NCBI GenBank assembly: GCA_030649835.1
Contig: JAUSES010000013.1
Location: forward strand, 9,317 to 73,316
Source of the DNA: a bacterium
GTDB lineage: Bacteria; Patescibacteriota; Minisyncoccia; Phycocordibacterales; UBA1550
Reading direction: 5' to 3'
DNA: 64,000 nt
This document shows, one piece after another, positions 1-64,000 of the stretch. Every line of letters starts with the position of its first letter. The first letter of the stretch is position 1. A model generated the notes under the pieces. That model did not search any database and was not told the origin of the DNA. It saw only the letters and a program-made list of their open reading frames with translations. The translations under genes and the position numbers were made by a program.

Positions 1-72
1 ACATTTGGGATGAAAATTCACAAGGGGAACAGGGGGGTGCACAAAAGGAACATTTGGGACGAGGGGAACAGA

Positions 73-101
73 AACGCACAGTCGCTACGCGACTGTGCGT
101 T
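73..101. repeat. Perfect 13-bp-stem palindrome (aacgcacagtcgc-tac-gcgactgtgcgtt). It sits inside a larger imperfect palindrome (GGGGAAC ... GTTCCCC arms, about 25..155).
   Basis: Read directly: the two arms are exact reverse complements. The flanking GGGGAACAG and CCCCGTTCCCC motifs are in inverted orientation. Confidence 0.7.
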
Positions 102-172
102 CCCTAATTTTCGTGCATCCCCGTTCCCCCAGTGAGCCATTGTTCCCCTTGTCCCGAATGTCTACAAAGTCT

Positions 173-202
173 TTGACTCCAAAGACTTTGTAGTGGTATA
201 CT
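173..202 (+). promoter_or_regulatory. Sigma70-like promoter TTGACT-N18-TATACT (extended TGGTATACT), embedded in a perfect 13-bp-stem palindrome (162..193). The -10 ends 9 nt before the ATG at 212, so the transcript is probably leaderless.
   Basis: TTGACT at 173-178 and TATACT at 197-202. The palindrome ctacaaagtcttt/aaagactttgtag overlaps the -35 and spacer, which is operator-like. Confidence 0.4.
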
Positions 203-211
203 AGAATAATT

Positions 212-625
212 ATGGAACCAAATCAAACACCAAAGAAAATTATTATAGTTGACGATGATAAATTTTTGTTAGACATGTACACCTTCAAATTTAAGGAGAG
301 AGGGTTTGATGTTACGCAGGCATATGGCAGTGTTGACGCACTCAATAAATTAAAAGGTGGCATTGTCGCCGATATCCTTCTTATTGATATCGTCATTCCT
401 ACCATGGATGGCTTTGATCTGCTTACTATTATCAAAAACGAAAATCTCGCACCTGATGCAAAGGTTGTCATTCTTTCAAATCTGGGACAACCAGCGGATA
501 TTGAAAAAGGTAGAAACCTCGGCGCAAATGGCTACGTTATTAAAGCATCATCTACTCCGTCTGAAGTAGTGGAGAAAGTGCTCATTGTTTTGGGTGGGGA
601 GGATTCGTTTGCAAAAGTAGATTAA
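212..625 (+). CDS. Stand-alone response-regulator receiver domain protein (CheY-like; a PilH/PilG-like role is possible).
   Basis: The protein shows the receiver-domain pattern: an acidic pocket (IIIVDDD), a later Asp (LLIDIVIPTMDG), and a conserved Lys region (GYVIKA). At 137 aa it has no output domain. Confidence 0.8.
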   Translation: MEPNQTPKKIIIVDDDKFLLDMYTFKFKERGFDVTQAYGSVDALNKLKGGIVADILLIDIVIPTMDGFDLLTIIKNENLAPDAKVVILSNLGQPADIEKGRNLGANGYVIKASSTPSEVVEKVLIVLGGEDSFAKVD

Positions 626-650
626 CGTTTACGATTTATTAAATAAAAAA

Positions 651-1727
651 ATGCCAACCCGTAACTATAAAGAGGAGATTGAGGTACTCATCATGCGTGC
701 GATTGGTGATGGGGCATCTGATATCCACATATCAGCGGGGCATTATCCTACATTTCGTATTTCTGGCAATCTCGTGCCACTTATGAATTTGTCCGTCCTC
801 ACACCTGAAGACACTATGGGAATCCTCACAGAGATTATCACACCAGAGTTTAAGGATCGCTTTTTACAGAACAAAGAAATAGATTTTTCTTATGAATTTT
901 ATGACAAAGGGCGTTTTCGCGGAAGCGCATTTTATCAAAAGAACTCAGTTGGGATTGCGCTGCGAGCAATCCCAACACAGGTGCAGACTATCAGCGAGCT
1001 TAACCTCCCCCCCATCCTTGAGGTGTTTACGAAGAAAAAGCAAGGGTTCTTTCTTGTTGTGGGTCCAGTTGGGCAGGGCAAGTCCACTACACTTGCCTCA
1101 ATGGTAGAGCTTATCAACCGCGAACGCGCAGAACATATCGTGACTATTGAAGATCCGATTGAATATTTATTTAACTCTCAGAAGGCGATTATTGATCAGC
1201 GCGAAGTGGGTATCGATACTAAGGATTTTAAATCAGGACTACAGGCAGTGTTTCGCCAGGATGTAGATGTTATTATGATTGGGGAAATGCGTGACCCAGA
1301 AACAATCTCCACAGCAGTCACCGCCGCAGAGACAGGACACCTTGTTTTATCCACACTCCACACCAACAACGCCTCTCAGACCATAGATCGCATTATCGAC
1401 TCTTTTCCCGGCGACCAGCAATCACAAATACGCGTTCAGCTTGCAGGAAGCTTACTCGGGATTTTTTCACAGCGACTCGTACCGCGTATTTCCGGCGGAC
1501 TCATTCCTGCATACGAGCTTCTTATAAACAACACCGCGGTCTCAAGCCTCATTCGCGAGGGTCGTACGCATGAGGTAGATGTAATCATTGAGACAGGTAT
1601 GAAGGACGGAATGATTGACATGAATCGCAGTCTCTCAACCCTGGTATTAAACGGAGAGGTCACTCCAGAAAATGCATTGCTCTATTCGTTTAATCCAAAG
1701 GGTTTGGAGAGAATGTTACATTCGTAA
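651..1727 (+). CDS. pilT: Type IV pilus retraction ATPase PilT (twitching motility).
   Basis: Walker A GPVGQGKSTTLASM, TIEDPIEY, IMIGEMRD and AAETGHLVLSTLHT match PilT/PilU-family hallmarks. The true start may be the internal Met (MRAIGDGASDIHI). Confidence 0.85.
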   Translation: MPTRNYKEEIEVLIMRAIGDGASDIHISAGHYPTFRISGNLVPLMNLSVLTPEDTMGILTEIITPEFKDRFLQNKEIDFSYEFYDKGRFRGSAFYQKNSVGIALRAIPTQVQTISELNLPPILEVFTKKKQGFFLVVGPVGQGKSTTLASMVELINRERAEHIVTIEDPIEYLFNSQKAIIDQREVGIDTKDFKSGLQAVFRQDVDVIMIGEMRDPETISTAVTAAETGHLVLSTLHTNNASQTIDRIIDSFPGDQQSQIRVQLAGSLLGIFSQRLVPRISGGLIPAYELLINNTAVSSLIREGRTHEVDVIIETGMKDGMIDMNRSLSTLVLNGEVTPENALLYSFNPKGLERMLHS

Positions 1728-1955
1728 AACAAAGTCTAATGTTAAATTTCAAATTTTTAAATTACCTTGAATTACGAAACTACCATATTTCGTCTTTTGA
1801 ATCAGCAGATTCACGTCTTGGACGAAGACCTTCAGAAGCAATCCAGGACTTATAGATTGCTTCGTCAGAGTACTTCCTCGCAAAGACAGGAAACCAGGGT
1901 TTTGTAATTCAAAGTTTACAAAATTGGAAATTAAACATTTAAAATTATAACTACC

Positions 1956-3152
1956 ATGTTATTCACATACAAAGCTGTTACAAAAGAAGGACGCGAAACA
2001 TCCGGCGAAATTGACGCACAAGGTCAAGACTCGGCGATAAACGCGCTTCAGAGAAGTGGTCTCGTGGTGGTTTCTGTGCGACCAGCTGACCAAAAGAAAC
2101 TATTTGAGTTGGACATCAACATTTTCAACAGAGTTTCCCTAAAAGAAATTTCAATTATTTCTCGCCAGATAGCAACGCTCCTTGATGCACACGTTCCTGC
2201 ACTCAAAACCTTTCGGCTCATTGGATCAGAATCTGAAAACCCGCTTGCCGCAAAAAAGTTTACAGAGATTTCAGATGACATCCAAAATGGTGTTCCAATT
2301 TCAGGTGCGTTATTCAAACACCCGAGCCTCTTTTCAGATTTTTATGTAAATATGGTCATTGGAGGAGAGGAGTCAGGAAAACTTGCCGAGACTTTTGGAG
2401 CACTTGCAGACTATCTCGAGCGTTCGTCCGAGCTTGTATCAAAAGCGCGTGGCGCGCTTATCTATCCAGCGTTTGTTATCGGTACGTTCGTCATAGTGAT
2501 GGTGCTTATGCTTACCCTTGTTATCCCAAAGCTTTCCGAGATCATTACGCAGAGTGGTCAGGAGGTACCATTTTATACAACCATTGTCCTGAAGACGAGT
2601 TTTATTTTAATAAACTATGGTATTTTTGTTGCAATGCTTCTTGTTCTCGCATTGTTCCTTGTGTGGCGGTATACGCGAGGAACAAGCTTTATTGCTCATG
2701 CAAAGCTCAGCTTTCCGGTGATTGGCAATCTGTATAAGATGCTCTATTTGTCCCGCATTACCGACAATATGCACGTGATGCTCTCTAATGGTATTTCTAT
2801 GGTGCGATCCATCGAGATTTCTGCAAAGGTAGTAGACAATGAAATCTATCAGGATATTCTTGCGAAGTCCGTCATTGCGGTAAAAGGTGGTGCGCCTCTC
2901 TCAGCCACGCTCATGGGGCACTCTGAAATTCCTAATGTGCTGATACAAATGATAAAAGTGGGGGAGGAGACCGGGGAGCTCGGTAATATTCTTCAAAAAC
3001 TTTCCCTATTTTACAAGCGAGAGGTTGAAAATGCTATAGCTACCGTGATCTCGATGATTGAACCGGTGATGATTGTAGCACTCGGTATTGGCGTAGGAGG
3101 AGTGCTCGCATCAGTGCTTATTCCGATCTATCAGATCGCGGGGAATGTCTAG
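1956..3152 (+). CDS. pilC: Type IV pilus assembly platform protein PilC (GspF family).
   Basis: About 400 aa with three TM segments and duplicated GspF-like domains (…EESGKL… and …EETGEL… motifs). Confidence 0.8.
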   Translation: MLFTYKAVTKEGRETSGEIDAQGQDSAINALQRSGLVVVSVRPADQKKLFELDINIFNRVSLKEISIISRQIATLLDAHVPALKTFRLIGSESENPLAAKKFTEISDDIQNGVPISGALFKHPSLFSDFYVNMVIGGEESGKLAETFGALADYLERSSELVSKARGALIYPAFVIGTFVIVMVLMLTLVIPKLSEIITQSGQEVPFYTTIVLKTSFILINYGIFVAMLLVLALFLVWRYTRGTSFIAHAKLSFPVIGNLYKMLYLSRITDNMHVMLSNGISMVRSIEISAKVVDNEIYQDILAKSVIAVKGGAPLSATLMGHSEIPNVLIQMIKVGEETGELGNILQKLSLFYKREVENAIATVISMIEPVMIVALGIGVGGVLASVLIPIYQIAGNV

Positions 3153-3158
3153 CGCGAG

Positions 3159-3200
3159 ATAGATAGGATATAGAATTTAGGATTTAGAATATAGAAGGGG
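3159..3200. repeat. AT-rich tandem heptamer array (GRATWTA units). It is the left arm of a nested palindrome.
   Basis: atagata|ggatata|gaattta|ggattta|gaatata|gaagggg. The downstream array at 3241..3284 is its approximate reverse complement. Confidence 0.6.
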
Positions 3201-3232
3201 AAGGATTGCCTTCGGCAATCCTTCCCCTGTTT
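3201..3232 (+). terminator. GC-rich hairpin (14-bp stem, TTCG loop) after pilC. Probable terminator or attenuator.
   Basis: ggggaaggattgcc ttcg ggcaatccttcccc is a perfect stem. It is followed by tgtttg, a weak U tract. Confidence 0.5.
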
Positions 3233-3240
3233 GAATCACG

Positions 3241-3284
3241 TATTATCCTAAATTCTAAATCCTATATTCTACCTTCTTCCCCGT
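3241..3284. repeat. AT-rich tandem heptamer array (ANNTYCT units, …cctatattctacc). It is the right arm of the nested palindrome.
   Basis: tatcct|aaattct|aaatcct|atattct|accttct. Same family as the arrays at 5745, 7048, 45900 and 55876. Confidence 0.6.
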
Positions 3285-3446
3285 TATCCACACCCCCCTC
3301 ACCAAACTATTGCATTAAAAATACTATAGGTGGTATAATATCCAAGTGTGGGAGAGAGGGCGGCGATATGGCCATGCCGCTCTCTCTCACAAAAATGAAT
3401 TTAAAGAATTTACATTATCAAGTTAATTACTCGTTTTAAAAATAAT

Positions 3447-3941
3447 ATGAAAAATAAAGGTTTTACACTTATCGAACTCTTGGTGGTTATCGCAATCATC
3501 GGTATCCTCGCATCTGTTGTTCTCGCATCGCTCAACAGCGCTCGTGCAAAGGGTGCGGATGCAGCGGTTAAGGCAAGTTTGGCCAATGCTCGCGCTCAAG
3601 CAGAGCTTCTTTATGACACACCAGGCTGTTATACAACTGCTGGTGGGACATGTCTTGCTGCTGGATTCCCCAAGGCAACATGTACCTACGCTACAGCAAA
3701 CACACTCTTCAATGATACAAAAATATCACAACAGATTGCTGCTGCTATAGCTGCAACAAACGGGCTCTCATCCTGTATGGAAGCAGCAAATGATACAGCC
3801 TGGGCAACCGCGGTACAGTTAAAAGTTAACCCTCTAACCGCATGGTGCGTGGACAGTACCGGCGCCTCAAAGCAAGTAACAATGGCAACGAATGATCAAG
3901 CAGGTATTGACCTAATGATTGGAGCATCAGTTTGTATTTAA
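3447..3941 (+). CDS. Type IV major pilin (PilA-like prepilin).
   Basis: MKNKG|FTLIELLVVIAIIGILA is a class III signal: short leader, F+1, E+5, hydrophobic helix. Cys pairs lie in the C-terminal region. An upstream TGGTATAAT -10 at about 3330 is followed by a roughly 100-nt leader with a hairpin. Confidence 0.8.
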   Translation: MKNKGFTLIELLVVIAIIGILASVVLASLNSARAKGADAAVKASLANARAQAELLYDTPGCYTTAGGTCLAAGFPKATCTYATANTLFNDTKISQQIAAAIAATNGLSSCMEAANDTAWATAVQLKVNPLTAWCVDSTGASKQVTMATNDQAGIDLMIGASVCI

Positions 3942-4007
3942 TTCGTAGAAAGTGAATAGAAAGGGGAAACGGTATCAGGTACCCTTTCCAAACAAAACAC
4001 TCGCCAT

Positions 4008-4068
4008 CCAGCGGGTGTTTTGTTTTGCTCGCCCCGCGCTACTCCTACCGAGGTTAAACCTCGGTGGA
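4008..4068 (+). repeat. REP-like element, copy 1. It contains the palindromic hairpin CGAGGTTAAACCTCG.
   Basis: A 61-nt segment (ccagcgggtgttttg…ctcctaccgaggttaaacctcggtgga) is near-identical to 4818..4880. It lies directly upstream of the RAYT gene. Confidence 0.7.
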
Positions 4069-4095
4069 GACGCGTGTTTGTGCTACTATGAATGT

Positions 4096-4767
4096 ATGTC
4101 ACGAAATATAGATTTCTCTATCAACGAGTATTACCATCTTTATAACCGCGGTGTAGATAAACGCACAGTGTTTATGGATGCTGAGGATTACAAGAGATTC
4201 ACCGCGCTACTTTATCTTGCCAATAATACAAACAGCGTACACATGAATAATTTAAACCACCGAGGTTTAACCTCGCTGGACGTACTTTCGATCGAGAAGG
4301 GAGACACTCTTGTTGATATTGGGGCATATTGTTTGATGCCAAATCATTTCCATGTTCTCGTGCGAGAAAAAATTGAGAGTGGGATCAGTATATTTATGCA
4401 AAAAGTAATGACAGGATACACGATGTACTTTAATAAAAAATACAAAAGAACGGGAGCGCTTTTTGGTGGCACCTTTAAAGCACAGCATGTTGCTCGTGAC
4501 ACGTATCTAAAATATCTTTTTGCGTATATTCATTTGAACCCAATCAAACTTGTAGATTCGAACTGGAAGGAAAATGGTATCTCTGATAAAAAGAAGGCTG
4601 AGAGGTATCTGAATTCTTATCTGTATTCGAGTTACCTCGACTTTAAAGGAACAGACCGAGAAGAAAAGTCGATTTTGAACAAAGATGCATTTCCACAATA
4701 TTTTAGTACCAATGTTGAATTTCGCAGTTTTGTATCTTGGTGGCTAAATTTTAAGGACGAAAAATAG
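4096..4767 (+). CDS. REP-associated tyrosine transposase (RAYT) / IS200-like Y1 (HuH) transposase.
   Basis: The HuH motif CLMPNHFHVLV and the downstream YIHLNPIK/…Y region are typical of the IS200/IS605 TnpA / RAYT family. The in-frame ATG at 4096 gives about 223 aa. The listed ORF from 3952 would run through the REP element. Confidence 0.65.
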   Translation: MSRNIDFSINEYYHLYNRGVDKRTVFMDAEDYKRFTALLYLANNTNSVHMNNLNHRGLTSLDVLSIEKGDTLVDIGAYCLMPNHFHVLVREKIESGISIFMQKVMTGYTMYFNKKYKRTGALFGGTFKAQHVARDTYLKYLFAYIHLNPIKLVDSNWKENGISDKKKAERYLNSYLYSSYLDFKGTDREEKSILNKDAFPQYFSTNVEFRSFVSWWLNFKDEK

Positions 4768-4782
4768 GCGAACGCTTACCTT

Positions 4783-4803
4783 CAGTGAGGTTAAACCTCA
4801 CTG
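4783..4803. repeat. Perfect 21-bp palindrome cagtgaggttaaacctcactg (REP-like hairpin variant).
   Basis: Read directly. It shares the GAGGTTAAACCTC core with the flanking REP copies. Confidence 0.7.
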
Positions 4804-4817
4804 AAAACCTCGGTGAA

Positions 4818-4880
4818 CCAGCGGGTGTTTTGGTTTACTCGTACCGCTCGCCACTCCTACCGAGGTTAAACCTCGGTGGA
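4818..4880 (+). repeat. REP-like element, copy 2 (direct repeat of 4008..4068).
   Basis: ccagcgggtgttttggtttactcgtaccgctcgccactcctaccgaggttaaacctcggtgga. Confidence 0.7.
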
Positions 4881-4935
4881 AACATTCTGGAGGTTTTTTA
4901 AGAGATTTTTGTGATTGGCATGGTAGAATATTCAT

Positions 4936-5742
4936 ATGGATTTCTTAATGCTCGTCAATGTTTTTATTTTTGGGACTATTGTGGGGAGCTTTTTGAATGT
5001 GGTTGTCTATCGTTACAATAGTGGCAGATCCCCACTCACCGGCCGGTCGCAGTGTTTCTCGTGCGGAAAAACACTATCATGGTATGAGCTTGTCCCCGTT
5101 TTTAGCTTCCTTGTGCAGGGTGGGAGATGCCGAAAATGTAAAACAAAACTATCGTGGCAGTATCCGTTAGTTGAAGTACTTTCAGGAATTATTTTTGTTT
5201 CAGTTTTTATGCAGAGTAAGTCCATGGTGGAGACAGCACTTCTCCTTTCTGTTTTTTCAACACTCCTTGTCATTGCAGTGTATGATTTACGGCACCAAAT
5301 CATTCCCGACGGGCTCGCTATACTTTTTGCAGTGCTCGGACTCGCTCAGTTTTTCATTTTAGTTGATATTTCTCGGGCATTTCAGTTTCCTCACGTGTGG
5401 ACGCTCATTGCGGGGCCGATGCTTTTTCTACCATTTTGGTTACTATGGTTTGTGTCTCAGGGGAGATGGATTGGGCTCGGGGACGGTAAGCTTGCGTGGG
5501 GAATAGGCTGGTTTCTTGGAGCAGCACTCGGTGGCTCAGCGGTAATACTCGCGTTTTGGATAGGGGCGGCGTATGCACTTTGCATCATGACAGTGCAGAA
5601 ATTTTTTACCAAAACAAAGGATAAATTATCTCTAAAAAGCGAAATCCCCTTCGGCCCATTCCTCATTTTAGCCACAATTATTGTATACTTTACAGGAGTG
5701 AATTTTTTTGACGGCTCGGTCAACCTTCTCACCTTTTTATGA
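4936..5742 (+). CDS. pilD: Prepilin peptidase PilD (A24 family).
   Basis: N-terminal tetra-Cys zinc motif (CFSCGKTL … CRKCKTKL) and a polytopic membrane domain with conserved Asp-containing segments (…VYDLRHQIIPDGL… and …GLGDGKLAWG…). TGGTAGAAT lies 6 nt upstream of the ATG. Confidence 0.8.
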   Translation: MDFLMLVNVFIFGTIVGSFLNVVVYRYNSGRSPLTGRSQCFSCGKTLSWYELVPVFSFLVQGGRCRKCKTKLSWQYPLVEVLSGIIFVSVFMQSKSMVETALLLSVFSTLLVIAVYDLRHQIIPDGLAILFAVLGLAQFFILVDISRAFQFPHVWTLIAGPMLFLPFWLLWFVSQGRWIGLGDGKLAWGIGWFLGAALGGSAVILAFWIGAAYALCIMTVQKFFTKTKDKLSLKSEIPFGPFLILATIIVYFTGVNFFDGSVNLLTFL

Positions 5743-6323
5743 AAATTCTCCATTCTCCATTCTCCATTCCCCATTCTGCCCTTCAGGGTTTTACCCTTGT
5801 CGAACTTCTTGTATCAATCGGTATTTTTACGATCATGACTGGTGTTGTTCTTGCAAATTATCGCACCTACAATACGAATGCTAATTTCGCAAACTCTTCG
5901 GAAGATATTGTTTTAGCCCTTCGTCAAGCACAGGTATATGGGGTGAGTGTAAAAGGTGAGAGCTCCTCGTTTAACATACCTTATGGTGTTTCGTTTGACA
6001 TATCTTCTACTGGTAAACCAAACCAAATAATTCTGTTTGCAGATAAAGATAGTGATGGAATATATGCACCAGCGAGTGACTCTATTGTGCAGACAATCAC
6101 ATGGCAAAGCCCCATTGGTATTACGGCACTTGAGTGCGGAAGCGTGCCATGCACCGGCGGTGTACTTAATGTAACGTTCAAGCGTCCCAATCCCGATGCG
6201 CGCATTACTCAAGGGGCGACAGTAGACGACTCTGTGCAGATTGCTAAAATCACCGTTGGAAATGGTGGCACAAAGACGAGCACCATAACGATTTCCAAGG
6301 CTGGGCAAATCTCTATTCAATGA
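5739..6323 (+). CDS. Pseudopilin / minor type IV pilin with a long leader.
   Basis: MKILHSPFSIPHSALQG|FTLVELLVSIGIFTIM has the class III signal with F+1 and E+5. The 17-aa leader is encoded by (ATTCTCC)3-ATTCCCC-ATTCTGC heptamer repeats. The ATGA overlaps the pilD stop. Confidence 0.7.
   Translation: MKILHSPFSIPHSALQGFTLVELLVSIGIFTIMTGVVLANYRTYNTNANFANSSEDIVLALRQAQVYGVSVKGESSSFNIPYGVSFDISSTGKPNQIILFADKDSDGIYAPASDSIVQTITWQSPIGITALECGSVPCTGGVLNVTFKRPNPDARITQGATVDDSVQIAKITVGNGGTKTSTITISKAGQISIQ
5745..5779 (+). repeat. Tandem heptanucleotide repeat (ATTCTCC)x3 + ATTCCCC + ATTCTGC inside the first codons of the pseudopilin gene.
   Basis: Read directly. Period 7 is not a multiple of 3. Confidence 0.8.
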
Positions 6324-6324
6324 T

Positions 6325-6936
6325 ATGAAAAACCCGCAATACTCAACATTTGATATATCTCGCCCCACATCAAGGGGATTCACTCGCCAAAATTTTTCAA
6401 AGAAAAACTTAGGGGGGTTTACTCTTGTTGAAATGATCGTTGCCCTCGGACTCTTTACTATAGTGCTATTTATTGCAACGAGCGCATTTCTTTCAATTGT
6501 AAATGCAGACAGAAAGGCACGAGCTGTTCGTGTTGCGGCCGATAACCTAAACATTGCACTTGAAGATATGTCGCGTAGAATTAAAACAGGCACAAGTTAT
6601 TATTGTGGACCAGGAGGGGATGCGCTACTTTCTGTGAAGGATTGTGCGAGTGGGGGGAACACACTCTTCTTTACTGGTCAGGATGGATTTAGGACTATGT
6701 ATACACTGGACAGCAGTGGTGCAATTTTACGTTCCATTGCTCCAGACGCACCAATATCGGCAACTTCCCCTGAAATAAAAATCACCAGTCTTAATTTTAT
6801 TGTGAATGGTAGCGACCCAACAGATAAAATACAGCCAGTCGTCGCAATCTCCATAAGTGGGTCACTGAGCGCAGGTACGGCAAATACTACATTCAAAATG
6901 CAAACCACCGTAACACAGCGACAATATGATAATTGA
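6325..6936 (+). CDS. Pseudopilin / minor type IV pilin with a long leader.
   Basis: …KKNLGG|FTLVEMIVALGLFTIVLF. The 31-aa N-terminal extension (containing SRGFTRQNF) has no internal alternative start. Confidence 0.65.
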   Translation: MKNPQYSTFDISRPTSRGFTRQNFSKKNLGGFTLVEMIVALGLFTIVLFIATSAFLSIVNADRKARAVRVAADNLNIALEDMSRRIKTGTSYYCGPGGDALLSVKDCASGGNTLFFTGQDGFRTMYTLDSSGAILRSIAPDAPISATSPEIKITSLNFIVNGSDPTDKIQPVVAISISGSLSAGTANTTFKMQTTVTQRQYDN

Positions 6937-6941
6937 TAGGT

Positions 6942-6977
6942 GGAATAGAGAATGGAGAATAGGGGATGGTGAATGGA
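6942..6977. repeat. Tandem heptamers GAATRGN x5 (complement orientation of the CCATTCY family).
   Basis: gaataga|gaatgga|gaatagg|ggatggt|gaatgg. Confidence 0.6.
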
Positions 6978-7018
6978 CGAAAGAACAGAAAATATGAAAT
7001 ACAAAATATTAAAAATAG

Positions 7019-7082
7019 GAATGGAGAATGGAGAATGGAGAATAAAAATTCCCCATTCCCCATTCCCCATTCCCCATTCTAC
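7019..7082. repeat. Inverted heptamer arrays (GAATGGA)x3-GAATAAA | (ATTCCCC)x4-ATTCTAC. They form a long imperfect palindrome centred near 7046, inside the pseudopilin leader-coding region.
   Basis: Read directly. The two halves are approximate reverse complements. Confidence 0.75.
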
Positions 7083-7619
7083 CCAGCGGGGCTTCACTCT
7101 CGTGGAAACACTCATCGCGATTTCAATCCTCCTTGTCGCTGTGGTAACACCAATCTCACTTATTGGAGATTCACTTCACAAACTTTACTATGCACGAGAT
7201 GAAATGGTCGCTATTAATCTCGCGCAGGAGGGGATAGAGGTGGTGCGCTACGTGAGAGACTCAAACTTGCTCGCGTCTGTACCATGGACAAAGGGACTTC
7301 ATAATTCCAATGAAAAGAATGGATATATTGTTGATGCTGCAAGCATTAGCGGTGCAACTAATTCTTATTTTAAAAAGTGCAATGGCAACAATACAGAATG
7401 TCTAGCCCCACAGCCAATATATTTCGACTCCGCAACAGGGTTTTATAGTCAAGGTCTTTCTGTGGGTGGAACTGTTTCCTTAACGCAATTCAAGCGCCTT
7501 GTCACAACAGAGGATGTTTCCGGAAATGTAAATGAGATAAAGGTTACTTCTACAGTAGAATGGATGACAGGTGGGCAGGCAGGGTCGATTGTGGTTACTG
7601 AAAATCTTTTTAAACTGAA

Positions 7620-7623
<4 letters not shown>
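7021..7623 (+). CDS. Pseudopilin / minor type IV pilin with a long leader.
   Basis: MENGEWRIKIPHSPFPIPHSTQRG|FTLVETLIAISILLV. The in-frame ATG at 7021 lies within the heptamer array. The listed ORF start at 6973 is further upstream. Confidence 0.6.
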
Positions 7624-10162
<2,539 letters not shown>

Positions 10163-10166
10163 AATT

Positions 10167-10988
10167 ATGAATTCAAAAAAATTAATATTGGTTGTCTTAG
10201 TAGTTGTGGTAGGGCTTGCCGTCTCAAAAAATTCTCTTTATGAATTTTACATAAGTATAAATAATGATAAATCATCGTTAATAAATAAACCTGACCCAAC
10301 TAAAAATCAATCGAGGGTATTTAAAACAAGCTTTGAGTCACTTGATGATTTTAAAGGTTTTTATATTTCCCCACAGAATCATCAAAATTCAGCATCACAC
10401 GACTTTTCTACAGAGCAGGCAAAAAGCGGAAAGTATTCACACAAAGGGTGGATATATAAAACAAACAACCCGAGTACTGTTTTTACTAATAATAATCATC
10501 GTGGTTATCCAACAGTTCAATTTAACAAAACAGAGGGAGGGGCTTTTAAAACCCCGGTTCTCATAGAATTTTGGGTTTGGCTCGATATGGAAATAGCAAA
10601 AGGAGAATGGTTTAGTTTTGCAACACTTGATCATACAAATTCCACAGAATGGGACGCAGTGCTGGTTAACCTTAGCGATGTAGGAACTGTTCAGCTGATG
10701 CACGTTCCTTCAAATGGAAAGGGTACACGAACATTTCAAACAACGAATATCAAATTTCCCATGAAGAAATGGGTAAAATTAACTATCTGTTTGAACTTCG
10801 ATGCAGAAAAGGGAGGTGCGAAAGTTTGGCAGGATGACCAACTCGTTTCAGAGGCGAATATAAGCAAAGGAAGGGGCGATGGGTTTTTTACCCAAGCACA
10901 CTTTGGATTATACGCGCCACCCTCTATTTCCAAAGGAGTTGTTTACAATGACGATCTCATAATAAAGGAGGGGAACTGTAAAAGTTGA
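10167..10988 (+). CDS. Hypothetical secreted or membrane-anchored protein (possible ConA-like/lectin fold).
   Basis: N-terminal TM/signal MNSKKLILVVLVVVVGLAVS. No confident family assignment. Confidence 0.35.
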   Translation: MNSKKLILVVLVVVVGLAVSKNSLYEFYISINNDKSSLINKPDPTKNQSRVFKTSFESLDDFKGFYISPQNHQNSASHDFSTEQAKSGKYSHKGWIYKTNNPSTVFTNNNHRGYPTVQFNKTEGGAFKTPVLIEFWVWLDMEIAKGEWFSFATLDHTNSTEWDAVLVNLSDVGTVQLMHVPSNGKGTRTFQTTNIKFPMKKWVKLTICLNFDAEKGGAKVWQDDQLVSEANISKGRGDGFFTQAHFGLYAPPSISKGVVYNDDLIIKEGNCKS

Positions 10989-11012
10989 TTTTTAATGGTG
11001 GAAAAATCGTGG

Positions 11013-11018
11013 TATACT
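11013..11018 (+). promoter_or_regulatory. Extended -10 (TGGTATACT) 7 nt upstream of the gatC ATG. The transcript is probably leaderless.
   Basis: cgtGGTATACTcgcgaatATG. The same GTGGTATACT motif occurs at 196-202. Confidence 0.4.
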
Positions 11019-11025
11019 CGCGAAT

Positions 11026-11319
11026 ATGACGATTGAAATTAAAGATGTTGAACACCTTGCGGGCCTTGCGCGTATTGCTGTTTCTGAGGAGGAAAAAAAG
11101 ATACTTCAGCATGATTTGGAGGAGATTTTGGCATATGTGTCACAGATTAAAGAAGTCGAAGGTCAAAAGTCAAAAGTCAAAAGTGGGGAGCTTCGCAATG
11201 TGATGCGCGAGGATAGTGAGCCGCACGAAGCGGGAATTTTTACTGAGGATATTTTGAAGCAAGCACCAGCACGTGAAGGGAACCGCATTTCAGTAAAAAA
11301 GATACTGGGAAACAGTTGA
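11026..11319 (+). CDS. gatC: Glu-tRNA(Gln)/Asp-tRNA(Asn) amidotransferase subunit C.
   Basis: The 97 aa protein MTIEIKDVEHLAGLARIAVSEEEKKILQHDLEEILAYVSQI matches GatC. A tRNA-Gln gene at 24713..24781 is consistent with use of the transamidation route. Confidence 0.8.
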   Translation: MTIEIKDVEHLAGLARIAVSEEEKKILQHDLEEILAYVSQIKEVEGQKSKVKSGELRNVMREDSEPHEAGIFTEDILKQAPAREGNRISVKKILGNS

Positions 11320-11332
11320 CACACTTACTTTT

Positions 11333-11411
11333 TCGTCTTTGCGAGCGAAGCGAAGTAATCCAGTGCGTGTGCCATGAATTCTGGATTGCCACGCTTCGCT
11401 CGCAAAGACAA
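11333..11411. repeat. Long imperfect hairpin between gatC and gatA (18-bp perfect stem core gtctttgcgagcgaagcg / cgcttcgctcgcaaagac).
   Basis: Read directly. There is no downstream U tract. The gagcgaagc(a/g)aag motif also occurs at about 14990. Confidence 0.6.
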
Positions 11412-11428
11412 CTACCTACAACTAACTC

Positions 11429-12868
11429 ATGACTCTCGACATTAAACAATTAACAATCAAGCAAGCGCACGAACTCCTCATAAATAAAAAAATGAGTGTG
11501 CTTGAGCTCGCAGAGGCAATACTCAAGGTCGCAGAGGACACTCGTGACCTCAATGCGTACTTGGAAATTTTTGATGATGTAAGAGAGCAGGCTGAGGTAG
11601 CACAAAAAATGATTGATGAAGGGAAGGGAACAACGCTCACCGGTATTCCTTTTGCGATGAAAGACAATATTTTGATCAAAGGGCGCATCGCAAGCGCATC
11701 ATCAAAGATTCTTGAGAACTACACCGCAACATACGATGCGCATGTGACAAAAAAACTTCGTGATGCAGGAGTAATATTTGTGGGGAGAACCAACATGGAT
11801 GAATTTGCGATGGGTGGCTCCACAGAAAACTCTGCATTTGGAGTGACAAAAAACCCTCATGATAAAACTCGTGTACCAGGAGGGTCATCAGGTGGCTCTG
11901 CTGCGGTTGTTGCTTCAGGTTCAGCATTAGGAGCCCTCGGTACTGACACAGGTGGCTCTATTCGTCAGCCCGCAGCCTTTTGTGGAGTAGTGGGCTTGAA
12001 GCCCACGTACGGCAGTGTTTCGCGGTCGGGTCTCATCGCGATGGCGAGCTCTCTTGATCAAGCGGGACCTTTTGCAAAAACCGTGGAGGATGCGGAAATT
12101 ATTTTTGATTGTATAAAAGGTCACGACTCGATGGACAGCACGTCTTATACAGATGAGTTTATTAATATTAAAAATAAAAAACCTAAAATAATTGGCGTAC
12201 CCACAGAGTTTGTACACGCAAAGGGTGTTGACGAAAGAGTTCTTAAAAATTTTGAAGAGTCCTTGGAACAAATGAAAAATGCGGGGTATGAAATAAAAGA
12301 AATTTCTTTGCCTTCTCTTGCACACGGACTCGCCGTTTACTATATTCTGATGCCTGCTGAGGTTTCTTCAAATCTTGCACGTTTTGATGGTGTGCGATAC
12401 GGATATCATGCAGATGGACAGAACTTGCTAGAGGATTACATGCGTTCACGTGGGGAGGGGTTTGGGCGGGAGGTACGACGCAGAATTCTCCTCGGTACCT
12501 ACGTGCTCTCTGCTGGCTACTACGATTCATATTATGGTCGCGCATGCGCATTGCGTGAGATGCTCAAGAAAGATCTAGAAAAAGCATTTGGAGGTGTAGA
12601 TATTATTGCAACCCCCACAACACCTACTCCCGCATTTAAAATAGGCGAAAAATCAAATGACCCACTTCAGATGTACCTCGCGGATATTTTTACTGTACCG
12701 GTAAACATTGCGGGGGTTCCGGCGATCTCAGTTCCATCTGGTTTTATAAAAGAGGGAGACTCCATGCTTCCACTTGGTATGCAATTCATCGCGCCGCACT
12801 TTGGAGAAAGCGCACTATTTGAGGTAGGGAAAGACTTTGAAAAAGTCCAAGAATCTAATAGAATTTAA
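11429..12868 (+). CDS. gatA: Glu-tRNA(Gln) amidotransferase subunit A (amidase family).
   Basis: The amidase signature GGSSGGSAAVVASG with a Ser-cisSer-Lys triad context is present, at 479 aa. Confidence 0.9.
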   Translation: MTLDIKQLTIKQAHELLINKKMSVLELAEAILKVAEDTRDLNAYLEIFDDVREQAEVAQKMIDEGKGTTLTGIPFAMKDNILIKGRIASASSKILENYTATYDAHVTKKLRDAGVIFVGRTNMDEFAMGGSTENSAFGVTKNPHDKTRVPGGSSGGSAAVVASGSALGALGTDTGGSIRQPAAFCGVVGLKPTYGSVSRSGLIAMASSLDQAGPFAKTVEDAEIIFDCIKGHDSMDSTSYTDEFINIKNKKPKIIGVPTEFVHAKGVDERVLKNFEESLEQMKNAGYEIKEISLPSLAHGLAVYYILMPAEVSSNLARFDGVRYGYHADGQNLLEDYMRSRGEGFGREVRRRILLGTYVLSAGYYDSYYGRACALREMLKKDLEKAFGGVDIIATPTTPTPAFKIGEKSNDPLQMYLADIFTVPVNIAGVPAISVPSGFIKEGDSMLPLGMQFIAPHFGESALFEVGKDFEKVQESNRI

Positions 12869-12871
12869 TAT

Positions 12872-13534
12872 ATGAAAGACGACCATACTTCTCCTGCACC
12901 CGATACGATTATTCGTGACGTAGCCATAGTGCTTGGCATTGGACTTGTTATTTATATAAGTACAAACGTTACAACAATATCCGTGGACACGATCCTGTCC
13001 GGCGAGGCGCCAAGGGACACAATTCGATATTTTTTGGGTGGGGTAGATCTCACTCCCGTTTACAATTTTTTTGTGTCTCTTAAAAACCCACTTGCCGTAC
13101 TCGGAACTGTTTTTCTTGCAGGTAGTTTTTGGGCGACATTGAAAATCCGTGAAATCCACCATCATGAAGAAGAAAAATATGCGCCGATCCACGCTGAAGA
13201 AGTTTCTGCAAAAGAAAAGTTTGTGCAGTGGCAAGTGATTTTGAACCACGTAAACTCAGAAAGCCCAGCGGAGTGGAAACTTGCCATTTTGGAAGCAGAT
13301 AATATTCTTGATGAAATTTTAGAGGAGGAGGGGTATGTTGGAGACACCCTTGCTGAAAAACTTAAAACGATGAGTCGCACAAAAATAGCATCATACAACG
13401 ACATATGGGAGGCACATAAAGTGCGTAATGAAATAGCACACGGTGGAGCCATAGATATGGATCTTTCCAAAAAACTCGCTCGCGACACCGTTGCAAAGTT
13501 TGGCAATGCTTTTAAGGAGCTGGGGTATTTGTAG
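12872..13534 (+). CDS. Hypothetical membrane protein.
   Basis: ORF with two or three hydrophobic segments. No family recognised. Confidence 0.35.
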   Translation: MKDDHTSPAPDTIIRDVAIVLGIGLVIYISTNVTTISVDTILSGEAPRDTIRYFLGGVDLTPVYNFFVSLKNPLAVLGTVFLAGSFWATLKIREIHHHEEEKYAPIHAEEVSAKEKFVQWQVILNHVNSESPAEWKLAILEADNILDEILEEEGYVGDTLAEKLKTMSRTKIASYNDIWEAHKVRNEIAHGGAIDMDLSKKLARDTVAKFGNAFKELGYL

Positions 13535-13538
13535 GGGG

Positions 13539-13570
13539 ACATTTGGGACAAGAAGAACGGGAGGAACAGT
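13539..13570. promoter_or_regulatory. Composite motif ACATTTGGGAC…GGGAGGAACAG, a third copy of a motif also present at 1..33 and 50..72.
   Basis: Read directly. In both loci it lies about 60-150 bp upstream of a sigma70-like promoter. Confidence 0.4.
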
Positions 13571-13605
13571 TGACAAGTGATGGGAGGGACGTCTCGCCCC
13601 CATCT

Positions 13606-13634
13606 AAGACCTTGCAAAACCTAACAACTATGAT
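13606..13634 (+). promoter_or_regulatory. Sigma70-like promoter TTGCAA-N16-TATAGT, about 40 bp upstream of the initiator tRNA.
   Basis: ttgcaa aacctaacaactatga tatagt. Confidence 0.4.
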
Positions 13635-13676
13635 ATAGTTGGGACTCTTAAAGCGAGTATGACTCGCAGTAGATAT

Positions 13677-13747
13677 AGCGGGGTAGAGAAGCGGTATCTC
13701 ATCAGGCTCATAACCTGAAGACGCCCGTTCGATTCGGGCCCCCGCAA
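13677..13747 (+). tRNA. Probable initiator tRNA-fMet (anticodon CAT).
   Basis: The cloverleaf was folded by hand. The anticodon loop is cUCAUAa. A11:U24 is present. Positions 1 and 72 are unpaired (A1·A72). The 3' acceptor strand CCCCGCA with an A discriminator matches the bacterial initiator tRNA as I recall it. The T-loop is TTCGATT. CCA is not encoded. Confidence 0.6.
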
Positions 13748-13812
13748 CACGAATAAAGTACTCTATCTTCGCGAACCTTGCTTATTTTAGAACAGCTGAT
13801 ATAATGGTATAT

Positions 13813-14493
13813 ATGGCTAAGTTTAAAGATAAAATAAAGGCACGTCAATTGAGAAAAAAAGGATGGAGCATAGGAGCTATTGCTGAAGAACTTGGGATTT
13901 CTAAATCATCCGCAAGTATTTGGTGCTTAGATGTTGTGTTGACGAAAAGGCAAACAAATAGACTTAAAGAAAATTCAATACGCGCTGGACATAAAGGTAG
14001 AATGATGGGGGCAGCAATGAACCACAAGAAGAAACTAGATGCAGTAGAATCCTCCAAACTAAAAGCCATTGCTCTCGTTGATCAAATGACACAAAGAGAC
14101 CTGTTTATGCTCGGGATAGGTCTTTATTGGGGGGAAGGAACGAAAAGTGAAAGGAGCGCACTTGCAGTTGTTAATTCTGACCCAGAAATTATACTCGTTA
14201 TGAAGAAGTGGTTTGAAATAATCTTCAATGTAAAAGACGAAGATTTTATGCCAAGGATATTTATAAACGAGATCCACCAACCTAGGATAAAAAAAGTTGT
14301 CGAATACTGGTCCTCCTTACTCAAATTGCCTAAGGAGCAGTTTGGAAATCAAGTATTGTTAAAAATAAAGCAAAAAAAGGTATATGAGAATTATGACTCA
14401 TATTATGGTATTCTATCGCTAAAGGTACGGAAGAGTTCTAAGTTGAAATATGAAGTACTTGGATTGATTGATGCAGTAAAAAAGAAGTATTAA
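13813..14493 (+). CDS. HTH-domain protein with a single LAGLIDADG-like motif (putative homing-endonuclease-like protein).
   Basis: N-terminal HTH (GWSIGAIAEELGISKSSASIW). The motif DLFMLGIGLYWGEGTKS resembles motif 2 (LRGLYEAEGSF) of the double-motif enzyme at 23913. The gene stops 6 nt before tRNA-Met. The listed ORF starts at 13804; the second Met at 13813 follows a TATAAT box. Confidence 0.4.
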   Translation: MAKFKDKIKARQLRKKGWSIGAIAEELGISKSSASIWCLDVVLTKRQTNRLKENSIRAGHKGRMMGAAMNHKKKLDAVESSKLKAIALVDQMTQRDLFMLGIGLYWGEGTKSERSALAVVNSDPEIILVMKKWFEIIFNVKDEDFMPRIFINEIHQPRIKKVVEYWSSLLKLPKEQFGNQVLLKIKQKKVYENYDSYYGILSLKVRKSSKLKYEVLGLIDAVKKKY

Positions 14494-14499
14494 ATTTAT

Positions 14500-14571
14500 G
14501 CCGGTGTAGTTCAATGGTCAGAACGAGGGACTCATAAGCCCTAGACAGTGGTTCGATTCCACTCATCGGCA
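14500..14571 (+). tRNA. tRNA-Met (anticodon CAT; elongator Met or lysidine-modified tRNA-Ile2).
   Basis: 7-bp acceptor stem gccggtg/catcggc with a G1:C72 pair. Anticodon loop cUCAUAa, T-loop TTCGATT, discriminator A. CCA is not encoded. Confidence 0.75.
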
Positions 14572-14575
14572 CAAA

Positions 14576-14625
14576 CAGTAGAAAGTGCGCCCTCGTGAGG
14601 GAGCACTTTCTACGGTTTGTGTCTT
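14576..14625 (+). terminator. Long hairpin following tRNA-Met (gtagaaagtgc…gcactttctac with inner ccctc/gaggg).
   Basis: Read directly. It is followed by ggtttgtg. Confidence 0.45.
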
Positions 14626-14692
14626 AGTGAATCGAACCGCGGGCCGCAGCACTCGAAGAGAGTGCGTAGGTTTCGAGCTCACCAGAGCGAGA

Positions 14693-14713
14693 GGCGATTC
14701 CACTCATCGGCAC
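14693..14713 (+). repeat. Direct repeat of the tRNA-Met 3' end (gattccactcatcggcac), about 140 bp downstream of the gene.
   Basis: 18-19 nt are identical to 14554..14572. An inverted T-arm-like fragment (gtgaatcgaacc) lies at 14627..14638. Confidence 0.75.
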
Positions 14714-14782
14714 CCGCAGTTTGTTTAGCGGACTGTTTCCTGTTAGAATGCGCAAGGGTTATTTTAGTTGAATTTATGTAAT

Positions 14783-14856
14783 GCGGTCGTAGCTCAGCTG
14801 GTTAGAGCGCCCGCCTGTCACGCGGGAGGTCGTGGGTTCAAGTCCCATCGACCGCG
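14783..14856 (+). tRNA. tRNA-Asp (anticodon GTC).
   Basis: Acceptor stem gcggtcg/cgaccgc. Anticodon loop cUGUCAc. D-loop agctcagctggttagagc. Discriminator G. Confidence 0.85.
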
Positions 14857-14857
14857 C

Positions 14858-14897
14858 AAATACAAAAGATACCTAGTGCTACTGCACTAGGTATCTT
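14858..14897 (+). terminator. Rho-independent-type terminator hairpin after tRNA-Asp.
   Basis: acaaaagatacctagtgc tac tgcactaggtatcttttgtattc. Confidence 0.6.
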
Positions 14898-15026
14898 TTG
14901 TATTCTTCCGCGTACGGGACTTGAAAGGCGGAGACATCCCGAGGCTTCTGCGAGGGAGTCGAGCCGGGGTCGAGAGTACTTAGGCTTTTTCGAGCGAAGC
15001 AAAGAAAAAGACTTAGTAACTCGTGA

Positions 15027-15055
15027 CCAAGTCCCATCGACCGCGCAAATACAAA
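15027..15055 (+). repeat. Exact 29-nt direct repeat of the tRNA-Asp 3' end plus trailer (caagtcccatcgaccgcgcaaatacaaaa).
   Basis: Identical to 14839..14867. It is followed by a second, different terminator hairpin (15052..15091, aaaatgagtccaacgc…gtgttggactcatttt). Confidence 0.85.
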
Positions 15056-15143
15056 ATGAGTCCAACGCAGAAGTGTTGGACTCATTTTGTTTAATGATTG
15101 AAAGAATGAGCTAAATAGTGTATTGTGTCGTGGTGTTGAATAA

Positions 15144-15170
15144 GCCGATGTAGCTGTTTTGGTAGGCAAG
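15144..15170 (+). repeat. Truncated 5' pseudo-copy of tRNA-Thr(GGT) (gccgatgtagctg…ggtagg), about 65 bp upstream of the intact gene.
   Basis: Compared by eye with 15211 onward. The same taag upstream context is present. Confidence 0.55.
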
Positions 15171-15210
15171 CAGGGGTACTGCGATAGTCTATATCTTGAA
15201 AATAATATAA

Positions 15211-15286
15211 GCCGATGTAGCTCAGTTGGTAGAGTGCGTCCTTGGTAAGGACGAGGTCTCCGGTTCAATCCCGGACATCGGCTCCA
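15211..15286 (+). tRNA. tRNA-Thr (anticodon GGT).
   Basis: Acceptor stem gccgatg/catcggc. Anticodon stem cgtcc/ggacg with loop tUGGUAa. T-loop TTCAATC. Discriminator T. CCA is encoded. Confidence 0.85.
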
Positions 15287-15324
15287 GTAAATAATTGACA
15301 TACAGTCAGTTATTTATTTTGTGC

Positions 15325-15345
15325 GCCGATGTCTGGGATTGAACC
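15325..15345 (-). repeat. Inverted copy of the tRNA-Thr(GGT) T-arm/acceptor 3' end.
   Basis: gccgatgtctgggattgaacc is the reverse complement of ggttcaatcccggacatcggc, with 1 mismatch. Confidence 0.75.
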
Positions 15346-15440
15346 AAGAAAGGGGTCGGGAAACGGGAGTTTCCTGTGGAGGAAAATGTTAGAAACCGTG
15401 GGTTTCTAAAGCGGGGTGAGCCTGCGAGCGAGCAGTGATC

Positions 15441-15458
15441 TCCCGGACATCGGCTCCA
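15441..15458 (+). repeat. Direct repeat of the tRNA-Thr(GGT) 3' end (tcccggacatcggctcca), about 170 bp downstream of the gene.
   Basis: Identical to 15269..15286, including the CCA. Confidence 0.75.
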
Positions 15459-15553
15459 TGATAGTTGAAAGCCTGTAAAGTCCTTAAGGTCAAAAAGTGA
15501 ATGCATTTTTGCAATCACTTTTGACTTTACACTTTGGACTTTTGACTGTTTGT

Positions 15554-15629
15554 GCCGACCTAGCTCAACTGGTAGAGCAACGGTATCGTAAACCGTAGGT
15601 TCCGGGTTCAATTCCCGGGGTTGGCTCCA
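15554..15629 (+). tRNA. tRNA-Thr (anticodon CGT).
   Basis: Acceptor stem gccgacc/ggttggc. Anticodon stem acggt/accgt with loop aUCGUAa. T-loop TTCAATT. CCA is encoded. Confidence 0.85.
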
Positions 15630-15763
15630 TTCTTGAATTTTTTAAAAATAATCCATGTAATTATAGACAGGTAGTAGGTTTTTAATTGGTTCTCTGAACC
15701 TGATCAAAATTTTTTATAAAAATTAACGGAGCCATAGTTCTAGCTCCGTTAATCGATAAGCGT

Positions 15764-16210
15764 TTAAGAAGAACTTATCGCTTCTATGGCGGCACGATAT
15801 ATTTTCTTGTGCCCGCATATTATTCCGCGATTTGGCATCTGGCGGTCAACGACAAAAGGATGGAAATTATTATTGCCTTTTTTTGCCGGCGAGTTCCGTA
15901 GTGTACCCAAGCCTTCTGTGAGAGCTGCGTGCACGTGATAGTAGTGTGTTTCATCTTTAGCAAGCACCCTGAACAGGAATATTACTTTAGTTCTGTCTAG
16001 TATAAGACCCGTTTTTTCCATAACTTCCCGAATAAACGCCTCTTTTGGAGATTCGTCATTTCGGATCCTTCCACCAGGCATTTTCGCTTTGTTCTTCCGT
16101 GACCTGATATCTTTTATCAGTATGTGTCGGCCCGTGTCACTGTCTATGACAAGCCCGACTGCTACCCCACCTAATGGGTCAGCCAAAACTGCACCTGTCT
16201 TCATGTCCAT
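15764..16210 (-). CDS. NUDIX hydrolase.
   Basis: The Nudix box GGRIRNDESPKEAFIREVMEKTGL (GX5EX7REUXEEXGU) is present. A hairpin at 15721..15753 sits at its 3' end. Confidence 0.75.
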   Translation of the reverse strand: MDMKTGAVLADPLGGVAVGLVIDSDTGRHILIKDIRSRKNKAKMPGGRIRNDESPKEAFIREVMEKTGLILDRTKVIFLFRVLAKDETHYYHVHAALTEGLGTLRNSPAKKGNNNFHPFVVDRQMPNRGIICGHKKIYRAAIEAISSS

Positions 16211-16417
16211 GAGCCGCCTCCATTCGTAGTTGATGAAAAGAAAGGATACACTAATTCATCCCTATTCAAACTCTATCAGAATGAAGCAATTTTGTCAACA
16301 GCAACAGGTGCACATGGGTATTTTTATATCAACAGCATCATCGTATCGTATAGGCAAAATACATCTATAATAATGAGAATAATACGGGAATTTCGTATCT
16401 TCTGATATACTTTTTTT

Positions 16418-17305
16418 ATGAATAACAAAGATGCACTCCAAATAAAACTTACATCACTTGAGACCGAAATGGTGACGGGGGATTTTTGGTCTGACAAGGC
16501 GCATGCGCAGGCAGTAATAAAAGAAATAGCGGAGCTCAAAGAAAAACTCGCAGGCGTGGGCAAGTACGACAAAGGCAATGCAGTGATGACTATTTTTTCC
16601 GGTGCGGGAGGGGATGACGCAGAGGATTTTTCTGCAATGCTCCTCAATATGTACCTAAAGTTTTTTGAAAAACAAAAATTTGAAGTGAAGCTTTTGCACG
16701 AGAATAAAAATGATCACGCTGGCTACCGAAACATAACCCTCGAGATTCACGGCAAGGGAGTGTACGGCATGCTTAAGAATGAATCAGGCGTGCATCGCCT
16801 CGTGCGCATTTCGCCGTTCAATGCAAAAAAACTTCGTCATACTTCATTTTCAATGGTTGAAGTAATTCCTGACTTTAAGGATAGCGCGAACGATGAGATT
16901 GTCATTCCAGCAGACGACATTAGGATAGAGTTCAGTCGTTCCTCAGGTCCCGGTGGACAAAATGTAAATAAACGCGAGACCGCGGTGCGTGTAGTACACA
17001 TTCCTACTGGTATTGCCGTGCACGTCGAGACCGAGCGCTCGCAAGAGCAAAACCGCGAGAAGGCAGTGCAAATTTTGAAAGGCAAACTTTTTAAGAAACA
17101 AGACGACGAGCGCAAGGCCGCAGAAAGTGGCATGTATATTAGTAAGACCACCGAAATAGAATGGGGTAATCAAATCCGTTCCTACGTGCTCCACCCCTAC
17201 AAAATGGTGAAGGATCATCGCACAGATGTGGAAACTTCAAACGTGGACGCCGTGCTTGAAGATGGCGAAATAATGGAATTCATTGAAGCGGAAAAAGAAA
17301 TCTAG
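16418..17305 (+). CDS. prfB: Peptide chain release factor 2 (short form; no programmed frameshift site seen).
   Basis: GGQ motif (SGPGGQNVNKRET) and the RF2-specific SPF tripeptide (RISPFNAKK). It begins downstream of where the E. coli frameshift region would lie. No CTTTGAC motif is present upstream. Confidence 0.8.
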   Translation: MNNKDALQIKLTSLETEMVTGDFWSDKAHAQAVIKEIAELKEKLAGVGKYDKGNAVMTIFSGAGGDDAEDFSAMLLNMYLKFFEKQKFEVKLLHENKNDHAGYRNITLEIHGKGVYGMLKNESGVHRLVRISPFNAKKLRHTSFSMVEVIPDFKDSANDEIVIPADDIRIEFSRSSGPGGQNVNKRETAVRVVHIPTGIAVHVETERSQEQNREKAVQILKGKLFKKQDDERKAAESGMYISKTTEIEWGNQIRSYVLHPYKMVKDHRTDVETSNVDAVLEDGEIMEFIEAEKEI

Positions 17306-17312
17306 GGAATTT

Positions 17313-17340
17313 GACAAATATATTTAAACTGCTATAATAC
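17313..17340 (+). promoter_or_regulatory. Sigma70-like promoter TTGACA-N16-TATAAT.
   Basis: ttgaca aatatatttaaactgc tataat, about 80 nt upstream of the 17420 ORF, which has a GGGGAG RBS. Confidence 0.45.
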
Positions 17341-17419
17341 GATAAGATGGTAAATTGGGTAGGACATACTTGAGGCTACTGCCGAAGGTTTTATCCAACT
17401 TTATTTAGGGGAGAGAGCG

Positions 17420-18058
17420 ATGAAGAAACTGATCATTTCAATGATGACCACGTGCATTATGTTTGGTTTCTGCGGGCAAGTTTTTGCTGCAGACACAGCC
17501 AGCCTTGCTACTGCAGAAAATGCAGCAGCAGTAAAAAAAGGCGTGGAGGAGCTTGGGAAACTTTTTGCCGTCGAGGCACCACCACAAAAGGCAGAACCGC
17601 AAAAAATTGAAGTAGACCCGGCCCCGCAAAAGTCCATGGCAGATGTAATGGACAAAGCAATTGACAAGGTATCTGATGTTGTTGGCGCTATGGCAAAGGC
17701 AATAAGCAATATTGCGCCAGAAGTTTGGCGAATTATGGTCAGACAGCAATATGCAAAAGGAATAGCCTTTCTGATTGTTCCGTTTTTGCTAACCCTCGTT
17801 CTCGTTGCCGGTTTTTTCGCGTCGAAGGCGAGATATGATCATGTCATTTCTTTAATTGGAAACCCGAATAATCCCGAAAGGGCAGACAGTGACGAGGCTG
17901 GATTCTTTTGGTTTCTAAAAATTGCATTTACTGTCTTTATCGGCCTTTCGTTCGTTTGGTTAGCAAACCGAATAACCGACGCAGCATTGTTCCTGATTAA
18001 CCCCGAGTTTTATGCGATTCAAGATCTGCTTCGCATGATATTGAATAAGGGGATGTAG
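17420..18058 (+). CDS. Hypothetical secreted/membrane protein.
   Basis: Signal peptide MKKLIISMMTTCIMFGFCGQVFA. Two C-terminal TM helices. Confidence 0.4.
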   Translation: MKKLIISMMTTCIMFGFCGQVFAADTASLATAENAAAVKKGVEELGKLFAVEAPPQKAEPQKIEVDPAPQKSMADVMDKAIDKVSDVVGAMAKAISNIAPEVWRIMVRQQYAKGIAFLIVPFLLTLVLVAGFFASKARYDHVISLIGNPNNPERADSDEAGFFWFLKIAFTVFIGLSFVWLANRITDAALFLINPEFYAIQDLLRMILNKGM

Positions 18059-18151
18059 TCGGGCACCACGTAGAGATTCCACTTAGTAGCGAAAGCGAAC
18101 GGTGGGATTTTTTTGTTTCTCTTTGTTAAAAATATTTGTTACAATTAGTTT

Positions 18152-18832
18152 ATGATTTACTTCGATAATGTCTACAAGGTTTATCCTGATGGTACTAAAG
18201 CGCTTGATGGAGTGACGCTTTCGGTGAAGCAGGGTGAATTTGTTTCCATCGTGGGGCACTCAGGCGCGGGCAAGACAACCCTCGTAAAACTTATTTTAGG
18301 AGAAGACCACCCCACCGAGGGGAGTGTTTCTTTTGATTCGGTGAACCTCAGAAAAATAAAGTCAAAGGACGTGCCGAAGCTCCGCCGTCGCATCGGCGTC
18401 ATCTTTCAGGACTTCCGACTTCTTCCCAACAAGACTGCTTACGAAAATGTGGCCTTTGCAATGGAGGTCGCTGGCAAGACTGATGATGAAATAGCATCAG
18501 ATGTACCCCACGTGCTGGAGCTCGTAGACCTTACCAAGAAAATGTGGAACTTTCCGCGCCAGCTTTCTGGGGGGGAGCTTCAGCGCGTAGCGATAGCACG
18601 CGCTATTGTAAACCAGCCCGACCTCATCATTGCCGATGAGCCCACGGGCAACCTTGACCCCATCAACACCTACGAAATCGTGCAGATTTTGAAGAAAATT
18701 AACGACATGGGAACGACGGTTGTTTTAACCACGCACAACAAAGGCGTGGTGGAGGCATTGGGGAAGCGGGTCATTACGATGGATCATGGGAAGATTACTA
18801 GGGACGACTCCACGGGCAAATACGCGTTGTAG
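18152..18832 (+). CDS. ftsE: Cell-division ABC ATPase FtsE.
   Basis: Walker A GHSGAGKTT, ABC signature LSGGELQRVAIARA and Walker B IIADEP. TACAAT lies 11 nt upstream of the ATG. Confidence 0.85.
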   Translation: MIYFDNVYKVYPDGTKALDGVTLSVKQGEFVSIVGHSGAGKTTLVKLILGEDHPTEGSVSFDSVNLRKIKSKDVPKLRRRIGVIFQDFRLLPNKTAYENVAFAMEVAGKTDDEIASDVPHVLELVDLTKKMWNFPRQLSGGELQRVAIARAIVNQPDLIIADEPTGNLDPINTYEIVQILKKINDMGTTVVLTTHNKGVVEALGKRVITMDHGKITRDDSTGKYAL

Positions 18833-18970
18833 GACTGATAAATTTGGCGAATTCCATTGTTAAAATCAGCCGTTTCTTCCTCGGAGTACGTATTAGTACA
18901 CCTCAGTCGAAACGTTGATTTTGCCTCGGACTTCATCCAAATTTATCAATCTCATGGGAATTGGTAGAAC

Positions 18971-19930
18971 TTGCAATTGATATGTTACAATACAGATAAC
19001 AATATGTTCTGGACAGCACTCAAACGAATTATAAAAGCAGGGTTCATCAGTTTTTGGCGAAACGGTAGTGTTTCGTTGTCTGCGGTTTTTGTGATGATTG
19101 TTGCTCTCTTTATGATTGCTTCCACGTTTCTCATTACCGCATTTCTCGGCACAGCACTCAGAGACCTACAGGATAAAATTGATATAAATATATACGTAGA
19201 TTCAAAAGCAACAGAAGCGCAAATAATTAGTCTACAGAAGCAAATTGAAACATTGCCCGAAGTAAAAAAAGTTAACTATACTTCACGAGAGCAAGCACTC
19301 GCAGATTTTCGCCTTCGTCATGAAAATGATCACCGTATCATACAAGCGCTTGACGAGGTAGGGGACAACCCACTTCCCGCCGCCCTAACCGTAAAAGCAA
19401 AAGAACCCTCACAGTACGAAGGCATTGCAACCTTCCTTTCAAATAAATCAGAGCTTTCAGCGGGAGGTGCTTTGTCCATCGTTAGCAAGGTCAATTACAA
19501 TGACAACAAAGTCGCCATCGAGCGCTTGTCAAAGCTCATTATAGGCGTGAAGAAACTCGGAAGTATTATCACCGCAGTGATGATTGGTATTTCTATTTTA
19601 ATTACATTTAATACTATTCGTCTCGCAATTTTTATTGCTCGTGATGAAATAGGGGTGATGCGTCTTGTGGGGGGGAGCAGAGAATACATTCGTGGGCCAT
19701 TTGTGGTGGAAGGGATACTTTATGGACTCGTGTCTGCGTTTATTACGCTGATTATTTTTTACCCGATAACCTATTGGCTCAAAAACACGACGCAGGTTTT
19801 TTACGGCGGTGTTGATCTTCTCCATTACTTTGTCGCAAACTTTGTGCAAATATTTCTTGTTATCATTTTTTCTGGCATAGCACTCGGCGCAGTTTCAAGT
19901 TATTTAGCAGTTAGGAAATATTTAAGATAA
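18971..19930 (+). CDS. ftsX: Cell-division permease-like protein FtsX.
   Basis: One N-terminal TM helix, a large extracytoplasmic loop and three C-terminal TM helices. It lies immediately downstream of ftsE. Confidence 0.75.
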   Translation: MQLICYNTDNNMFWTALKRIIKAGFISFWRNGSVSLSAVFVMIVALFMIASTFLITAFLGTALRDLQDKIDINIYVDSKATEAQIISLQKQIETLPEVKKVNYTSREQALADFRLRHENDHRIIQALDEVGDNPLPAALTVKAKEPSQYEGIATFLSNKSELSAGGALSIVSKVNYNDNKVAIERLSKLIIGVKKLGSIITAVMIGISILITFNTIRLAIFIARDEIGVMRLVGGSREYIRGPFVVEGILYGLVSAFITLIIFYPITYWLKNTTQVFYGGVDLLHYFVANFVQIFLVIIFSGIALGAVSSYLAVRKYLR

Positions 19931-20168
19931 ATAAGGAGTGAAACGACTATAATTACGCAACCCGGTTAAATGATTTCAAATTTAAAATATAATTACGCGA
20001 TATGATAAAATCTTACAACAGCCACAAAAAATCCTCGGCTAATTTAGCAGTGAATTTGAAATCACGCTTTGAGTATGCCCTCAAATCGTATTTAAATGGG
20101 TCATTGTTTTCTAGCGTCCAAGACGCGAACCAGCTGATTCGTCCTCGCTCCTCTCGTCAAGAAAACAT

Positions 20169-21830
20169 ATGAAAACACGCAAGTATATTTTTGTGGTAGG
20201 AGGCGTGATTTCGGGGGTCGGTAAGGGAGTGACGACATCTTCGGTAGGTAAGATTTTACAGTCACACGGATATCGGGTAACAGCAATGAAGATCGATCCG
20301 TATGTAAATATTGATGCAGGCACTATGAACCCTACGGAGCACGGAGAAGTCTTTGTACTCAAGGATGGTGACGAGACGGATCAGGACATGGGTAACTATG
20401 AGCGTTTTTTAGGTCACCCACTTTCTCGCGACAACTACATGACCACCGGGCGCGTGTACTTGTCGGTTATTCAAAAGGAGCGCGCACTCGCGTATAAGGG
20501 TAAGTGTGTGGAGGTCGTTCCACATATTCCCCACGAAGTTATCGATAGGATTAACAATGCATGTGACAAGGCAAATGCAGAGATTGTGATTATCGAAGTT
20601 GGGGGAACGGTAGGAGAATATCAAAACGTCCTCTTCCTTGAGGCCGCACGAATGCTCAAGATTAAAAATCCTGACGACGTGCTTTTTGCTATTGTGAGCT
20701 ATCTTCCTACTCCATCCAAAGTAGGTGAGATGAAAACAAAGCCGACACAGTACGCGGTGAGAACATTAAATGCCGCGGGGATACAGCCGGACTTTATTAT
20801 TGCTCGAAGCGATGTGGCACTCGACAATAAGCGAAAAGAAAAGCTCGCTCTCTTTTGTAGTGTACAGCCAGACGGCGTCATCTCAGCACCTGATGTCGAC
20901 AGCATATATGATATTCCGGGGAATTTTGAAAAAGATAAATTGGGGGAGAAGATTTTAAAGAGGCTGAAGCTCAAGTCTCGTGGGAGAAGTAGTGACTGGA
21001 AGAATTGGGAGGCCTTTGCACGGAAGGCGCACAACGGAAAGGAGGAAGTCCGCATCGCCGTCGTGGGGAAATATTTTGATACCGGAGATTATGTCCTTTC
21101 AGATGCATATCTCTCAATTATTGAAGCACTCAAATACTCGGCAATTGCACAAGGGAAGAAAGCGAAACTTGTGTGGCTGTCGGCTACATCGTTTGAGGGA
21201 AATACAAAAGAAAGCAAGCGTCATCTTGCGGAGCTTAGTTCCTTCGACGGCATTCTCGTACCCGGTGGGTTTGGCGCACGCGGGGTGGAGGGCAAACTGA
21301 GTGTCATCCGCTACGCGCGAGAAAATAGGATTCCTTACTTCGGTATTTGCTACGGTATGCAACTCGCCGTCATTGAATACGCGCGAAATGTTTTAGGGCT
21401 CAAAGATGCAACGACCCGCGAGATTGATCCAAAATCAAAGCACCTTATTATTGATATTATGGAAGGACAAAAAGAAAACATTGAAAAAGGGAACCTTGGT
21501 GGTAGTATGCGTCTCGGTGCGTATGAGGCTGTGCTCAAAAAAGGAAGCATCGCGCGCACGGCGTATGGTCAGGACAAAATAGTAGAACGCCACCGCCACC
21601 GCTTTGAGGTGAACCCTGAGTATGTGGCGACCCTAGAAGAGAATGGACTCATATTTTCTGGAAAGTCACCAAACGGCATGCTTATGGAAATAGCAGAGCT
21701 TCCCAAAAGCGTGCATCCATTTTTTCTCGGCACGCAGTTTCATCCAGAGTTTGAAGCCCGGCCACTTTCCCCACACCCTATTTTCACCGCGTTCATCAAA
21801 TCAGCTGTTACGAGAGGAAAAAAGAAATAA
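20169..21830 (+). CDS. pyrG: CTP synthase.
   Basis: N-terminal synthetase domain (KYIFVVGGVISGVGKG…). C-terminal class-I glutamine amidotransferase domain (GILVPGGFG…, FGICYGMQ). Confidence 0.9.
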   Translation: MKTRKYIFVVGGVISGVGKGVTTSSVGKILQSHGYRVTAMKIDPYVNIDAGTMNPTEHGEVFVLKDGDETDQDMGNYERFLGHPLSRDNYMTTGRVYLSVIQKERALAYKGKCVEVVPHIPHEVIDRINNACDKANAEIVIIEVGGTVGEYQNVLFLEAARMLKIKNPDDVLFAIVSYLPTPSKVGEMKTKPTQYAVRTLNAAGIQPDFIIARSDVALDNKRKEKLALFCSVQPDGVISAPDVDSIYDIPGNFEKDKLGEKILKRLKLKSRGRSSDWKNWEAFARKAHNGKEEVRIAVVGKYFDTGDYVLSDAYLSIIEALKYSAIAQGKKAKLVWLSATSFEGNTKESKRHLAELSSFDGILVPGGFGARGVEGKLSVIRYARENRIPYFGICYGMQLAVIEYARNVLGLKDATTREIDPKSKHLIIDIMEGQKENIEKGNLGGSMRLGAYEAVLKKGSIARTAYGQDKIVERHRHRFEVNPEYVATLEENGLIFSGKSPNGMLMEIAELPKSVHPFFLGTQFHPEFEARPLSPHPIFTAFIKSAVTRGKKK

Positions 21831-21834
21831 TTAC

Positions 21835-21852
21835 AGAGGTCGGACCTCTATA
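21835..21852 (+). terminator. Short hairpin after pyrG (agaggtcggacctct).
   Basis: Read directly. Confidence 0.45.
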
Positions 21853-21866
21853 TTATCTGTAAAATT

Positions 21867-22409
21867 ATGAAAAATAAAATCATTATCTCTATAATTATTA
21901 TCGCACTTGCTTCACTTGCTATCGCGTGGAAATTTATGGACAACAAGCCCGCTGTCGTCGTGACGACTTTTGAGGAATGTGTAGCAAGCGGTGCTCCCGT
22001 GATGGAGAGCTACCCAGCCCAGTGTCGCTCAGGCGGGAAAACATTTGTTGAAAATATTGGTAACGAGCTCGTGAAAGCCAACCTCATTCGCATATCTAGT
22101 CCTCGGCCAAATGAAGCGATCACCAGTCCGCTTGTTGTGCGTGGCGAGGCACGCGGTAACTGGTTTTTTGAGGCGAGCTTTCCGGTAGTGCTTACCAACT
22201 GGGATGGGCTCATTGTTGCGCAGGGTATTGCACAGGCAAAAGGCGAATGGATGACCACAGATTTTGTGCCATTTGAAGCGACGCTCACATTTGTCGTTGA
22301 TAAAAATGTATACAGCACACGAGGGGCACTGATTCTCAAGAAAGACAATCCATCTGGACTTCCCGAACATGACGATGCGCTCGAGATTCCCATAGTGTTC
22401 CAGAAATAG
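21867..22409 (+). CDS. Hypothetical secreted protein (possible Gmad2/GerM-like Ig-fold domain).
   Basis: N-terminal TM MKNKIIISIIIIALASLAIA. The Gmad2 suggestion is weak and made from memory. Confidence 0.35.
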   Translation: MKNKIIISIIIIALASLAIAWKFMDNKPAVVVTTFEECVASGAPVMESYPAQCRSGGKTFVENIGNELVKANLIRISSPRPNEAITSPLVVRGEARGNWFFEASFPVVLTNWDGLIVAQGIAQAKGEWMTTDFVPFEATLTFVVDKNVYSTRGALILKKDNPSGLPEHDDALEIPIVFQK

Positions 22410-22423
22410 TTATGAAAAAACTT

Positions 22424-22900
22424 CAAAACAATTATGCGTTTATAGATAGCCAAAATGTAAATTTGAGTATTCAGTCAATTGGATGAAGACTTGACTTCGC
22501 TCGTTTTCGAATATATCTTGCAGAAAAATATGGTGTCACGAAAGCGTTCCTATTTGTTGGTTATATCGAAGGAAACAATGATCTCTATATCGCGTTGCAA
22601 GGAATGGGGTATCTTTGTGTTTTCAAACCGACACTAACATACAAAGATGGCACAACAAAAGGGAACTGCGACGCAGAACTTGTTTTGCAGGCAATGATCG
22701 AATATGAAAACTATGACGCAACAGTTATTGTTACGGGGGATGGTGATTTCTATTGCCTTGTGAAATATCTATTAGAGAAAAATAAATTAAAAAGAGTTTT
22801 AGTTCCCAATATTTTAAAATACTCTGCACTCCTTAAAAGATTTGGAGGTAAACACCTTAGTTTTATGAATAACTTAAGGACTCTCTTGGAGCGTAAATAA
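22424..22900 (+). pseudogene. NYN/LabA-like domain gene interrupted by an in-frame TGA (at 22484..22486) at a position where Trp is expected.
   Basis: In a single frame the sequence reads MKKLQNNYAFIDSQNVNLSIQSIG*RLDFARFRIYLAEKYG…TGDGDFYCLV. The TGDGDF motif is typical of the NYN domain. TGA is a genuine stop elsewhere in the window. Confidence 0.55.
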
Positions 22901-22945
22901 AAAGTCCCCCGTAGGGACAGAACCCTACGGGGGACTTTTCGTGGT
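22901..22945 (+). terminator. Strong Rho-independent-type terminator hairpin.
   Basis: aaaagtcccccgtaggg acagaa ccctacgggggactttt. Confidence 0.7.
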
Positions 22946-23017
22946 GATTAAGTATAGTCTAGCAATTCTCTTATTTTTGTCAAGCATTAATTTCTTCTAT
23001 ATAATTACATAATAATC

Positions 23018-23905
23018 ATGCCTGATAAATATACAGCAGTCTGGGTGTCGCATTCTTCGATGGGGGACTTTATCAAGTGCCCGCGTTCATATTACCTGCA
23101 CAATATGTACAAGGACCCGAAGACTGGGCACAAGGTGTCGCTTGTCACCCCCCATATGTCACTAGGTATTGCGGTGCACGAGGTGCTCGAGGGGCTCGCG
23201 GAGTTTCCTTCTGAGTCGCGGATGGGCCATGACCTACTTGCAATCTATGAAAAAGAGTGGAAAAAAGTGACCGGCAAGAAAGGCGGATTTTTAAACGATA
23301 CTGAAGAAGCGGAGTTTAAAGCACGTGGCGTAGTGATGCTCAAAAAAGTTGTTGAAGACCCACGTTTTCTCGTAAACAAATGTATCAAGCTTCCACAAGA
23401 CAAAATGCCCTGCAACTTTTATTTGAGTGAGGAGCACAATATTATTTTAAATGGCCTCGTGGATTGGATAGAGTACTTGCCCGAGACCGACTCACTTCAT
23501 CTGGTGGATTTCAAAACAGGAAAAGTAGAGGAAAAAGAAAGCTCGCTTCAGCTTCCAATTTATCTCCTCCTCTGTGATGCGCTTCATAAAAAAAGAAAAG
23601 TCATCAAAGCAAGCTACTGGTATTTGGAGAGCGATAAGCTTGTTGAAAAGAAATTGCCTGACATTGATACTGCGCGCCGTGATGTGCTTGCCGCAGCGGT
23701 AAAGGTAAAGGACGCGCGCGACATTGCAAAAAGAGAAGGTGTAGAAAAAGCATTTGTTTGTCCACAAGGAGTGTATAATCCTCAAACCAAAGAAGGCGGA
23801 TGCATGTCTTGCCGCCCATATGAATTTATTTTGAACAGTGACTCGAGGGTGGAGTTTGTTGGGGTGGGGGGGTTTAGTCAGGATATGTACGTGTTGATAA
23901 GATAA
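23018..23905 (+). CDS. PD-(D/E)XK nuclease of the Cas4/RecB/AddB type with a four-Cys cluster.
   Basis: One N-terminal Cys (IKCPRSY) plus three C-terminal Cys (CPQG…CMSCRPYEF). Motifs DWIEY…VDFKTGK (D/E-K) and QLPIYLL (QhxxY). A TTGTCA-N17-TATAAT promoter is upstream. There is no CRISPR context. Confidence 0.55.
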   Translation: MPDKYTAVWVSHSSMGDFIKCPRSYYLHNMYKDPKTGHKVSLVTPHMSLGIAVHEVLEGLAEFPSESRMGHDLLAIYEKEWKKVTGKKGGFLNDTEEAEFKARGVVMLKKVVEDPRFLVNKCIKLPQDKMPCNFYLSEEHNIILNGLVDWIEYLPETDSLHLVDFKTGKVEEKESSLQLPIYLLLCDALHKKRKVIKASYWYLESDKLVEKKLPDIDTARRDVLAAAVKVKDARDIAKREGVEKAFVCPQGVYNPQTKEGGCMSCRPYEFILNSDSRVEFVGVGGFSQDMYVLIR

Positions 23906-23912
23906 GCCTTTT

Positions 23913-24707
23913 TTGCTAGTATCCATGAATATTGGGAAGGTTACTGAAGGTAGCCAATTTTTTGCGAGATCGTCTAATGGTCAACAAATATGCTATAATT
24001 CTTTTATGCCAAGCAATTGGAATAAAGGAGAGACCAAAACTACAAACCTTTCTGTAAGGAAGATTTCGGATACGATGAGGTTGAGGAAGATTGATAATTT
24101 TAAAATATGGAGAGACGGGATGAAGATGGAGGGGAAGGTTAAGTCAGAGTATCCGCAACTTGAGAAAAACGGAGACCTAGCAGAACTTATTGGTGTTGTT
24201 CTTGGTGATGGGCACATTTGTGTGTACCCTCGATGCGAGGAACTGCGACTGATATCAAATTCAAATAGCCCAGGGTTTATCAAAAGGTATGCAAAAATTA
24301 TGGAGCAGGTATTTAGCAAGAAGCCATATGTCATCTCGAGCGGTCAATCCAACTCTACCAAGATTGGTTTTTATGAAAAATTCATAAGTAAAAGGCTCGG
24401 TGTTCCAACTGGATCACGAAAAGACCTCGAAATTAAGGTCCCCAAATGGATTTCAAAAAATAGGGAATACGTGGTAAGGTATCTTCGTGGTTTATATGAG
24501 GCAGAAGGGAGTTTCTGTGTTCACGAGCCGACATATACCCACAAGTTCCTTTTCGCGAATAGAAACGAGTCGATGCTCAATAATGTTTATGAGTTAATGC
24601 AGGGTCTGGGTTTCCACCCACATAGAAGCAAAGACCAGATTCAAATTTCAAAAAAAGAAGAGGTGTATGGGGCGATGAAAGTATTAGGGTTTAGGGACTA
24701 CAAGTAA
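23913..24707 (+). CDS. Double-motif LAGLIDADG homing endonuclease (free-standing).
   Basis: LAELIGVVLGDGH (motif 1) and YLRGLYEAEGSF (motif 2). The stop lies 5 nt before tRNA-Gln. The real start may be the in-frame Met at 24006. Confidence 0.75.
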   Translation: MLVSMNIGKVTEGSQFFARSSNGQQICYNSFMPSNWNKGETKTTNLSVRKISDTMRLRKIDNFKIWRDGMKMEGKVKSEYPQLEKNGDLAELIGVVLGDGHICVYPRCEELRLISNSNSPGFIKRYAKIMEQVFSKKPYVISSGQSNSTKIGFYEKFISKRLGVPTGSRKDLEIKVPKWISKNREYVVRYLRGLYEAEGSFCVHEPTYTHKFLFANRNESMLNNVYELMQGLGFHPHRSKDQIQISKKEEVYGAMKVLGFRDYK

Positions 24708-24712
24708 ATATT

Positions 24713-24781
24713 GCGGGTTGGTGTAATGGTAGCACGTCGCCCTCTGGAGGCGAAAATTGGGGTTCGAGCCCCTGACCCGCA
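24713..24781 (+). tRNA. tRNA-Gln (anticodon CTG).
   Basis: Acceptor stem gcgggtt/gacccgc. Anticodon stem tcgcc/ggcga with loop cUCUGga. T-loop TTCGAGC. Discriminator A. The exact ends are uncertain by ±2 nt. Confidence 0.7.
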
Positions 24782-24833
24782 GCTAAGTTGAGCTAAGTAT
24801 TGAAGCCCTAGACGCAACAGAATCAACAATATT

Positions 24834-25286
24834 ATGCTAAAAGTAATAGTTAAAGAAACAGACGGTAGAGGTAAAGGTGTTTTTGCAACTGAACAAATTA
24901 AAGCTGGCGAACTCATCTTTGACTGGACAGGAGGGCCTATTTACGAAGCAGAAAATGCTATGGATTTAGAAAAGGATATTCGAGATTACGCAATTCAATT
25001 TGAAGAGCACAAATGGATAGACACAGATGGTCTTGGAAGATTCTTAAATCATTCCTGTTTTCCTAATGCGGGAGTTCGAGGCTTATTCCAAATAATTATC
25101 ACTCGAGATATTAACCCAGGAGAGGAGATATTGTGGGATTACGATATGACAGAAAATAGTAATTGGGTTATGGAGGAGTGCAAATGTGGATCCGAGCGTT
25201 GTCGTAAGTTAATTCATGGGTATAGATTTCTGCCGAACGAGCTAAAGAAAGAGTATCAAAATTACATTTCCGATTGGTTAAAATAG
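24834..25286 (+). CDS. SET-domain protein (putative protein-lysine methyltransferase).
   Basis: Canonical SET motifs NHSCFPNAG and ELIFDW, a Tyr-containing EEILWDYD, and a post-SET Cys cluster CKCGSERCRK. Confidence 0.7.
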   Translation: MLKVIVKETDGRGKGVFATEQIKAGELIFDWTGGPIYEAENAMDLEKDIRDYAIQFEEHKWIDTDGLGRFLNHSCFPNAGVRGLFQIIITRDINPGEEILWDYDMTENSNWVMEECKCGSERCRKLIHGYRFLPNELKKEYQNYISDWLK

Positions 25287-25287
25287 T

Positions 25288-25656
25288 ATGTCCGAGGAGC
25301 TTCTCTTTCCAGTCCAGTTATCTTTTAAGAAAAGCTTGTGGGGTAAAGGGATAGAAAAGCACGAGTCTGGTTTGGTCAGCTCGTGGTACTATATAAATAT
25401 GGAAAAGGAACAAATCATTAGAATTGTAGGGTGGTCCACAGTAGTTCTTGTTATTCCGATACTTGGGCAGTTGTTTGTGGACGGGTGGAATTGGGGAGTG
25501 GGTGATTTTGTCTTTGCTTGGGTATTTTTTAATGTTCTTGGGATCACGTATACATTCGTGAATAACAAAATTACGCATCGGGGAGGTAGAATTGCGGCAA
25601 GTATAATCGTGGTCGCAATTTTTGTGTTTGTTTGGGTTCTCCTCGCTACCGGGTAA
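25288..25656 (+). CDS. Hypothetical small membrane protein.
   Basis: Hydrophobic ORF with three predicted TM helices. Confidence 0.3.
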   Translation: MSEELLFPVQLSFKKSLWGKGIEKHESGLVSSWYYINMEKEQIIRIVGWSTVVLVIPILGQLFVDGWNWGVGDFVFAWVFFNVLGITYTFVNNKITHRGGRIAASIIVVAIFVFVWVLLATG

Positions 25657-25710
25657 AAATTTGCTTGTGTCCCCAGACTCGTAGTTCGTAAAATTTGATA
25701 AAATTATAAT

Positions 25711-25926
25711 ATGTATTTCAAATCAAAAAAGATTTCATTAGTAATTTTGGGCATCACAGCTCTCATATGCTCAAGGATACTGTTTGCATTGTTCAATGAT
25801 CCTGAGGGTCCGAATTTACTGATAGTTACCGTGATGGCCCTCTTCATATATTTTTTGTCCTTAACGGTATATTCATTCGACACCAGAGTCACTGCAATAG
25901 GGGGTCAGGAGTCTTTAATAGAATAG
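25711..25926 (+). CDS. Hypothetical small membrane protein.
   Basis: 71 aa with two TM helices. Confidence 0.3.
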   Translation: MYFKSKKISLVILGITALICSRILFALFNDPEGPNLLIVTVMALFIYFLSLTVYSFDTRVTAIGGQESLIE

Positions 25927-25982
25927 GTGATGGTTCACTAGTTCACACGGCTACTAACTTATGTAGTATACTTTAGCTATTA

Positions 25983-26264
25983 TTGGTTAACCATTATTTT
26001 ATGCTAAATACACACAAAGTTGGGTTAGTGTTCGGGACAGTTTTTGGAGGAGCGCATGTTCTTTGGGCACTATTTGTTCTTCTAGGCTGGGCTCAGCCAA
26101 TTGTTGATTTTGTTTTTTGGGCTCATATGATGGAGTTTCCACCTATGGTGGCGCCATTTGATTTAATAGCATCGGCAGCACTTATCGTTATCGCCTCAAT
26201 CATCGGCTACATCGCGGGATACGTCGCTTCAAGCGTATGGAACAAAATCCACTCAGTAGCGTAG
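25983..26264 (+). CDS. Hypothetical small membrane protein.
   Basis: 93 aa with three TM helices. Confidence 0.3.
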   Translation: MVNHYFMLNTHKVGLVFGTVFGGAHVLWALFVLLGWAQPIVDFVFWAHMMEFPPMVAPFDLIASAALIVIASIIGYIAGYVASSVWNKIHSVA

Positions 26265-26414
26265 TATTGCAGAACATATGAATAAAAAATAGTGAATTCA
26301 CCCGCCCAAACTTTTAGAAAATATTTGTTTTTAAAATATGCTAATAGAAGTACAGTTTAATTATCAAATTAAAGGACCACTTACTTTCTAAAAGTTAGGT
26401 GGGTAAATAAAACA

Positions 26415-26801
26415 ATGCCAACCACAGACGCAGAATGGGAAGAGAAGCTTTCGCCTGAACAATACCGTGTTCTCCGCAAGAAGGGGACAGAAGCACCTTT
26501 TTCAGGAAAGCTTCTTCACACAGATGCGGAAGGTGTGTATCGCTGTGCGGCATGTGATAACCCCCTCTTTTCCTCGGATACAAAGTTTGATTCAGGCACC
26601 GGATGGCCAAGTTTTGATGAGGCACTTCCCGGAGCGGTGCGTCTTGAGACCGACACCACGCTCGGGCTGGAACGCACCGAAACCCTCTGCGCAAAATGTG
26701 GTTCCCACTTGGGGCACCTTTTTAACGACGGGCCTACCAAAACAGGCAAGAGATATTGTATGAACTCGGTGTGTCTCGATCTCGAAGAGAAAAAGAAGTA
26801 A
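26415..26801 (+). CDS. msrB: Peptide-methionine (R)-S-oxide reductase MsrB.
   Basis: Two CxxC zinc motifs (CAACDNPLF…CAKCGSHLGH) and the catalytic RYCMNS. Confidence 0.85.
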   Translation: MPTTDAEWEEKLSPEQYRVLRKKGTEAPFSGKLLHTDAEGVYRCAACDNPLFSSDTKFDSGTGWPSFDEALPGAVRLETDTTLGLERTETLCAKCGSHLGHLFNDGPTKTGKRYCMNSVCLDLEEKKK

Positions 26802-26928
26802 TACAATGAAGAAATACACGGCTTAAGTTACGAAGCCGTGTATTTTTGTTTTTCCCCCTGCACAGAACCAGCAACTCAGGTACCCCCACTAGAAGGTGAA
26901 TACAATTAATTAAATTTACACATAAATT

Positions 26929-27720
26929 ATGAATTCAATATCAGAAAAAGACGTAATCATATTCGATCTCGACGGGACACTTACAGAAGCAAAGACATTG
27001 ATCGACGCCGAGATGGCGCGACTCATCAGTAAGCTCCTTGATACTCATCAAGTGGCAGTGATGAGCGGTGGTTCACATGATCAAATCAAAAAGCAATTTG
27101 TTGCGGGGCTTGAGGTTGCCGACAAGGCACGAGTGGCGCTCGAGAGAATTCACTTGTTTCCAACATGCGGTTCACAATGCTATCAGTTTGAGAAGAGCGA
27201 GTGGTTGGAGCGCTATGCTGAAAGACTGACAGATAGAGAGAAAAAAGAAATTCAAGAAGGATTCGAAAAAGTTTATAAAAAGATTGGGTATAAACATCCA
27301 GATAAGCTTTATGGAGAAGTTGTCGAGGACAGGGGAACACAGATGACTTTTTCTGCCGTAGGACAAAAGGCACCCATTGAAGAAAAACAAAAATGGATTG
27401 ATAAAAATTATGATAAGAGAGAGGAGGTAGCACAGGAACTACAAAAGTTGCTACCCGAGCATGAGGTTCGTACCGCAGGGCTCACATCGATAGACGTAAC
27501 AAGAAAAGGGATAAATAAATATTATGGAGTAAAGAAAGTGGTAGAGCTTCTGTCTGTTCCGATCGAGCGCATGGTGTTTGTGGGGGATATGCTAATGAAG
27601 GGAGGGAATGATGAACCGGTAATTGAGACGGGAATAGATACAGTGGCTGTAACGGGGCCTGAAGATACTAAGGATCTTCTCATGAAGTGGTTACAATCTC
27701 CCCGAGAGAGATCTAGCTGA
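26929..27720 (+). CDS. HAD-superfamily hydrolase (class IIB-like sugar-phosphatase/PMM-like).
   Basis: Motif I IIFDLDGTLTEA and a C-terminal GDMLMKGGND. Confidence 0.55.
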   Translation: MNSISEKDVIIFDLDGTLTEAKTLIDAEMARLISKLLDTHQVAVMSGGSHDQIKKQFVAGLEVADKARVALERIHLFPTCGSQCYQFEKSEWLERYAERLTDREKKEIQEGFEKVYKKIGYKHPDKLYGEVVEDRGTQMTFSAVGQKAPIEEKQKWIDKNYDKREEVAQELQKLLPEHEVRTAGLTSIDVTRKGINKYYGVKKVVELLSVPIERMVFVGDMLMKGGNDEPVIETGIDTVAVTGPEDTKDLLMKWLQSPRERSS

Positions 27721-27884
27721 TTTTGATATGATCCTTTTTCATCGTGTAAAATAATCACAATGATCTTTCAGGAAATAGTGCGGTCTGTCTTTATGTGCTA
27801 AAGCAGACTGACAAAACAAAAGAAAAGTCCCTACACAAACAATACAAATTTTTAAATGAATATTTTAAAAGATACATTGTTAAA

Positions 27885-28736
27885 CTAGTCCCGCACGATG
27901 ACGACAGTGCCGACATCTGCCCACTGATAGAGCTCTTGCGCACGAGAGGGAGGTAGGTTTACACAGCCGTGCGACCAGGGCTGTCCGAATTTATTATGCC
28001 AGTAGGCACCATGAATAACACCGCCCTCCATCGTGAAGTATAAATTCCAAGGGACACCGGGGAGGTCGTAATACTGATCACTGATGCCGGGCAGAGGTCC
28101 CTGCATATACCTACTTGGTGTTTTCTTATAGACGGAAAAAGTGCCACGAGGTGTGGGAGTGAGCTCAAGGCCGGTTGATGTTGGGCCCTCCATAAATAAA
28201 GTATCACCCTCATATGCATACATTTTTTGATCCGAACGGTCTACAATAATTTTCTTTGTACTTGAGGCGGTTGGGGCGTCAGTTGTGTTTTGATCTCTCT
28301 CGGTGAACAATCGCACATACTCCGCAGACACAAACCAGTCTCCAGAAACACGTTCTGGATATCGCACCCAGTCATCAAACAAAATTTTGTGCCACGCTCG
28401 TCCATCCTGTATTATCGTATCTGCAATTTTTAAAACCACGCCCGTACGCAGGCGCATTACCACAGGATGTTCCTCGCTTGGTCCTGACCGCACATTTACA
28501 CACGAACCTTTGTACTCATTATCACATCCATCAACTACTTCTATATATTGAAAAAGTTTTGGTTCACTGATAGTGGCGGTGACGGTTGAGGTCGCTACCT
28601 CTAAAGGTCGATCTACTACAACAAGAGATGGTGGGGTACTTATCTCCTTCTCTTCTTGCTGTATAGTAGACACACCAAAAATCGCCCCCACTGCAAGAGC
28701 GACAAATACTGTCCTGTACACCACAATCCCATTCAT
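27885..28736 (-). CDS. L,D-transpeptidase (YkuD domain) with an N-terminal TM helix and an SH3-like domain.
   Basis: The catalytic HGCVNLP with a C-terminal YkuD fold pattern. An SH3_3-like middle region. Confidence 0.7.
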   Translation of the reverse strand: MNGIVVYRTVFVALAVGAIFGVSTIQQEEKEISTPPSLVVVDRPLEVATSTVTATISEPKLFQYIEVVDGCDNEYKGSCVNVRSGPSEEHPVVMRLRTGVVLKIADTIIQDGRAWHKILFDDWVRYPERVSGDWFVSAEYVRLFTERDQNTTDAPTASSTKKIIVDRSDQKMYAYEGDTLFMEGPTSTGLELTPTPRGTFSVYKKTPSRYMQGPLPGISDQYYDLPGVPWNLYFTMEGGVIHGAYWHNKFGQPWSHGCVNLPPSRAQELYQWADVGTVVIVRD

Positions 28737-28796
28737 GGGCTCATTCTAGTGGACTTTCAGTAATTACACAACAAAGGTGCCCATTAAGCGCTCTTA

Positions 28797-28832
28797 TGCT
28801 AAAATAACCATAATGATTCGGAACATTATGCG
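28797..28832 (+). repeat. 36-nt repeat (tgctaaaataaccataatgattcggaacattatgcg), copy 1, upstream of the A2M-like gene.
   Basis: Identical to 36883..36918 except for one position. It contains a TAAAAT box 7 nt before an ATG. Confidence 0.8.
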
Positions 28833-28925
28833 CAGGGACTCGCAGAGTTTTTACAGAGGCACAAAATCTAATTTTCCTAAATATCTGTATTATGAAGAAT
28901 AAAGGATATTTGCTATTCTTACTCT

Positions 28926-31900
28926 ATGTTAGATAATAATGATGTGGAAAATGTAAGGCAGGCCCCACATTTTTGGAGCAACCTTAGTAATCGCAATTTT
29001 TTATTCATTATCGGTACCGTCCTTGTTCTGCTTATTGGAGGGATTTTTTATAATTCAGTTGTTTATAGAACCGAGATATCGGAATATGATCTCAAGGCAA
29101 GTGTTGCTGACGCCGCTGGTATTGCACCAAACAGTCATTTTATTTTAAAAACAACAGCTCCGCTAACCACCCAAGTACTTGAAAGGTATATCAAAATAAT
29201 TCCGGCGATTGATTTAAGTATTAAGAAAGTATCAGCACAGGAAAATACATTTGAAATTATTCCTAAAGATGAACTTCAGCCAAATCAAATTTACACCATT
29301 CAGGTAGACAAGGGCCCCTTAGCGAGCCGTGATTTCAGTTGGGCATATCAAGTAAAAGCACTGTTTCAGGTAACATCTTCAATCCCGGGAGATAGAGGCG
29401 TGGATGCTCCTACAAATACAGGGATTGAATTCTACTTTAATCGCGACAATATCATTGCTCCCGATAATTTTATTGAAATAACTCCTGCGGTGTCGGGTAA
29501 GTTTGATGTATCTGAAAATAGAGTTCGGTTTATTCCTAGTAGTCCTTTAGCCGAAAGAACTATTTATACGATAAAAATAAAAGCGGGGCTAAAAGCTAAA
29601 GACACGGATGATGTTTTGAGTAGCGAGAAAATAATTCAATTTCAGACAGCCCAAGCCTATTCCGATAATCGCGGGCCTTCAGCATATTTCTCTCGTCAAT
29701 TTGCTGAATTTAAACCGGGTTCGGATATTCTTTTAGGTGTAGGTGCTTATAACACTTCTTCAGTTGGTGCAACTGTCTACCGGTTTGATTCAGCTCAAGA
29801 ATTTCTTGATTCTGTAACAAAAATTCAAGGCAACACGCCATGGGCTCGTTACTATACAAATATCGATAATCAACTGCCAGAAAATAAAAAAGTGTTTACT
29901 GGTAACCTTCCTCTTGAGACCGCTGACTACTATTCACTGGTGAGAATGCCTCAAGCATTGCAGACTGGATACTATGCGATAGTTATTAACTCGGGTAAAA
30001 GCAAAGATATCTCATGGTTTCAAGTAAACCCAGTGGCTAGTTTTGCGGCGTTTGCGAGTTCAAAATCTTTGGTGTGGTTAAAAGACATTGCTGGTGAAAA
30101 AAGTGTCACAGGAGTTCCTATCCTCTTTAATAATAAACAGATCGGGCAATCTGGCGCGGATGGAGTGGCTCTCTTTGGTACACCCTCAGAACTTATAAGA
30201 AAACCGACTGATTCTTATTATACAAATGAACGAAAATTCTTCATTGCACAGGCCCCTACTGGTGCTCTGGTTATCCCAATGGAAAGTGAATATGGTTACG
30301 CAACTTCTCTCACTCAAAATGATAGCTGGTGGGACTATATTTCACTTAATAAAAATATGTATCTACCGACCGATACACTCCGCTTCTGGGCAATAGAGAA
30401 ACCTCGTAATAGTGGAGCGGCTGGCGAAGAAATCAGCGCTAAGCTTACTAACCCATACTGGAGTGAGACTCAGGACAATGTCGTAACATACGCTGAAACA
30501 AAATTAAAACTTTCCGAATATAATGCTGTTACTGGTGAACTATCGTTTGCCAATCTAAAACCGGGCACATACGACCTAACTTTCCTAAAAGGAAGTGAGG
30601 CTGTTGCAAAACAGACAGTTACCGTAAGTGCATATATAAAACCAGCTTATAAAATTACTGCTACCCCTGATAAGAATACGCTCTTCGCGGGCGATACTGT
30701 GACATTCAAAGTCAAAGCAGAATTTTTTGATGGAACACCCGTTACGAACACTTCGCTTTCTTATTCTGCTTATGGAGCTTTAGGCAAAAATTCCCAAGGC
30801 AGTATAAACCTTAGTTCTCAAGGAGAAGGATCATTTACTGTCACCCCTGAATATACAAACGATCAAACATACTGGCCATCTTACTTAAGTGTTAATGTGA
30901 AACCAACGAAAGCCGAGGAGGGGCAAATAGAAACAAATTCTTCAGTATTTGTATTTGGACCGCATATAAATAATTCAATTAGCCAAAAACAATCAGCCTC
31001 AAACGTAACCTTTGCGGTAAAAACACGCGCAGTTGTTCCCAATAATAATTCTCGAGGGGAACCTTATTGGAATACCGAGAATTACTTGGGTGGCCCCGTG
31101 GTTGGTGCAACAACAAACGTTGATACATCAGAAGTTGTGTATCTCAAAAACCAAACAGGGACTGGTTATGATCCGATAAATAAATTGACCTACCCAATTT
31201 ATAATTATCGAACAGAATATCGCTTCATTTCATCTCAAGCAATAACCGCCGATCAAAACGGTTCTGCGGAATTTCTCTTTACGCCTGAAAACAAAAAAAC
31301 GTATAAATTTATTTTTACGACATACGATAATGTAGGGCGGGCAGTCAAAGACACTCGGTATGTTTATGGTGGCTTGGGGGATGTTGACTATGGTTCAGAA
31401 GACTCCTCCTACTACCTCTTTAATCCAGACAATAACAAGAACTACAAAGTTGGTGATTCAATAAATATCCAGCTACAGACTTATCAGGGAATCATGCCAC
31501 CTGAAGGAACGGGGAACTATATATTTATGACTGTAAATAACGGAGCTATTGAGTATCGGATTCAGGATGCTCCCAAATATAATGCAACATTCCAGAATAA
31601 GGACATTCCGAATATAGGTATTTGGCCGGGATGGTTTGCTGGTGGCCGTTTCCACAACTCGTATCTTCAAAATATTTCTTTTGACGCCAATGAGCGAAGA
31701 TTGAATATAGCAATTACTAAAGATAAGCAGACATATAAGCCAGGGGATAATGTTAGCCTTGATATCAGAGTAACGGATAAAAATAATAATCCAGTTAAAG
31801 CAGAGGTAAATCTTTCTGCCCTGGACGAAGCTGTATTCTCAATTAGACCAGATGAAAAAGATATTATTAACGATCTCTATAAAGATATCTACTCGCAGGT

Positions 31901-33818
31901 TGTAATTCGCACATCAAACATGCCTCCTTATGGTGGCGGTGGTGCTGAAAAAGGTGGGGGTGGAGATGATGCACCTCGCTCAAATATTCAAGAAATGGCA
32001 ATATTTAAATCTGTCACGACAGACGCTGGAGGATTCGCGCATACTGAATTTAAACTTCCTGACAATATAACCTCGTGGCGCTTAACAAGTCAGGCTGTTA
32101 CCAAGGATTTGTTTGCTGGCAAAGACGTGTCCTTCATACCGGTCACCCTACCATTCTTTGTAGATGTGACATTGAATAATACGTATCTTGCAGCTGACCA
32201 GCTCACCCTTCGGTTAAGAACATTCGGAACAGCGACCACCCAAGGAACTGCAAGCTATACAGTAGAAAGCCCTACTCTGCCGTTCAAAAAGATTGATAAA
32301 GCCGGTGGAAACAACATTGATATACCGCTTGGAGTACTGCCCCTTGGAAGTCACCAACTTACCGTGAGAGCAAGTAGTGGCGGATTTTCAGATGCACTAA
32401 CACGACCACTGAACGTTCTCGATAGTTATTTTACAAAAAATACTTCGAACTTTTATGAGGGCATTGGTGGACTGAAAATTAAAAATAATGCTCTAGGTCA
32501 CACTACGCTTACTTTCATCTCGCACGGTAGAGGGCAGTTATATAAAGAGCTTAAATCTTTGAGTTATCAGTGGGGGGTTAGACTTGATCAAAAAGGCACA
32601 CAGCTGATTGCAACAAATCTTCTCAACAACTATTTTGGAGAGAAGAATGAAAAACCAGAATTTCAGGCCGTTAAATATCAAGCTTACTCAGGAGGCTTAC
32701 AGTTACTGCCTTACAGCAGTGATGATCTCGAATTGTCGGCAATTTCTGCTCACCTCTTTGAGGACTCTGTCTTTGATCGATCCTCGCTCAAGAATTATTT
32801 ATCCCAATCATTAAGTGATGCCAAGTCGGATACATCAAGAATAACTCGTGCTTTGTATGGACTAACTGCATTCAAAGAACCAGTACTTACTAAAATTCAA
32901 AAAATTAAAAGTGACCGATCGCTGACGCTTAAGGATAAAGTGTTTGTTGCTCTTGCTCTTGATTCAATCGGAGCAAAAGAAGAAGCGCGTGCTTATTACA
33001 GGCAAACCATAAAGCCCTCAGTTCAAGTCAAATCGTCCTATGCTTACGTTGGTGGACTTAAGGGTGATGACACTATTACCACAACAGCCTTAGTCTCTGC
33101 TCTTACTGCCAGTCTTGAAGAACCAGAATCTGCTCAGCTTGCGTTATATATAAATCAAGATTTCCCCAAGGAAACTCTGAATAATTTCCAGCAACTTCTC
33201 TACATAAAATCTGCACTACCCAAGCTTAGTCCCGAAGAAGTCAGGTTTGCTTATAAGGTTGGATCAAAGAATGAAAATAAAACACTGAAAAATGGTGAGT
33301 CATTCACACTCACACTTTCACCGCAGGAGCTGACATCTTTGGAGCTCTCTGATGTCAAAGGCAAACTAGGTATGGTTGCTTCTTACGAACTAGTGTCTGT
33401 ACCCGAATCAATTTCTAAAGATAAAAATTTGTCACTAAGTCGTTCTTACGAAGTAAATGGCGGTGCCACAAAAGAATTCAATGAAGGAGATTCTGTATTG
33501 GTACGGTTAAATCCTCGATTTAGTGGAAACGCACTCAATGGTTCCTATCAAATTGTTGATTACCTACCAAGCGGACTGCGTCCAATAGATCAAGAATTGG
33601 GCAGATACCATAGCAACTATGATTTACGAGTTGATCCAACAGAAATTAATGATCAAAAGATAACATTCGTAATAGATAAAAATGTAAATCTGCCTGTCTA
33701 CTATTACGCTCGGGTAGTCTCAAAAGGTACTTATAAAGCTGAGCCAGCCATCTTACAGTCACTCCGAAGTTTCGAGAGTGTAACGATATCAAATGAAGAT
33801 ACAATTACCGTTAAATAA
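28926..33818 (+). CDS. Alpha-2-macroglobulin-family (MG-domain) large secreted/membrane-anchored protein without a recognisable thioester motif.
   Basis: 1630 aa with an N-terminal TM helix, repeated MG/Ig-like beta domains, and an A2M-like core (DNITSWRLTSQAV…LPFFVDVTLN, compare DTITEW…QPFFVEL). No CxEQ thioester motif was found by eye. Confidence 0.55.
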   Translation: MLDNNDVENVRQAPHFWSNLSNRNFLFIIGTVLVLLIGGIFYNSVVYRTEISEYDLKASVADAAGIAPNSHFILKTTAPLTTQVLERYIKIIPAIDLSIKKVSAQENTFEIIPKDELQPNQIYTIQVDKGPLASRDFSWAYQVKALFQVTSSIPGDRGVDAPTNTGIEFYFNRDNIIAPDNFIEITPAVSGKFDVSENRVRFIPSSPLAERTIYTIKIKAGLKAKDTDDVLSSEKIIQFQTAQAYSDNRGPSAYFSRQFAEFKPGSDILLGVGAYNTSSVGATVYRFDSAQEFLDSVTKIQGNTPWARYYTNIDNQLPENKKVFTGNLPLETADYYSLVRMPQALQTGYYAIVINSGKSKDISWFQVNPVASFAAFASSKSLVWLKDIAGEKSVTGVPILFNNKQIGQSGADGVALFGTPSELIRKPTDSYYTNERKFFIAQAPTGALVIPMESEYGYATSLTQNDSWWDYISLNKNMYLPTDTLRFWAIEKPRNSGAAGEEISAKLTNPYWSETQDNVVTYAETKLKLSEYNAVTGELSFANLKPGTYDLTFLKGSEAVAKQTVTVSAYIKPAYKITATPDKNTLFAGDTVTFKVKAEFFDGTPVTNTSLSYSAYGALGKNSQGSINLSSQGEGSFTVTPEYTNDQTYWPSYLSVNVKPTKAEEGQIETNSSVFVFGPHINNSISQKQSASNVTFAVKTRAVVPNNNSRGEPYWNTENYLGGPVVGATTNVDTSEVVYLKNQTGTGYDPINKLTYPIYNYRTEYRFISSQAITADQNGSAEFLFTPENKKTYKFIFTTYDNVGRAVKDTRYVYGGLGDVDYGSEDSSYYLFNPDNNKNYKVGDSINIQLQTYQGIMPPEGTGNYIFMTVNNGAIEYRIQDAPKYNATFQNKDIPNIGIWPGWFAGGRFHNSYLQNISFDANERRLNIAITKDKQTYKPGDNVSLDIRVTDKNNNPVKAEVNLSALDEAVFSIRPDEKDIINDLYKDIYSQVVIRTSNMPPYGGGGAEKGGGGDDAPRSNIQEMAIFKSVTTDAGGFAHTEFKLPDNITSWRLTSQAVTKDLFAGKDVSFIPVTLPFFVDVTLNNTYLAADQLTLRLRTFGTATTQGTASYTVESPTLPFKKIDKAGGNNIDIPLGVLPLGSHQLTVRASSGGFSDALTRPLNVLDSYFTKNTSNFYEGIGGLKIKNNALGHTTLTFISHGRGQLYKELKSLSYQWGVRLDQKGTQLIATNLLNNYFGEKNEKPEFQAVKYQAYSGGLQLLPYSSDDLELSAISAHLFEDSVFDRSSLKNYLSQSLSDAKSDTSRITRALYGLTAFKEPVLTKIQKIKSDRSLTLKDKVFVALALDSIGAKEEARAYYRQTIKPSVQVKSSYAYVGGLKGDDTITTTALVSALTASLEEPESAQLALYINQDFPKETLNNFQQLLYIKSALPKLSPEEVRFAYKVGSKNENKTLKNGESFTLTLSPQELTSLELSDVKGKLGMVASYELVSVPESISKDKNLSLSRSYEVNGGATKEFNEGDSVLVRLNPRFSGNALNGSYQIVDYLPSGLRPIDQELGRYHSNYDLRVDPTEINDQKITFVIDKNVNLPVYYYARVVSKGTYKAEPAILQSLRSFESVTISNEDTITVK

Positions 33819-35574
33819 TGCAAAAACAAAGACGGCACTATTGTTCCTATTTGTCTTCATAATATTTGGAGTAGTTTTTGGTTTGACATCGATAAAAAAT
33901 AACAGGACTGAAATTATATACCACCAGTCTCAGTGGAATGAATATGCCCCCGAGATAGAAAGGGCGGTTAAGACAGAACAATTAATAGAGCCACTTAACC
34001 TAGAGCATATCTATGGTGGTGTTGTTTCTCATCACATCCCAACGACCATACCCCAATTAGTTAAGTTCTATAGTCGTCTAAAGCGTACCCAACCTGTTAA
34101 GAACCTCATCGTCATTGGACCCGATCATATTGACGCAGGCAAGGCACCTATAACAGTATCGAATGCTAGTTTTTTCACTGCCTACGGTGAGGTTAGGCCA
34201 ATAGATGGTTTAGCTTCAAAATTACAGGATGCAAAATTAGCCAATATCGACGAATCTCCATTTGACCCAGAACATTCTGTTGGTTCCCAGATATTAGTTA
34301 TTAGTAAGATTTTCCCTGGAGCCAAAGTAACGCCGATTATTCTTCGATCAGATACCACCAAAGATCATGCAGAGGCATTGGGGAAAATGCTCTCAACACT
34401 CATGGATGATGAGACCGTACTTATTGCAAGTGTGGATTTTTCGCACTATCTTCCAACTGATCAAGCAATGCCTCTCGACCAGATTTCTGGAGAAGTAGTA
34501 CGCAATCTTGATCTCGGAGCTCTTTCTCTAGTCACCGCAGACTCTGGGAAATCTACGGCAGTTTTTATGGAAGCGATGAATGGGAAGAAAGCCATTGATA
34601 CAGATGATCTAGTAATTTTAAATACAAACGATCTTATGCAGAACTCGGACTATACAACGGGGTATGTGTTTGGTTTTTGGGGCATTAAGAATAAAGTTCT
34701 AGCACAAAATAATAGTAACGAAACCTCAACGCTTATTTTTGTTGGTGACATCATGCTCTCGCGTGAGATCAATAATATAATGAATAAGAATAGTGATTGG
34801 CGTTACCCATTTCTAAAGACAGCCGATTTTTTGAAAAATGCTGACCTCACCTTTGGAAACCTAGAGGGACCCATTTCAAGAAATGGAGTTAAAGTAGGAA
34901 GTATATATTCTTTTAAGGCAGACCCTCGATCAGTCGAGGGGCTTTTGTACTCTGGTTTCGATGTCTTGTCGGTAGCCAACAATCATATTTGGGATTATGG
35001 CGCTGAAGCGTTTGGAGATACTCTCAAAATCCTTAAAGATAACGGCATAAGTTATATAGGAGGAGGGCTATCCTATGAAGAGGCCCATATGCCTGTTATC
35101 AGGGAGATTAGAGGAGCGAAAATCGCATATCTAGGTTATACAAACTTACTTTCGCTCTCTCTTGGAAACAAGAACTCAAAACCGGCAATTGCTTTTCCGG
35201 ACAAAGATCAAATAATTCTTGATGTGCAAAAGGCAAAAATGCACGCTGATATTGTAATAGTTTCTTTTCACTGGGGCGACGAATATGAAACACAGCACAA
35301 CTCTTTTCAAGAAGAATTAGCGCACGCTACTATTGATGCGGGCGCACACTTAGTAGTGGGTCATCACCCTCATGTCATACAAGAGATAGAAAAATATAAT
35401 GGAGGATATATCGCCTATAGTTTAGGAAATTTTGTCTTCGATCAGAATTTTTCAGAGGACACCAAGTCCGGTCTGGTATTGACGGTTGCTCTAAGGGATA
35501 AAAAAATTGTTGAAATTAGGAAGCACATAATTAAATTTACACCCTCATACCAGCCATTTCTCGTAATTGAGTAG
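33793..35574 (+). CDS. Fusion protein: MEMO1/AmmeMemoRadiSam-B-like domain plus a CapA (poly-gamma-glutamate synthesis, metallophosphatase) domain.
   Basis: N-terminal half GGVVSHHIPT…VIGPDHID…FDPEHSVGSQ is Memo-like. C-terminal half LIFVGDIML…GNLEGP…VANNHIWDYG…HWGDEY…VVGHHPH is CapA/PgsA-like. The start overlaps the A2M gene end by 26 nt. Confidence 0.55.
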   Translation: MKIQLPLNNAKTKTALLFLFVFIIFGVVFGLTSIKNNRTEIIYHQSQWNEYAPEIERAVKTEQLIEPLNLEHIYGGVVSHHIPTTIPQLVKFYSRLKRTQPVKNLIVIGPDHIDAGKAPITVSNASFFTAYGEVRPIDGLASKLQDAKLANIDESPFDPEHSVGSQILVISKIFPGAKVTPIILRSDTTKDHAEALGKMLSTLMDDETVLIASVDFSHYLPTDQAMPLDQISGEVVRNLDLGALSLVTADSGKSTAVFMEAMNGKKAIDTDDLVILNTNDLMQNSDYTTGYVFGFWGIKNKVLAQNNSNETSTLIFVGDIMLSREINNIMNKNSDWRYPFLKTADFLKNADLTFGNLEGPISRNGVKVGSIYSFKADPRSVEGLLYSGFDVLSVANNHIWDYGAEAFGDTLKILKDNGISYIGGGLSYEEAHMPVIREIRGAKIAYLGYTNLLSLSLGNKNSKPAIAFPDKDQIILDVQKAKMHADIVIVSFHWGDEYETQHNSFQEELAHATIDAGAHLVVGHHPHVIQEIEKYNGGYIAYSLGNFVFDQNFSEDTKSGLVLTVALRDKKIVEIRKHIIKFTPSYQPFLVIE

Positions 35575-35613
35575 CCCACACAAGGACTAATATGCTAGAA
35601 TTGCAAGAACATC

Positions 35614-36843
35614 ATGACAAAAACTATAAGACTTTGGTATCTCTATGACTTTGCAAACTCATTTGCTTCGATAGTTTTGATTTTTTACTACCCTCTTATG
35701 CTTGCAGAAAGAGGTGCGAGCAATATTTGGATTGGTGTTTCGGCATCAATTTCCACGGGGATACTTCTCATAGTGTTACCGTATCTCGGCGCGTACTCAG
35801 ACAGAACAGGAAGGAGATTTATTTTTATAAAAATTGCAGCTATTTTAATGGTTGTATCGTTATTTGTGCTTGCATTTCTAATGCAAAATATAGATGTTTT
35901 TAGTGTGCCAGTATTAATAATAGTCTCGTTTTTTTACGTGTTATTTCAGGTTAGCTTTCAGGGTTCATTTGTATTCTACTCGGCAATGTTGCGGGGTATA
36001 ACAACAACTGAAAATAACGCAAAAGTGTCAGGGGTAGGTCTCGGTCTCGGACAATTAGGAAACGCTGTTGCTTTGGGAATAATCGGACCCATCATTGGGT
36101 CTTCACTTGTAATCATCGGACTAAGCGGAAAACCCATTGCCCTATTTCTTGGTGGGGTGATGTTTGCAATAATTTCAATTCCGTTTTTGAAACAGAAAGA
36201 CTTGAAAAATGATATAGAAAAAGTAGGCTTTTCTTACAAGGCCTTTCTTAAAGAAGTATTTTTAGAAAAAAGAATATTCTATTTTTTGATAGGATATTCG
36301 CTACTTGCAGATGCAATTCTTACTTTTCAATTATATTTAACCCTTTATGTAACAAAAGTGTTTGATTTTTCTGACACATTAACAACGTACGCGGGAATAG
36401 TTGCCCTACTTTTCGCGGTCATGGGTGGATTTACGGCAAGCAAGTTTGCATATAAGTTAAGGGATAAAGAAAAGGCATTAAGAGCATCAAGTCTTTTCTA
36501 CGCCGTCGCTTTTTTAATTCTTGCACTCGTCCCAAATACCCCCATTTTAGTATTTTTTGCTCTAGCGTTGGGTGGCATCGCTTTCGGTCTACTGTTTTCG
36601 TTGGCAAGATGCGTTTATTCTGAAATCTCTCCACAAAACAAACAGGGCGAATTTTTTAGTTTGTATACGGTGTTTGAACGAGCCGCATCTATTGTCGGAC
36701 CGTTAGTCTGGCTCCTCACCTTCTATTTACTAAAAGACTTTGGCGAAAATATCCAATACAGGGGATCAATGCTCTTTTTGGTGGTAGTTTGCTTAGCAGG
36801 TTATTATTTCTTAATTAAAAGCAATCGAGCTGTCAAAGTGTAA
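35614..36843 (+). CDS. MFS transporter.
   Basis: 12 predicted TM helices. The motif GAYSDRTGRR sits after TM2. Confidence 0.7.
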   Translation: MTKTIRLWYLYDFANSFASIVLIFYYPLMLAERGASNIWIGVSASISTGILLIVLPYLGAYSDRTGRRFIFIKIAAILMVVSLFVLAFLMQNIDVFSVPVLIIVSFFYVLFQVSFQGSFVFYSAMLRGITTTENNAKVSGVGLGLGQLGNAVALGIIGPIIGSSLVIIGLSGKPIALFLGGVMFAIISIPFLKQKDLKNDIEKVGFSYKAFLKEVFLEKRIFYFLIGYSLLADAILTFQLYLTLYVTKVFDFSDTLTTYAGIVALLFAVMGGFTASKFAYKLRDKEKALRASSLFYAVAFLILALVPNTPILVFFALALGGIAFGLLFSLARCVYSEISPQNKQGEFFSLYTVFERAASIVGPLVWLLTFYLLKDFGENIQYRGSMLFLVVVCLAGYYFLIKSNRAVKV

Positions 36844-36882
36844 CTATTAGCTCCTGTTTCGGTGTGTCAAAAGCTCACAGTG

Positions 36883-36918
36883 TGCTAAAATAACCATAAT
36901 GATTCGGAACGTTATGCG
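36883..36918 (+). repeat. 36-nt repeat, copy 2, spanning the cyoA promoter and start codon.
   Basis: tgctaaaataaccataATGattcggaacgttatgcg. The cyoA protein begins MIRNVMR. Confidence 0.8.
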
Positions 36919-37795
36919 GGGGATATTGGTAATTGCTATTTTGGGACTGGCAACATTTTTATGGGTCTATATGAGTACGCACAATATGGGCGTCTTTAAT
37001 CCTAAGGGGGTTATTGCGCTTGCGGAAAAAGATTTGATTGTTACCACGACACTCCTCATGCTCATTGTGGTCATTCCAGTGTTCGTGCTACTTGCAGCGT
37101 TCATTTGGAGATACAGGGCAACGAACACAAAAGCAACATACACTCCCGACTGGAGCGGGAGTAAGATTTTGGAAACAATCTGGTGGGCTATTCCCACGGC
37201 AATTATTATTGCACTCGGAATCATTACATGGAAAAGCACGCATGCGCTTAACCCGTACACGCCCCTTGTTTCAAATGTTCCGCCGATTACCATTGAGGTC
37301 GTAGCGCTAGACTGGAAGTGGCTTTTTATTTACCCAGAGCAAAATATTGCTACGGTAAATTTTGTGCAGTTTCCCGTGGGGACACCGGTCAATTTTAAAA
37401 TTACGGGTGATGCGCCCATGAATTCATTTTGGATTCCCCAGCTTGGAGGACAAATATATGCGATGGCTGGAATGAACACAAAGCTTCACTTAATGGCTAG
37501 TGAAGCGGGGGAGTACGCCGGGCTCTCGGCCAACTACAGTGGTGCGGGATTTTCTGGAATGAAGTTTACGGCAAAGGCGAGCACGCAGGAAGAGTTTGAC
37601 GCGTGGGTAGAGACAGTGCGTCAATCGCCAATTACTCTAAGTCTCAGTGAATACGATGAGCTTGCACAAAAAAGCCGAAATAATCCAGTAACGTATTATT
37701 CATCTGCCGAAGAAAATTTGTATGGTAAAATAATAATGAAATACATGGAACCAAGAGGAATTTTACCACCAGCTATGCACGAAATGACAAGATAA
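36899..37795 (+). CDS. cyoA: Cytochrome bo3 ubiquinol oxidase subunit II.
   Basis: Two N-terminal TM helices plus a cupredoxin-like domain lacking the CuA ligands. Long stretches (WKWLFIYPEQNIATVNF…MNSFWIPQLGGQIYAMAGMNTKLHL…YSGAGFSGMKF) resemble E. coli CyoA as I recall it from memory. Confidence 0.8.
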   Translation: MIRNVMRGILVIAILGLATFLWVYMSTHNMGVFNPKGVIALAEKDLIVTTTLLMLIVVIPVFVLLAAFIWRYRATNTKATYTPDWSGSKILETIWWAIPTAIIIALGIITWKSTHALNPYTPLVSNVPPITIEVVALDWKWLFIYPEQNIATVNFVQFPVGTPVNFKITGDAPMNSFWIPQLGGQIYAMAGMNTKLHLMASEAGEYAGLSANYSGAGFSGMKFTAKASTQEEFDAWVETVRQSPITLSLSEYDELAQKSRNNPVTYYSSAEENLYGKIIMKYMEPRGILPPAMHEMTR

Positions 37796-37842
37796 TTTTT
37801 TGCTTACGGTATTTAGTGTTTTGATATATAATTCATGAGTAT

Positions 37843-40719
37843 ATGATTTCTTTACGTAATTTTGCCCTGACACTGCTTGTTTTTCTCTTGCCTTTTTCAT
37901 TGACGAATGTTGCTTCTGCGCAAGTGGCAAGTCTTCCATCTGGGACAAGGGTAGATTATCCGGTGGGGGACGGGCCTATTGGTATTGCATTTGATAACAT
38001 AACAAACTCGGTATGGGTAACAAATGCCTACACTAGCACCCTTAGTAAGGTGAATATTTTTGATGGTACCAGAATTGACTATGTTGCTGGAATAAATCCG
38101 CGTGGTATCGCTTTTGACGGTGTTACAAATTCTGTATGGGTGGCAAATTCTGGCTCTAATACTGTTAGCAAGGTAAACATTTACACAGGCATAAAAACTG
38201 ATTATCCGGTCGCAATAGAGCCATTTGATATTGCTTTCGATAATGTTACAAACTCGGTTTGGGTTACAACTGGTGGTACCACAGGGATAATTAGTAAAGT
38301 AGACATTTTTACTGGCGCAAGGGTTGATTTTTATAATTGGTATTATCCGCGAGGTGTTGTCTTTGATAGTGTTACAAATTCTATATGGACAGGAAATTAT
38401 TATGCAGCTATTAGTAAGATAAATATATTTAATGGAACAAGAATAGATTATCCAACAGGATTAGGCAAGGAACAGATGTATGGAATTGCTTTTGATAACT
38501 TTAATAATTCCATCTGGGCAGGGATATCTTCTGCAAGCGTAATTACCAAAGTAAATGTTTTTACCGGAGAAATGACTGAGTATGTTGTTAAAGCAGCTCC
38601 ATATGGCGCCATTTTTGACAACACCACTAATTCAATATGGGTAACAAGTTATTCATTTAATACTGTTAGTAAAATAGATGTTCTAACTGGTACAAGAGTT
38701 GATTATCCAGTAGGCGGAGAGCCCTACGATATCGTTTTTGATAGTGTGACAGATTCTGTATGGGTAACAAATGTTGCCTCCAGCACTATTAGTAAAATAG
38801 CAATTGGAGCACCTCCTCAACATTTGCCCACTCTTTCTACCCTCGTACAACTTAAGTCAGATGGAGTAATGTCAATTGCAGAAGGTAGCGTTACGACTGA
38901 ATCAACCGCGGTTTTTAAGGCAACTCTTTCAGACGTAGATAATGATGTAGCTAAACTTCAAGTAGAATTAAAAGAATTAAGCCAACAGTTTGATGGAACA
39001 AATCTTTTGGAAAGTGGTTTTGTAGCATCAGGGAGCACTGCAACAACATCAAAAGAAATAATTGCCGACGGACAGTATCACTGGCGCGCACGCGCGGTAG
39101 ACGACAATGGAAATATGAGCGATTGGCAGGAGTTTGGTGCTTTTGGGAATATGGATTTTAAGGTGAAGACCGTCCCGCTGTATACGCAGAGACTATCAGA
39201 GTTTCCTTCAAGGACAGCGACTGAAGGTTGGGCAGGATTAGATTATGCAGCTGGGTCCGCCGGTAATTATAGCTGTGGTTCCACTATTGCTGGATGTGGT
39301 TGCGCCATCTCTTCATCTGTAATGATTATGCGCTTTCATGATATTACGGTGGCTGTTGATGGTCTTGAAGTAGAACCTAAAAATATAAATAATTGGCTCA
39401 ATACACATAATGGATACGACAACGGAAATGTTAATTGGAAAAAGGTCTCTGAATATTCTAAAAATCTAAATGGTCTTGCACGATTACAATTTGACAAAAT
39501 AATTCGTTTTAGAGATACGGTTACTCTTGATCAATATCTTGAGACTGGTCGACCTGCTATTCTTTATAGCAAAACCTTCGGTTCCCATTTTTTAGTGGCT
39601 GATGGCAAGCTTGCCAACACCTATACTATCAAAGACCCAGCTCGATATAATACAAAGAACCTTAACGACACAAGGATCGGTTCTTTTATTAAAAATTATA
39701 ACAATAATTTTGACGGCCTTCGATTGTATTCCCCTGTTCTTACTGCTATGAAGGGAATGTCGTTCAGCCTGGGTTCTCCCGCAGAACTTTTAATTATAGA
39801 CCCACTTGGCCGCAGATTAGGGAAAGACCCCACAACAGGGATTCTCTACGAGGAGATTCCAGAAGGTTCGTATTATCAAGAGGGGATAAGCAACGCCGAG
39901 CTAGAAAACCCCCCGCAAGCACACGAAAATAAGAATATTTGGATCCCCAATCCAGAAGTAGGGCAATACATAACGAAAGTTATCGGTACGGATACAGGGT
40001 CATACACCCTTAATTCCTTAGCCTATGACTATAACGGAGATTCTCATTCTCAAACATTGACCGCAACAACGCAACCTGCTTTTGTTGATGAATATCATCT
40101 CAGTGTGTCAACAGTAGGTCAACCGATAAACCTTGACCTCGCGCTCACCTCACAAGGGATTGATGAATGCCCCACTTTGAGTGGTACCAGCCTCGGCTGT
40201 CCTGCAAAGATTGATTTTTTGAGTATGGAAAAGATTAGTAATTCTGCAGGAGCGCCAGAGCTAATCAGTCCTCTCGGAGAAACTCGTTATACCGCCCCAG
40301 TGGTTTCAGGGGAACGGGGCACGACCGAGGTCAAAGCAAAGCTTTATGATGAGGGCAAACTTCTTGCTCTTTTGAATACGCGTTCAGTGTCATCTGACCA
40401 GCTTTGCGCAATTTTTGACGACACCTCAAAAGATAGTGCGTTACTCAATCACCTAACTAAAACAACAGATAAAGACGGCAAATTCTCTTTTGGTGTTTCA
40501 TCTACAACAGTTTCCCCTACGCTGATAGAAAGCGTTAGGGAAACTGTCGCGGGGCAATCAAAAAGAGTTTGTATCGCAGAATCAGTTTCCCCGCGAGATT
40601 TTGTTAACGGCATTGCTTCAAAAGAGGTAAGTATGATTACGCTTACTGTCAGAAATACAAACAACGGTATTTTGGTCAAAAAGACCGCGGGAAGTAACTC
40701 GCAAACGATAGACTACTAA
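37843..40719 (+). CDS. Secreted beta-propeller repeat protein (NHL/YVTN-like repeats x8) with an Ig/Fn3-like region and a C-terminal papain-like (peptidase C39-like) domain.
   Basis: Signal peptide. A roughly 40-aa repeat (GIAFDxVTNSVWVxNxxxxTVSKxNIxTG). Later NYSCGSTIAGCGCAIS (Cys) … GSHFLVADG (His) is typical of the C39-like fold. Confidence 0.5.
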   Translation: MISLRNFALTLLVFLLPFSLTNVASAQVASLPSGTRVDYPVGDGPIGIAFDNITNSVWVTNAYTSTLSKVNIFDGTRIDYVAGINPRGIAFDGVTNSVWVANSGSNTVSKVNIYTGIKTDYPVAIEPFDIAFDNVTNSVWVTTGGTTGIISKVDIFTGARVDFYNWYYPRGVVFDSVTNSIWTGNYYAAISKINIFNGTRIDYPTGLGKEQMYGIAFDNFNNSIWAGISSASVITKVNVFTGEMTEYVVKAAPYGAIFDNTTNSIWVTSYSFNTVSKIDVLTGTRVDYPVGGEPYDIVFDSVTDSVWVTNVASSTISKIAIGAPPQHLPTLSTLVQLKSDGVMSIAEGSVTTESTAVFKATLSDVDNDVAKLQVELKELSQQFDGTNLLESGFVASGSTATTSKEIIADGQYHWRARAVDDNGNMSDWQEFGAFGNMDFKVKTVPLYTQRLSEFPSRTATEGWAGLDYAAGSAGNYSCGSTIAGCGCAISSSVMIMRFHDITVAVDGLEVEPKNINNWLNTHNGYDNGNVNWKKVSEYSKNLNGLARLQFDKIIRFRDTVTLDQYLETGRPAILYSKTFGSHFLVADGKLANTYTIKDPARYNTKNLNDTRIGSFIKNYNNNFDGLRLYSPVLTAMKGMSFSLGSPAELLIIDPLGRRLGKDPTTGILYEEIPEGSYYQEGISNAELENPPQAHENKNIWIPNPEVGQYITKVIGTDTGSYTLNSLAYDYNGDSHSQTLTATTQPAFVDEYHLSVSTVGQPINLDLALTSQGIDECPTLSGTSLGCPAKIDFLSMEKISNSAGAPELISPLGETRYTAPVVSGERGTTEVKAKLYDEGKLLALLNTRSVSSDQLCAIFDDTSKDSALLNHLTKTTDKDGKFSFGVSSTTVSPTLIESVRETVAGQSKRVCIAESVSPRDFVNGIASKEVSMITLTVRNTNNGILVKKTAGSNSQTIDY

Positions 40720-40720
40720 T

Positions 40721-41800
40721 ATGAAATTTAATAAAATAGTTTTTGTTGCAGGATCACTTGTGGTGCTTGTTGTGAGTATAATAGTATACTATTTTTTCTA
40801 TCCTGAAACTGGAATAAATCGTGAACAGAAATTTGTAAAAGACAATCTGACAAAAGAAGATTGCCTTCATGAAAATTTAATTGCCGTCTTTGAAAATGAT
40901 AAATCTGATTATGTTGGTAAAGTCAAGGTAATTATAAGAGATAAACAATACAACAAGATTATTTCAAGTTTTGATATTGATGATGTTGCTAAAAGAAATT
41001 ATCATCCTGTAGAAATACACGAATGTGGGGTTTACGCTCTGAAGAGTTTTAATTATGATTATAAGTCCTCAAAAACACTCTCAGGGTTTAGTAGAGAACT
41101 TTGGTTCTACGATTATAGTGGTAACGGAAAATTACTGGTTGTTTTTTCTGGCGAAAGCGCATCTGGAGTTCCAGATGCGGGGGGAATTCCAGGAAGACTT
41201 TATTCATTTAACTATTCATACGACTTCCGTGTCTCACCACAAGAAACCCATGTAATTCTACTTCGAGGATACCTCGAATCTTCTGACTATGCGCTTATCG
41301 TTAAGGATTTAGAAACTCTTAAAGATGTTTTTGTGCTCCCAATAGCAGATATTGAAAGGGAAAATCCTGATATCATCGGTGATGTTGGACTCAAGGGTTG
41401 GTCTCGCGATGGTAGATATTTTTGGGCTGGAATGGCTTATGGTGCAAACACACTCAGTTTTATTCGTATTGATATAAAAACTATGAGCTTCGCCGTGTTT
41501 GCTGCACCCAAAGATGTCCTTGGTGGTGACGCTTTGAATATTGAAAAAGGACTCATCACCGTTCATCCTGGAAATGTGTGGTATGGGATCGCTGATGTGA
41601 CAGAACAAGAAAAAGCTGAACGTCGTAAGCAAGGTGCTGGCACCGAACTCTATATTGAAAATCTTTTCACCAAAAAGCGCGAGTTTGTTGCTAAAACTGA
41701 TGAGCCACTTTATTACTTTAAACCAAAATGGCTCTCTGATACCGAACTCCAATATGAACTGCCTAACGGGGAGAGAAAGATATATAAAATTAATATATAA
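40721..41800 (+). CDS. Hypothetical membrane-anchored protein.
   Basis: N-terminal TM helix IVFVAGSLVVLVVSIIVYYFF. No family recognised. Confidence 0.35.
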   Translation: MKFNKIVFVAGSLVVLVVSIIVYYFFYPETGINREQKFVKDNLTKEDCLHENLIAVFENDKSDYVGKVKVIIRDKQYNKIISSFDIDDVAKRNYHPVEIHECGVYALKSFNYDYKSSKTLSGFSRELWFYDYSGNGKLLVVFSGESASGVPDAGGIPGRLYSFNYSYDFRVSPQETHVILLRGYLESSDYALIVKDLETLKDVFVLPIADIERENPDIIGDVGLKGWSRDGRYFWAGMAYGANTLSFIRIDIKTMSFAVFAAPKDVLGGDALNIEKGLITVHPGNVWYGIADVTEQEKAERRKQGAGTELYIENLFTKKREFVAKTDEPLYYFKPKWLSDTELQYELPNGERKIYKINI

Positions 41801-41814
41801 TATAATTAGAAATT

Positions 41815-42852
41815 ATGCCAACACAATTTTATAAAAAATATATTTTCCTGCTCTTGAGTATCGTTATAGTAGTTTCGTTTGTAATTATTAGTAGAAATTA
41901 TTTCATATCAAAATGGTTACCACAGGACCCATCCTTAGTTGAGGGAACATCTTTATCAAAGATGCCTACTTCTACTCAGATGATTGATACAACCTCTCAG
42001 GTTGCCCAAAAAACACCAACTTGTATATCCACCAAAAGTAATAACGTTACTGATTCTCTAGATGTACCTAAATTATTCCCTGATTTTAAATGGACAAAAG
42101 TAAGTAAAACCGTGATGGAAGAAAAAGAGTTCAGCAGTGGATACATAAGTTTTCGCAAATTCTCAGATCAAGATTATACAAAAATTGATAGCTTAAAAGG
42201 CGAAGCATGGTCTATAATTTATGAATATGGAAGTCCCCCTGATTATAGCATTAATGAAAAATTTGATAGTTCTTTTGCTGAAAAGTTTCCAAAAGAAGAT
42301 TGGGTTTGGAAAACAAACGTGCATGGTTATGAGATAATGGGGGGCGCCGCAGATGGCCCCACCTCAGGCGTTTATGGGCTTGTTAAAATTGAGAACGGGA
42401 AACTACGCGCCGTTGTTATTGATAGAAGCGGCAGTTATAAAGGAACATTTCCCGATGATGCTGAATTAATCGCAACCACCTATACAATTTTTTTATCAGA
42501 CCCTGTGTCTTTGTCAGAAGTTTTACCGAATTATGCCCCTGCTCCTTATCTTGGCGTACTGCATACGGCGGTCAATCACGAAATTCAAAGGGAAAAAAAT
42601 CTTTCTGTTGATTATGGCGCTTTGGTTATTACCGACAGTTCTTTTGAGTCGGCAGTGATGACTGATTCACCAGCTTCAAAGGCGGGTATTAAAGATGGAG
42701 ATGTTATCCTTGCGGTGAATAATCAGCCCATAAATCAAACTAACCAATTAACAAAACTATTGTCTCAATATTGTCCGAGTGACATAATTATACTTCACGT
42801 ACTTTCACATAGTATAGAAAAAGATGTTTCTGTTACACTGGCAGAATATTGA
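41815..42852 (+). CDS. Membrane-anchored PDZ-domain protein.
   Basis: N-terminal TM helix. A C-terminal PDZ-like segment (…ASKAGIKDGDVILAVNNQPINQTNQL…). Confidence 0.5.
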   Translation: MPTQFYKKYIFLLLSIVIVVSFVIISRNYFISKWLPQDPSLVEGTSLSKMPTSTQMIDTTSQVAQKTPTCISTKSNNVTDSLDVPKLFPDFKWTKVSKTVMEEKEFSSGYISFRKFSDQDYTKIDSLKGEAWSIIYEYGSPPDYSINEKFDSSFAEKFPKEDWVWKTNVHGYEIMGGAADGPTSGVYGLVKIENGKLRAVVIDRSGSYKGTFPDDAELIATTYTIFLSDPVSLSEVLPNYAPAPYLGVLHTAVNHEIQREKNLSVDYGALVITDSSFESAVMTDSPASKAGIKDGDVILAVNNQPINQTNQLTKLLSQYCPSDIIILHVLSHSIEKDVSVTLAEY

Positions 42853-42901
42853 TTTATAAAAATTTCTTGAATTTTTACTGCCGTGATAACATTAAGTAAA
42901 T

Positions 42902-44863
42902 ATGTTTGGAAATTTAACACTCTCTGCGATTCCTACGGACCCGATTACGATTGGTGGTGGTTTTGTAATGGTTCTTTCAATATCGACGATTATCGGACTG
43001 TTGACCTATTTTAAAAAGTGGAAGTGGCTGTGGACGGAGTGGCTCACGTCAGTTGATCACAAAAAAATCGGTGTGATGTATATCATTCTCGCATTTGTGA
43101 TGATGCTCCGTGGTTTTTCTGATGCGATTATGATGCGCCTCCAGCAGGCTCTCTCGGTGGGGGATGCAGTAGGGTATTTACCACCAGAACACTACGACCA
43201 AATATTTACTGCGCACGGCGTGATTATGATTTTCTTTGTGGCGATGCCGTTAATGTTTGGGCTCATCAACTGGGCAGTGCCACTCCAGATAGGTGCGCGT
43301 GACGTTGCGTTTCCTTTTTTAAACTCCATGAGTTTGTGGCTCACGATTACTGGTGCGATGCTCGTGAACCTTTCGCTCGTGGTGGGGGAGTTTGCAGCGA
43401 CAGGATGGCTCGCGTACCCACCTCTTTCGGGGATTGTCTACAGCCCCGGCGTGGGTGTGGACTACTATATTTGGGCGCTCCAAATAGCGGGGGTGGGAAG
43501 CTTGCTTTCGGGAATCAACTTTTTTGTGACTATTCTTATGATGCGCGCGCAAGGAATGAATATGATGCGTATGCCGGTTTTCACGTGGACAGTTTTTTGC
43601 AGTATGATTTTGGTGATAATTTCTTTCCCTATTCTCACGGCGACACTCGGCATGCTCTCCCTTGACCGATTGCTCGGGATGCACTTTTTCACATCGGATT
43701 TTGGGGGAAATGCCATGATGTATGTAAATCTCATTTGGGCGTGGGGGCATCCTGAGGTGTACATTCTCGTTTTGCCTGCGTTTGGAATTTTTTCAGAAGT
43801 TGTCGCCACTTTTTCACGTAAGAAACTTTTTGGATACACCACGATGATATGGGCTACTATCGCTATTACCTTTCTCTCATTCGTGGTGTGGGTGCATCAC
43901 TTTTTCACAATGGGCGCAGGTGCAAATGTAAATGCGTTTTTTGGCATCATGACGATGATTATCGCCATTCCTACCGGCGTGAAAATTTTCAACTGGCTCT
44001 TCACTATGTTTCGCGGGCGCATCATTTTTGCTTCACCGATGCTCTGGATGATTGGTTTCGTGGTGACTTTCACCATTGGGGGCATGACGGGAGTACTCCT
44101 CGCGGTGCCGGGGGCGGATTTCCAGCTTCACAATAGTTTGTTTCTTATTGCGCATTTTCACAATACTATTATTGGCGGAGTGGTGTTTGGATATTTTGCA
44201 GGGCTCACGTATTGGTGGTCAAAGATTTTTGGATTCACGCTAAATGAGCGCCTTGGCAAAGCTGCATTTTGGCACTGGATCATCGGCTTTTTTGTTACGT
44301 TTACACCACTTTATATTCTGGGGCTTATGGGAATGACGAGAAGGCTCAACAATATTCCTGCAGGCACTGGCTGGGAAACACTTCTATATGTAGCCGGCAT
44401 TGGCGCACTGATTATTGGTATCGGAATTGTTCTGCAAATTTTACAGCTCATCGTAAGTATCCGTGACCGTGAAAAAAACAGAGACACGACCGGCGACCCG
44501 TGGGATGCGCGCACCCTAGAGTGGTCCACATCATCCCCTCCGCCATTTTATAATTTTGCGGTGATTCCTGTGGTGTGGGGACGAAGTCCGTTTTGGGGGA
44601 TGAAGAACAACCCGACAGAACGAGAGCTAAACCCACAGTACCAGGATATTCACATGCCAAAAAATACCGGGATGGGTTTGTATATTGCAATCGCGAGTTT
44701 CTTCGTTGGGTTTGGTTTAGTGTGGCACATATGGTGGCTTGCGGGGCTTGGTTTTGTGGCGGTCATCGCGCTCGTCATTATTCGTTCTTTTGATTATGAT
44801 ACGGAGTATGTGGTAACGGCGGAGGAGATAGCGCGTATTGAAAATGCGCGTAAGCAAAAGTAA
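42902..44863 (+). CDS. cyoB: Cytochrome bo3 ubiquinol oxidase subunit I (heme-copper oxidase).
   Basis: 653 aa. [22 protein letters not shown] and the His ligands are present (HHFFTMG, LIAHFHN). It shows very high similarity along its length to proteobacterial CyoB as I recall it. Confidence 0.9.
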
Positions 44864-44864
44864 T

Positions 44865-45491
44865 ATGAATACAGAAACACTAAATCAAAATCTCACCGCC
44901 ACGCATGAGGCACACCAGACGCGTGGTGCAAAAGCCCTGTTTGGCTTCTGGACGTACATTATGAGCGACGTACTTCTGTTTGGCGCAATTTTTGCATCAT
45001 ACGCAGTGCTCCATGACAACATCTTTGGTGGGCCTTCAGCAAAAGAGCTCTTTAGTATGCCGTTTGTTTTAGTAGAGACACTCGTGCTTCTCGCAAGCAG
45101 TTTCACTTTTGGGCTCGCATCGCTACATGCGCATCACCATGCGGAGGGCAGGAATTGTATACCGAAAGTGGTGAAGTGGCTTGGCATAACATTCCTTCTT
45201 GGAGCAGTCTTTTTAGGAATGGAGTTGTTTGAATTTGCAAAACTCCTTGAAGAGGGGAACGGATGGCAGAGAAGTGGTTTTTTGTCGGCGTTCTTTACAC
45301 TTGTGGGCACCCACGGTCTTCACGTGACGGCGGGGCTCATTTGGATGGGGAGTGTGACCGCGCAGGTCGTGCGTCACGGCATTACCGAGAGGACGATAAA
45401 CAAAATATCCACACTCGGTTTGTTCTGGCATTTCCTTGATATCGTATGGATATTCATTTTCACGTTTGTGTATTTAATGGGCGCAATATAA
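44865..45491 (+). CDS. cyoC: Cytochrome bo3 ubiquinol oxidase subunit III.
   Basis: Five TM helices. The start is taken at the in-frame ATG just after the cyoB stop; the listed ORF begins at 44838. Confidence 0.75.
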   Translation: MNTETLNQNLTATHEAHQTRGAKALFGFWTYIMSDVLLFGAIFASYAVLHDNIFGGPSAKELFSMPFVLVETLVLLASSFTFGLASLHAHHHAEGRNCIPKVVKWLGITFLLGAVFLGMELFEFAKLLEEGNGWQRSGFLSAFFTLVGTHGLHVTAGLIWMGSVTAQVVRHGITERTINKISTLGLFWHFLDIVWIFIFTFVYLMGAI

Positions 45492-45512
45492 CGAACTCAT
45501 ATCAAAAATATT

Positions 45513-45893
45513 ATGGATACTAACGATTTTAAAATAATTGATGAGGAATACGAAGCAGGGCGCCTTGCTTTGCGATCGTACGTGACAGGTTTTGTGCTGT
45601 CCATCATACTCACACTCATTCCGTATTTCATAGTGGTAAATAAAATGTTCGGAGTACAAAGTATGGTTGTGGCCATTGTCCTCTTTGGCGTGACCCAGCT
45701 TTTTGTTCAGGTTGTCTTTTTCCTCCACCTTCATAAAAAATTCAAACCTAAATGGAACATGGTTATTTTTACGTTCACAGTACTCATTGTTTCTATATTG
45801 GTCGTAGGTACACTTTGGATTATGTCCAACCTCAACTACAACACTATGCATAGAACCCCCGCGACGTTAAATGAAGGATATATTCCACAGTAG
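45513..45893 (+). CDS. cyoD: Cytochrome bo3 ubiquinol oxidase subunit IV.
   Basis: 126 aa with three TM helices. Positioned after cyoC. Confidence 0.65.
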   Translation: MDTNDFKIIDEEYEAGRLALRSYVTGFVLSIILTLIPYFIVVNKMFGVQSMVVAIVLFGVTQLFVQVVFFLHLHKKFKPKWNMVIFTFTVLIVSILVVGTLWIMSNLNYNTMHRTPATLNEGYIPQ

Positions 45894-45899
45894 AGGGGG

Positions 45900-45934
45900 T
45901 AGAATGTAGAATTTAGAATATTGAATATAGAATG
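45900..45934 (+). repeat. Tandem heptamer array TAGAATG-TAGAATT-TAGAATA-TTGAATA-TAGAATG running into the ATG at 45932.
   Basis: Read directly. The units resemble -10 boxes (TAGAAT). It is the complement orientation of the ATTCTAA arrays. Confidence 0.75.
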
Positions 45935-46237
45935 AAAAAAACTCTTTTTAAAAACGATAAATATAAAAAAACGCGTGGTGGATACTCGCGACTTTTGAAT
46001 ATCTCTTGTGAAAAATGCAGGGAACATATTTGCAATTATCAAAAAGACGGGCCAGGTAATTTACGTCGACTATATCGTGATCGCATCAGCAATCCGAAGA
46101 TCTCTGTTTCAGGAAAGAACCTCACTTGCTCGAGAGGTCATCTTCTAGGTGTAGGAATTATTTATGATAAAGAAAAACGACCAGCGTTTCGTTTATTTGT
46201 TGATTCGGTCACGAAAAAGATAATTAGATCTGTCTAA
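45932..46237 (+). CDS. Hypothetical small Cys-containing protein.
   Basis: CEKCREHIC…C..H pattern. No family recognised. Confidence 0.3.
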   Translation: MKKTLFKNDKYKKTRGGYSRLLNISCEKCREHICNYQKDGPGNLRRLYRDRISNPKISVSGKNLTCSRGHLLGVGIIYDKEKRPAFRLFVDSVTKKIIRSV

Positions 46238-46242
46238 TCGTT

Positions 46243-46824
46243 ATGGAAAATATACAAGTATATATCGGATATGCGGCGGGAATACTCGGGTTCATCCCAT
46301 TTATTTTGCTGATCATCTCAATGAGAAAGGGTATAACAAAACCAAATCTAGCTGGATGGGTTTTGTACACTGTTGCGATGGTGATGATTGTGGCTAGTAG
46401 TATCGCACTTAATGCATGGCAAGCTGTGTGGCTTGCCATGGCCTATGTTGTCGGACAATCTTTAGTAATCGCTGTCTCCTTCAAGACTGGTTATTTTTCC
46501 TTTTCTCGTTTTGATTATTGGTGCTTATCCATTTCTTTTTTAAGCCTGATACTCTGGATTTATACAAATAATCCGCTATATGCACTGGTATTAAATGTCA
46601 TTGTTGATGGGCTTGGAACATTTGCGATATCACGAAAGTTGTATTTGCATCCAGGAACTGAAGATACAACGGCATGGGTTGTTGGATTCCTCGTAGCCTT
46701 GCTTAATGTGTTTGCTGTTGCTTCTTTTGATATTAGTAACGCACTTTATCCTATATACATAGTACTTGCGTGTGCTTTAATTGCTGGGTTAAGTTTGAGA
46801 CGAGTTAATGCTATAAATACTTAA
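46243..46824 (+). CDS. Hypothetical polytopic membrane protein.
   Basis: Six predicted TM helices. Confidence 0.35.
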   Translation: MENIQVYIGYAAGILGFIPFILLIISMRKGITKPNLAGWVLYTVAMVMIVASSIALNAWQAVWLAMAYVVGQSLVIAVSFKTGYFSFSRFDYWCLSISFLSLILWIYTNNPLYALVLNVIVDGLGTFAISRKLYLHPGTEDTTAWVVGFLVALLNVFAVASFDISNALYPIYIVLACALIAGLSLRRVNAINT

Positions 46825-46826
46825 AT

Positions 46827-47441
46827 ATGAATATTAAGAATTACTTATTTGACTTTGATGGGACGCTTTTTGACACGCAGAAGCTACATGCTGCAGTAGA
46901 ATCTGAGTTGTTTGCTGAAAACGGAATCGCAATGCCACCAGAGGAGATAACTGAAAAATATGCTGGTATTAAAACAGAAGCATTTTTTGCTGAACTTTTG
47001 GGAGACGAGAAACTTGCAAAGACATTGATCGCAAAAAAATGGGAGAAATTAATTCCCCTTGCGCGAACAGCTGAACCTCTGGGTGATCTACATACCCTTT
47101 TTTCCTCACTTAAAGCTAAGGGTCTACTTTTTGGCATTGGCACAGCATCTCCCTTGTCATGGGTTGAGGAAATATTGGCAATAAATAATCTCACACCCTA
47201 CTTTTCAGAAAAATCTATCATTACTGGTGAGATGGTTGAACAAGGGAAGCCTCATCCAGAAACATGGCAAAGATTACAGTGTGGGGTTCCAGGGGAAAAT
47301 TGTCTTGTTGTAGAAGATGGTGTTGCTGGGGTCTTTGCCGCAAAAGCGGCCAACATGAATTACGTAGTCGTTGGGAAACCAAATGATAAATTTCCGGAAG
47401 ATTCAGTCTTTATTCAATCTGTCTCTAGTCTAATAAACTAA
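46827..47441 (+). CDS. HAD-IA hydrolase (beta-phosphoglucomutase/phosphatase-like).
   Basis: Motif I LFDFDGTLFDT. Later motifs GIGTASP and VVEDGVAGVFAAKAANM. Confidence 0.6.
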   Translation: MNIKNYLFDFDGTLFDTQKLHAAVESELFAENGIAMPPEEITEKYAGIKTEAFFAELLGDEKLAKTLIAKKWEKLIPLARTAEPLGDLHTLFSSLKAKGLLFGIGTASPLSWVEEILAINNLTPYFSEKSIITGEMVEQGKPHPETWQRLQCGVPGENCLVVEDGVAGVFAAKAANMNYVVVGKPNDKFPEDSVFIQSVSSLIN

Positions 47442-47442
47442 C

Positions 47443-48297
47443 TTGCTTAAAAACTATTACCAACTCACCAAGCCGGGGATTATTTATGGCAATGCGATTA
47501 CGGTTGTTGCGGGTTTTTTGATTGCGTCGAGGGGGAGTGTTGATTGGTGGCTCTTGCTCGTGACTCTGCTTGGGATTTCGCTCATTATGGCGTCGGGCTG
47601 TGTCTTTAATAATTACATTGACCGTGACATTGATGCTTTGATGGAGCGGACGAAAAATCGTGCGTTGGTGAAGGGTGCGGTGTCCTTGAGAGGCGCACTT
47701 TTTTACGGCGTTTTTTTAGGATCTCTCGGTACTGTCCTTTTATTTTTGTATACAAACACATTGATCGTGCTTGTTGCGCTTGGCGGACTCGTTGCGTATG
47801 TTGGTTTATACAGTTTGCGCTTCAAGCGCACGTCCACGCACGGCACTATCGTAGGAAGTATTTCTGGAGCAGTGCCACCGGTTGTGGGGTATCTTGCAGT
47901 TTCAAATAGTGTCGACCTAGGGGTTGTGATTTTATTTTTTATTCTAGCGCTTTGGCAGATGCCCCATTCATTCGCCATTGCCATATATCGACTCGAGGAT
48001 TATGCAAAGGCAAATATCCCCGTGCTCCCCGTCAAAAAAGGAATTTTTATAACGAAAATACAGATGGTGATTTACATCACACTTTTTATTCTCGCCACAC
48101 TTGCGCTTCCCGTGTTTGGCTATGTAGGCAACGCATATTTCTTTACAATGTCTTTATTTGGCATTGTGTGGCTTACACTTGCAGGAAAAGGTTTTTCTAC
48201 GACCAATGACAAACTCTGGGCTCGCCGTATGTTCATTTTTTCAATCGTAATTCTAACGATTTTTTCTATCATGATTGCGTTTGATGTGGTAAAATAG
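47443..48297 (+). CDS. cyoE: Protoheme IX farnesyltransferase (heme O synthase; UbiA family).
   Basis: NNYIDRDIDALMERTKNRALV (Asp-rich motif). Nine TM helices. Confidence 0.85.
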   Translation: MLKNYYQLTKPGIIYGNAITVVAGFLIASRGSVDWWLLLVTLLGISLIMASGCVFNNYIDRDIDALMERTKNRALVKGAVSLRGALFYGVFLGSLGTVLLFLYTNTLIVLVALGGLVAYVGLYSLRFKRTSTHGTIVGSISGAVPPVVGYLAVSNSVDLGVVILFFILALWQMPHSFAIAIYRLEDYAKANIPVLPVKKGIFITKIQMVIYITLFILATLALPVFGYVGNAYFFTMSLFGIVWLTLAGKGFSTTNDKLWARRMFIFSIVILTIFSIMIAFDVVK

Positions 48298-48303
48298 GTC
48301 ATC

Positions 48304-49299
48304 GTGAAAACAAAAAAGAAAGTAAATCAGAACGTAATCATCTATCAGGCAAAGTCTGGGGCTATTGAGCTTCGAGGGGATTTTGGCAAGGATACGGTGT
48401 GGGCGACGCAGGTGCAAATTGCGGGGGCATTTGATGTTGATGTGAGAACAATAAATGAACACATTAAAAATATATACAGAACTGGGGAGTTATCAGAATC
48501 TTCAACTATCCGGAATTTCCGGATAGTTCAAAATGAAGGGAAAAGGGAAATTGAGCGCGATGTGAAACACTATAATCTTGATATGATCCTGTCTGTTGGT
48601 TATCGTGTGAATAGCAAAAAAGCGACAATGTTCCGCCAGTGGGCTACCAAAATCCTGCGTGCGCATATTGTGGATGGCTACACCATAAACCGCACCCGTA
48701 TTGCAAAAAACTACGATGTGTTTATTCAGGCCGTTGCAGATGTAAAGGCGCTACTTCCTGCAAGCACAATGTCCGACACAAAAGACATTCTTGAGCTCGT
48801 GACGCTTTTTGCGGACACGTGGCTTTCGCTTGATGCATACGACAAAGACGAGCTCACTACCAAAGGCGCAACAAAAAAGTCTGTTAAAATTACCGCAGAA
48901 ACATTTGCAAAAGACCTCGCTTTTTTGAAAGAGTCGCTTATTAAAAAAGACGAAGCGACGGATCTTTTTGCCACCGAACGTGAAAAGGGAAGCCTTGCGG
49001 GTATCATCGGCAATGTGATGCAAGCATTTGGTGGCAAAGATATGTATCCAACCGTTGAAGAAAAGGCGGCGCATTTTCTCTATTTCGTTATCAAAAATCA
49101 CCCGTTCCTTGACGGCAACAAGCGTAGTGGCGCCTATGCTTTTGTGTGGTTCCTCACAAAGGCAAAAGTCCTTGATACGACCCGCATGTCACCACCTGCC
49201 CTCACTGCCATAACCCTCCTCGTTGCAGAAAGTGACCCTACTCACAAAGACAAAATGATTGGCCTTGTGCTTACGATGCTAAAACGCGGGAAGAAATAA
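48304..49299 (+). CDS. RhuM-family N-terminal domain fused to a Fic/Doc-family domain.
   Basis: The N-terminal region matches RhuM-like proteins (YQAKSGAIELRGDF…VQIAGAFDV). The C-terminal HPFLDGNKRSGAYAF fits the Doc motif HxFx(D/N)GNKR. Confidence 0.6.
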   Translation: MKTKKKVNQNVIIYQAKSGAIELRGDFGKDTVWATQVQIAGAFDVDVRTINEHIKNIYRTGELSESSTIRNFRIVQNEGKREIERDVKHYNLDMILSVGYRVNSKKATMFRQWATKILRAHIVDGYTINRTRIAKNYDVFIQAVADVKALLPASTMSDTKDILELVTLFADTWLSLDAYDKDELTTKGATKKSVKITAETFAKDLAFLKESLIKKDEATDLFATEREKGSLAGIIGNVMQAFGGKDMYPTVEEKAAHFLYFVIKNHPFLDGNKRSGAYAFVWFLTKAKVLDTTRMSPPALTAITLLVAESDPTHKDKMIGLVLTMLKRGKK

Positions 49300-49327
49300 A
49301 AGTTTAATAGTTAGTTATGGATAAAAA

Positions 49328-49927
49328 ATGAAAAAACAAATTTTCACAATTCATGGAGGGGACGCTTTTGCTACTTACGAAGAATATCTAGAGGACCTAA
49401 AAGCATTTCAAATTGATCTAGATGGATTCAAAAGAAGTGGCTGGAAGAATACTCTGCAGAATGCATTGGGTCAGGATTATGATGTTAATTCCCCTCGTAT
49501 GCCAAACTCGGGAAATGCAAAATATATTGAGTGGAAAATTTGGTTTGAAAAGATGATTCCATATATGCAAGATGATGTTATTTTGATAGGACACTCACTC
49601 GGGGGTAGTTTCCTCGCTAAATATCTCTCAGAAGAGAATATTTCCAAAAAAATTAAGGCAGCTTTTTTAGTTTCTGCTCCTTATGATACTGACGGCAATC
49701 GTGAAATAGTCGAGTTCGTTCTTCCTGGTTCGTTATCACTTTTTGAAAAACAGGGGGGTTCAATATTCCTTATTCATAGTAAAGATGACCCTGTCGTATC
49801 TTTTAAAGAATTTGAGAAATATCAAAAAGCTTTACCAAAAGCGAAAGCTATTATTTTTGAAGACAGGGGACATTTTAATCAAGAAAGCTTTCCCGAAATT
49901 GTTGAGCAAATTAAAAATCTAAACTAA
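49328..49927 (+). CDS. Alpha/beta-hydrolase-fold serine hydrolase (YdeN/RBBP9-like).
   Basis: Nucleophile elbow GHSLGG. Later Asp/His (HSKDDPV…GHF). Confidence 0.55.
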   Translation: MKKQIFTIHGGDAFATYEEYLEDLKAFQIDLDGFKRSGWKNTLQNALGQDYDVNSPRMPNSGNAKYIEWKIWFEKMIPYMQDDVILIGHSLGGSFLAKYLSEENISKKIKAAFLVSAPYDTDGNREIVEFVLPGSLSLFEKQGGSIFLIHSKDDPVVSFKEFEKYQKALPKAKAIIFEDRGHFNQESFPEIVEQIKNLN

Positions 49928-50929
49928 GTATTTCCCATTTTCAAAAAGCACTTTACCATCGGCGAGAACGCGGTCAACGAGGGGGAAGAGGTCAACGTGA
50001 AATTTTGCTTTGTGGGCGGTGATGCCCTCTTTTTTGAAGACGCTGTGCTTTTCGCCGAGAGAAAAATGCATACCAAGAATGCGCTCAAAGGCGGTGATGT
50101 CCTGCACATATCGCTCACGCGTGATGGCGCGGTTCATACCAAAACCGATTTCGCGAATAATGGGTCGCTCATACTCTTTGATATTGGAGATAATTTTTGC
50201 AAATGTTTCTGGTGCGTTGTCTGCAAAGCCGACCACCAGTCCCTCTTTTACATCCACACGAAATGGCTCGTGCATGTCTACCGAAAAATCCGCCCCCGCG
50301 TATGCATAGCACATAAAAGACCCGTTCATTTTAGAAAAGTAGCGGGCTTCGGTAAATACCTCACCGATAGGAAAGGTTCCTCCGATGTTTTCCATTCCCG
50401 TGTAGTCACCTATGTTAAGCTTTGCTGATTCTAGTCCACCTGTCACAACGAGCTCGGCTCCTTGTGACTGAATACGAAGCCCCTGTGTCTCATCAATCCG
50501 CGCTTTGAGTTTTGGACCCACACCACGGTACCATGCTACATCATACTCGAGCGCATTTACATACACATCCCAGACGTCCTCGGTGTTGCGGTGCAGGTGC
50601 AGATGCTCGATGACTTTTAGTTTTTTATTAAAAAGGTGAAGGCGAATACGAAAGGCGTCCAAGAGGAAGTTGGATGACTGGATAAGTACCACAAGGTCGC
50701 TTTGGCGCATTTCATCGAACGCCGAAATAACCTCCTCTTTGCTTACTTTGTCAAAGTCCACAAACCGTGCGTGGGGGAGTGCCGTGCGATAGGCTTCAGT
50801 TAAAATATCGGTAAGTCCATAACGTGTATCGTATACCACCAAGGCTTTCTCAGGCGCCTTGTGCTCAATAGCGATATTAATGATGTCGGCAACATTTTTC
50901 GTGGCAAGAGCAAGAAGTTTTTTGTCCAT
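49919..50929 (-). CDS. Putative M29-family aminopeptidase (AmpS/PepS-like).
   Basis: Central ELVVTG…IGGTFPIGEVFTEA…and C-terminal REIGFGMN resemble the M29 pattern, assigned from memory. Confidence 0.4.
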   Translation of the reverse strand: MDKKLLALATKNVADIINIAIEHKAPEKALVVYDTRYGLTDILTEAYRTALPHARFVDFDKVSKEEVISAFDEMRQSDLVVLIQSSNFLLDAFRIRLHLFNKKLKVIEHLHLHRNTEDVWDVYVNALEYDVAWYRGVGPKLKARIDETQGLRIQSQGAELVVTGGLESAKLNIGDYTGMENIGGTFPIGEVFTEARYFSKMNGSFMCYAYAGADFSVDMHEPFRVDVKEGLVVGFADNAPETFAKIISNIKEYERPIIREIGFGMNRAITRERYVQDITAFERILGMHFSLGEKHSVFKKEGITAHKAKFHVDLFPLVDRVLADGKVLFENGKYLV

Positions 50930-50979
50930 AAATGTAGACTAGCCTAAAACCCACAAAACTCAAAATCGAAAAAATAAAA

Positions 50980-51109
50980 ATCTACTATACACGTATAATA
51001 TACTATATAACTGGGTACAATATAGTTTGCGCTCGCTCGGAAATGCAAACGCCTTGTTTGCATTTCTCTCACTCACTTAACTATCGTATATTATACGTGT
51101 ATAGCAGAT
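50980..51109. repeat. Structured intergenic element: 24-bp inverted repeats (atctactatacacgtataatatac / gtatattatacgtgtatagcagat) flanking an inner 11-bp-stem hairpin (51040..51066).
   Basis: Read directly; 1 mismatch between the arms. It lies between two same-strand (minus) genes. Confidence 0.6.
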
Positions 51110-51142
51110 TTTTGTTAGAAACTTATGGGAATGAAGGAGAAA

Positions 51143-51769
51143 CTACGTGCGGGGGTCGGTGCGCGCCCATTCGGTGAGGTTGCCTGCCTTGCGCTCGATG
51201 GGAGATAAGGGGCGTATGAATTTTTCATTCCCCTTAGGAATGATGGGAAAGTGTGGAGATTCATCAAGTGCGAGCGCAATATCCCAGAGCTGTTTTTTTG
51301 ATGTAATCCAACCCTCACCAAACTGTTTTAATGAAAACGGTCGCGAGTAACTCCGCAAAGTTTTCTGTCCAGTTTTGAGAAGTGTGTATTCGTGAAAATA
51401 GGAAAGGGCGAGTTCACGTGGAGTTTTGTAAATCGGGTCACGAAATCGGAGAACGGGATGGTTGGTCTTGCTGATCGCCCCCCAGTAGCCATTCTTTTTG
51501 TATAGCGCCACGACATGGTCGTAGTCAATGTTAAGCGCCTTGAGGTCAAGGAGAAGTGGTTCCTCCCCGTGGAGCCAGAGCGCCACCGCCGCAATGAAGG
51601 CACCCTCAATACAATGAGCTCTTCCTTTTTGCAAAACCATACGCGGAGAGAAACACGTGCTTCCTTTTTTACTCAAATTAGCGGGAATCGTATCAAGATA
51701 ATCTTGAATCTTATGTGGAGTTGAAAGTTTTCTAAAAACTGCGAGCTCCTCTATTGAGAGTCCTAACAT
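51143..51769 (-). CDS. Hypothetical protein (possible transglutaminase-like/papain-like fold: AHCIEGAFIAA … YDHVVALY).
   Basis: A Cys…His arrangement only; weak. Confidence 0.3.
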   Translation of the reverse strand: MLGLSIEELAVFRKLSTPHKIQDYLDTIPANLSKKGSTCFSPRMVLQKGRAHCIEGAFIAAVALWLHGEEPLLLDLKALNIDYDHVVALYKKNGYWGAISKTNHPVLRFRDPIYKTPRELALSYFHEYTLLKTGQKTLRSYSRPFSLKQFGEGWITSKKQLWDIALALDESPHFPIIPKGNEKFIRPLSPIERKAGNLTEWARTDPRT

Positions 51770-51829
51770 ATCTTAATTATTACAGAACAGGAGCGGCTGT
51801 TCAAGTTGAGAATCTGATATACTAGTAGT

Positions 51830-52678
51830 ATGCAAAAAACATACATTTTTATCTCATTGTTGGTGGTTTTGGCAGCAGGTGTTCTTGTCTGGTTTAATAC
51901 AAAAAGTACAGAAGTATCTCTCGTTGCCTGCACGAGGGAAGCACAGCTCTGTCCTGATGGAAGCGCTGTGGGCCGCACTGGTCCTAACTGCGAGTTTGCA
52001 GAGTGTCCAAAGGTGTCCCCACCACCACCGCCTGTTACAGGAGAGGTGGCACTTAGTGTGGGAGAAAAGGGAAAAATGGGCGACCTCAGTATAATCGTAA
52101 ATAAATTTATTTCAGATAGTCGTTGCCCAGCAGACGTACAGTGTATTTGGGCAGGGGAATTTAAAGTAGAAATCACCATCTCGAGTAACTTATCTGAACT
52201 GGCAAAAAATGAAACTCATATCATTTCATCTATCGATAAACCACTTTCGTTTAAGGGTCGACTAATTTCAATTTCTTCAGTCTCTCCGTATCCAGCAAGT
52301 AAAAAAATCGATCCAAGTGATTATCGTATCACTTTCCATGTTGAGGCTAATGAAAAAACGAGCGTCGTAAGTACAGGCACTATTAACGGACGAGTAACTC
52401 TTTCGCCAATATGCCCCGTAGAGCGAATGCCACCAGATCCAAAGTGTGCCCCCAAACCATCTCAAACAAAAATAGAAGTATTTTCGGCTGTCAGTGGTAA
52501 GTTGATTACAACCACACAAACAGGAACCGATGGAAGATTTGAAGTGTCACTTCCTTTTGATTTCTATAAAATAGAAGCAGGTACAGGAACTATGCTTCCA
52601 CGTTGTTCGCCTGTTTCTCTGCATCTCCAAACCAGCGTAACGTCGGTAGATATTTCTTGCGATACCGGAATTCGTTAA
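51830..52678 (+). CDS. Hypothetical Cys-rich secreted/membrane-anchored protein.
   Basis: N-terminal TM helix plus multiple Cys pairs. Confidence 0.35.
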   Translation: MQKTYIFISLLVVLAAGVLVWFNTKSTEVSLVACTREAQLCPDGSAVGRTGPNCEFAECPKVSPPPPPVTGEVALSVGEKGKMGDLSIIVNKFISDSRCPADVQCIWAGEFKVEITISSNLSELAKNETHIISSIDKPLSFKGRLISISSVSPYPASKKIDPSDYRITFHVEANEKTSVVSTGTINGRVTLSPICPVERMPPDPKCAPKPSQTKIEVFSAVSGKLITTTQTGTDGRFEVSLPFDFYKIEAGTGTMLPRCSPVSLHLQTSVTSVDISCDTGIR

Positions 52679-52696
52679 AGAGTTAAAATAAAAAAA

Positions 52697-53314
52697 GTGA
52701 AATATAGGAAAATAATTCTCGGGGTATCTTTATTAACTCTTTCTTTATTTAGTTTTTTTTATTATTCACGCACGCCACCAGTCACCAACTACCCTTCAAA
52801 GGGAACGGACATCATTGCGTTTGGAGACAGCCTCGTGGAGGGGCTCGGTGCAACCAGCGGAAATGATTTTGTATCGCAGCTTTCGCAGAAGATTGGACAG
52901 CCTATCATAAACCTCGGTCACGCAGGGGACACCACTGCACAGGGATTAGCACGTATTAACGAGCTTGATAATTATAATCCTAAAGTAGTCCTGCTCCTTC
53001 TTGGAGGAAACGATCATCTGAAAAAAATACCGCTTGCTAATACAAACAAAAATCTCGCAACCCTCATTGAAAACATACAGGCTCGAGGGGCAGTTGTTCT
53101 CCTGCTTGGTGTGAGGGGCGGGCTTTTTAATGACCCTTTTGATACGGAGTTTGAAAATCTGCGAGACACGTACCATACGGCATATGTCTCGGACGTTCTT
53201 CTAGGACTTTTTGGAAAACCTGAATACATGGCTGATACTATTCATCCTAACAACGCTGGTTATGAAATAATAGCTGAAAGAATTTATCCAGTGCTTACCG
53301 AGGTCATTAAGTAG
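52697..53314 (+). CDS. SGNH/GDSL-family hydrolase.
   Basis: Block I IIAFGDSLVEGLG, block III LLLGGNDHL, block V DTIHPNNAGY. N-terminal TM helix. Confidence 0.65.
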   Translation: MKYRKIILGVSLLTLSLFSFFYYSRTPPVTNYPSKGTDIIAFGDSLVEGLGATSGNDFVSQLSQKIGQPIINLGHAGDTTAQGLARINELDNYNPKVVLLLLGGNDHLKKIPLANTNKNLATLIENIQARGAVVLLLGVRGGLFNDPFDTEFENLRDTYHTAYVSDVLLGLFGKPEYMADTIHPNNAGYEIIAERIYPVLTEVIK

Positions 53315-53383
53315 TATGTAAGATTCTAAAAGGCGGAGCGTCCTCATTTATAAGGGGCTACCCCTCTAAATATAATACTACCT

Positions 53384-54247
53384 ATGAAAAAATTTTTAAT
53401 TGTAATGTTAATGGCATCTATTGTTTCTCCAACGTTTGTTTTTGCAGACAATAAGTCTGAGAGGGACAAGGAACAAGAGTCTCGCAAATCTACTCATATG
53501 GCTGAGAAGAGTGAGAAAAAAGAAAATAAAGAAGAAGACCACAAAGAGAAGAGGGAAAATAAAGAAGAGCAGAGAATTCAAAAGGAAATGAAGCGCACCG
53601 TCGTTCGCCTCGAAGCGGCTATTGCGCGCGTACAGAGACTTTCTGACCGTGTCGCAGAGAGACTCACCAAGTATGAAGCACGTGGAGTGAACACCACAGC
53701 TTCTCGCGCACACTTGGTTGAAGCGAAAAGCAAGCTTGCTCTGGCACAGGTGAAAGTGCAGGCAATAAAACTTTCAATTGAGACTTCTTTTGCAACCACA
53801 ACTCCAGCTACCGCAACAAGCACTACTGCCAAGGATACAAAGAGAGCATTTAAAACTGCCGTAAAAAGTGCAACCGAAACAATCAAAGAAGCACACCAGC
53901 ATGTTGCTCTCGCCATCTCGTCTGCAAAGCCAGGAAGAAATGACGGTAGTCATGCAACCACGACTCCTGATACGACCGCTCCAGTAATTTCGCTGATTAC
54001 AAAGACGGGGGTTGCAAGCACGACTGCAACCGTATCGTGGAATACAAACGAACTCGCTACTGGGAAATTGTTTTACGGAACAACCACACCGCTTACGGCA
54101 TTCGTATTCAATGCTTCTTCAACACTTGCACACACATTTAACCTCACTGGTTTGACTGCAAGTACTACTTATCAGCTCCTTTTGGAATCAAAGGACGCTG
54201 CAGGGAACACCGCTACGACAACCTCATCCTTAATGACTACAATCTAA
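53384..54247 (+). CDS. Secreted protein with a K/E-rich coiled-coil region and a C-terminal fibronectin-III-like domain.
   Basis: Signal peptide. EKKENKEEDHKEKRENKEEQ. Fn3-like segment ISLITKTGVASTTATVSWNTNELATGKLFYG…YQLLLESKDAAGN. TATAAT 7 nt before the ATG. Confidence 0.4.
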   Translation: MKKFLIVMLMASIVSPTFVFADNKSERDKEQESRKSTHMAEKSEKKENKEEDHKEKRENKEEQRIQKEMKRTVVRLEAAIARVQRLSDRVAERLTKYEARGVNTTASRAHLVEAKSKLALAQVKVQAIKLSIETSFATTTPATATSTTAKDTKRAFKTAVKSATETIKEAHQHVALAISSAKPGRNDGSHATTTPDTTAPVISLITKTGVASTTATVSWNTNELATGKLFYGTTTPLTAFVFNASSTLAHTFNLTGLTASTTYQLLLESKDAAGNTATTTSSLMTTI

Positions 54248-54269
54248 CTTCTGCAAAGAAGCCTACAGC

Positions 54270-54300
54270 AAAAAGCCCGCACTTAGTGTGGGCTTTTTGC
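54270..54300 (+). terminator. Rho-independent terminator.
   Basis: aaaagcccgcacttagtgtgggctttttgc. Confidence 0.65.
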
Positions 54301-54320
54301 TCTGTGGTATACTTTGTTAT

Positions 54321-55025
54321 ATGAGAAAATACATTTTTTTCGTTTTCCTCGTAATTTTACTAATGATTGGTAATATTTTATTTTCTAGCAACAAATTTAC
54401 TAAGGTTGAGTCGATACCGCCTGTTTCAGTACCTTCACAGATGGCAACCCAGTATGCTCTTGAGTATTTTGGCGATTCTCGTCCTGGGGATGCCCAGATA
54501 ACTAAAATAAGTGGACAAACAATAGAGATTCTGGTTCCAAGTATTAAAGCTGCGCTTCCTGAATTGCAAAGTGAAAAAATGCGTACCCTTGTTTTAATTT
54601 CGAGCTCAACTGATACTAAAAAAATATTTTTTAGTAGTACCTTAAAAGATTCAGATTCTGGAATTTTCGATTTATATTCGTTTAATGTCGCTTCCCGACA
54701 ATTTAATAAACTTTCTTTCCCCGCCAAACAATTTGTGCTTTCACCAAACAAACAATTTGTTGCAGGTGTTAGTACGGAAGGAGTAAGTTTTGAGAATTTA
54801 ATAGACACAGTTTTCATTTTTAGTTTAGATGATAACCGTATTATTTCATCAACAATACTTCCTATGTCAGAAACCGCAACTTCATGGAACGGGTTCGACG
54901 TACCATTTATTAAATGGAAAAATGTATATACGTTAGAATATGATGCATATAGGAAAGCAAATATCTCAGGCAATAGTCTTCCAACTCAACTTCCCTTTGA
55001 GACACGGCAACTGCAATTGAAGTGA
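54321..55025 (+). CDS. Hypothetical membrane-anchored/secreted protein.
   Basis: The start is taken at the Met after the terminator (MRKYIFFVFLVILLMIG). Confidence 0.35.
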   Translation: MRKYIFFVFLVILLMIGNILFSSNKFTKVESIPPVSVPSQMATQYALEYFGDSRPGDAQITKISGQTIEILVPSIKAALPELQSEKMRTLVLISSSTDTKKIFFSSTLKDSDSGIFDLYSFNVASRQFNKLSFPAKQFVLSPNKQFVAGVSTEGVSFENLIDTVFIFSLDDNRIISSTILPMSETATSWNGFDVPFIKWKNVYTLEYDAYRKANISGNSLPTQLPFETRQLQLK

Positions 55026-55076
55026 AGTCTTTTATTACCCCAGTTTTTTTGATTGTTGTTAATTAAACACAAAATT

Positions 55077-55514
55077 ATGAAAATACATGAATTGGGTCAC
55101 ATAGTGCTGTATGTGACCGACATCAAAAAGATGGCGGATTTTTATCGTGATACTCTCGGCTTCCACGAGATTGCACGACGAGAAGGCATGGCGATTTTTT
55201 CTTCTGGGCGCACACACCACGAGATGCTTCTTATTGAGGTTGGTGGCGAGCCACGCAAGCACAGAGTAGAGCCGGGGCTGTATCATATTGGTTTTAAAGT
55301 TGGCGACAGCACTGCGGAGCTTCGCGAAGTGTACAAGCACTTGAAAAAAGAAGGCGTGAAAATTCTCGGTACCACCGACCACGGCGTGACGCACAGCATT
55401 TACATTCTTGACCCAGACGGCAACGAGCTGGAGCTCTACGCGGACGTTTCCGACTCGTGGAAAAAAGACCCAAACGCAATCCTCTCAATGCCGAAGCTTC
55501 TCGATTTGGAATAA
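55077..55514 (+). CDS. VOC/glyoxalase-family protein.
   Basis: MKIHELGHIVLYVTDIKKMADFYRDTLGF… is a paired βαβββ module pattern. His/Glu metal ligands are present. Confidence 0.6.
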   Translation: MKIHELGHIVLYVTDIKKMADFYRDTLGFHEIARREGMAIFSSGRTHHEMLLIEVGGEPRKHRVEPGLYHIGFKVGDSTAELREVYKHLKKEGVKILGTTDHGVTHSIYILDPDGNELELYADVSDSWKKDPNAILSMPKLLDLE

Positions 55515-55566
55515 GAAAAAAGCTATACAAAATTTGTATAGCTTTTTGGATTATTTGTGGGAGGGA

Positions 55567-55719
55567 TTAAAAACCCCCACGCTGGTAGCATTTCCACGCT
55601 TCCTCTGGATTTTCCCTTGCCCATTTTCTATCACGTAGTGCACTTCTAGTGCGTAAGAACAGCAAAACTAGAAGTATAGGTAATGTAATAGTAAGAAGTC
55701 CAATATGGTATTCGTTCAT
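55567..55719 (-). CDS. Unlisted small (50 aa) membrane protein.
   Basis: An AGGAGG RBS lies 8 nt upstream of the ATG. MNEYHIGLLTITLPILLVLLFLRTRSALRDRKWARENPEEAWKCYQRGGF. It falls below the ORF-track cutoff. Confidence 0.35.
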   Translation of the reverse strand: MNEYHIGLLTITLPILLVLLFLRTRSALRDRKWARENPEEAWKCYQRGGF

Positions 55720-55875
55720 TTATATTTCCCCTCCTAATAGCATTTTGCGTGCAAAATTACACTCTCATATTATAACAAAAGTTAGAAAATTGTCAATAAT
55801 TCTGGAGGAGTAAAACCTCCATCAGGGATATACAAACGGTAGGTTTCTGGAACATTTGTTGATACAATGTACCCG

Positions 55876-55913
55876 ATATTCCATATTCTAAATTCTAATT
55901 CCTATATTCTACC
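55876..55913 (+). repeat. Tandem heptamer array ATATTCC-ATATTCT-AAATTCT-AATTCCT-ATATTCTACC.
   Basis: Near-identical to the 3'-arm array at 3254..3278. It lies 4 nt upstream of the duplicated helicase start. Confidence 0.7.
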
Positions 55914-55914
55914 A

Positions 55915-55971
55915 ATTATGACCCAAGATGAAGCATTTGAAATTTTGAAGACGGGGAGGAACGTCTTTGTG
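55915..55971 (+). repeat. 57-nt duplicate (2 mismatches) of the first 18 codons plus 3 upstream nt of the helicase gene at 56717.
   Basis: attATGacccaagatgaagcatttgaaattttgaagacGgggaggaaCgtctttgtg compared with 56714..56770. It forms a truncated ORF (55867..56055). Confidence 0.85.
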
Positions 55972-56126
55972 TTAGGTTTTAAGTCGCTGTTATGTCGCGT
56001 GTGGATAACTCAGGCAACAATGTGTTGCAATTCCTTCGACAGTAGTATATATTAGATACATACACGCCCCAGCCAGCCGAAAGGCCCGCTGGGGTTTTTA
56101 GGTCTTTATTGCTACAATAACAAGCA

Positions 56127-56705
56127 ATGGAAACCATTTTACTTATAGACGGTGAGAATTTTAAAGGCAAGATGAAAGCCGTATTTTATAATGCAGGGAA
56201 AGATAAACCAACCTGGCACAAATATAATTTTAGTGGATTATTTGAAAAAGTTTTGGATGGTTATTTTATTGAGCGAAAGGTTTTTTATTTTGCGCGCATA
56301 AAAGAACACGAAGACAGTAAAGAAAAATCAAAGCAACTTGTCCAAGATCAGCGACTTCTCAAAACTCACCTTGAACGTCAAGGTTTTGAAGTCATCTTGA
56401 GCGGTAGAGTCCGCGGACAAATGGAAGATGGCACAAACGGAAAGAAAGTACTTGTTTTTAAAGAAAAAGGGGTTGACGTAAAAATTGCCGTTGACATGGT
56501 AAGTATCGCTTGCGACAAAAAAGCAAAGGAGATTATTTTAGGCAGTTCTGATTCCGATTTACAACCAGCAATTCAAGAAGTTAAAGACAGAAAAGTTCGT
56601 TGTCTCTATTTAGGTTTTGAAGCGCAACCAAACAAAGGAATTTCGTACACGACAGACCGCACTATTTTGATTCGTGATGCAGAGGTGTTTGAGTATGCAA
56701 AATAA
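56127..56705 (+). CDS. NYN/LabA-like domain protein (predicted RNase-fold).
   Basis: LLIDGENF…KGVDVKIAVDMVSIA…ILGSSDSDLQPAI matches the NYN pattern of conserved Asp residues. Confidence 0.65.
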   Translation: METILLIDGENFKGKMKAVFYNAGKDKPTWHKYNFSGLFEKVLDGYFIERKVFYFARIKEHEDSKEKSKQLVQDQRLLKTHLERQGFEVILSGRVRGQMEDGTNGKKVLVFKEKGVDVKIAVDMVSIACDKKAKEIILGSSDSDLQPAIQEVKDRKVRCLYLGFEAQPNKGISYTTDRTILIRDAEVFEYAK

Positions 56706-56716
56706 TTTTTACTATT

Positions 56717-58387
56717 ATGACCCAAGATGAAGCATTTGAAATTTTGAAGACAGGGAGGAATGTCTTTGTGACGGGACCTGCGGGGAGCGGGAAGACACAT
56801 CTCGTCAATCGCTATATTGCATACCTTCGCGAACATGCGATTGATATGGGTATTACCGCATCCACTGGCATCGCTGCGACCCACATGGGCGGGGTGACTA
56901 TTCACTCATGGGCGGGGATTGGCATTGCAGCAAGCCTCACTCCATACGAACTCGAGGCAATGCTTGAAAAAAGCTATCTCTATAAGAGGTTTGAAAAAGT
57001 GAAGGTGCTCATCATAGACGAGGTTTCAATGCTCCACCATTTTCGCCTAGATCTCGTGAACAATGTTTTGAAAACAATGAAGCACTCCGAGAAACCTTTT
57101 GGGGGGATTCAGGTCGTACTCTGTGGGGATTTTTTCCAACTTCCGCCGGTGTCACGCATGGGTGAGCCTGAAACACATTTTATATACAAGAGTGATGCAT
57201 GGCGTGAGGGCGGCTTTACTATTTGCTATCTGTCGGAACAATTTCGCCAAGAGGATGATGTAACGATTTCTATTTTAAACGAGATTCGCTCGGGGGAGGT
57301 TTCTGATGGCGCCCGCGAGCATCTCCGCTCACGCTATCAAGTGCGTTCGCCAAAATTTATAACTTCAACTAAACTTTTTACGCACAATGCCGACGTGGAT
57401 ACTCTCAACGATACAGAGCTCGGGCGAATTGACGAGGGTGAAATTGTGACCTACCTGATGGAGAGTCGTGGCAAAGAAGCGATCGCTGCAACGCTCAAAA
57501 AATCCTGCCTCGCCCCCGAAACGCTCCGTTTGAAAGTGGGTGCACGCGTGATGTGCGTAAAGAATAACTTTGAAGCGGGTTATGTGAACGGTACTCTCGG
57601 TGTGGTGGTGTCGTGCGATGAAATGGACGACCCCATTATTAAAACAGCATCAGGGAAAAGAATTGTTATTCCCCGTGCTTCGTGGAAAATAGAAGAAGAT
57701 GGCAAAGTAAAAGCGGAAATTTTGCAGTACCCGCTTCGGCTTGCATGGGCCATCACGGTGCACAAGAGTCAGGGGATGAGCTTGGATGCGGTGGAAGTGG
57801 ATCTATCAAAATCCTTTGAACCCGGCATGGGGTACGTGGCGCTCTCTCGCGTGCGCTCACTTGAGGGCCTCACTATTTTAGGAATGAACGAAAATGCGCT
57901 CCGTGTTCACGAAGAAGTGCGAGAGCTTGATCAGGATTTTCAAAATCTTTCTAAAGAAGCCCTTGGGGAAATAAAAAAAATGGGCGAGAAGGAGATTGCT
58001 CGCTTGCAAGCTGAATTTCTTGCGTGCTCAAAGCCACCACAAAAAGAAAAGAAGCTCGCTACACACAAAGAGACCGAGCTACTCCTCGCGGAGAAGAAAA
58101 GTCTAGGTGAAATTGCAGAAGCGCGTGGCATGACAATTGAAACGATAGTCTCCCATATTGAGAAGCTTATGGAAGAGGAATCGCGCGTGGATATGAGACA
58201 TTTAAAATATGAAATTTCGCCTGCGCATTTTTTGAAAATTGAAAAGGCAATTGAAAAACTTTTGGAAGATAAGAAAGTTATACTACTTACACCAGTCAAA
58301 AACATTGTTGGGCCTAATGTGTCGTTTCTTCATATCCGCCTCGCCCGCGCGCTTTTGGGACACACGCCGAAGAACGAGGGAAAGTAG
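56717..58387 (+). CDS. Pif1/RecD2-like SF1 helicase with a C-terminal helical/HTH extension.
   Basis: Walker A TGPAGSGKTHLV, Walker B LIIDEVSML, and motifs QLPPV, VHKSQG, ALSRV are Pif1/RecD-family hallmarks. Confidence 0.75.
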   Translation: MTQDEAFEILKTGRNVFVTGPAGSGKTHLVNRYIAYLREHAIDMGITASTGIAATHMGGVTIHSWAGIGIAASLTPYELEAMLEKSYLYKRFEKVKVLIIDEVSMLHHFRLDLVNNVLKTMKHSEKPFGGIQVVLCGDFFQLPPVSRMGEPETHFIYKSDAWREGGFTICYLSEQFRQEDDVTISILNEIRSGEVSDGAREHLRSRYQVRSPKFITSTKLFTHNADVDTLNDTELGRIDEGEIVTYLMESRGKEAIAATLKKSCLAPETLRLKVGARVMCVKNNFEAGYVNGTLGVVVSCDEMDDPIIKTASGKRIVIPRASWKIEEDGKVKAEILQYPLRLAWAITVHKSQGMSLDAVEVDLSKSFEPGMGYVALSRVRSLEGLTILGMNENALRVHEEVRELDQDFQNLSKEALGEIKKMGEKEIARLQAEFLACSKPPQKEKKLATHKETELLLAEKKSLGEIAEARGMTIETIVSHIEKLMEEESRVDMRHLKYEISPAHFLKIEKAIEKLLEDKKVILLTPVKNIVGPNVSFLHIRLARALLGHTPKNEGK

Positions 58388-58416
58388 AAAGATAATATCT
58401 GCTGTATAATACACAC

Positions 58417-58584
58417 ATGAATTCAAAATCCCTCATTTGGTTCCTTGCGATTGTGGGTACCTATGCAGGAGCATACGTACCGCTTTTCTGGGGAGGGGAC
58501 TCATTTTCTATGTCGTCAGTGTTCTTTTCTGGCGTTGGTGGGATAGGCGGAATTTGGCTTGGGTATTGGCTCGGTAGAGAATAG
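58417..58584 (+). CDS. Unlisted small (55 aa) membrane protein.
   Basis: MNSKSLIWFLAIVGTYAGAYVPLFWGG…GIWLGYWLGRE. Below the ORF-track cutoff. Confidence 0.3.
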   Translation: MNSKSLIWFLAIVGTYAGAYVPLFWGGDSFSMSSVFFSGVGGIGGIWLGYWLGRE

Positions 58585-58612
58585 AAATAAAAAGTGTTAC
58601 AATGCAAATATT

Positions 58613-59047
58613 ATGAAAAAAACAGCAATTGGTGGGGCGCTGGTTGTGGTAGCGCTTTTAATAGGATTTGGGGTTTATTTGCAGAGTATGGAAAAAGGCG
58701 GCGCAAGTGCGGATCCTGAAATAGTGAGTCTGAAGGGCCTTCATTGGCATGCTGATCTCGCCATTGTGGTAAAAGGGTCGCCCGTGGTAATTCCCGCAAA
58801 TGTTGGTCTTGAGGGGGGACATAACCCAATTCACACTCACGATGGTGAGCCGAACATTATTCACATGGAGTTTCCGGGAATTGTGCGCGTAGATGATCTT
58901 AAGCTCGGAGAGTTTTTTAGGATTTGGAAAAAAGAGATGCGCTCGTTTGGTAATAATATGAAGATGACGGTGAATGGCGTAGAAAATACTGAATTTGAAA
59001 ATTATCACATGAAGGACAAAGACAAAATTGTTTTAAGTTTTGACTAG
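58613..59047 (+). CDS. Small secreted His-rich protein (putative periplasmic metal/copper-binding).
   Basis: Signal/TM MKKTAIGGALVVVALLIGFGVYL. HWHADL, HTHDGEP, IHMEF. It lies immediately upstream of the Cu-ATPase. Confidence 0.35.
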   Translation: MKKTAIGGALVVVALLIGFGVYLQSMEKGGASADPEIVSLKGLHWHADLAIVVKGSPVVIPANVGLEGGHNPIHTHDGEPNIIHMEFPGIVRVDDLKLGEFFRIWKKEMRSFGNNMKMTVNGVENTEFENYHMKDKDKIVLSFD

Positions 59048-59056
59048 TAGACTTTT

Positions 59057-61210
59057 ATGGAAAAAATACTCTATACATGTCCAATGCACCCGAATATTGT
59101 TCGCGAGATGCCGGGGATATGTCCAGAGTGTGGGATGAGTCTCGTGCTAGCACGAGCGCGGAAGGACGCTGACGACACGCAGACGGGCGCGGAAAAATTT
59201 CTGCATGAGTCCGCGTCAATTCCGCATAGTTCCGCGTTTACTAAGCATGAGGGGCATCATACGGAAGATTTTTTGAAGAAGTTTTTTGTAGTACTCGTGC
59301 TTACGGTTCCGCTCCTTGTATATTCCGAAATTTTTGCACTCGCGTTTTCGTGGCAACCGCCGCATTTCACTGCGGAGCCTGATGTGATGCTCGCACTTGG
59401 TTCATTCATCTTTTTTTATGGTGGGTCAGTATTTTTGAGAGGAGCATACCACGAGCTCCGAGCTTGGCTCCCCGGGATGATGACACTCATCTCGCTTGCT
59501 ATTACGGCTGCGTATGCATTTAGTGTTTTTGTCGTCTTTACCGGCGGGGAACACACACTTTTTTGGGAGCTCGCCACGCTTATTGCCATCATGCTTCTCG
59601 GGCACTGGATAGAAATGAAAGCGGTAAAGGGTGCTCAAGGGGCACTCAAGGAACTCGCGAAGCTTTTGCCAGATACCGCGGATGTAATTCGTGCTGGTGT
59701 TACTTCCACCATTTCTATTTCAGAGCTCCGCGTGGGCGACCGCGTACTCGTGCGTCCCGGGGCAAAAATCCCTGCTGACGGTGTTGTTGTAGAGGGCCGA
59801 TCAGAGATAGACGAATCTATTATTACCGGTGAGTCAAAACTAATTCTAAAAGTGGTTGGCGTGGGGGTAATTGCGGGGTCTTTAAACGGCGACGGTAGTC
59901 TCACCATTGAGGTGAAAAAAATTGGCGAAGGAACATTCCTCTCTGGCGTGATGCGCTTGGTTCTTGAGGCAGAGGCGAGCAAGTCACGCCTTCAGATTTT
60001 GTCTGACCGTGCGGCGCTTTATTTGACAGTCATCGCAGTACTCGCAGGCACTGCAACATTTATAGCGTGGATTTTAGCTGACGCAGGAATTGTTTTTGCG
60101 ACGGAGCGTCTTGTTGCCGTGCTTGTCATTACCTGTCCACACGCACTTGGTCTCGCGGTGCCCCTCGTTGCGTCCATCTCCACCACGATGGCAGCGAGAA
60201 ACGGGTTTCTTGTCCGCAAGCGCATTGCGCTCGAGTCGGCACGCACCATTGATGTTGTTCTTTTTGATAAAACGGGAACACTCACCACGGGCGCGTTTGG
60301 CGTGTACGCAGTCATCCCCGCTGACTCATTTACCGAGCTTGACGTACTTCAAAAAGGGGCTGGTCTTGACCAAGGCTCAGAGCACCCACTTGCAAAAGCG
60401 GTCGTGAGAGAAGCAGGGAAACGCGGAGCCACTTTGCTCCCAATGAAAAACTTTGAGCGGATAGCGGGGAAGGGTGCTCGTGGAGATGTGGGCGGAGACA
60501 CAACCCTTGTGGGTAACGAATTATTTATGAATGAGACGACTATTGTTCTTGCACCAGAAATTCTTGCAAAAACTCGCGCATTGGAAGGCGAGGGCAAGAC
60601 GGTGATTTTTGTCGCATCAAAGGGTCAGCTTGTGGGAGCCCTTGCTCTCGCGGACACGATTCGTGAGGAGTCGCGCGAGGCGGTGGAGGCGCTTCGCGCG
60701 CTGGGCATTCGTACGGCGATGATCACGGGAGACTCGCCCGATGTAGCAGCATGGGTTGCAAAGGAGCTTCACATTGACGAATACTTTGCGCGGGTACTCC
60801 CCGGTGAAAAATCAGAAAAAGTAAAAATACTTCAGGCGCAGGGGCACAAAGTCGCGATGGTGGGGGACGGGGTGAACGATGCGCCAGCACTCACGCAAGC
60901 TGACCTTGGTATCGCTATTGGCGCTGGGACCAATGTCGCCATAGAGTCCGCTGGAATTATTCTCGTCAAAAACGACCCTCGTGATATTCCAAAAATCATT
61001 CGTCTTTCTAAACTCACCTACACAAAGATAATACAAAACCTTTTTTGGGCAACGGGATACAATATTGTCGCGCTTACTCTCGCGGCAGGCGTACTCTTTT
61101 CTAAGGGCATTATTTTACAACCAGCAGTCGCGGCGGTACTTATGAGTGTGTCCACGGTTATTGTTGCATTTAATGCACTCTTGTTGCGTCGGAATAAATT
61201 AAGTGTATAG
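59057..61210 (+). CDS. P1B-type heavy-metal ATPase with a CPH motif (CopB-like).
   Basis: N-terminal CPMHP…CPECGM metal-binding motif. TM CPH (ITCPHALG). DKTGTLT. GDGVNDAPAL. Confidence 0.85.
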   Translation: MEKILYTCPMHPNIVREMPGICPECGMSLVLARARKDADDTQTGAEKFLHESASIPHSSAFTKHEGHHTEDFLKKFFVVLVLTVPLLVYSEIFALAFSWQPPHFTAEPDVMLALGSFIFFYGGSVFLRGAYHELRAWLPGMMTLISLAITAAYAFSVFVVFTGGEHTLFWELATLIAIMLLGHWIEMKAVKGAQGALKELAKLLPDTADVIRAGVTSTISISELRVGDRVLVRPGAKIPADGVVVEGRSEIDESIITGESKLILKVVGVGVIAGSLNGDGSLTIEVKKIGEGTFLSGVMRLVLEAEASKSRLQILSDRAALYLTVIAVLAGTATFIAWILADAGIVFATERLVAVLVITCPHALGLAVPLVASISTTMAARNGFLVRKRIALESARTIDVVLFDKTGTLTTGAFGVYAVIPADSFTELDVLQKGAGLDQGSEHPLAKAVVREAGKRGATLLPMKNFERIAGKGARGDVGGDTTLVGNELFMNETTIVLAPEILAKTRALEGEGKTVIFVASKGQLVGALALADTIREESREAVEALRALGIRTAMITGDSPDVAAWVAKELHIDEYFARVLPGEKSEKVKILQAQGHKVAMVGDGVNDAPALTQADLGIAIGAGTNVAIESAGIILVKNDPRDIPKIIRLSKLTYTKIIQNLFWATGYNIVALTLAAGVLFSKGIILQPAVAAVLMSVSTVIVAFNALLLRRNKLSV

Positions 61211-61221
61211 TGAGAAATAAT

Positions 61222-62826
61222 ATGAAAAAAAGATACATTTTATTTGGGGTTATTCTCCTCCCAATAATAATTCTTAGTGGGATTTCCTCGGAAATTTCTG
61301 AAAAGGAGTTTTCAACGAGCACGTGGGGTTTGCCAGAGGCTCAACTTTCACAAATAGTTGAGCTAAAAGATGGTGACACGTATGATCTCACTGCGAGTTT
61401 TGTAAAGAAAAATATCAACGGCAACGCTGTGCGCATGCTCGCGTACAACGGCTCTGTTCCCGGACCGACACTAAAAGTTCCACAGGGAGCAACCGTTAAA
61501 ATTAATTTTAAAAATGATACTGATATCGGAAACACGCTTCACTCGCACGGCGTGCGTATGGAGAATGCGTCTGACGGCGTGCCGGATGTAACGCAAGAAA
61601 TAGTTCCTGTGGGGGGTTCGTTCGCGTATGTCTTAAAATTTCCCGATGCGGGTGCGTACTGGTATCATCCACACGTACGCGATGACTACACTATTGAGAT
61701 GGGACTTTATGGTAATTTTCTCGTGACTCCCAAGGAGGGCTCGTCGTGGAATAAAGTCGACCGCGAGGAAATGGTTTTTATAGATGATATTTTGCTCGAG
61801 AAGGGAGACATTGCGCCGTTTAAAAAAGAAGGAGCAGACCGCACGCTCATGGGTCGCTATGGTAACACGATGTTTGTGAATGGCGAGACAGACTACACGC
61901 TTAGTGTAAAAAAAGGCGAAGTGGTTAGATTTTATTTTACCAACAGCGCTAACGTGAGACCGTTCAATCTTACGATTGTGGGAACAAAAATGAAACTCGT
62001 TGGTGGAGATAGCGGTTTGTATGAGCGCGACACGTGGGCGGACTCGGTTATGATAAATCCATCTGAACGCGCGATTGTTGAGGTGCTTTTTGACAAAGAA
62101 GGTTCATATGAGCTTCAAAACAAAACATCCGAAAAAACCTACACACTCGGAGGGATTGTTGTTTCTGGTGGAGAAACGTCTTTAGCGCCTGGAAAATCTT
62201 TTAGTGATCTTCGCTTGCACCCAGAGATTTCGAAGAGTATTGATCAATTTCGTTCCTCGTTTACAAAAAAGGTGGACAAGCAAATGAAACTTTCTATATA
62301 TATGATGGGGGGCTCAAATATGGGAGGGATGATGACAGGCGGTGCAATGATGGAAGGTGGCATGGGGTCGAGCACCGGTGTCCCAAAAGGTGGGATCGAA
62401 TGGGAAGACACCGACATGTCGGCAATGAACATGATGTCTGACACAAAAATGATAGCATGGAACATTGTTGACGAAGATTCGGGCAAGAAGAATATGGACA
62501 TTGATTGGGATTTCAAGGTAGGGGATAAGGTGAAAATTCGCATTACGAACGATGGTACATCTATGCCCGCCCGAATGACTGAAGGTATTCAGTCGGGCGG
62601 GCATCCCATGCAACACCCAATCCATTTTCATGGACAGCGATTTTTGGTAGTAAATAAAAACGGCGTACAGCAAACAAACCTCGTGTGGAAAGACACCGTC
62701 CTTGTACTTGCAGGCGAGTATGTGGACATTATTCTTGATGCCTCAAACAAGGGCACATGGATGGCGCACTGCCACATTGCCGAGCATCTCGAAGCAGGGA
62801 TGATGATGACATTTAAAGTGGAATAG
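61222..62826 (+). CDS. Multicopper oxidase (CueO/laccase-like) with a Met/Gly-rich insert.
   Basis: Cu-site motifs HSHG, WYHPH, HPIHFHG, HCHIAEHLEAGMM. Met-rich MMGGSNMGGMMTGGAMMEGGMG. Signal peptide. The listed ORF starts at GTG 61210; ATG 61222 is preferred. Confidence 0.8.
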   Translation: MKKRYILFGVILLPIIILSGISSEISEKEFSTSTWGLPEAQLSQIVELKDGDTYDLTASFVKKNINGNAVRMLAYNGSVPGPTLKVPQGATVKINFKNDTDIGNTLHSHGVRMENASDGVPDVTQEIVPVGGSFAYVLKFPDAGAYWYHPHVRDDYTIEMGLYGNFLVTPKEGSSWNKVDREEMVFIDDILLEKGDIAPFKKEGADRTLMGRYGNTMFVNGETDYTLSVKKGEVVRFYFTNSANVRPFNLTIVGTKMKLVGGDSGLYERDTWADSVMINPSERAIVEVLFDKEGSYELQNKTSEKTYTLGGIVVSGGETSLAPGKSFSDLRLHPEISKSIDQFRSSFTKKVDKQMKLSIYMMGGSNMGGMMTGGAMMEGGMGSSTGVPKGGIEWEDTDMSAMNMMSDTKMIAWNIVDEDSGKKNMDIDWDFKVGDKVKIRITNDGTSMPARMTEGIQSGGHPMQHPIHFHGQRFLVVNKNGVQQTNLVWKDTVLVLAGEYVDIILDASNKGTWMAHCHIAEHLEAGMMMTFKVE

Positions 62827-62849
62827 CAGTGTATGATACAATACGACAA

Positions 62850-64000
62850 ATGAGGAAATCTACAAAAAATGTTCGACTCGCTTCACATGTAAAACCAGAA
62901 AGATACCAGATAGCACTCAAGCCCGATTTGGATGCGTTTGTGTTTGAAGGAGAGGAGACGATAACACTAACTCTCGATAAGAAGGTAAAAGAAATTACGC
63001 TCCACTCTGCAGAGATTGAGATTGAGAGCGTTTTTGTTTTGCAAAATAAGGTAAAAACATTTGCGACAAAGATTTCTTATGACAAAAAGGCAGAGACCGC
63101 AACTTTTGTATTTCAAAAAACAATAGACAAAGGCAAAGCAAAACTTACATTACTTTTTCGAGGTATCCTAAACGACCGGATGCAGGGTTTTTATCGTAGC
63201 CGATATGAAGTCGCAGGAAAGGAATATTATATGGCGACGACGCAGTTTGAAGCGACTGACGCTCGCCGAGCGTTCCCGTGTTTTGATGAACCATCACTCA
63301 AGTCCGTCTTTGAGGTAAAACTGATTGTGCCAACGAAAAGTACAGCACTCTCAAACACGATACCCATCTCTATCAAGGAGCATAGTGCGGGGTATCAGGT
63401 GGTGGAGTTCTCGCCTACACCAAAAATGTCTACCTATCTCGCGGCGTTTATTGTGGGGGATCTCGAACATGTAGAAAGAAAAACAAAAGAAGGGGTCCTT
63501 GTACGCGTCTTTACCACACCGGGAAAAATTCATCAGGCAGAATTTGCACTAGACTGCGCGGTGAAGACACTTTCTTTCTTTACAAAGTATTTTGACATTC
63601 CATACCCAATGCCCGTGCTCGATATGGTCGCGATTCCAGACTTTTCATCCGGTGCGATGGAAAACTGGGGCGCCATTACCTATCGCGAAGCCGCGCTCCT
63701 TATCGACCCCGACCACTCTTCACAAGCAATGAAACAGCGAGTTGCGGTGGTTGTTGCACATGAGCTTGCTCATCAGTGGTTTGGTAACCTAGTCACTATG
63801 GAGTGGTGGACGCACCTGTGGTTAAACGAGGGTTTTGCGTCATATATTGAGTATCTTGCGGTTGACCATCTTTTTCCTGAGTGGGAAATGTGGACAGAAT
63901 TTGTCTCCGAAGACTTAGGGAGAGCGCTTTCTCTTGATTCCCTAAAGCACACACACCCTATTGAGGTTTCTGTGAACCATCCAGATGAAATAAGTGAGAT
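62850..64000 (+). CDS. pepN: Aminopeptidase N (M1 family), 5' partial (runs off the window).
   Basis: GAMENWG exopeptidase motif. HELAHQWFGNLVTMEWWTHLWLNEGFASY (HEXXH…E). The ATG at 62834 hits a stop after 6 codons; the in-frame ATG at 62850 is used. Confidence 0.8.
   Translation, partial: MRKSTKNVRLASHVKPERYQIALKPDLDAFVFEGEETITLTLDKKVKEITLHSAEIEIESVFVLQNKVKTFATKISYDKKAETATFVFQKTIDKGKAKLTLLFRGILNDRMQGFYRSRYEVAGKEYYMATTQFEATDARRAFPCFDEPSLKSVFEVKLIVPTKSTALSNTIPISIKEHSAGYQVVEFSPTPKMSTYLAAFIVGDLEHVERKTKEGVLVRVFTTPGKIHQAEFALDCAVKTLSFFTKYFDIPYPMPVLDMVAIPDFSSGAMENWGAITYREAALLIDPDHSSQAMKQRVAVVVAHELAHQWFGNLVTMEWWTHLWLNEGFASYIEYLAVDHLFPEWEMWTEFVSEDLGRALSLDSLKHTHPIEVSVNHPDEISE

What the first reader, a model, noticed from the sequence alone, without database searches (positions are those of the whole stretch)
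5739..7090. Tandem 7-nt repeats inside the start and leader-coding region of pseudopilin genes: candidate slipped-strand phase variation, with unusually long His/Pro-rich prepilin leaders
Pseudopilin 1 begins ATG AAA followed by (ATTCTCC)3-ATTCCCC-ATTCTGC. This encodes MKILHSPFSIPHSALQG|FTLVE. Pseudopilin 3 starts inside an inverted double array, (GAATGGA)3 … (ATTCCCC)4, which encodes …IPHSPFPIPHSTQRG|FTLVE.
The resulting leaders are long: 17, 31 and 24 aa for the three pseudopilins, against 5 aa for the major pilin. I found no alternative in-frame start between the repeats and the G|F cleavage site.
A 7-nt period is not a multiple of 3. Gain or loss of one unit would therefore switch the gene on or off. 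This is the mechanism used by simple-sequence contingency loci in other bacteria.
Basis: partly seen in the sequence, partly recalled or inferred. Interest (0 to 1): 0.7.

Follow-up and report, generated by a model that had tools for sequence, protein, structure and literature searches.

The report
Stable heptamer repeats encoding prepilin leaders
The 7-base repeats at the start of these pilus genes are real, but they look like stable, translated copies of a genome-wide family of heptamer arrays that form a removable leader peptide, not an on/off switch.

Summary
(ATTCTCC)3-ATTCCCC-ATTCTGC lies at 5745-5779, right after the ATG of minor pilin 1. (GAATGGA)3.6 / AAAA / (ATTCCCC)4.6 lies at 7018-7082, in front of minor pilin 3. 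The leaders are 17, 31 and 24 aa, against 5 aa for the major pilin.

The phase-variation reading is not supported:
- The tracts have only 3-4 perfect units.
- All 16 array-bearing pilin leaders found in CPR bacteria are in frame.
- The arrays are identical in 5, 4 and 2 assemblies of three relatives.
- Against a species whose pilin 1 is 45% identical, the array is the best-conserved DNA of the pilD-pilin 1 region (91%).

Period-7 arrays of about 5 units are a genome-wide feature here, with 10 in 64 kb. They also sit in gatC, ligA and pilD linkers and beside a tRNA. They resemble cyanobacterial STRR sequences.

The variation that does occur is replacement of the whole leader cassette by recombination, cassette transfer between non-orthologous pilin genes, and one likely in-frame 3-unit indel. 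The inverted arrays fold into a hairpin over the pilin 3 start.

What the arrays do, if anything, remains unknown.

The parts
4936..5742 (+). pilD, the A24 prepilin peptidase. Its TGA stop overlaps the pilin 1 ATG (ATGA).
   Evidence: Pfam A24_N_bact 1.2e-30 and Peptidase_A24 1.4e-9. The ATGA overlap is conserved in L072, L074, L078, L079, L084 and L206.
5739..6323 (+). Minor pilin 1 (GspH/FimT-like). The 17-aa leader is 5739-5789, with cleavage after Gly (5787-5789).
   Evidence: Pfam N_methyl. 93 homologues, mostly Cand. Yonathbacteria; source names include GspH domain and FimT family.
5745..5779 (+). Heptamer array (ATTCTCC)3-ATTCCCC-ATTCTGC, translated as ILHSPFSIPHSA.
   Evidence: RNA fold shows it unstructured (z +0.65). 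91% identical to L072 over 5731-5775, the maximum for the locus.
6325..6936 (+). Minor pilin 2, with a 31-aa leader that contains a second cleavage-like motif (SRG-FT ... GG|FTLVE).
   Evidence: Orthologous to L072 pilin 2.
6942..6977 (+). Degenerate GAAT-type heptamer array in the pilin 2-pilin 3 spacer.
   Evidence: 76-94% complementary to the pilin 1 array depending on the arm (I1 76%, I6 85%, I13 94%).
6994..7017 (+). Conserved cassette spacer (ATGAAATACAAAATATTAAAAATA) that precedes the inverted arrays.
   Evidence: The same spacer plus arrays lies in front of pilin 2 in L072 and L196.
7018..7043 (+). GGAATGG-AGAATGG-AGAATGG-AGAAT array, the 5' arm of the hairpin. It contains the in-frame ATG at 7021-7023.
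   Evidence: 26 nt are 100% complementary to 5745-5770 (I2).
7042..7047 (+). ATA AAA at the hairpin loop. The ATA aligns with the ATG of pilin 1 and with the ATG of the L072 and L196 cassettes.
   Evidence: D1; alignment; (L196).
7048..7082 (+). (ATTCCCC)4-ATTCTAC array, the 3' arm of the hairpin, translated as IPHSPFPIPHST.
   Evidence: hairpin 7018-7073, -32 kcal/mol.
7021..7623 (+). Minor pilin 3. The leader is 24 aa from ATG 7021, or 17 aa if counted from ATA 7042. The Gly codon is 7090-7092.
3159..3280 (+). Inverted pair of heptamer arrays (ATAGRAT x5 at 3159-3199; ATYCTAW x4 at 3243-3280). They flank a G+C hairpin (3196-3228) between pilC and the major pilin promoter.
   Evidence: I5, I7. 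RNA fold -58.8 kcal/mol, z -8.3.
11150..11192 (+). AAGTCAA heptamer array inside gatC, in a variable linker (KEVEGQKSKVKSGE).
15514..15552 (+). ACTTTKG heptamer array that ends 2 nt before a tRNA gene (15554-15626).
45892..45939 (+). GTAGAAT-type heptamer array that overlaps the ATG (45931) of a small ORF.
55869..55912 (+). ATATTCY heptamer array, intergenic, just upstream of a short helicase-like ORF fragment.

Best explanation
The repeats are copies of a lineage-wide class of short heptanucleotide tandem arrays, about 5 units or 35 nt each, resembling cyanobacterial STRR sequences. These arrays are scattered through this Candidatus Yonathbacteria (CPR/Patescibacteria) genome.

In the minor-pilin operon the arrays occupy the one part of the gene where almost any hydrophilic sequence is tolerated: the leader that PilD cuts off.

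Shown: translation of pilin 1 very probably starts at the ATG that overlaps the pilD stop and runs through the array. The conserved ATTC core, read in three successive frames, gives I, H-S and F. That is why the leader looks His/Ser/Pro/Phe-rich with a 7-aa period.

Inferred: PilD then cleaves after Gly-1, so the array-encoded peptide never reaches the pilus.

Shown: the arrays are inherited stably and in frame. They do not behave as a slippage switch. The changes seen are whole-cassette replacement by homologous recombination in the conserved flanks (pilD 3' end and the FTLVE-coding N-terminus), copying of a cassette between paralogous pilin genes, and one likely in-frame 3-unit indel.

Inferred: where two arrays lie inverted (7018-7082 and 3159-3280), the mRNA folds into a long hairpin. 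At pilin 3 this hairpin covers the Shine-Dalgarno-like GGAG motifs and the start region. It most plausibly tunes translation or transcript stability, as has been proposed for STRR hairpins between cyanobacterial genes.
For: Genome-wide family:
- Period 7 gives 7-10 arrays in the window, against 0-3 for periods 4-12.
- Density is 15.6 per 100 kb in Yonathbacteria loci, 5.1 in other CPR loci and 0.3 in non-CPR loci.
- Arrays also lie in the gatC linker, the ligA linker (L074, L078) and a pilD loop insertion (L084), and next to a tRNA.

Translated leader:
- The ATGA overlap with pilD is present in the window and all six related species fetched, and no later start exists in those with an array.
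- In L079 only the pilin frame is open through the array.
- The gene-caller starts at MVELL in P0041 and P0065 are artefacts: a cluster member (P0109) carries the full MSSLNSKFKIPNSAHRG leader.

DNA-level rather than peptide-level periodicity:
- Orthologues carry different units at the same place: ATTCTCC, AYATTCN, CACTTTC, AATTCNA.
- The conserved residues I..HS.F.I..HS are exactly those encoded by ATTC.

Stability:
- 16 of 16 array leaders are in frame.
- Eight leaders are exactly 17 aa (window pilin 3 counted from ATA 7042).
- Arrays are identical in L079-L083 (5 assemblies, retrieved without regard to the array), L074-L077 (4) and L072/L073 (2).
- Window-versus-L072 identity peaks at 0.91 over the array, against about 0.7 in pilD and about 0.5 in mature pilin 1.

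Cassette exchange:
- L208 and L209 are identical over 502 nt of the gene body but carry unrelated leaders (19 aa from a CTTTNGA array; 28 aa from an ATTCAAC array). SNPs are confined to the 135 nt upstream and the first 171 nt downstream.
- The spacer plus inverted-array cassette is about 85% identical between window pilin 3 and L072 pilin 2, although gene order and orthology are conserved. It is also on a pilin 2-type gene in L196.
- P0015 and P0023 differ by exactly 7 aa, which equals 3 units.

Dispensability: L206 has 10-aa and other leaders with no arrays in its pilus cluster.

Hairpins.

STRR precedent: 7-bp repeats, hairpins between hupS and hupL, function unknown (PMC2670836).
Against: - Pure tolerance does not easily explain why the array is the best-conserved DNA of the locus between species with 45% identical pilins. 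It also does not explain why ATTCTCC arrays encode a pilin leader in a distant Gottesmanbacteria MAG (L034). Either points to a sequence-specific function, or to frequent horizontal exchange.
- Six of the ten arrays in the window lie within the 4-kb pilus cluster, and 9 of 24 pilin sites in Yonathbacteria loci carry one. This enrichment exceeds what permissiveness alone predicts.
- No reads were available, so low-frequency length variants were not tested.
- The independent Logan contig of this same sequence ends inside the ATTCCCC array. That is compatible with a graph branch from a length variant, or equally with ATTCCCC arrays from other organisms in the sample.
- No experiment shows the start codon, the cleavage or the hairpin.
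Confidence: 0.6

Rival explanations
1. Slipped-strand phase variation. Gain or loss of one 7-nt unit during replication shifts the frame between the ATG and the G|F site and switches the minor pilin off or on.
For: - The unit length is not a multiple of 3, and the arrays lie between the only start codon and the cleavage site.
- ATTCYCC arrays do vary in copy number between close relatives in other organisms: 3 versus 6 units in L087/L126, and about 2.7 versus 6 in L090/L149.
- A termite-gut lipoprotein signal peptide carries 7.5 units (L136).
- The Logan contig ends inside the array.
Against: - Only 3-4 perfect units, against 11-24 at hmw1A.
- The units are imperfect in most orthologues.
- 16 of 16 leaders are in the ON frame. 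If half of switchable genes were OFF at any time, the chance of this would be about 2e-5.
- Arrays are identical in 5, 4 and 2 assemblies.
- The array is the most conserved stretch of the locus, not the least.
- Similar arrays lie in gatC and ligA, which cannot be switched off.
Confidence: 0.07
2. The arrays are selected cis-regulatory modules. One version is RNA-level: a G-poor, unstructured initiation region at pilin 1, and a Shine-Dalgarno/anti-Shine-Dalgarno-like (GGAGAAU)n:(AUUCCCC)n hairpin that gates the pilin 3 start or serves as an RNase III site. The other is DNA-level: sites for an unidentified protein that reads heptamer repeats and coordinates pilus genes.
For: - 91% nucleotide conservation of the array, with only synonymous changes, where the rest of the gene is saturated.
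- Enrichment in the pilus cluster and at 9 of 24 pilin sites.
- In L072 and L196 the ATG sits in the hairpin loop directly after GGAG repeats.
- Hairpin energies are -32 to -36 kcal/mol, with fold z-scores of -3.2 (6930-7110) and -8.3 (3150-3290).
- A perfect 26-nt complement links the pilin 1 array to 7018-7043.
- An array pair lies just upstream of the major pilin promoter.
Against: - L206 runs the same operon without any array.
- Units differ between sites within one genome and between species at one site, which fits a single sequence-specific reader poorly.
- Arrays also lie in protein linkers and beside a tRNA.
- No Rfam family matches.
- Promoter-like sites are not enriched.
- Recent cassette exchange can explain the high identity without any function.
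Confidence: 0.25
3. The leader peptide itself, with its His/Ser/Pro/Phe 7-aa repeat, is the selected feature, for example for recognition by PilD or for retention in the cytoplasm.
For: MKILHSPFSIPHSA is identical in two species whose pilins are 45% identical. Related peptides recur in pilins 1, 2 and 3 and in a Gottesmanbacteria pilin.
Against: - The conserved residues are those encoded by the ATTC core in three frames, and the 7-nt DNA period is kept, which peptide selection would not require.
- Other species have quite different peptides at the same place (LSTFDFRLST, SLNSKFKIPNS) or a 9-10 aa leader.
- The same peptide repeat appears in spurious intergenic ORFs of cyanobacteria and Prevotellaceae.
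Confidence: 0.05
4. Translation starts downstream of the arrays at a non-canonical codon, so the arrays are untranslated 5' sequence and the long leaders are annotation artefacts.
For: - In pilin 3 the codon aligned with the usual ATG is ATA.
- One L016 pilin has a second ATG after its array.
Against: - No ATG, GTG or TTG lies between the arrays and G|F in pilins 1 and 3.
- The ATGA overlap with pilD is conserved in the window and all six related species fetched.
- The pilin frame is open through every array, and in L079 it is the only open frame.
Confidence: 0.03

Closest known systems
Cyanobacterial STRR sequences (short tandemly repeated repetitive heptanucleotides)
   Same: - 7-bp units in short tandem arrays, dispersed in many copies.
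- Often arranged as inverted arrays that fold into hairpins between genes of an operon; function unknown (PMC2670836).
- The metagenome scan found ATTCCCC arrays of 8 or more units next to HIP1 (GCGATCGC) sites, that is, in cyanobacteria.
- From memory (Mazel et al. 1990), the STRR units are CCCCA(A/G)T and TT(G/T)GTCA. These are one or two bases away from the CCCCATT and GTTGTCA/AAAGTCA units seen here.
   Different: - The host is a CPR bacterium with a very small genome, not a heterocystous cyanobacterium.
- The arrays have a narrow size, about 5 units.
- Several are translated in frame as prepilin leaders or protein linkers.
- They move as leader cassettes between pilin genes.
Simple-sequence contingency loci: the H. 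influenzae hmw1A heptamer (ATCTTTC)n, and the Neisseria opa CTCTT repeats in the signal-peptide coding region
   Same: The repeat unit is not a multiple of 3 (7 nt at hmw1A). In opa the repeats sit inside the leader-coding region of a surface protein, so a one-unit change shifts the frame (opa from my own knowledge; hmw1A from PMC8262952).
   Different: Those tracts are long and perfect (11-24 units at hmw1A). They differ between isolates and are found both ON and OFF. Here the tracts have 3-4 perfect units, are invariant across assemblies, are always ON, and are more conserved than their flanks.
Class III signal peptides of type IV pilins with long leaders (type IVb, Flp, some type IVa)
   Same: A hydrophilic leader ends in Gly and is followed by F-T-L-V-E with Glu5, next to an A24 peptidase. 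Leaders of 6-26 aa are known, and up to 18 aa in type IVa (PMC4471445).
   Different: Here the leader is written by a DNA repeat with a 7-nt period and is exchanged as a cassette. The 24- and 31-aa leaders are at or beyond the usual range. The major pilin in the same cluster keeps a 5-aa leader.
Rickettsia palindromic elements and other small repeats inserted in frame into genes (from my own knowledge)
   Same: Small non-autonomous repeats persist inside coding regions at positions where extra peptide is tolerated. Compare the pilD loop insertion in L084 and the arrays in the gatC and ligA linkers.
   Different: Those elements are 100-150 bp palindromes of fixed sequence. The arrays here are tandem heptamers whose unit sequence varies from site to site.

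Membership tests
Simple-sequence contingency locus (slipped-strand phase variation) | Tandem repeat, with a unit that is not a multiple of 3, between the start codon and the functional part of the ORF (or in the promoter). | tested here: met
   7-nt units at 5745-5779 and 7048-7082 lie between the ATG and G|F.
Simple-sequence contingency locus (slipped-strand phase variation) | A long, homogeneous tract that makes slippage frequent. | tested here: not met
   3 and 4 perfect units, and imperfect units in most orthologues. hmw1A has 11-24 units.
Simple-sequence contingency locus (slipped-strand phase variation) | Repeat number differs between strains or within populations. | tested here: not met
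   Arrays are identical in L079-L083 (5 assemblies), L074-L077 (4) and L072/L073 (2). This covers consensus assemblies of relatives only; reads of this organism were not available.
Simple-sequence contingency locus (slipped-strand phase variation) | Both ON and OFF frames are found among genomes. | tested here: not met
   16 of 16 array-bearing pilin leaders have an in-frame ATG and an open frame.
STRR-like heptanucleotide arrays | Tandem arrays of 7-bp units dispersed through the genome. | tested here: met
   10 arrays in 64 kb. Period 7 alone is enriched, and the enrichment is lineage-wide.
STRR-like heptanucleotide arrays | Inverted arrays that form hairpins in intergenic regions of operons. 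| tested here: met
   7018-7073 (-32 kcal/mol) and 3160-3275 (z -8.3). Compare PMC2670836.
STRR-like heptanucleotide arrays | Unit consensus CCCCA(A/G)T, TT(G/T)GTCA or CAACAGT, and occurrence in heterocystous cyanobacteria. | tested here: inconclusive
   The units here (CCCCATT, GGAGAAT, GTTGTCA, AAAGTCA) are 1-2 bases from the consensus, which I recall from memory. The host is CPR, not a cyanobacterium. The resemblance shows what the arrays work like; it does not show shared descent.
Type IV prepilin (class III signal peptide) processed by an A24 peptidase | Leader ending in Gly, then a hydrophobic segment with Glu5 (N_methyl motif). | tested here: met
   PF07963 matches at residues 16-38, 28-51 and 37-57 of the three minor pilins.
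Type IV prepilin (class III signal peptide) processed by an A24 peptidase | A dedicated prepilin peptidase and assembly genes in the same locus. | tested here: met
   pilD, pilC, a PilT-like ATPase and the major pilin are present. Synteny is conserved in relatives.
Type IV prepilin (class III signal peptide) processed by an A24 peptidase | Cleavage of the leader after Gly-1. | not testable with these tools
   This needs proteomics or an in vitro PilD assay.

The most novel reading that the evidence does not exclude
The heptamer arrays are not passive. In this reading, CPR bacteria carry exchangeable 'leader cassettes' made of a spacer, a GGAG-rich array, the start codon and a pyrimidine-rich array that encodes a cleavable leader. 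An unidentified factor reads the arrays at the DNA or RNA level, or the arrays act through the hairpin. Recombination or natural transformation swaps the cassettes between strains and between paralogous pilin genes, and this resets minor-pilin expression. A weaker version is that rare one-unit slippage in the 4-unit perfect tracts still gives low-frequency switching.
Probability: 0.2. Interest if true: 0.75.

Novelty: new variant of a known kind. Interest (0 to 1): 0.45.

Why it matters
If the phase-variation reading were right, it would be the first contingency locus in the uncultivated CPR bacteria, in the pili thought to mediate their attachment and DNA uptake. The evidence points the other way, and that warns against calling switches from repeat geometry alone.

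What remains is still useful. Very small CPR genomes carry a family of heptamer arrays like the long-unexplained cyanobacterial STRR sequences. At the minor-pilin genes these arrays are translated, conserved at the DNA level, and exchanged as cassettes. This gives a compact, testable setting (one operon, a reporter fusion, a recoding experiment) for asking what heptamer arrays do.

The result also corrects gene starts in public annotations, for example the P0041 and P0065 calls that begin at MVELL.

Tried and rejected
It returned only relatives of 37% identity or less, plus proteobacteria. I used these as CPR and non-CPR controls and fetched close relatives through exact-protein look-ups instead.
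- A protein search with an artificial (ILHSPFS)n peptide found only 15 short hypothetical ORFs, from cyanobacteria, Prevotellaceae and unnamed metagenomic contigs. It said little about real coding contexts.
- Rfam at gathering and at E<=1 gave no family. The only hits were far-sub-threshold miRNA-precursor matches caused by the hairpin.
- The sigma-70 promoter scan showed no enrichment (11 sites against 10.3 expected). I therefore dropped the idea that TAGAAT and TTGACT units act as stacked -10 and -35 boxes, as untestable here.
- I considered a shufflon-like inversion between the perfect 26-nt inverted repeats at 5745-5770 and 7018-7043. I rejected it because no pilin-coding sequence lies on the opposite strand.
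- I considered a link between the arrays and the neighbouring IS200/RAYT-like gene. Its flanking repeats are ordinary REP-type palindromes (GAGGTTAAACCTC), unrelated to the heptamers.
- Literature searches for heptanucleotide repeats in CPR or Parcubacteria found nothing. The paper on STRR sequences in RNase P RNA (PMC146911) is not held.
- Looking up this organism's own pilin 2 gave only one other contig, identical to the window and probably from the same sample. Population heterogeneity of this genome therefore could not be tested.

Full report
**1. What is in the sequence**

The window comes from a Candidatus Yonathbacteria (Parcubacteria/CPR) genome. The exact pilin 1 protein is on record from a metagenome-assembled genome, and its homologues are mostly named Yonathbacteria.

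Positions 200-8050 hold a type IV pilus cluster:
- a response-regulator receiver;
- a PilT-like ATPase;
- PilC;
- the major pilin (3447-3941, leader MKNKG);
- an inserted IS200/RAYT-like gene;
- the prepilin peptidase PilD (4936-5742);
- three minor pilins (5739-6323, 6325-6936, 7021-7623);
- a PilX-like protein.

They are far beyond chance: 11 matches to ATTCYCCATTCYCC against 0.15 expected. The leaders are 17, 31 and 24 aa. No alternative start lies between the arrays and the G|F site.

**2. The repeats are one instance of a genome-wide feature**

A lag-autocorrelation scan finds 7-10 period-7 arrays in the 64 kb, depending on threshold. Every other period from 4 to 12 gives 0-3. Each array has about 5 units.

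Besides the pilin sites, arrays occur at these places:
- as an inverted pair around a G+C hairpin between pilC and the major pilin promoter (3159-3280);
- inside the variable linker of gatC (11150-11192);
- 2 nt before a tRNA gene (15514-15552);
- over the ATG of a small ORF (45892-45939);
- in an intergenic region (55869-55912).

Across fetched loci the density is 15.6 per 100 kb in Yonathbacteria, 5.1 in other CPR bacteria and 0.3 in non-CPR bacteria.

In relatives, arrays also sit in the ligA linker without changing its length (L074, L078). In L084 they form a 24-aa insertion in a PilD loop.

**3. The arrays are translated, and the periodicity is in the DNA**

In the window and all six related species fetched, the pilin 1 ATG overlaps the pilD stop (ATGA). 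In the five with a leader array the pilin frame stays open through the array to G|FT(L/M)VE (L206 has no array). In L079 the other two frames contain stops.

Two database proteins that start at MVELL are gene-caller artefacts. A cluster member carries the full leader.

The unit differs by species at the same position: ATTCTCC, AYATTCN, CACTTTC, AATTCNA, and one decayed array. The residues conserved among leaders (I..HS.F.I..HS) are those encoded by the ATTC core in three frames. The His/Pro-rich look of the leader is therefore a by-product of a DNA repeat.

**4. Test of phase variation**

- *Tract length.* There are 3 and 4 perfect units. The established heptamer switch at hmw1A has 11-24.
- *Frame.* I found 16 pilin leaders built from period-7 arrays: window x2, L006, L016 x3, L034 (Gottesmanbacteria), L044 x2, L072 x2, L074 x2, L078, L079 and L196. 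All have an in-frame ATG 5' of the array. Eight are exactly 17 aa (window pilin 3 counted from ATA 7042).
- *Copy number.* P0041 is called from a Met downstream of its array, so its look-up could not select for the array. All five assemblies retrieved have the same array. Four assemblies of the GWA1_44_13 species agree at its pilin 3 (CAGTTGT)3 array.
- *Conservation.* Between the window and L072 (pilin 1 45% identical), nucleotide identity peaks at 0.91 over the ATG plus array. It is about 0.7 in pilD and about 0.5 in the mature pilin. A hypermutable tract should be the least conserved segment, not the most.
- *Location.* Similar arrays lie in the housekeeping genes gatC and ligA.

Slippage switching is therefore unlikely, though rare events cannot be excluded without reads. 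The only other contig of this organism is identical to the window and ends inside the ATTCCCC array. This is uninformative, because such arrays are common in metagenomes.

**5. The variation that does occur**

- *Cassette replacement.* L208 and L209 are the same species: 502 nt of gene body and downstream sequence are identical. Their leaders are unrelated (19 aa from a CTTTNGA array; 28 aa from an ATTCAAC array). SNPs are confined to the 135 nt upstream (11 SNPs) and the first 171 nt downstream (15 SNPs). This is the footprint of a recombination tract that replaced the leader.
- *Transfer between non-orthologous genes.* Gene order and orthology of pilins 1-4 are conserved between the window and L072. 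Even so, the cassette 'ATACAAAATATTA..(GAATGGN)n-AT[G/A]-AAA-(ATTCCCC)n' is about 85% identical between window pilin 3 and L072 pilin 2. It occurs again on a pilin 2-type gene in L196. Orthologues of pilin 3 elsewhere start at an ATG that overlaps the pilin 2 stop, so the window copy looks like a roughly 140-nt insertion.
- *Relation between the two window leaders.* The pilin 3 leader is an 80% identical, in-register copy of the pilin 1 leader, with ATA in place of ATG.
- *Turnover on the tree.* Leader types are scattered over the pilin 1 tree. P0015 and P0023 differ by exactly 7 aa, which is 3 units.
- *Dispensability.* L206 has no arrays in its pilus cluster.

**6. Structure**

The inverted arrays at 7018-7073 fold into a hairpin of about -32 kcal/mol, with an A·C mismatch in each unit. 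In L072 the stem is perfect and the ATG lies in the loop. The 3159-3280 pair folds with z = -8.3. The pilin 1 array is unstructured. No Rfam family matches.

**7. Wider distribution**

These come from organisms with 28-66% G+C:
- cyanobacteria, recognised by HIP1 sites nearby, with 8 or more units;
- Bacteroidetes, with arrays just upstream of TAnnTTTG promoters;
- a termite-gut lipoprotein signal peptide with 7.5 units;
- a PilX-like leader.

Copy number does differ between close relatives in some of those organisms.

The closest described phenomenon is the cyanobacterial STRR family: 7-bp repeats that form hairpins between genes, with unknown function and a proposed role in transcript stability or translational coupling. 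I found no description of such arrays in CPR bacteria.

**8. Verdict**

The long, translated leaders are confirmed, though 17 aa is within the known range. The phase-variation mechanism is not supported.

The best reading (confidence 0.6) is that STRR-like heptamer arrays are lodged in, and exchanged with, the cleavable leader of minor pilins, with hairpins where the arrays are inverted. The main rival (0.25) is that the arrays are selected regulatory modules. It draws on the strong DNA conservation and the enrichment at pilin genes, and it is testable by recoding experiments.

Noticed in passing
window 3952-4767, with repeats at 4032-4071, 4257-4284, 4787-4808 and 4844-4883: An IS200-like Y1 transposase (RAYT-type) gene is inserted between the major pilin and pilD. 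It is flanked by REP-like palindromes (CCGAGGTTAAACCTCGG). The insertion is absent at this place in L072, L074, L078, L079 and L206.
   Followed up: partly
window 3349-3392 (5' UTR of the major pilin, after the TTGCAT..TGGTATAAT promoter at about 3311-3340): A conserved hairpin (GAGAGAGGGCGGCG..ATGGCCATGCCGCTCTCTCTC) lies upstream of the major pilin gene in all six Yonathbacteria loci. Two of its pairs show compensatory changes. No Rfam match.
   Followed up: partly
window 7042-7044: The codon that aligns with the leader ATG of pilin 1, and with the ATG of the L072 and L196 cassettes, is ATA in pilin 3. Expression must rely on the ATG at 7021 inside the hairpin stem, on a weak ATA start, or be impaired. 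An assembly error is also possible.
   Followed up: partly
window 5745-5770 and 7018-7043: A perfect 26-nt inverted repeat brackets the bodies of pilins 1 and 2, 1247 nt apart. It could pair over a long range in the operon mRNA or mediate rare inversion. No pilin-coding sequence lies on the opposite strand.
   Followed up: partly
window 6325-6417: The pilin 2 leader contains a first cleavage-like motif (..PTSRG-FT) followed by 13 aa and the real GG|FTLVE. Homologues show the same GFT duplication (P0003, P0038, P0058, P0071). This suggests insertions or duplications at the conserved GGN-TTY-AC site.
   Followed up: no
L034 2054-2508 (Candidatus Gottesmanbacteria): Inverted GAGAATG and ATTCTCC arrays flank a small gene that, by eye (no profile search run), resembles the four-helix-bundle proteins of 23S rRNA intervening sequences. 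The downstream array encodes the leader of the next pilin (MSYKRFLHSPFSILHSSRG|FTLME).
   Followed up: no
L084 1219-1309: Two heptamer arrays (AAGTTGA.. and CGACATT..) form an in-frame insertion of about 24 aa in a loop of PilD. The other five species lack it.
   Followed up: partly
L136 (termite-gut metagenome) about 89-145: A lipoprotein signal peptide, MKKLK(ILHSPFS)x3..LSITAC, is encoded by 7.5 ATTCTCC units. This is a better candidate for true repeat-mediated switching than the CPR pilins.
   Followed up: no
L208 versus L209: Two groundwater populations have identical pilin 1 bodies but unrelated leader cassettes, with SNPs clustered only around the leader. This indicates recent recombinational replacement.
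   Followed up: yes
L205 (Logan contig of SRR13727527) = window 3447-7077: This separate assembly of the same sequence stops inside the (ATTCCCC)4 array. The cause could be a graph branch from a length variant or array k-mers from other organisms.
   Followed up: partly
L092, L111, L118, L143, L183, L189 (rumen metagenomes): ATTCTCC/ATTCTCA arrays sit directly upstream of a Bacteroidetes-type TAnnTTTG promoter of an rfbA-like gene, conserved across several samples.
   Followed up: no

What the first reader, a model, noticed from the sequence alone, without database searches (positions are those of the whole stretch)
13677..14571. LAGLIDADG-type endonuclease genes sit just 5–7 nt upstream of tRNA genes at two separate loci
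The HTH/LAGLIDADG-like ORF ending at 14493 is followed by tRNA-Met at 14500. The double-motif LAGLIDADG gene ending at 24707 is followed by tRNA-Gln at 24713. The first locus also has the initiator tRNA (13677–13747) immediately upstream of the endonuclease gene, behind its own promoter.
The paired arrangement recalls free-standing homing endonuclease genes lodged in tRNA clusters, such as the phage T4 seg genes. It suggests that these endonucleases are mobile and use tRNA-adjacent sites. They may also be co-transcribed with the tRNAs.
Basis: partly seen in the sequence, partly recalled or inferred. Interest (0 to 1): 0.55.

Follow-up and report, generated by a model that had tools for sequence, protein, structure and literature searches.

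The report
Endonuclease genes riding on tRNA genes
Two selfish-looking endonuclease genes in this small groundwater-type bacterium are welded to the front ends of tRNA genes. One of them has split the resident glutamine tRNA gene and brought its own replacement copy, an arrangement that recurs in hundreds of related genomes yet comes and goes between close relatives.

Summary
ORF1 (13813-14493) ends 6 nt before a tRNA-Met(CAU), and ORF2 (24006-24707) ends 4 nt before tRNA-Gln(CUG). An initiator-like tRNA lies 64 nt upstream of ORF1.

The adjacency is a family property, not chance:
- ORF2 homologues: 77 of 77 loci are followed by tRNA-Gln(CUG), 0-15 nt away.
- ORF1 homologues: 81 of 85 are followed by a tRNA that is specific to the subfamily.
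- A third LAGLIDADG family in relatives: 8 of 8 precede tRNA-Asp.

Both genes are nevertheless sporadic among ten syntenic close relatives. ORF1 is intact in 2, a pseudogene in 1 and absent in 7. ORF2 is present only in the window and absent from the five others where the site can be seen.

Upstream of ORF2 sits a 20-nt 5' stub of a tRNA-Gln gene. It is 20/20 identical to the intact, ORF2-less allele of relatives. The functional tRNA downstream is a different allele. So ORF2 plus its tRNA is a cassette inserted into the resident tRNA gene.

ORF2 is a bona fide two-motif LAGLIDADG protein. The LAGLIDADG assignment of ORF1 remains unproven.

Best reading: these are free-standing homing-endonuclease cassettes that target tRNA genes. 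This is a new architectural variant of a known kind.

The parts
13612..13639 (+). Promoter-like site (TTGCAA-16-TATAGT with TG) ahead of the initiator-like tRNA
   Evidence: Consensus scan. A match to a consensus only.
13677..13748 (+). Initiator-like tRNA(CAU), without an intron in this genome
   Evidence: It is 96-100% identical in ten close relatives. In at least 17 other family loci the homologous gene carries a group I intron in the anticodon loop (RF00028).
13800..13805 (+). TATAAT -10 box, 7 nt before the ORF1 start codon (leaderless-type promoter)
   Evidence: Sequence read. Of 57 ORF1-family loci, 21 have a -10-like box 5-8 nt before the ATG.
13813..14493 (+). ORF1: 226 aa, with an N-terminal helix-turn-helix, a long helix and a C-terminal alpha/beta domain carrying a GLYWGEG motif. 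Candidate single-motif LAGLIDADG-like endonuclease.
   Evidence: The family has at least 557 species genomes and 3486 clusters at E<=1e-10.
14500..14572 (+). tRNA-Met(CAU), non-initiator, 'allele A', 6 nt after the ORF1 stop
   Evidence: Of 85 family members, 81 are followed directly by a tRNA. Allele A and allele B segregate among close relatives.
14570..14621 (+). 25-nt-arm palindrome (terminator-like hairpin) starting in the last bases of tRNA-Met
   Evidence: the repeat finder inverted repeat I1.
23894..23922 (+). Promoter-like site (TTGATA-17-TAGTAT with TG): the resident tRNA-Gln promoter, homologous to the segment ahead of the intact tRNA-Gln in L163 and L165
23962..23981 (+). 5' stub of a tRNA-Gln gene (TTGCGAGATCGTCTAATGGT; tRNA positions 1-19 plus one leader base)
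   Evidence: It is 20/20 identical to L161 18917-18936, while flanking gene DNA is 75% identical. The same 5' sequence occurs in the intact tRNA-Gln of L164 and L165. A stub is present in 48 of 49 assessable family loci.
23991..23999 (+). Extended -10 box TGcTATAAT, 6 nt before the ORF2 start codon (leaderless-type promoter)
   Evidence: Sequence read. Of 40 family loci, 33 have a -10-like box 5-8 nt before the ATG (27 at exactly 6 nt).
24006..24707 (+). ORF2: 233-aa two-motif LAGLIDADG endonuclease with both acidic residues kept (LGDGH; GLYEAEGS)
   Evidence: Pfam PF14528 scores 25.1 bits against a cut-off of 22.5. Conservation is shown. The PDB profile hits I-HjeMI and I-AniI.
24712..24783 (+). 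Functional tRNA-Gln(CUG), 'allele Y', carried with ORF2
   Evidence: It is only 76% identical to the L161 tRNA-Gln, whereas the two CAU tRNAs are 100% identical between the window and L161.

Best explanation
Both ORFs are free-standing, selfish homing-endonuclease-type genes that persist as small 'ORF + tRNA' cassettes at the 5' end of single-copy tRNA genes in a Patescibacteria (Yonathbacteria-like) genome.

ORF2, steps shown:
- A two-motif LAGLIDADG gene with its own extended -10 promoter sits between a 5' stub of the resident tRNA-Gln gene (cut off in the D-arm at about position 19-23) and a complete tRNA-Gln of a different allele.
- Close relatives carry the uninterrupted 'stub-type' allele and no ORF2.

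ORF2, steps inferred:
- The enzyme cuts the susceptible tRNA-Gln allele in or near the D-arm.
- The break is repaired from an ORF2-bearing chromosome taken up from a relative. The conserved stub and the tRNA body serve as homology arms. ORF2 and a resistant tRNA allele are copied in.
- The tRNA is then transcribed through ORF2 and released by 5' processing.

ORF1, steps shown:
- It belongs to a very large HTH-plus-GLYWGEG-domain family. Each subfamily abuts or overlaps the 5' end of one particular tRNA.
- The gene is intact, decayed or absent at the same site in close relatives.
- It occurs only with one of two very different tRNA-Met alleles.

ORF1, steps inferred:
- It is also an endonuclease that spreads by intron-less homing, co-converting its tRNA allele.
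For: Family-wide linkage to tRNAs:
- ORF2 family: 77 of 77 loci are followed by tRNA-Gln(CUG) at 0-15 nt (one at -11).
- ORF1 family: 81 of 85 are followed by a tRNA (CAU 69, Gln-UUG 8, Ile-UAU 2, Arg-UCG 1, Lys-CUU 1), including three Streptomyces genomes.
- ORF3 family: 8 of 8 precede tRNA-Asp.

Sporadic presence at one syntenic site among close relatives, including a split ORF1 pseudogene in L162.

Insertion scar for ORF2:
- The stub is 20/20 identical to the intact allele of relatives.
- Stubs occur in 48 of 49 loci, while shuffled controls do not exceed the cut-off score.

Allele replacement:
- Three states of tRNA-Gln are seen: X alone, stub + ORF2 + Y, and Y alone.
- tRNA-Met shows B alone, ORF1 + A, and A alone.
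- Meanwhile tRNA-fMet is 96-100% identical in all these genomes.

Catalytic motifs: both acidic residues are invariant or nearly so in the ORF2 family. E108 and G109 are invariant in the ORF1 family.

Link of the ORF1 family to mobile introns: three paralogues and at least 14 orthologues lie within about 100 nt of a group I intron-bearing initiator tRNA.

Co-transcription:
- A -10 box lies 6-7 nt before each ATG.
- The ORF-tRNA gap has no room for a promoter, and no conserved -10 lies just before the tRNA.
- In many relatives the ORF1 reading frame runs into the tRNA. Protein C-termini such as VGVAQLVRASHS are translations of the tRNA-Met gene.
Against: - No nuclease activity, cut site or transfer event has been observed.
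- Both families sit in conserved synteny across deep divergences. Their identity tracks neighbouring housekeeping genes (ORF2 55-61% against PyrG 53-61%). That pattern also fits long vertical inheritance under host-level selection.
- Some ORF2-bearing genomes have a functional tRNA-Gln whose D-arm equals the stub consensus (for example L151). The D-arm alone therefore cannot be the whole recognition site.
- ORF1 has no tRNA stub.
- ORF1 has no Pfam LAGLIDADG hit. The I-DmoI profile hit disappears when only the C-domain is used. Foldseek gives no significant match.
Confidence: 0.68

Rival explanations
1. The ORFs are domesticated DNA-binding proteins (WhiA-like, or HTH regulators). They are inherited vertically and control expression of their own tRNA operon. 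The tRNA stub and the conserved upstream motifs are operators, not insertion scars.
For: - Both families are conserved across the phylum in conserved synteny, and their identity tracks housekeeping genes.
- Stub positions 8-23 are more conserved than the D-arm of the functional tRNAs.
- Recurrent GAACC...GGTTC and AGTACT motifs surround ORF1-family promoters.
- ORF1 has a clear HTH.
- Some sources label ORF2 relatives as WhiA.
Against: - The genes are dispensable. They are absent from most close relatives, and one copy is a pseudogene.
- ORF2 keeps both catalytic acidic residues, which WhiA lacks (the WhiA feature is from established knowledge).
- The acceptor part of the stub matches the relatives' own tRNA allele 20/20, as expected for a scar.
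Confidence: 0.14
2. ORF1 is the trans-acting partner of the ORF-less group I intron found in the neighbouring initiator tRNA gene of many relatives (collaborative homing). Its target is the intron insertion site of tRNA-fMet, and the downstream tRNA-Met is only a neighbour.
For: - At least 17 loci at the Rfam gathering score, plus 5 found by nhmmer only, have a group I intron in the initiator-like tRNA.
- That tRNA's 5' end lies within about 100 nt of an ORF1-family gene (the intron itself 65-130 nt from the ORF start). The orientation is usually divergent.
- The collaborative homing pathway is described in PMC3984707.
Against: - The window and about 28 other loci have ORF1 next to an intron-less initiator tRNA.
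- All ten close relatives lack the intron whether or not ORF1 is present.
- The constant partner of the family is the downstream tRNA, which differs by subfamily.
Confidence: 0.12
3. The ORFs are remnants of integrase-type genomic islets that use tRNA genes as attachment sites.
For: tRNA genes are classic integration sites (established knowledge). Duplicated tRNA 3' ends occur downstream of tRNA-Met, tRNA-Asp and tRNA-Thr in the window.
Against: - No integrase lies at either locus.
- The inserts are only about 0.8 kb.
- The ORF2 scar is a 5' fragment of the tRNA, and the insert lies upstream of the tRNA, the opposite of att-site geometry.
Confidence: 0.03
4. The adjacency is a chance consequence of a gene-dense genome.
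For: Intergenic spacers are short throughout the window.
Against: The linkage counts are 77/77, 81/85 and 8/8. Unrelated ORFs end next to only about 9 of the roughly 200 remaining tRNAs.
Confidence: 0.01

Closest known systems
Free-standing homing endonucleases and 'intronless homing' in T-even phages (for example the GIY-YIG enzyme SegB, which acts on tRNA-containing DNA)
   Same: - The gene lies outside any intron or intein, within or next to tRNA genes.
- Presence among relatives is sporadic.
- Flanking alleles are co-converted.
- The donor is protected by sequence differences.
Sources: PMC3984707 Fig. 5c; PMC13096335.
   Different: - The nuclease family differs (LAGLIDADG or LAGLIDADG-like, not GIY-YIG).
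- The host is a bacterial chromosome, not a phage.
- The ORF abuts or overlaps the tRNA 5' end.
- ORF2 splits the resident tRNA gene and supplies a whole replacement tRNA.
- The families are stable enough to be found in hundreds of species.
Fungal mitochondrial endonuclease-gene insertions that duplicate the end of a host gene (atp6 and cob C-terminal duplications flanking LAGLIDADG ORFs)
   Same: The endonuclease gene travels with a copy of part of the host gene. The displaced fragment remains beside it as a scar (PMC6279837).
   Different: There the duplicated piece is the 3' end of a protein-coding gene. Here the scar is the 5' end of a tRNA gene, and the replacement lies downstream of the endonuclease gene.
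LAGLIDADG genes inside group I introns and insertion sequences of CPR rRNA genes
   Same: The same phylum and the same nuclease superfamily, targeting highly conserved RNA genes (PMC11270868; PMC8172020).
   Different: No intron surrounds ORF1 or ORF2: Rfam finds no group I intron in the window. The targets are tRNA genes, and the tRNA is restored by a DNA copy rather than by splicing.
Collaborative (trans) homing of ORF-less group I introns by a neighbouring free-standing endonuclease
   Same: [quoted passage not shown] The concept is described in PMC3984707.
   Different: The window has no intron. The family's constant partner is the downstream tRNA.
WhiA (LAGLIDADG-derived transcription factor)
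   Same: LAGLIDADG scaffold combined with DNA binding. Some database entries name ORF2 relatives WhiA.
   Different: ORF2 keeps both catalytic acidic residues and has no C-terminal HTH. It is dispensable among close relatives.

Membership tests
LAGLIDADG endonucleases (ORF2) | Two LAGLIDADG motifs, each ending in a conserved acidic residue | tested here: met
   LAELIGVVLGDGH and YLRGLYEAEGS. D68 and E165 are invariant and E167 is at least 90% conserved in 32 sequences. Pfam PF14528 scores 25.1 bits against a cut-off of 22.5.
LAGLIDADG endonucleases (ORF2) | Sequence relationship to solved LAGLIDADG enzymes | tested here: met
   The family profile hits I-HjeMI (3uvf, E=0.003) and I-AniI (3eh8, E=0.008) and nothing else. 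hhalign places both motifs in register with the canonical ORF3 family.
LAGLIDADG endonucleases (ORF2) | Site-specific double-strand cleavage of DNA | not testable with these tools
   Needs purified protein and X- and Y-allele tRNA-Gln substrates.
LAGLIDADG endonucleases (ORF1) | Match to a curated LAGLIDADG profile (PF00961, PF14528, PF03161) | tested here: not met
   Only HTH families match. None of 37 family members hits a LAGLIDADG Pfam model at E<=0.1.
LAGLIDADG endonucleases (ORF1) | Remote sequence similarity around a LAGLIDADG-type motif with a terminal acidic residue | tested here: inconclusive
   - The full-length profile hits I-DmoI at E=0.004, aligning GLYWGEG with GLYVAEG.
- hhalign against the ORF2 family gives E=0.004, aligning the motif with GLYEAEG. 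That is no worse than the true pair ORF2/ORF3 at E=0.011.
- The C-domain-only profile finds nothing, and hhalign against ORF3 finds nothing.
LAGLIDADG endonucleases (ORF1) | alpha-beta-beta-alpha-beta-beta-alpha fold | tested here: inconclusive
   The C-domain model has pLDDT 90.7 and a compatible order of elements. Foldseek shows I-DmoI with the highest probability (0.94) and TM (0.42), but E=0.17. The best-TM viral hits are LAGLIDADG or intein-bearing proteins at E>=0.37.
Free-standing (intron-less) homing endonuclease gene | Not embedded in an intron or intein | tested here: met
   No group I or II intron is found in the window at Rfam gathering or E<=5. Both ORFs are stand-alone.
Free-standing (intron-less) homing endonuclease gene | Presence/absence polymorphism at the same site in close relatives, with decayed copies | tested here: met
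   ORF1: 2 intact, 1 split pseudogene, 7 absent. ORF2: 1 present, 5 absent.
Free-standing (intron-less) homing endonuclease gene | Insertion interrupts or replaces a conserved target; flanking markers are co-converted | tested here: met
   - ORF2: a tRNA-Gln 5' stub plus a replacement allele.
- ORF1: no stub, but it is linked to one of two tRNA-Met alleles.
Free-standing (intron-less) homing endonuclease gene | The enzyme cleaves the allele that lacks the gene | not testable with these tools
   Biochemical assay required.
WhiA-type domesticated LAGLIDADG regulator | Loss of catalytic acidic residues and a C-terminal HTH domain | tested here: not met
   ORF2 keeps the acidic residues and has no HTH. 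ORF1 has an N-terminal HTH and a single domain.
Seg-type (GIY-YIG) phage endonucleases | GIY-YIG catalytic domain | tested here: not met
   No GIY-YIG match for either ORF in Pfam or PHROGs.

The most novel reading that the evidence does not exclude
Endonuclease-tRNA cassettes are a general, previously undescribed way of life for selfish genes in Patescibacteria.
- Several nuclease families are involved: two LAGLIDADG families, the HTH-GLYWGEG family and possibly an HNH family.
- Each family has captured the transcription of one essential single-copy tRNA and drives turnover of tRNA alleles between lineages.
- Because many members have no stop codon before the tRNA, 5' processing of the tRNA would turn the messenger into a non-stop mRNA. 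That would couple tRNA maturation to throttling of the endonuclease.
- The scattered tRNA fragments and tandem partial tRNA copies in these clusters would be the scars of this traffic.
Probability: 0.3. Interest if true: 0.8.

Novelty: new variant of a known kind. Interest (0 to 1): 0.64.

Why it matters
- **A new architecture.** If confirmed, homing endonuclease genes can colonise bacterial tRNA genes without an intron, by carrying a spare copy of the tRNA. As far as the literature I could search shows, this was known only by analogy, from phage tRNA regions and fungal mitochondrial protein genes.
- **tRNA allele differences explained.** It would explain why otherwise near-identical Patescibacteria genomes carry very different alleles of the same tRNA.
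- **Annotation.** It would explain why gene callers produce proteins whose C-termini are translated tRNA sequence.
- **New reagents.** It would supply large natural families (thousands of clusters) of compact sequence-specific nucleases with known candidate targets.
- **Evidence of gene flow.** It gives indirect evidence for DNA exchange and recombination among uncultured ultra-small bacteria.

Tried and rejected
1. **Pfam and NCBIfam on ORF1.** Only HTH models matched. PHROGs gave nothing useful.
2. **Foldseek with the full-length ORF1 model.** The long linker helix made it uninformative. The C-domain model against PDB and BFVD gave no significant hit.
3. **A tRNA stub upstream of ORF1-family genes.** Local alignments found only the neighbouring initiator tRNA. 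The recurrent GAAC(C) motif does not co-vary with the D-arm of the linked tRNA. For the Streptomyces and other paralogues the scores are at noise level.
4. **A possible tRNA-Asp stub in the window.** I first read CCTGT upstream of tRNA-Asp (14739-14749) as a stub. All relatives have the same TGn-extended -10 promoter there, so I rejected it. The 'CCTGTCA' ahead of ORF3 genes is therefore left open.
5. **A 'conserved cargo tRNA'.** The tRNA-Gln genes linked to ORF2 are as diverse as the species. The cassette does not carry one fixed tRNA sequence.
6. **An internal promoter just ahead of tRNA-Gln.** There is no position-specific -10 signal.
7. **Rfam on the structured spacers after the tRNAs.** Only spurious microRNA-like hairpin hits appeared.
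8. **Literature.** No paper describing tRNA-linked LAGLIDADG cassettes in bacteria was found in five searches. The library is incomplete.
Full report
**1. Observation**

ARAGORN and Rfam agree on six tRNA genes in the window, all on the + strand. Among them are CAU tRNAs at 13677-13748 and 14500-14572 and tRNA-Gln(CUG) at 24712-24783.

ORF1 ends at 14493, 6 nt before the second CAU tRNA. ORF2 ends at 24707, 4 nt before tRNA-Gln. The deposited proteins and the family alignments fix the true starts at ATG 13813 (226 aa) and ATG 24006 (233 aa).

The first CAU tRNA is initiator-like and has a promoter-like site at 13612-13639. The window comes from a Patescibacteria genome. Its neighbours are GatA, RF2, FtsE/X and PyrG, and the closest GatA proteins are labelled Yonathbacteria or Paceibacterota.

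**2. What the proteins are**

ORF2 is a two-motif LAGLIDADG protein.
- Pfam PF14528 scores above its cut-off.
- Both motif-terminal acidic residues are invariant or nearly so in 32 homologues.
- The only PDB profile hits are the LAGLIDADG enzymes I-HjeMI and I-AniI.

ORF1 has a clear N-terminal helix-turn-helix, a 45-residue helix and a well-predicted C-terminal alpha/beta domain with an invariant GLYWGEG motif. Its LAGLIDADG nature is not established.
- No Pfam LAGLIDADG hit appears in 37 members.
- A full-length profile hits I-DmoI at E=0.004, but the hit vanishes with the C-domain alone.
- hhalign against the ORF2 family gives E=0.004 with the motifs in register. That is as good as the true pair ORF2/ORF3 at E=0.011. 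Against ORF3, however, it finds nothing.
- In Foldseek, I-DmoI has the best probability (0.94) and TM (0.42) but E=0.17. In the viral library the best-TM hits are LAGLIDADG or intein-bearing proteins, none significant.

I put the chance that this is a LAGLIDADG-derived domain at about 60%.

**3. The adjacency is a family trait**

Almost all are Patescibacteria; three are Streptomyces. The family holds 3486 clusters at E<=1e-10.

In 81 of 85 members with room to judge, a tRNA follows directly on the same strand. The counts are CAU 69, Gln-UUG 8 (including the Streptomyces genomes), Ile-UAU 2, Arg-UCG 1 and Lys-CUU 1.

The gap is often negative. The reading frame runs into the tRNA and stops at the TAG of tRNA positions 8-10 or the TAA of the anticodon loop. 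Deposited protein C-termini such as VGVAQLVRASHS are translated tRNA-Met sequence.

For ORF2, 77 of 77 loci have tRNA-Gln(CUG) 0-15 nt downstream, with a mode of 3 (one at -11).

A third, canonical LAGLIDADG family (Pfam 53.9 and 30.2 bits) turned up in relatives. It precedes tRNA-Asp in 8 of 8 cases.

In L165 a weak HNH-like ORF ends at the TAG of tRNA-Thr(CGU).

Across 354 tRNAs, 153 of the 162 abutting ORFs belong to these three families.

**4. Old lineages**

Both families sit in conserved synteny: ORF1 between GatA and RF2-FtsE-FtsX, and ORF2 near FtsX/PyrG. Their identity to the window copies tracks that of housekeeping neighbours. Taken alone this would suggest ancestral, vertically inherited genes.

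**5. Sporadic among close relatives**

I fetched genomes chosen by GatA similarity (77-88%), not by the ORFs. All share the GatC-GatA-hyp-tRNA cluster-RF2 order.

ORF1:
- Intact in the window and L161.
- Split into two pieces in L162.
- Absent in L163-L169, where the two CAU tRNAs are only 72-208 nt apart.

ORF2:
- Present only in the window.
- L161, L163, L164, L165 and L167 have tRNA-Gln(CUG) with its own promoter region and no ORF2.

This is the presence/absence/decay pattern expected of a selfish endonuclease gene.

**6. The ORF2 insertion scar**

Immediately upstream of the ORF2 -10 box lies TTGCGAGATCGTCTAATGGT (23962-23981), the first 19 positions of a tRNA-Gln gene. It is 20/20 identical to the 5' end of the intact tRNA-Gln of L161, L164 and L165 ('allele X'). 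The adjacent PD-(D/E)XK gene is only 75% identical at the DNA level.

The functional tRNA after ORF2 is a different allele ('Y'), 76% identical to X. By contrast, tRNA-fMet and tRNA-Met are 100% identical between the window and L161.

A promoter-like segment upstream of the stub (23894-23922) is homologous to the segment ahead of the intact tRNA-Gln in L163 and L165.

The same layout is found in 48 of 49 assessable family loci: stub ending at tRNA position 19-23, an A-rich tract, a TGnTATAAT box, an ATG 6 nt later, the ORF, and then the tRNA. Shuffled controls do not exceed the cut-off score.

Stub positions 8-23 (TCGTCTAATGGTAGGA) are more conserved than the D-arms of the functional tRNAs. 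Positions 1-7 vary or decay.

L163 carries allele Y without ORF2. So three states exist: X alone, stub + ORF2 + Y, and Y alone.

**7. ORF1 parallels and differences**

No stub was found. However, tRNA-Met has two very different alleles among these relatives.
- Allele A occurs in the window, L161, L162, L164 and L167.
- Allele B occurs in L163, L165, L166, L168 and L169.
- ORF1 occurs only with A.

Again there are three states: B alone, ORF1 + A, and A alone.

[quoted passage not shown] Three of these neighbours are second, paralogous copies that have no downstream tRNA. This ties the family to classic mobile-intron territory. It also raises the collaborative-homing rival (PMC3984707). That rival is weakened because the window and all ten close relatives have the intron-less tRNA.

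**8. Mechanism**

Shown:
- the anatomy of the cassettes;
- the empty, occupied and decayed states;
- the allele replacement;
- the retained catalytic motifs of ORF2.

Inferred:
- The enzyme cuts the ORF-less allele.
- Repair from an ORF-bearing homologue copies the ORF and its tRNA allele, with the stub and tRNA body as homology arms. Patescibacteria are thought to take up DNA; that is my own knowledge.
- Each ORF is transcribed from a -10 box 6-7 nt before its ATG as a leaderless mRNA.
- The tRNA is made by read-through and 5' processing. The gap has no room for a promoter, and no conserved -10 lies before the tRNA.

Where no stop codon precedes the tRNA, processing would leave a non-stop mRNA. 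This is speculation.

**9. Comparison with known systems**

- **Phage free-standing endonucleases and intronless homing.** The closest functional analogue. SegB acts on tRNA-containing DNA and recombines through tRNA/seg microhomology (PMC3984707; PMC13096335).
- **Fungal mitochondrial insertions.** The closest structural analogue. An endonuclease gene is flanked by a duplicated end of the host gene (PMC6279837).
- **CPR rRNA introns.** LAGLIDADG genes there are known (PMC11270868; PMC8172020). I found no description of tRNA-linked cassettes.

**10. Verdict**

[quoted passage not shown] It is widespread in an uncultured phylum and its predictions are directly testable.

Noticed in passing
window 14573-14782, 14858-15060, 15287-15460: After tRNA-Met, tRNA-Asp and tRNA-Thr(GGU) comes a terminator-like palindrome. 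It is followed by a 110-170-nt GC-rich element bounded by an inverted and a direct copy of that tRNA's own 3' end: 14554-14579 / 14695-14720; 14839-14867 / 15028-15056 (29/29 identical); 15262-15282 / 15325-15345 / 15441-15458. In L163, which has the other tRNA-Met allele, the element's ends follow that allele instead. Rfam gives only spurious hairpin hits. Function unknown: a processed small RNA, a tRNA-minihelix mimic, or recombination scars.
   Followed up: partly
window 15140-15165; L161 11754-11777; L164 after tRNA-Asp (two copies); L161 10808-11036: There is a 5' fragment of tRNA-Thr(GGU) 67 nt upstream of the real gene. Relatives have tandem 103-nt units that each begin with the 5' part of tRNA-Asp. 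These resemble the ORF2-type stub with the ORF missing, or segmental amplification at tRNA genes as reported for SegB (PMC13096335).
   Followed up: partly
L162 13419-14051; also L057, L001, L026, L042, L068, L007, L003: A third, canonical two-motif LAGLIDADG family (Pfam 53.9 and 30.2 bits) sits directly 5' of tRNA-Asp(GTC) in 8 of 8 full-length cases. The stop codon often lies at tRNA positions 8-10. The window has no copy.
   Followed up: yes
L165 14087-14554: A 155-aa cysteine-rich ORF with a weak HNH_3 match (E=0.006, below cut-off) ends at the TAG of positions 8-10 of tRNA-Thr(CGU). Possibly a fourth nuclease family using the same niche.
   Followed up: partly
L013 ~3650-3925 (-), L019 3502-3800 (+), and 15 other loci: ORF-less group I introns (RF00028, 51-95 bits) interrupt the anticodon loop of the initiator-like tRNA in many Patescibacteria. 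ARAGORN misses these genes. Further group I hits lie downstream of tRNA-Met in L014, L016, L022, L023, L034 and L051.
   Followed up: partly
L071, L077, L080 (Streptomyces), match at 4001-4690: ORF1-family genes with a duplicated N-terminal HTH lie 6-22 nt upstream of tRNA-Gln(UUG) in three Streptomyces genomes. In L077 this is next to genes I take, from their translated sequences (no family search run), to be glmU and prs. The tRNA linkage of this family therefore crosses phyla.
   Followed up: partly
ORF1-family upstream regions, for example L072, L062, L060, L054, L079, L056, L061: Recurrent GAACC...GGTTC inverted repeats bracket the -10 box, and an AGTACT palindrome lies just after it. These look like operators and would fit autoregulation by the HTH protein.
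   Followed up: no
window 22595-22900: A 101-aa ORF matches only the C-terminal half of the NYN domain (profile positions 57-122 of 145). It may be a truncated gene or have a mis-set start.
   Followed up: no
L115, L117, L135, L152, L157 and others, about 3763-3880: In a subgroup of ORF2 loci the exact tRNA-Gln stub lies about 130-240 nt upstream of the tblastn match rather than 20-45 nt. The intervening sequence was not examined.
   Followed up: no

What the first reader, a model, noticed from the sequence alone, without database searches (positions are those of the whole stretch)
14500..15460. Three consecutive tRNA genes are each followed 120–190 bp downstream by a direct repeat of their own 3' end, with inverted and 5' tRNA fragments in between
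- **tRNA-Met** (14500–14571): 18-nt 3' copy at 14693–14713.
- **tRNA-Asp** (14783–14856): exact 29-nt copy at 15027–15055, including the trailer.
- **tRNA-Thr GGT** (15211–15286): 18-nt copy at 15441–15458, including CCA.

Each intervening segment starts with a hairpin terminator. Each also contains an inverted T-arm-like fragment, at 14627–14638, 14955–14975 and 15325–15345. A truncated 5' tRNA-Thr copy sits at 15144–15170. After the tRNA-Asp copy, a second and different terminator follows.

tRNA 3'-end duplications are the att scars left by tyrosine-integrase elements. Here the inserts are only about 120–170 bp. That suggests either repeated integration and deletion cycles leaving remnants, or a family of miniature tRNA-targeting elements that regenerate the tRNA 3' end.
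Basis: seen in the sequence. Interest (0 to 1): 0.75.

Follow-up and report, generated by a model that had tools for sequence, protein, structure and literature searches.

The report
Structured mini-insertions behind tRNA genes
Three neighbouring tRNA genes of a Patescibacteria (CPR) genome are each followed by a small non-coding insertion that carries the last ~20 bases of that tRNA once backwards and once forwards around a folded core; these insertions belong to a family I could not find described, which comes and goes between related genomes with no integrase nearby.

Summary
tRNA-Met, tRNA-Asp and tRNA-Thr(GGT) are each followed 141, 189 and 172 bp downstream by an exact copy of their own last 18-20 nt. 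Each copy occurs exactly twice in the 64 kb window.

These are not integrase scars. I compared 92 related CPR loci. Of 194 tRNAs, 27 carry such a downstream copy, against 2 in the control. The inserts form a family with one architecture: optional terminator, a segment antisense to tRNA positions 54-74, a structured core, then a sense copy starting at C56 of the T loop.

The commonest core ('type 1', which includes the window's Asp element at 96 bits) is a three-way junction. It has conserved junction bases and strong covariation: 90% of cells paired, against 34-45% when partners are slid. It folds on the tRNA-sense strand. A second, unrelated core uses the same arrangement.

The closest genome has clean empty sites for the Met and Thr elements. 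Other genomes hold tandem arrays, and one holds near-identical cores behind different tRNAs. No integrase or reverse transcriptase lies in the window, and no Rfam family or paper matches.

The best reading is a new kind of tRNA-linked, structure-dependent insertion element. How it spreads is inferred, not shown.

The parts
14500..14572 (+). tRNA-Met (CAT, elongator type), host of element 1
   Evidence: ARAGORN; Rfam tRNA 68.9 bits
14570..14621 (+). Met element: hairpin T1 (25-nt arms, 92%). With the tRNA 3' end and X' it forms a ~90-nt imperfect palindrome (14550-14638).
   Evidence: I1; self inverted match 14573-14638 vs 14618-14550, 84%
14621..14638 (+). Met element: X', a degenerate antisense copy of the tRNA-Met T loop, T stem and acceptor 3' strand. 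GAATCGAACC is exact.
   Evidence: I16; fold
14639..14694 (+). Met element: divergent core (hairpin GCACTC/GAGTGC at 14649-14665). Scores only 5.6 bits against the type-1 model.
14695..14713 (+). Met element: X, an exact 19-nt direct copy of the tRNA-Met 3' end starting at C56. It is followed by the native trailer CCGCAGTTTG, which in L001 directly follows the tRNA.
14783..14857 (+). tRNA-Asp (GTC), host of element 2
14859..14904 (+). Asp element: terminator-like hairpin T1 (21-nt perfect arms)
   Evidence: I2
14909..14925 (+). Asp element: X'. This is a partial acceptor complement (CGCG) plus GGGACTTGAA, the complement of tRNA positions 54-63.
   Evidence: I19
14926..15027 (+). Asp element: intact type-1 three-way-junction core. 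P2 is GGC 14927-14929 with GCC 14963-14965; internal loop GGAG/CGA; P3 14934-14959; GGGGU 14966-14970; P4 to 15022; GUGACC 15023-15028.
   Evidence: model R1, 96.3 bits, E 2.5e-26; covariation; coordinates
15028..15056 (+). Asp element: X, an exact 29-nt direct copy of the tRNA-Asp 3' end (from C56) plus 9-10 nt of trailer
   Evidence: D3
15051..15090 (+). Second terminator-like hairpin T2 after the Asp copy (16-nt perfect arms)
   Evidence: I6
15140..15165 (+). Truncated 5' copy of tRNA-Thr(GGT) with 4 nt of leader. It is orthologous in L001, older than the 3' elements, and not part of that family.
   Evidence: D7; L001 5720-5786, 79%
15211..15286 (+). tRNA-Thr (GGT), host of element 3
15289..15319 (+). 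Thr element: hairpin T1 (AAATAATTGAC / GTCAGTTATTT) followed by a T-rich run
15325..15345 (+). Thr element: X', a 21-nt antisense copy of tRNA-Thr positions ~52-72 with one mismatch. That mismatch gives a G-U pair with X.
   Evidence: I3, I10
15346..15440 (+). Thr element: rearranged core. It lacks P2/P3 and has two GGGGU-hairpin modules (15352 and 15413) and GUGAUC at 15435. Scores 6.8 bits over the full model length.
   Evidence: (z -3.95)
15441..15458 (+). Thr element: X, an exact 18-nt direct copy of the tRNA-Thr 3' end including CCA. It is followed by the native trailer, which in L001 directly follows the tRNA.

Best explanation
The three repeats are three copies of one family of small (about 100-290 bp), non-coding, structure-bearing insertion elements that live immediately 3' of tRNA genes in Patescibacteria.

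Anatomy (shown). After a complete tRNA gene come, in order:
- usually a bidirectional terminator hairpin (T1);
- X', the reverse complement of tRNA positions 54 to about 74, in full-length members interrupted by a hairpin with loop CUGC;
- a structured core;
- X, a direct copy of the tRNA from C56 of the T loop to the 3' end;
- usually a second terminator.

X' and X pair and close the core. In intact 'type 1' members the core is a three-way junction with conserved junction bases: UYGAA-RG, NYC-GGAG...CGA-GRN, GGGGU...GUGACC. The window's Asp element is an intact type-1 member. The Met and Thr elements are degenerate or rearranged relatives.

Consequences (shown or direct). The tRNA gene stays whole and keeps a terminator, so the insertion costs little. 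The flanking direct repeats allow precise loss and tandem amplification, which are seen as empty alleles and arrays. The structure is selected on the tRNA-sense single strand. That strand could be read-through RNA or the lagging-strand template DNA.

Spread (inferred). The same core turns up behind different tRNAs with X' and X rewritten to match each one, and the junction always falls at the same T-loop position. I therefore infer a templated, site- or structure-specific recombination in the T loop. In this model the folded X'/X stem, a double-stranded replica of the tRNA gene's 3' end, serves as the attachment site. This resembles integron attC sites or the folded CTX-phage attP. The enzyme would be supplied in trans and has not been identified.
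For: Repeats beyond chance:
- 27 of 194 tRNAs in the window plus 91 CPR loci have a copy of their last 16 nt within 700 nt downstream. The control (same probe searched upstream) gives 2.
- The window copies are unique pairs.

Family and structure:
- The elements share one shared architecture at tRNA-fMet, tRNA-Met, tRNA-Asp, tRNA-Thr(GGT) and tRNA-Thr(CGT).
- In the RNAalifold consensus, 16 of 23 pairs show compensatory changes.
- Model R1 finds about 25 credible hits in 537 kb. Every one lies just downstream of a same-strand tRNA and ends in that tRNA's 3' end.
- 90% of cells are paired, against 34-45% with partners slid. 20 of 23 pairs change on both sides. 0 of 500 shuffles reach the observed values.
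- G-U versus A-C counts are 40:14 overall and 27:4 outside the closing helix.
- The sense strand is more stable than its complement in 22 of 26 elements, p 6e-4.
- The CUGC hairpin has covarying stems in 11 elements.
- A second, unrelated core ('type 2') uses the same clamp.

Turnover:
- Clean 141-bp and 172-bp indels separate the window from L001, with conserved flanks.
- Perfect tandem units occur in L027, L064, L015 and L094.
- The L016 Met and Asp elements share a 62-nt core with 1 mismatch, while their X' and X are tRNA-specific.
- The same tRNA carries type 1 in some genomes and type 2 in others.
- Modules are mosaic between elements.

Fixed junction:
- 12 of 27 exact repeats start at C56. 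Type 2 repeats start at G53.

Nothing known fits:
- No integrase or reverse transcriptase in the window.
- No Rfam family matches.
- I found no paper describing these elements.
Against: - No recombinase or other mobilising enzyme is linked to the elements, so the mechanism of spread is pure inference.
- Empty sites can equally be precise deletions between the direct repeats. Gain versus loss is therefore not polarised.
- The L004 and L013 Asp cores are 92.6% identical while the adjacent gene is 80% identical at the DNA level. That fits vertical inheritance under constraint, meaning a functional RNA, as well as it fits mobility.
- A strong hairpin with a T-rich tail sits upstream of most elements and no promoter was seen. 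This argues against high expression as RNA.
- Inside the closing helix, mismatches show no G-U bias (13:10). That helix may be a by-product of an inverted duplication rather than a selected stem.
- Two of the three window copies score near zero against the type-1 model.
- Sampling is biased. All loci were fetched through one anchor gene next to the Met-Asp-Thr array. tRNA-Gln never carries an element in the roughly 6-8 distinct lineages sampled. Only 1 true hit turned up in 2.9 million viral contigs.
Confidence: 0.55

Rival explanations
1. A conserved, vertically inherited tRNA-linked non-coding RNA. It could be a processing or punctuation signal, a decoy, a ribozyme or a protein-binding RNA made from read-through tRNA transcripts. 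It would have no mobility of its own. The patchy distribution would come only from loss by recombination between the direct repeats, and similar cores at different tRNAs would come from gene conversion.
For: - Strong covariation and conserved unpaired junction bases.
- Strand-specific folding on the transcribed strand.
- A GNRA (GUAA) loop invariant in the type-2 core.
- Asp cores more conserved than the neighbouring coding gene.
- Some elements lack T1 and abut the tRNA (L003, L027, L066).
Against: - Most elements sit behind a strong terminator-like hairpin with no promoter.
- Intact, degenerate and rearranged copies coexist in one genome.
- L001's Asp core is disrupted by a ~100-nt expansion.
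- Two unrelated cores occupy the same tRNA site in different genomes.
- Gene conversion across 5-7 nt of flanking homology is implausible for the L016 pair.
- Units occur as perfect tandem copies.
Confidence: 0.25
2. Scars (attL/attR remnants) of larger tyrosine-integrase elements that integrated into the T loop of each tRNA and were later almost wholly deleted.
For: - The direct repeats start in the T loop, a known integrase sublocation (established knowledge; boundary).
- The repeat can extend into the trailer (D3).
- Elements bring their own terminator.
Against: - No integrase in the window.
- None of the larger tRNA spacers I inspected in related loci encodes a recognisable recombinase, judged from ORF translations only.
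- Independent deletions would not leave the same covarying three-way junction at five tRNA species in many genomes.
- An antisense copy of the tRNA end is not part of any attL/attR.
- Only 1 true hit in the viral contig collection, and it shows no integrase context.
Confidence: 0.05
3. Non-autonomous derivatives (PATE/REPIN-like) of IS200/IS605-type single-strand transposons, moved by a Y1 HUH transposase such as the one encoded at 3952-4767. They would insert 3' of the short target TYGAA on the lagging-strand template.
For: - A Y1_Tnp / REP-associated tyrosine transposase-like gene lies in the window, and another lies next to a tRNA-Gln locus (L121).
- The core has two hairpins and always follows TYGAA.
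- The folded strand is the + strand. Positive GC skew and gene orientation suggest that this is the lagging-strand template (inference).
Against: - The Y1 gene is flanked by its own four REP-like hairpins (GAGGTTAAACCTC), which are absent from the tRNA elements.
- IS200/IS605 insertion makes no target duplication, let alone a 19-nt direct copy plus an inverted copy.
- TYGAA is simply the complement of the universal T54-A58.
- Hits are never found away from tRNAs.
Confidence: 0.07
4. Functionless by-products of replication errors. Fold-back (template-switch) synthesis at the palindromic terminator would copy the tRNA 3' end in inverted orientation and then resume on the template, giving X-T-X'-X-T. 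The 'core' would be filler.
For: - Long, nearly perfect palindromes run from the tRNA T arm through T1 into X'.
- X' is the true complement of the 3' strand, including A72, the discriminator and trailer bases. It is not a copy of the tRNA 5' strand (L012).
- Partial X' copies recur after T2 (L001, L016, L055, L060).
- There is no G-U bias in the closing helix.
Against: It cannot explain a conserved core with compensatory changes and conserved junction bases, its strand bias, or its recurrence behind different tRNAs and in different genomes. At most it explains how X' arises.
Confidence: 0.06
5. Assembly collapse or chimera of a tandem tRNA array.
For: None found. Coverage could not be examined. 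The only other assembly of this genome that I found (L108) starts downstream of the array.
Against: The same architecture, with different sequences, occurs in at least 18 independent contigs from different projects and assemblers. The flanks are colinear with L001.
Confidence: 0.02

Closest known systems
Integrative elements (phages, ICEs, genomic islands and their non-autonomous CIME-type derivatives) that insert into tRNA genes and regenerate the 3' end
   Same: A direct repeat of the tRNA 3' part starts in the T loop. The tRNA gene stays intact. The displaced copy is contiguous with the native trailer. Alleles are present or absent, and tandem arrays occur.
   Different: - The elements are only 100-290 bp, with no integrase or other gene.
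- They carry an additional antisense copy of the tRNA end.
- The interior is a conserved, covarying three-way junction.
- The same interior is found behind five different tRNAs, with the repeats rewritten each time.
Integron attC sites and the folded single-stranded attP of CTX phage (recombination sites that exist only as hairpins of one DNA strand)
   Same: The structure is conserved on one strand while the stem sequence varies. The stem reproduces a double-stranded recombination target. Units are cassette-like and can stack in arrays next to a fixed site.
   Different: - Here the stem ends are variable and target-specific while the loop (core) is conserved, the opposite of attC.
- There are no R/L boxes.
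- There is no IntI or Xer link.
- RNA rather than DNA may be the folded form.
MITEs and REP/REPIN elements
   Same: Small, non-coding, hairpin-forming, sometimes amplified, and dependent on a function supplied in trans.
   Different: - The 'terminal inverted repeats' are copies of the target, not of a transposase site.
- There is no short target-site duplication.
- The elements are not dispersed; they occur only behind tRNA genes.
- The window's own REP-like hairpins have a different sequence.
tRNA-like structures used as processing signals (plant mitochondrial t-elements, mascRNA-type mimics, tmRNA and bacterial Y-RNA tRNA-like domains)
   Same: The closing helix is built from the acceptor and T-stem 3' strand of a real tRNA, stacked as in the acceptor/T minihelix. 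The structure lies in tRNA transcription units.
   Different: - The T loop is paired or replaced by the core.
- The helix extends through the discriminator into the trailer.
- There is no D or anticodon arm.
- The identity changes with the neighbouring tRNA.
- Distribution is polymorphic.
Retroviral / LTR-retrotransposon primer-binding sites
   Same: About 18-21 nt are complementary to the 3' end of a specific tRNA, ending in the T loop.
   Different: The complement does not cover CCA for Asp or Met. There is no reverse transcriptase or LTR. A sense copy is also present.

Membership tests
tRNA-targeting integrase element or its att scar | Direct repeat of the tRNA 3' segment flanking the insert | tested here: met
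   Exact 18-29 nt repeats. The boundary is at C56 in 12 of 27 elements.
tRNA-targeting integrase element or its att scar | Tyrosine or serine recombinase gene, or a recognisable remnant, inside or next to the insert | tested here: not met
   The inserts are 141-189 bp with no ORF. No integrase Pfam hit among the ~50 window ORFs of at least 150 aa that were scanned. No recognisable recombinase in the larger spacers of L009 and L011, judged from ORF translations only.
tRNA-targeting integrase element or its att scar | Interior unrelated between independent sites (cargo or random remnant) | tested here: not met
   The interior is a conserved family with covariation.
MITE | Element-specific terminal inverted repeats, a short target-site duplication, and dispersed copies | tested here: not met
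   The inverted arms are copies of the adjacent tRNA and differ per site. All model hits are tRNA-linked.
REP/REPIN mobilised by a RAYT (Y1 HUH transposase) | Elements share the REP hairpin that flanks the RAYT gene | tested here: not met
   The RAYT-like gene at 3952-4767 is flanked by 4 copies of GAGGTTAAACCTC, all within 4050-4874 and none in the tRNA elements.
Integron attC | Conserved R''/R' core sites (RYYYAAC / GTTRRRY) at the stem ends and an integron integrase | tested here: not met
   The stem ends are tRNA-specific sequences. No integrase in the window. The single-strand structural logic is only analogous.
Any Rfam 15 RNA family (ribozymes, riboswitches, tmRNA, Y RNA, group I/II introns) | Match to a curated covariance model | tested here: not met
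   Only tRNA passes gathering thresholds. E-value scans of the window, L013 and L016 give only chance-level miRNA-type hits.
Hammerhead ribozyme (considered because it is a three-way junction with GAA and NUGANNA-like strands) | CUGANGA and GAAA cores, an A15.1-U16.1 pair and an H17 cleavage site in the right circular order | tested here: not met
   By inspection of alignment A3: position 15.1 is A or G, positions 16.1 and 17 are G, and GUGACCA replaces CUGANGA. No Rfam hammerhead hit.
tRNA-like processing element (t-element) | Acceptor/T-arm mimic cleaved by RNase P or RNase Z | not testable with these tools
   An acceptor plus T-stem helix is present, but the T loop is replaced. Cleavage needs an experiment.
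Structured non-coding RNA (generic) | Secondary structure supported by compensatory changes on one strand | tested here: met
   Whether the folded molecule is RNA or single-stranded DNA was not resolved.

The most novel reading that the evidence does not exclude
The cores are a new class of self-retargeting genetic parasite, or of ribozyme-like RNA, of tRNA genes. A ~60-100-nt structured module, when it moves, has about 20 nt of whichever tRNA it lands behind written on both of its sides: antisense on the 5' side and sense on the 3' side. This creates a folded replica of its target, which serves as a programmable attachment site or guide. Host enzymes alone would carry this out.
Probability: 0.3. 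Interest if true: 0.9.

Novelty: new variant of a known kind. Interest (0 to 1): 0.72.

Why it matters
If the reading holds, tRNA genes of CPR bacteria host a kind of insertion element that needs no gene of its own. It preserves its target and is defined by a folded core plus target-derived arms.

That would add a new way for DNA to colonise tRNA genes, alongside integrases and group I introns. It would explain tRNA 'fragments' that confuse annotation of these small genomes.

It would also supply a compact natural example of target-matched arms around a conserved scaffold. Such an arrangement could be a recombination site, a guide or a ribozyme substrate clamp.

Even under the conservative rival, it is a new, well-supported structured RNA family with an unusual dependence on the neighbouring tRNA.

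Tried and rejected
- **Phage and annotated-record search.** A search of the whole tRNA region found only tRNA matches.
- **Exact-protein look-up of the neighbouring ORF.** Nothing on record.
- **Larger spacers in related loci.** L009 and L011 hold ordinary genes, not recombinases.
- **Viral contigs.** A type-1 core pattern gave 16 hits, of which 15 are chance matches inside GC-rich coding DNA. Only L094 is real. The elements are therefore not typically phage-borne.
- **Hammerhead and other small ribozyme mappings.** I tried every circular permutation by hand and rejected all of them (see membership test).
- **K-turn reading of the GGAG/CGA internal loop.** Rejected, because the bulge is 1 nt rather than 3.
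- **Staggered double-strand cut in the T loop.** I tried to read the X' and X boundaries this way. The offsets differ between type 1 and type 2, so I dropped it.
- **Retroviral-PBS analogy.** Rejected, because the complement stops at the discriminator or +1 and there is no reverse transcriptase.
- **Kissing interaction between the CUGC loop and GCAG/GGAG.** No covariation seen.
- **Generality test on tRNA-Gln.** I used the conserved upstream gene to fetch loci. No elements appeared in the roughly 6-8 distinct lineages sampled. The family is therefore either tRNA-selective or local to the Met-Asp-Thr array.
- **Literature.** Six full-text searches found only the Patescibacteria tRNA group I intron preprint (10.1101/2025.07.03.662931). 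It does not mention these elements.
Full report
**1. Context.** The window is a cellular genome of the Patescibacteria (CPR), Paceibacteria-like.
- Nearly all genes are on the + strand. They include LigA, GatA, a release factor, FtsEX, CTP synthase and type IV pilus genes.
- The closest relatives found through the ORF at 13804-14493 are 'Candidatus Paceibacterota' and other Patescibacteria metagenome-assembled genomes.
- The tRNAs are Met 13677-13748, Met 14500-14572, Asp 14783-14857, Thr-GGT 15211-15286, Thr-CGT 15554-15629 and Gln 24712-24783.

**2.
- Each of the three middle tRNAs is followed by an exact copy of its own 3' end, at start-to-start distances of 141, 189 and 172 bp.
- Each core sequence occurs exactly twice in the window with up to 3 mismatches allowed. 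The chance expectation is at most 0.02.
- The hairpins after each tRNA, the second terminator after the Asp copy and the 5' Thr fragment are all present.
- One correction: the inverted fragment of the Asp element is at 14909-14925, not 14955-14975.

**3. The 'inverted fragment' and the 'direct copy' are the two strands of one helix.**
- Folded alone, each insert gives a multibranch structure closed by pairing of the antisense segment (X') with the direct copy (X). The z-scores are -1.65, -2.93 and -3.95 for Met, Asp and Thr.
- In the Thr element the single difference between X' and the tRNA complement yields a G-U pair with X.

**4. Related genomes show the inserts come and go.**
- The Met-ORF-Met-Asp-Thr-Thr array is syntenic in many CPR genomes, but the spacers range from 2-50 nt to several hundred.
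- In the closest genome (L001, 78% identity in the neighbouring protein) tRNA-Met is followed directly by the sequence that follows the copy in the window. The same holds for tRNA-Thr(GGT).
- The alignments show clean 141-bp and 172-bp indels with conserved flanks.
- L001 does carry a larger, homologous element behind tRNA-Asp.

**5. The phenomenon is general in these bacteria.**
- I scanned 194 tRNAs in the window plus 91 loci. Of these, 27 have a copy (at most 2 mismatches) of their last 16 nt within 700 nt downstream. Searching the same probe upstream gives 2.
- The hosts are tRNA-Asp (12 of 45), tRNA-Met and tRNA-fMet (10 of 102), tRNA-Thr-GGT (4 of 15) and tRNA-Thr-CGT (1 of 15).
- Spacings are mostly 137-200 bp.
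- Perfect tandem units occur in L027, L064 and L015, and divergent ones in L066.

**6. The inserts are a family with a shared architecture.** A full-length 'type 1' element reads, in order:
- the tRNA;
- a bidirectional terminator hairpin;
- the complement of the acceptor 3' strand, which includes the discriminator and 1-2 trailer bases. It is therefore a true reverse complement, not a copy of the tRNA 5' strand. In L012 a T faces A72 of tRNA-fMet;
- (A/G)AG, a hairpin with loop CUGC, then CGU;
- the complement of the T stem 3' strand and T loop, ending in UYGAA;
- RG, then NYC-GGAG, a hairpin, then CGA-GRN;
- GGGGU, a hairpin, then GUGAC;
- C56 through to the tRNA 3' end;
- a terminator.

Supporting points:
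- The CUGC hairpin has quite different, compensating stems in 11 elements.
- A second core ('type 2': GAARA, a hairpin, UGUACUG, then a hairpin with a GUAA loop) sits in the same clamp behind tRNA-Met and tRNA-Asp in other genomes. 17 of its 30 pairs show compensatory changes.

**7. The structure is supported statistically.**
- RNAalifold on 11 type-1 cores predicts a three-way junction. 16 of 23 pairs show double changes.
- A covariance model built from that alignment finds 27 matches at E of 1 or less in 537 kb, of which about 25 are credible.
- Every credible match lies 18-160 nt downstream of a same-strand tRNA and ends with that tRNA's 3' end. The two apparent exceptions follow a tRNA-fMet that ARAGORN misses, because something that looks like a group I intron interrupts it.
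- On the alignment of all matches, 90% of cells are paired, against 34-45% when partners are slid by 1-3 columns. 20 of 23 pairs change on both sides. No shuffle in 500 reaches the observed values. One caveat: that alignment is fitted to the model.
- Independently of the model, the tRNA-sense strand folds more stably than its complement in 22 of 26 elements (mean -4.7 kcal/mol, Wilcoxon p 6e-4).
- G-U outnumbers A-C 27:4 in the core helices.
- In the closing helix the ratio is only 13:10. That helix may owe its complementarity to an inverted duplication rather than to selection on pairing.

**8. Where the window's three elements fall.**
- The Asp element is an intact type-1 core (96.3 bits, E 2.5e-26). 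It lacks the CUGC hairpin and has only a remnant of the acceptor complement.
- The Thr element keeps a near-perfect clamp, UUGAA, GGGGUCG and GUGAUC. It lacks the P2/P3 hairpin and holds two GGGGU modules (6.8 bits).
- The Met element is more divergent (5.6 bits). Its X' fragment (AATCGAACCGCG) recurs inside L001's Asp element, which hints at exchange between neighbouring elements.

**9. Signs of turnover and exchange.**
- The L016 Met and Asp elements share a 62-nt core with one mismatch, while X', X and T1 differ.
- L012's tRNA-fMet element and L013's tRNA-Asp element share nearly identical CUGC and P2/P3 modules but differ in P4. L013's two elements share P4 but not P3.
- The same tRNA carries type 1 in some genomes and type 2 in others.
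- The left edge of the exact direct repeat is fixed. It is at C56 in 12 of 27 elements, and at G53 in type 2. X' always runs to the complement of T54.
- In some elements the repeat extends through the terminator into the first part of X' (L055 53 nt, L060 21 nt; L015, L027 and L064 60 nt or more). Partial X' copies also recur after the second terminator.
- On the other side of the argument, the L004 and L013 Asp cores are 92.6% identical while the neighbouring gene is 80% identical at the DNA level. That points to constraint or recent transfer.

**10. What it is not.**
- No integrase or reverse transcriptase is encoded in the window.
- The one transposase-like gene, a Y1/RAYT-like protein at 3952-4767, has its own REP-like hairpins that are unrelated to the tRNA elements.
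- No Rfam family matches at gathering thresholds, nor at permissive E-values in three loci.
- Only one of 16 pattern hits in viral contigs is genuine: L094, a tandem array at a contig end.
- tRNA-Gln, which also follows a conserved LAGLIDADG-type gene, never has an element in the roughly 6-8 distinct lineages sampled.
- Six literature searches found only a preprint on group I introns in Patescibacteria tRNA genes (10.1101/2025.07.03.662931). It does not mention these structures.

**11. Interpretation.**

Shown:
- a family of tRNA-linked inserts with a target-derived clamp and a conserved, strand-specific structured core;
- precise presence/absence;
- tandem amplification;
- modular exchange;
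- a fixed T-loop junction.

Inferred:
- The elements are selfish or semi-selfish insertion elements that keep the tRNA and its terminator intact.
- They are lost and amplified by recombination between the repeats.
- They reach new tRNAs by a templated, T-loop-specific recombination. In this step the folded clamp mimics the tRNA gene's 3' end, by analogy with integron attC and the CTX-phage attP.

Not resolved:
- whether RNA or single-stranded DNA is the folded form;
- the enzyme;
- the direction of change (gain or loss) at the Met and Thr sites;
- any benefit to the host.

The main rival is a vertically inherited functional RNA that is often lost. It remains credible at about 0.25.

**12. Verdict.** The finding is real and more interesting than a set of att scars. 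I rate it a new variant of tRNA-gene-targeting, target-regenerating insertion elements. There is a substantial chance that it is a categorically new, self-retargeting structured element.

Noticed in passing
window 3952-4767 (+) and hairpins at 4050-4062, 4262-4274, 4787-4799, 4862-4874: A Y1 HUH transposase-like gene sits inside a type IV pilus operon. Pfam Y1_Tnp gives E 4.6e-7. The NCBIfam REP-associated tyrosine transposase model gives 35.6 bits, below its cut-off of 80. The gene is flanked on both sides by four copies of a hairpin with the sequence GAGGTTAAACCTC. Counting both strands, this palindromic motif gives 8 matches at 4 sites in the window, against 0.05 expected. The arrangement looks like a RAYT gene with its REP sequences. 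The domain starts at residue ~116, so the real start codon is probably later than 3952.
   Followed up: partly
window 13804-14493 (+) and window 23913-24707 (+): Two different LAGLIDADG-type genes each end 4-6 nt before a tRNA gene. The first carries HTH_23 plus a weak profile match to I-DmoI (E 7.6e-4) and precedes tRNA-Met. The second is annotated in public records as a LAGLIDADG_3 homing endonuclease (233 aa) and precedes tRNA-Gln. Both pairings are conserved widely in CPR: more than 450 metagenome stretches for the first, and 1046 homologues for the second, with tRNA-Gln downstream in every locus checked. Whether they are domesticated, or cut tRNA-gene regions, is unknown.
   Followed up: partly
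window 15140-15165; L001 4812-5028; L002 3656-3842: tRNA 5' ends are also duplicated upstream of some tRNAs (7 of 194). The window's Thr fragment is orthologous in L001. L001 has two tandem 103-bp units, each beginning with the first ~22 nt of tRNA-Asp plus leader and containing a hairpin. This is a different family from the 3' elements.
   Followed up: partly
L064 ~2490-2750 (-) and L066 ~2465-2720 (-): ARAGORN misses the tRNA-fMet gene upstream of the anchor ORF because an insert interrupts it. In L064 the 3' part of that insert contains GGTTCAGAGACTA, which I recall as a group I-like core motif. I did not check this with a model. It would fit the published Patescibacteria tRNA group I introns. 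A type-1 element still follows the 3' exon.
   Followed up: no
L002 4949-5560: Downstream of tRNA-Thr(GGT) lies a string of tRNA 3' halves and T-arm fragments from several different tRNAs. They are separated by a repeated motif, CTCCAG(T/C)CGGTGGGGATTAAGACGAG. This includes a 35-nt exact duplication of the Thr 3' half with no antisense arm, so it is a third kind of tRNA-fragment element.
   Followed up: no
window 14566-14586 vs 15538-15558: A 21-nt inverted match (90%) links the tRNA-Met 3' end plus the start of its hairpin with the sequence running into the 5' end of tRNA-Thr(CGT). The latter is native, since it is also present in L001. Unexplained, and possibly chance.
   Followed up: no
window 36899-37795 and 42902-48297: Haem-copper oxidase genes (COX_ARM, COX1, COX3, UbiA-type haem O synthase), and a multicopper oxidase at 61210-62826. 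Respiratory oxidases are uncommon in CPR genomes.
   Followed up: no
L094 2825-3319 (-), IMG/VR contig IMGVR_UViG_3300033463_005745: This is the only genuine type-1 element found in 2.9 million viral contigs. It is a tandem array of at least two units at the very end of a 34.7-kb contig. The tRNA itself would lie beyond the held sequence. Whether the contig is truly viral was not checked.
   Followed up: partly
L126 2630-2840: Downstream of tRNA-Gln there are two isolated T-arm-like fragments (AAGTTCGAATCCAAG and CGGTTCGAATCCTTGA) with no copy of the acceptor end.
   Followed up: no
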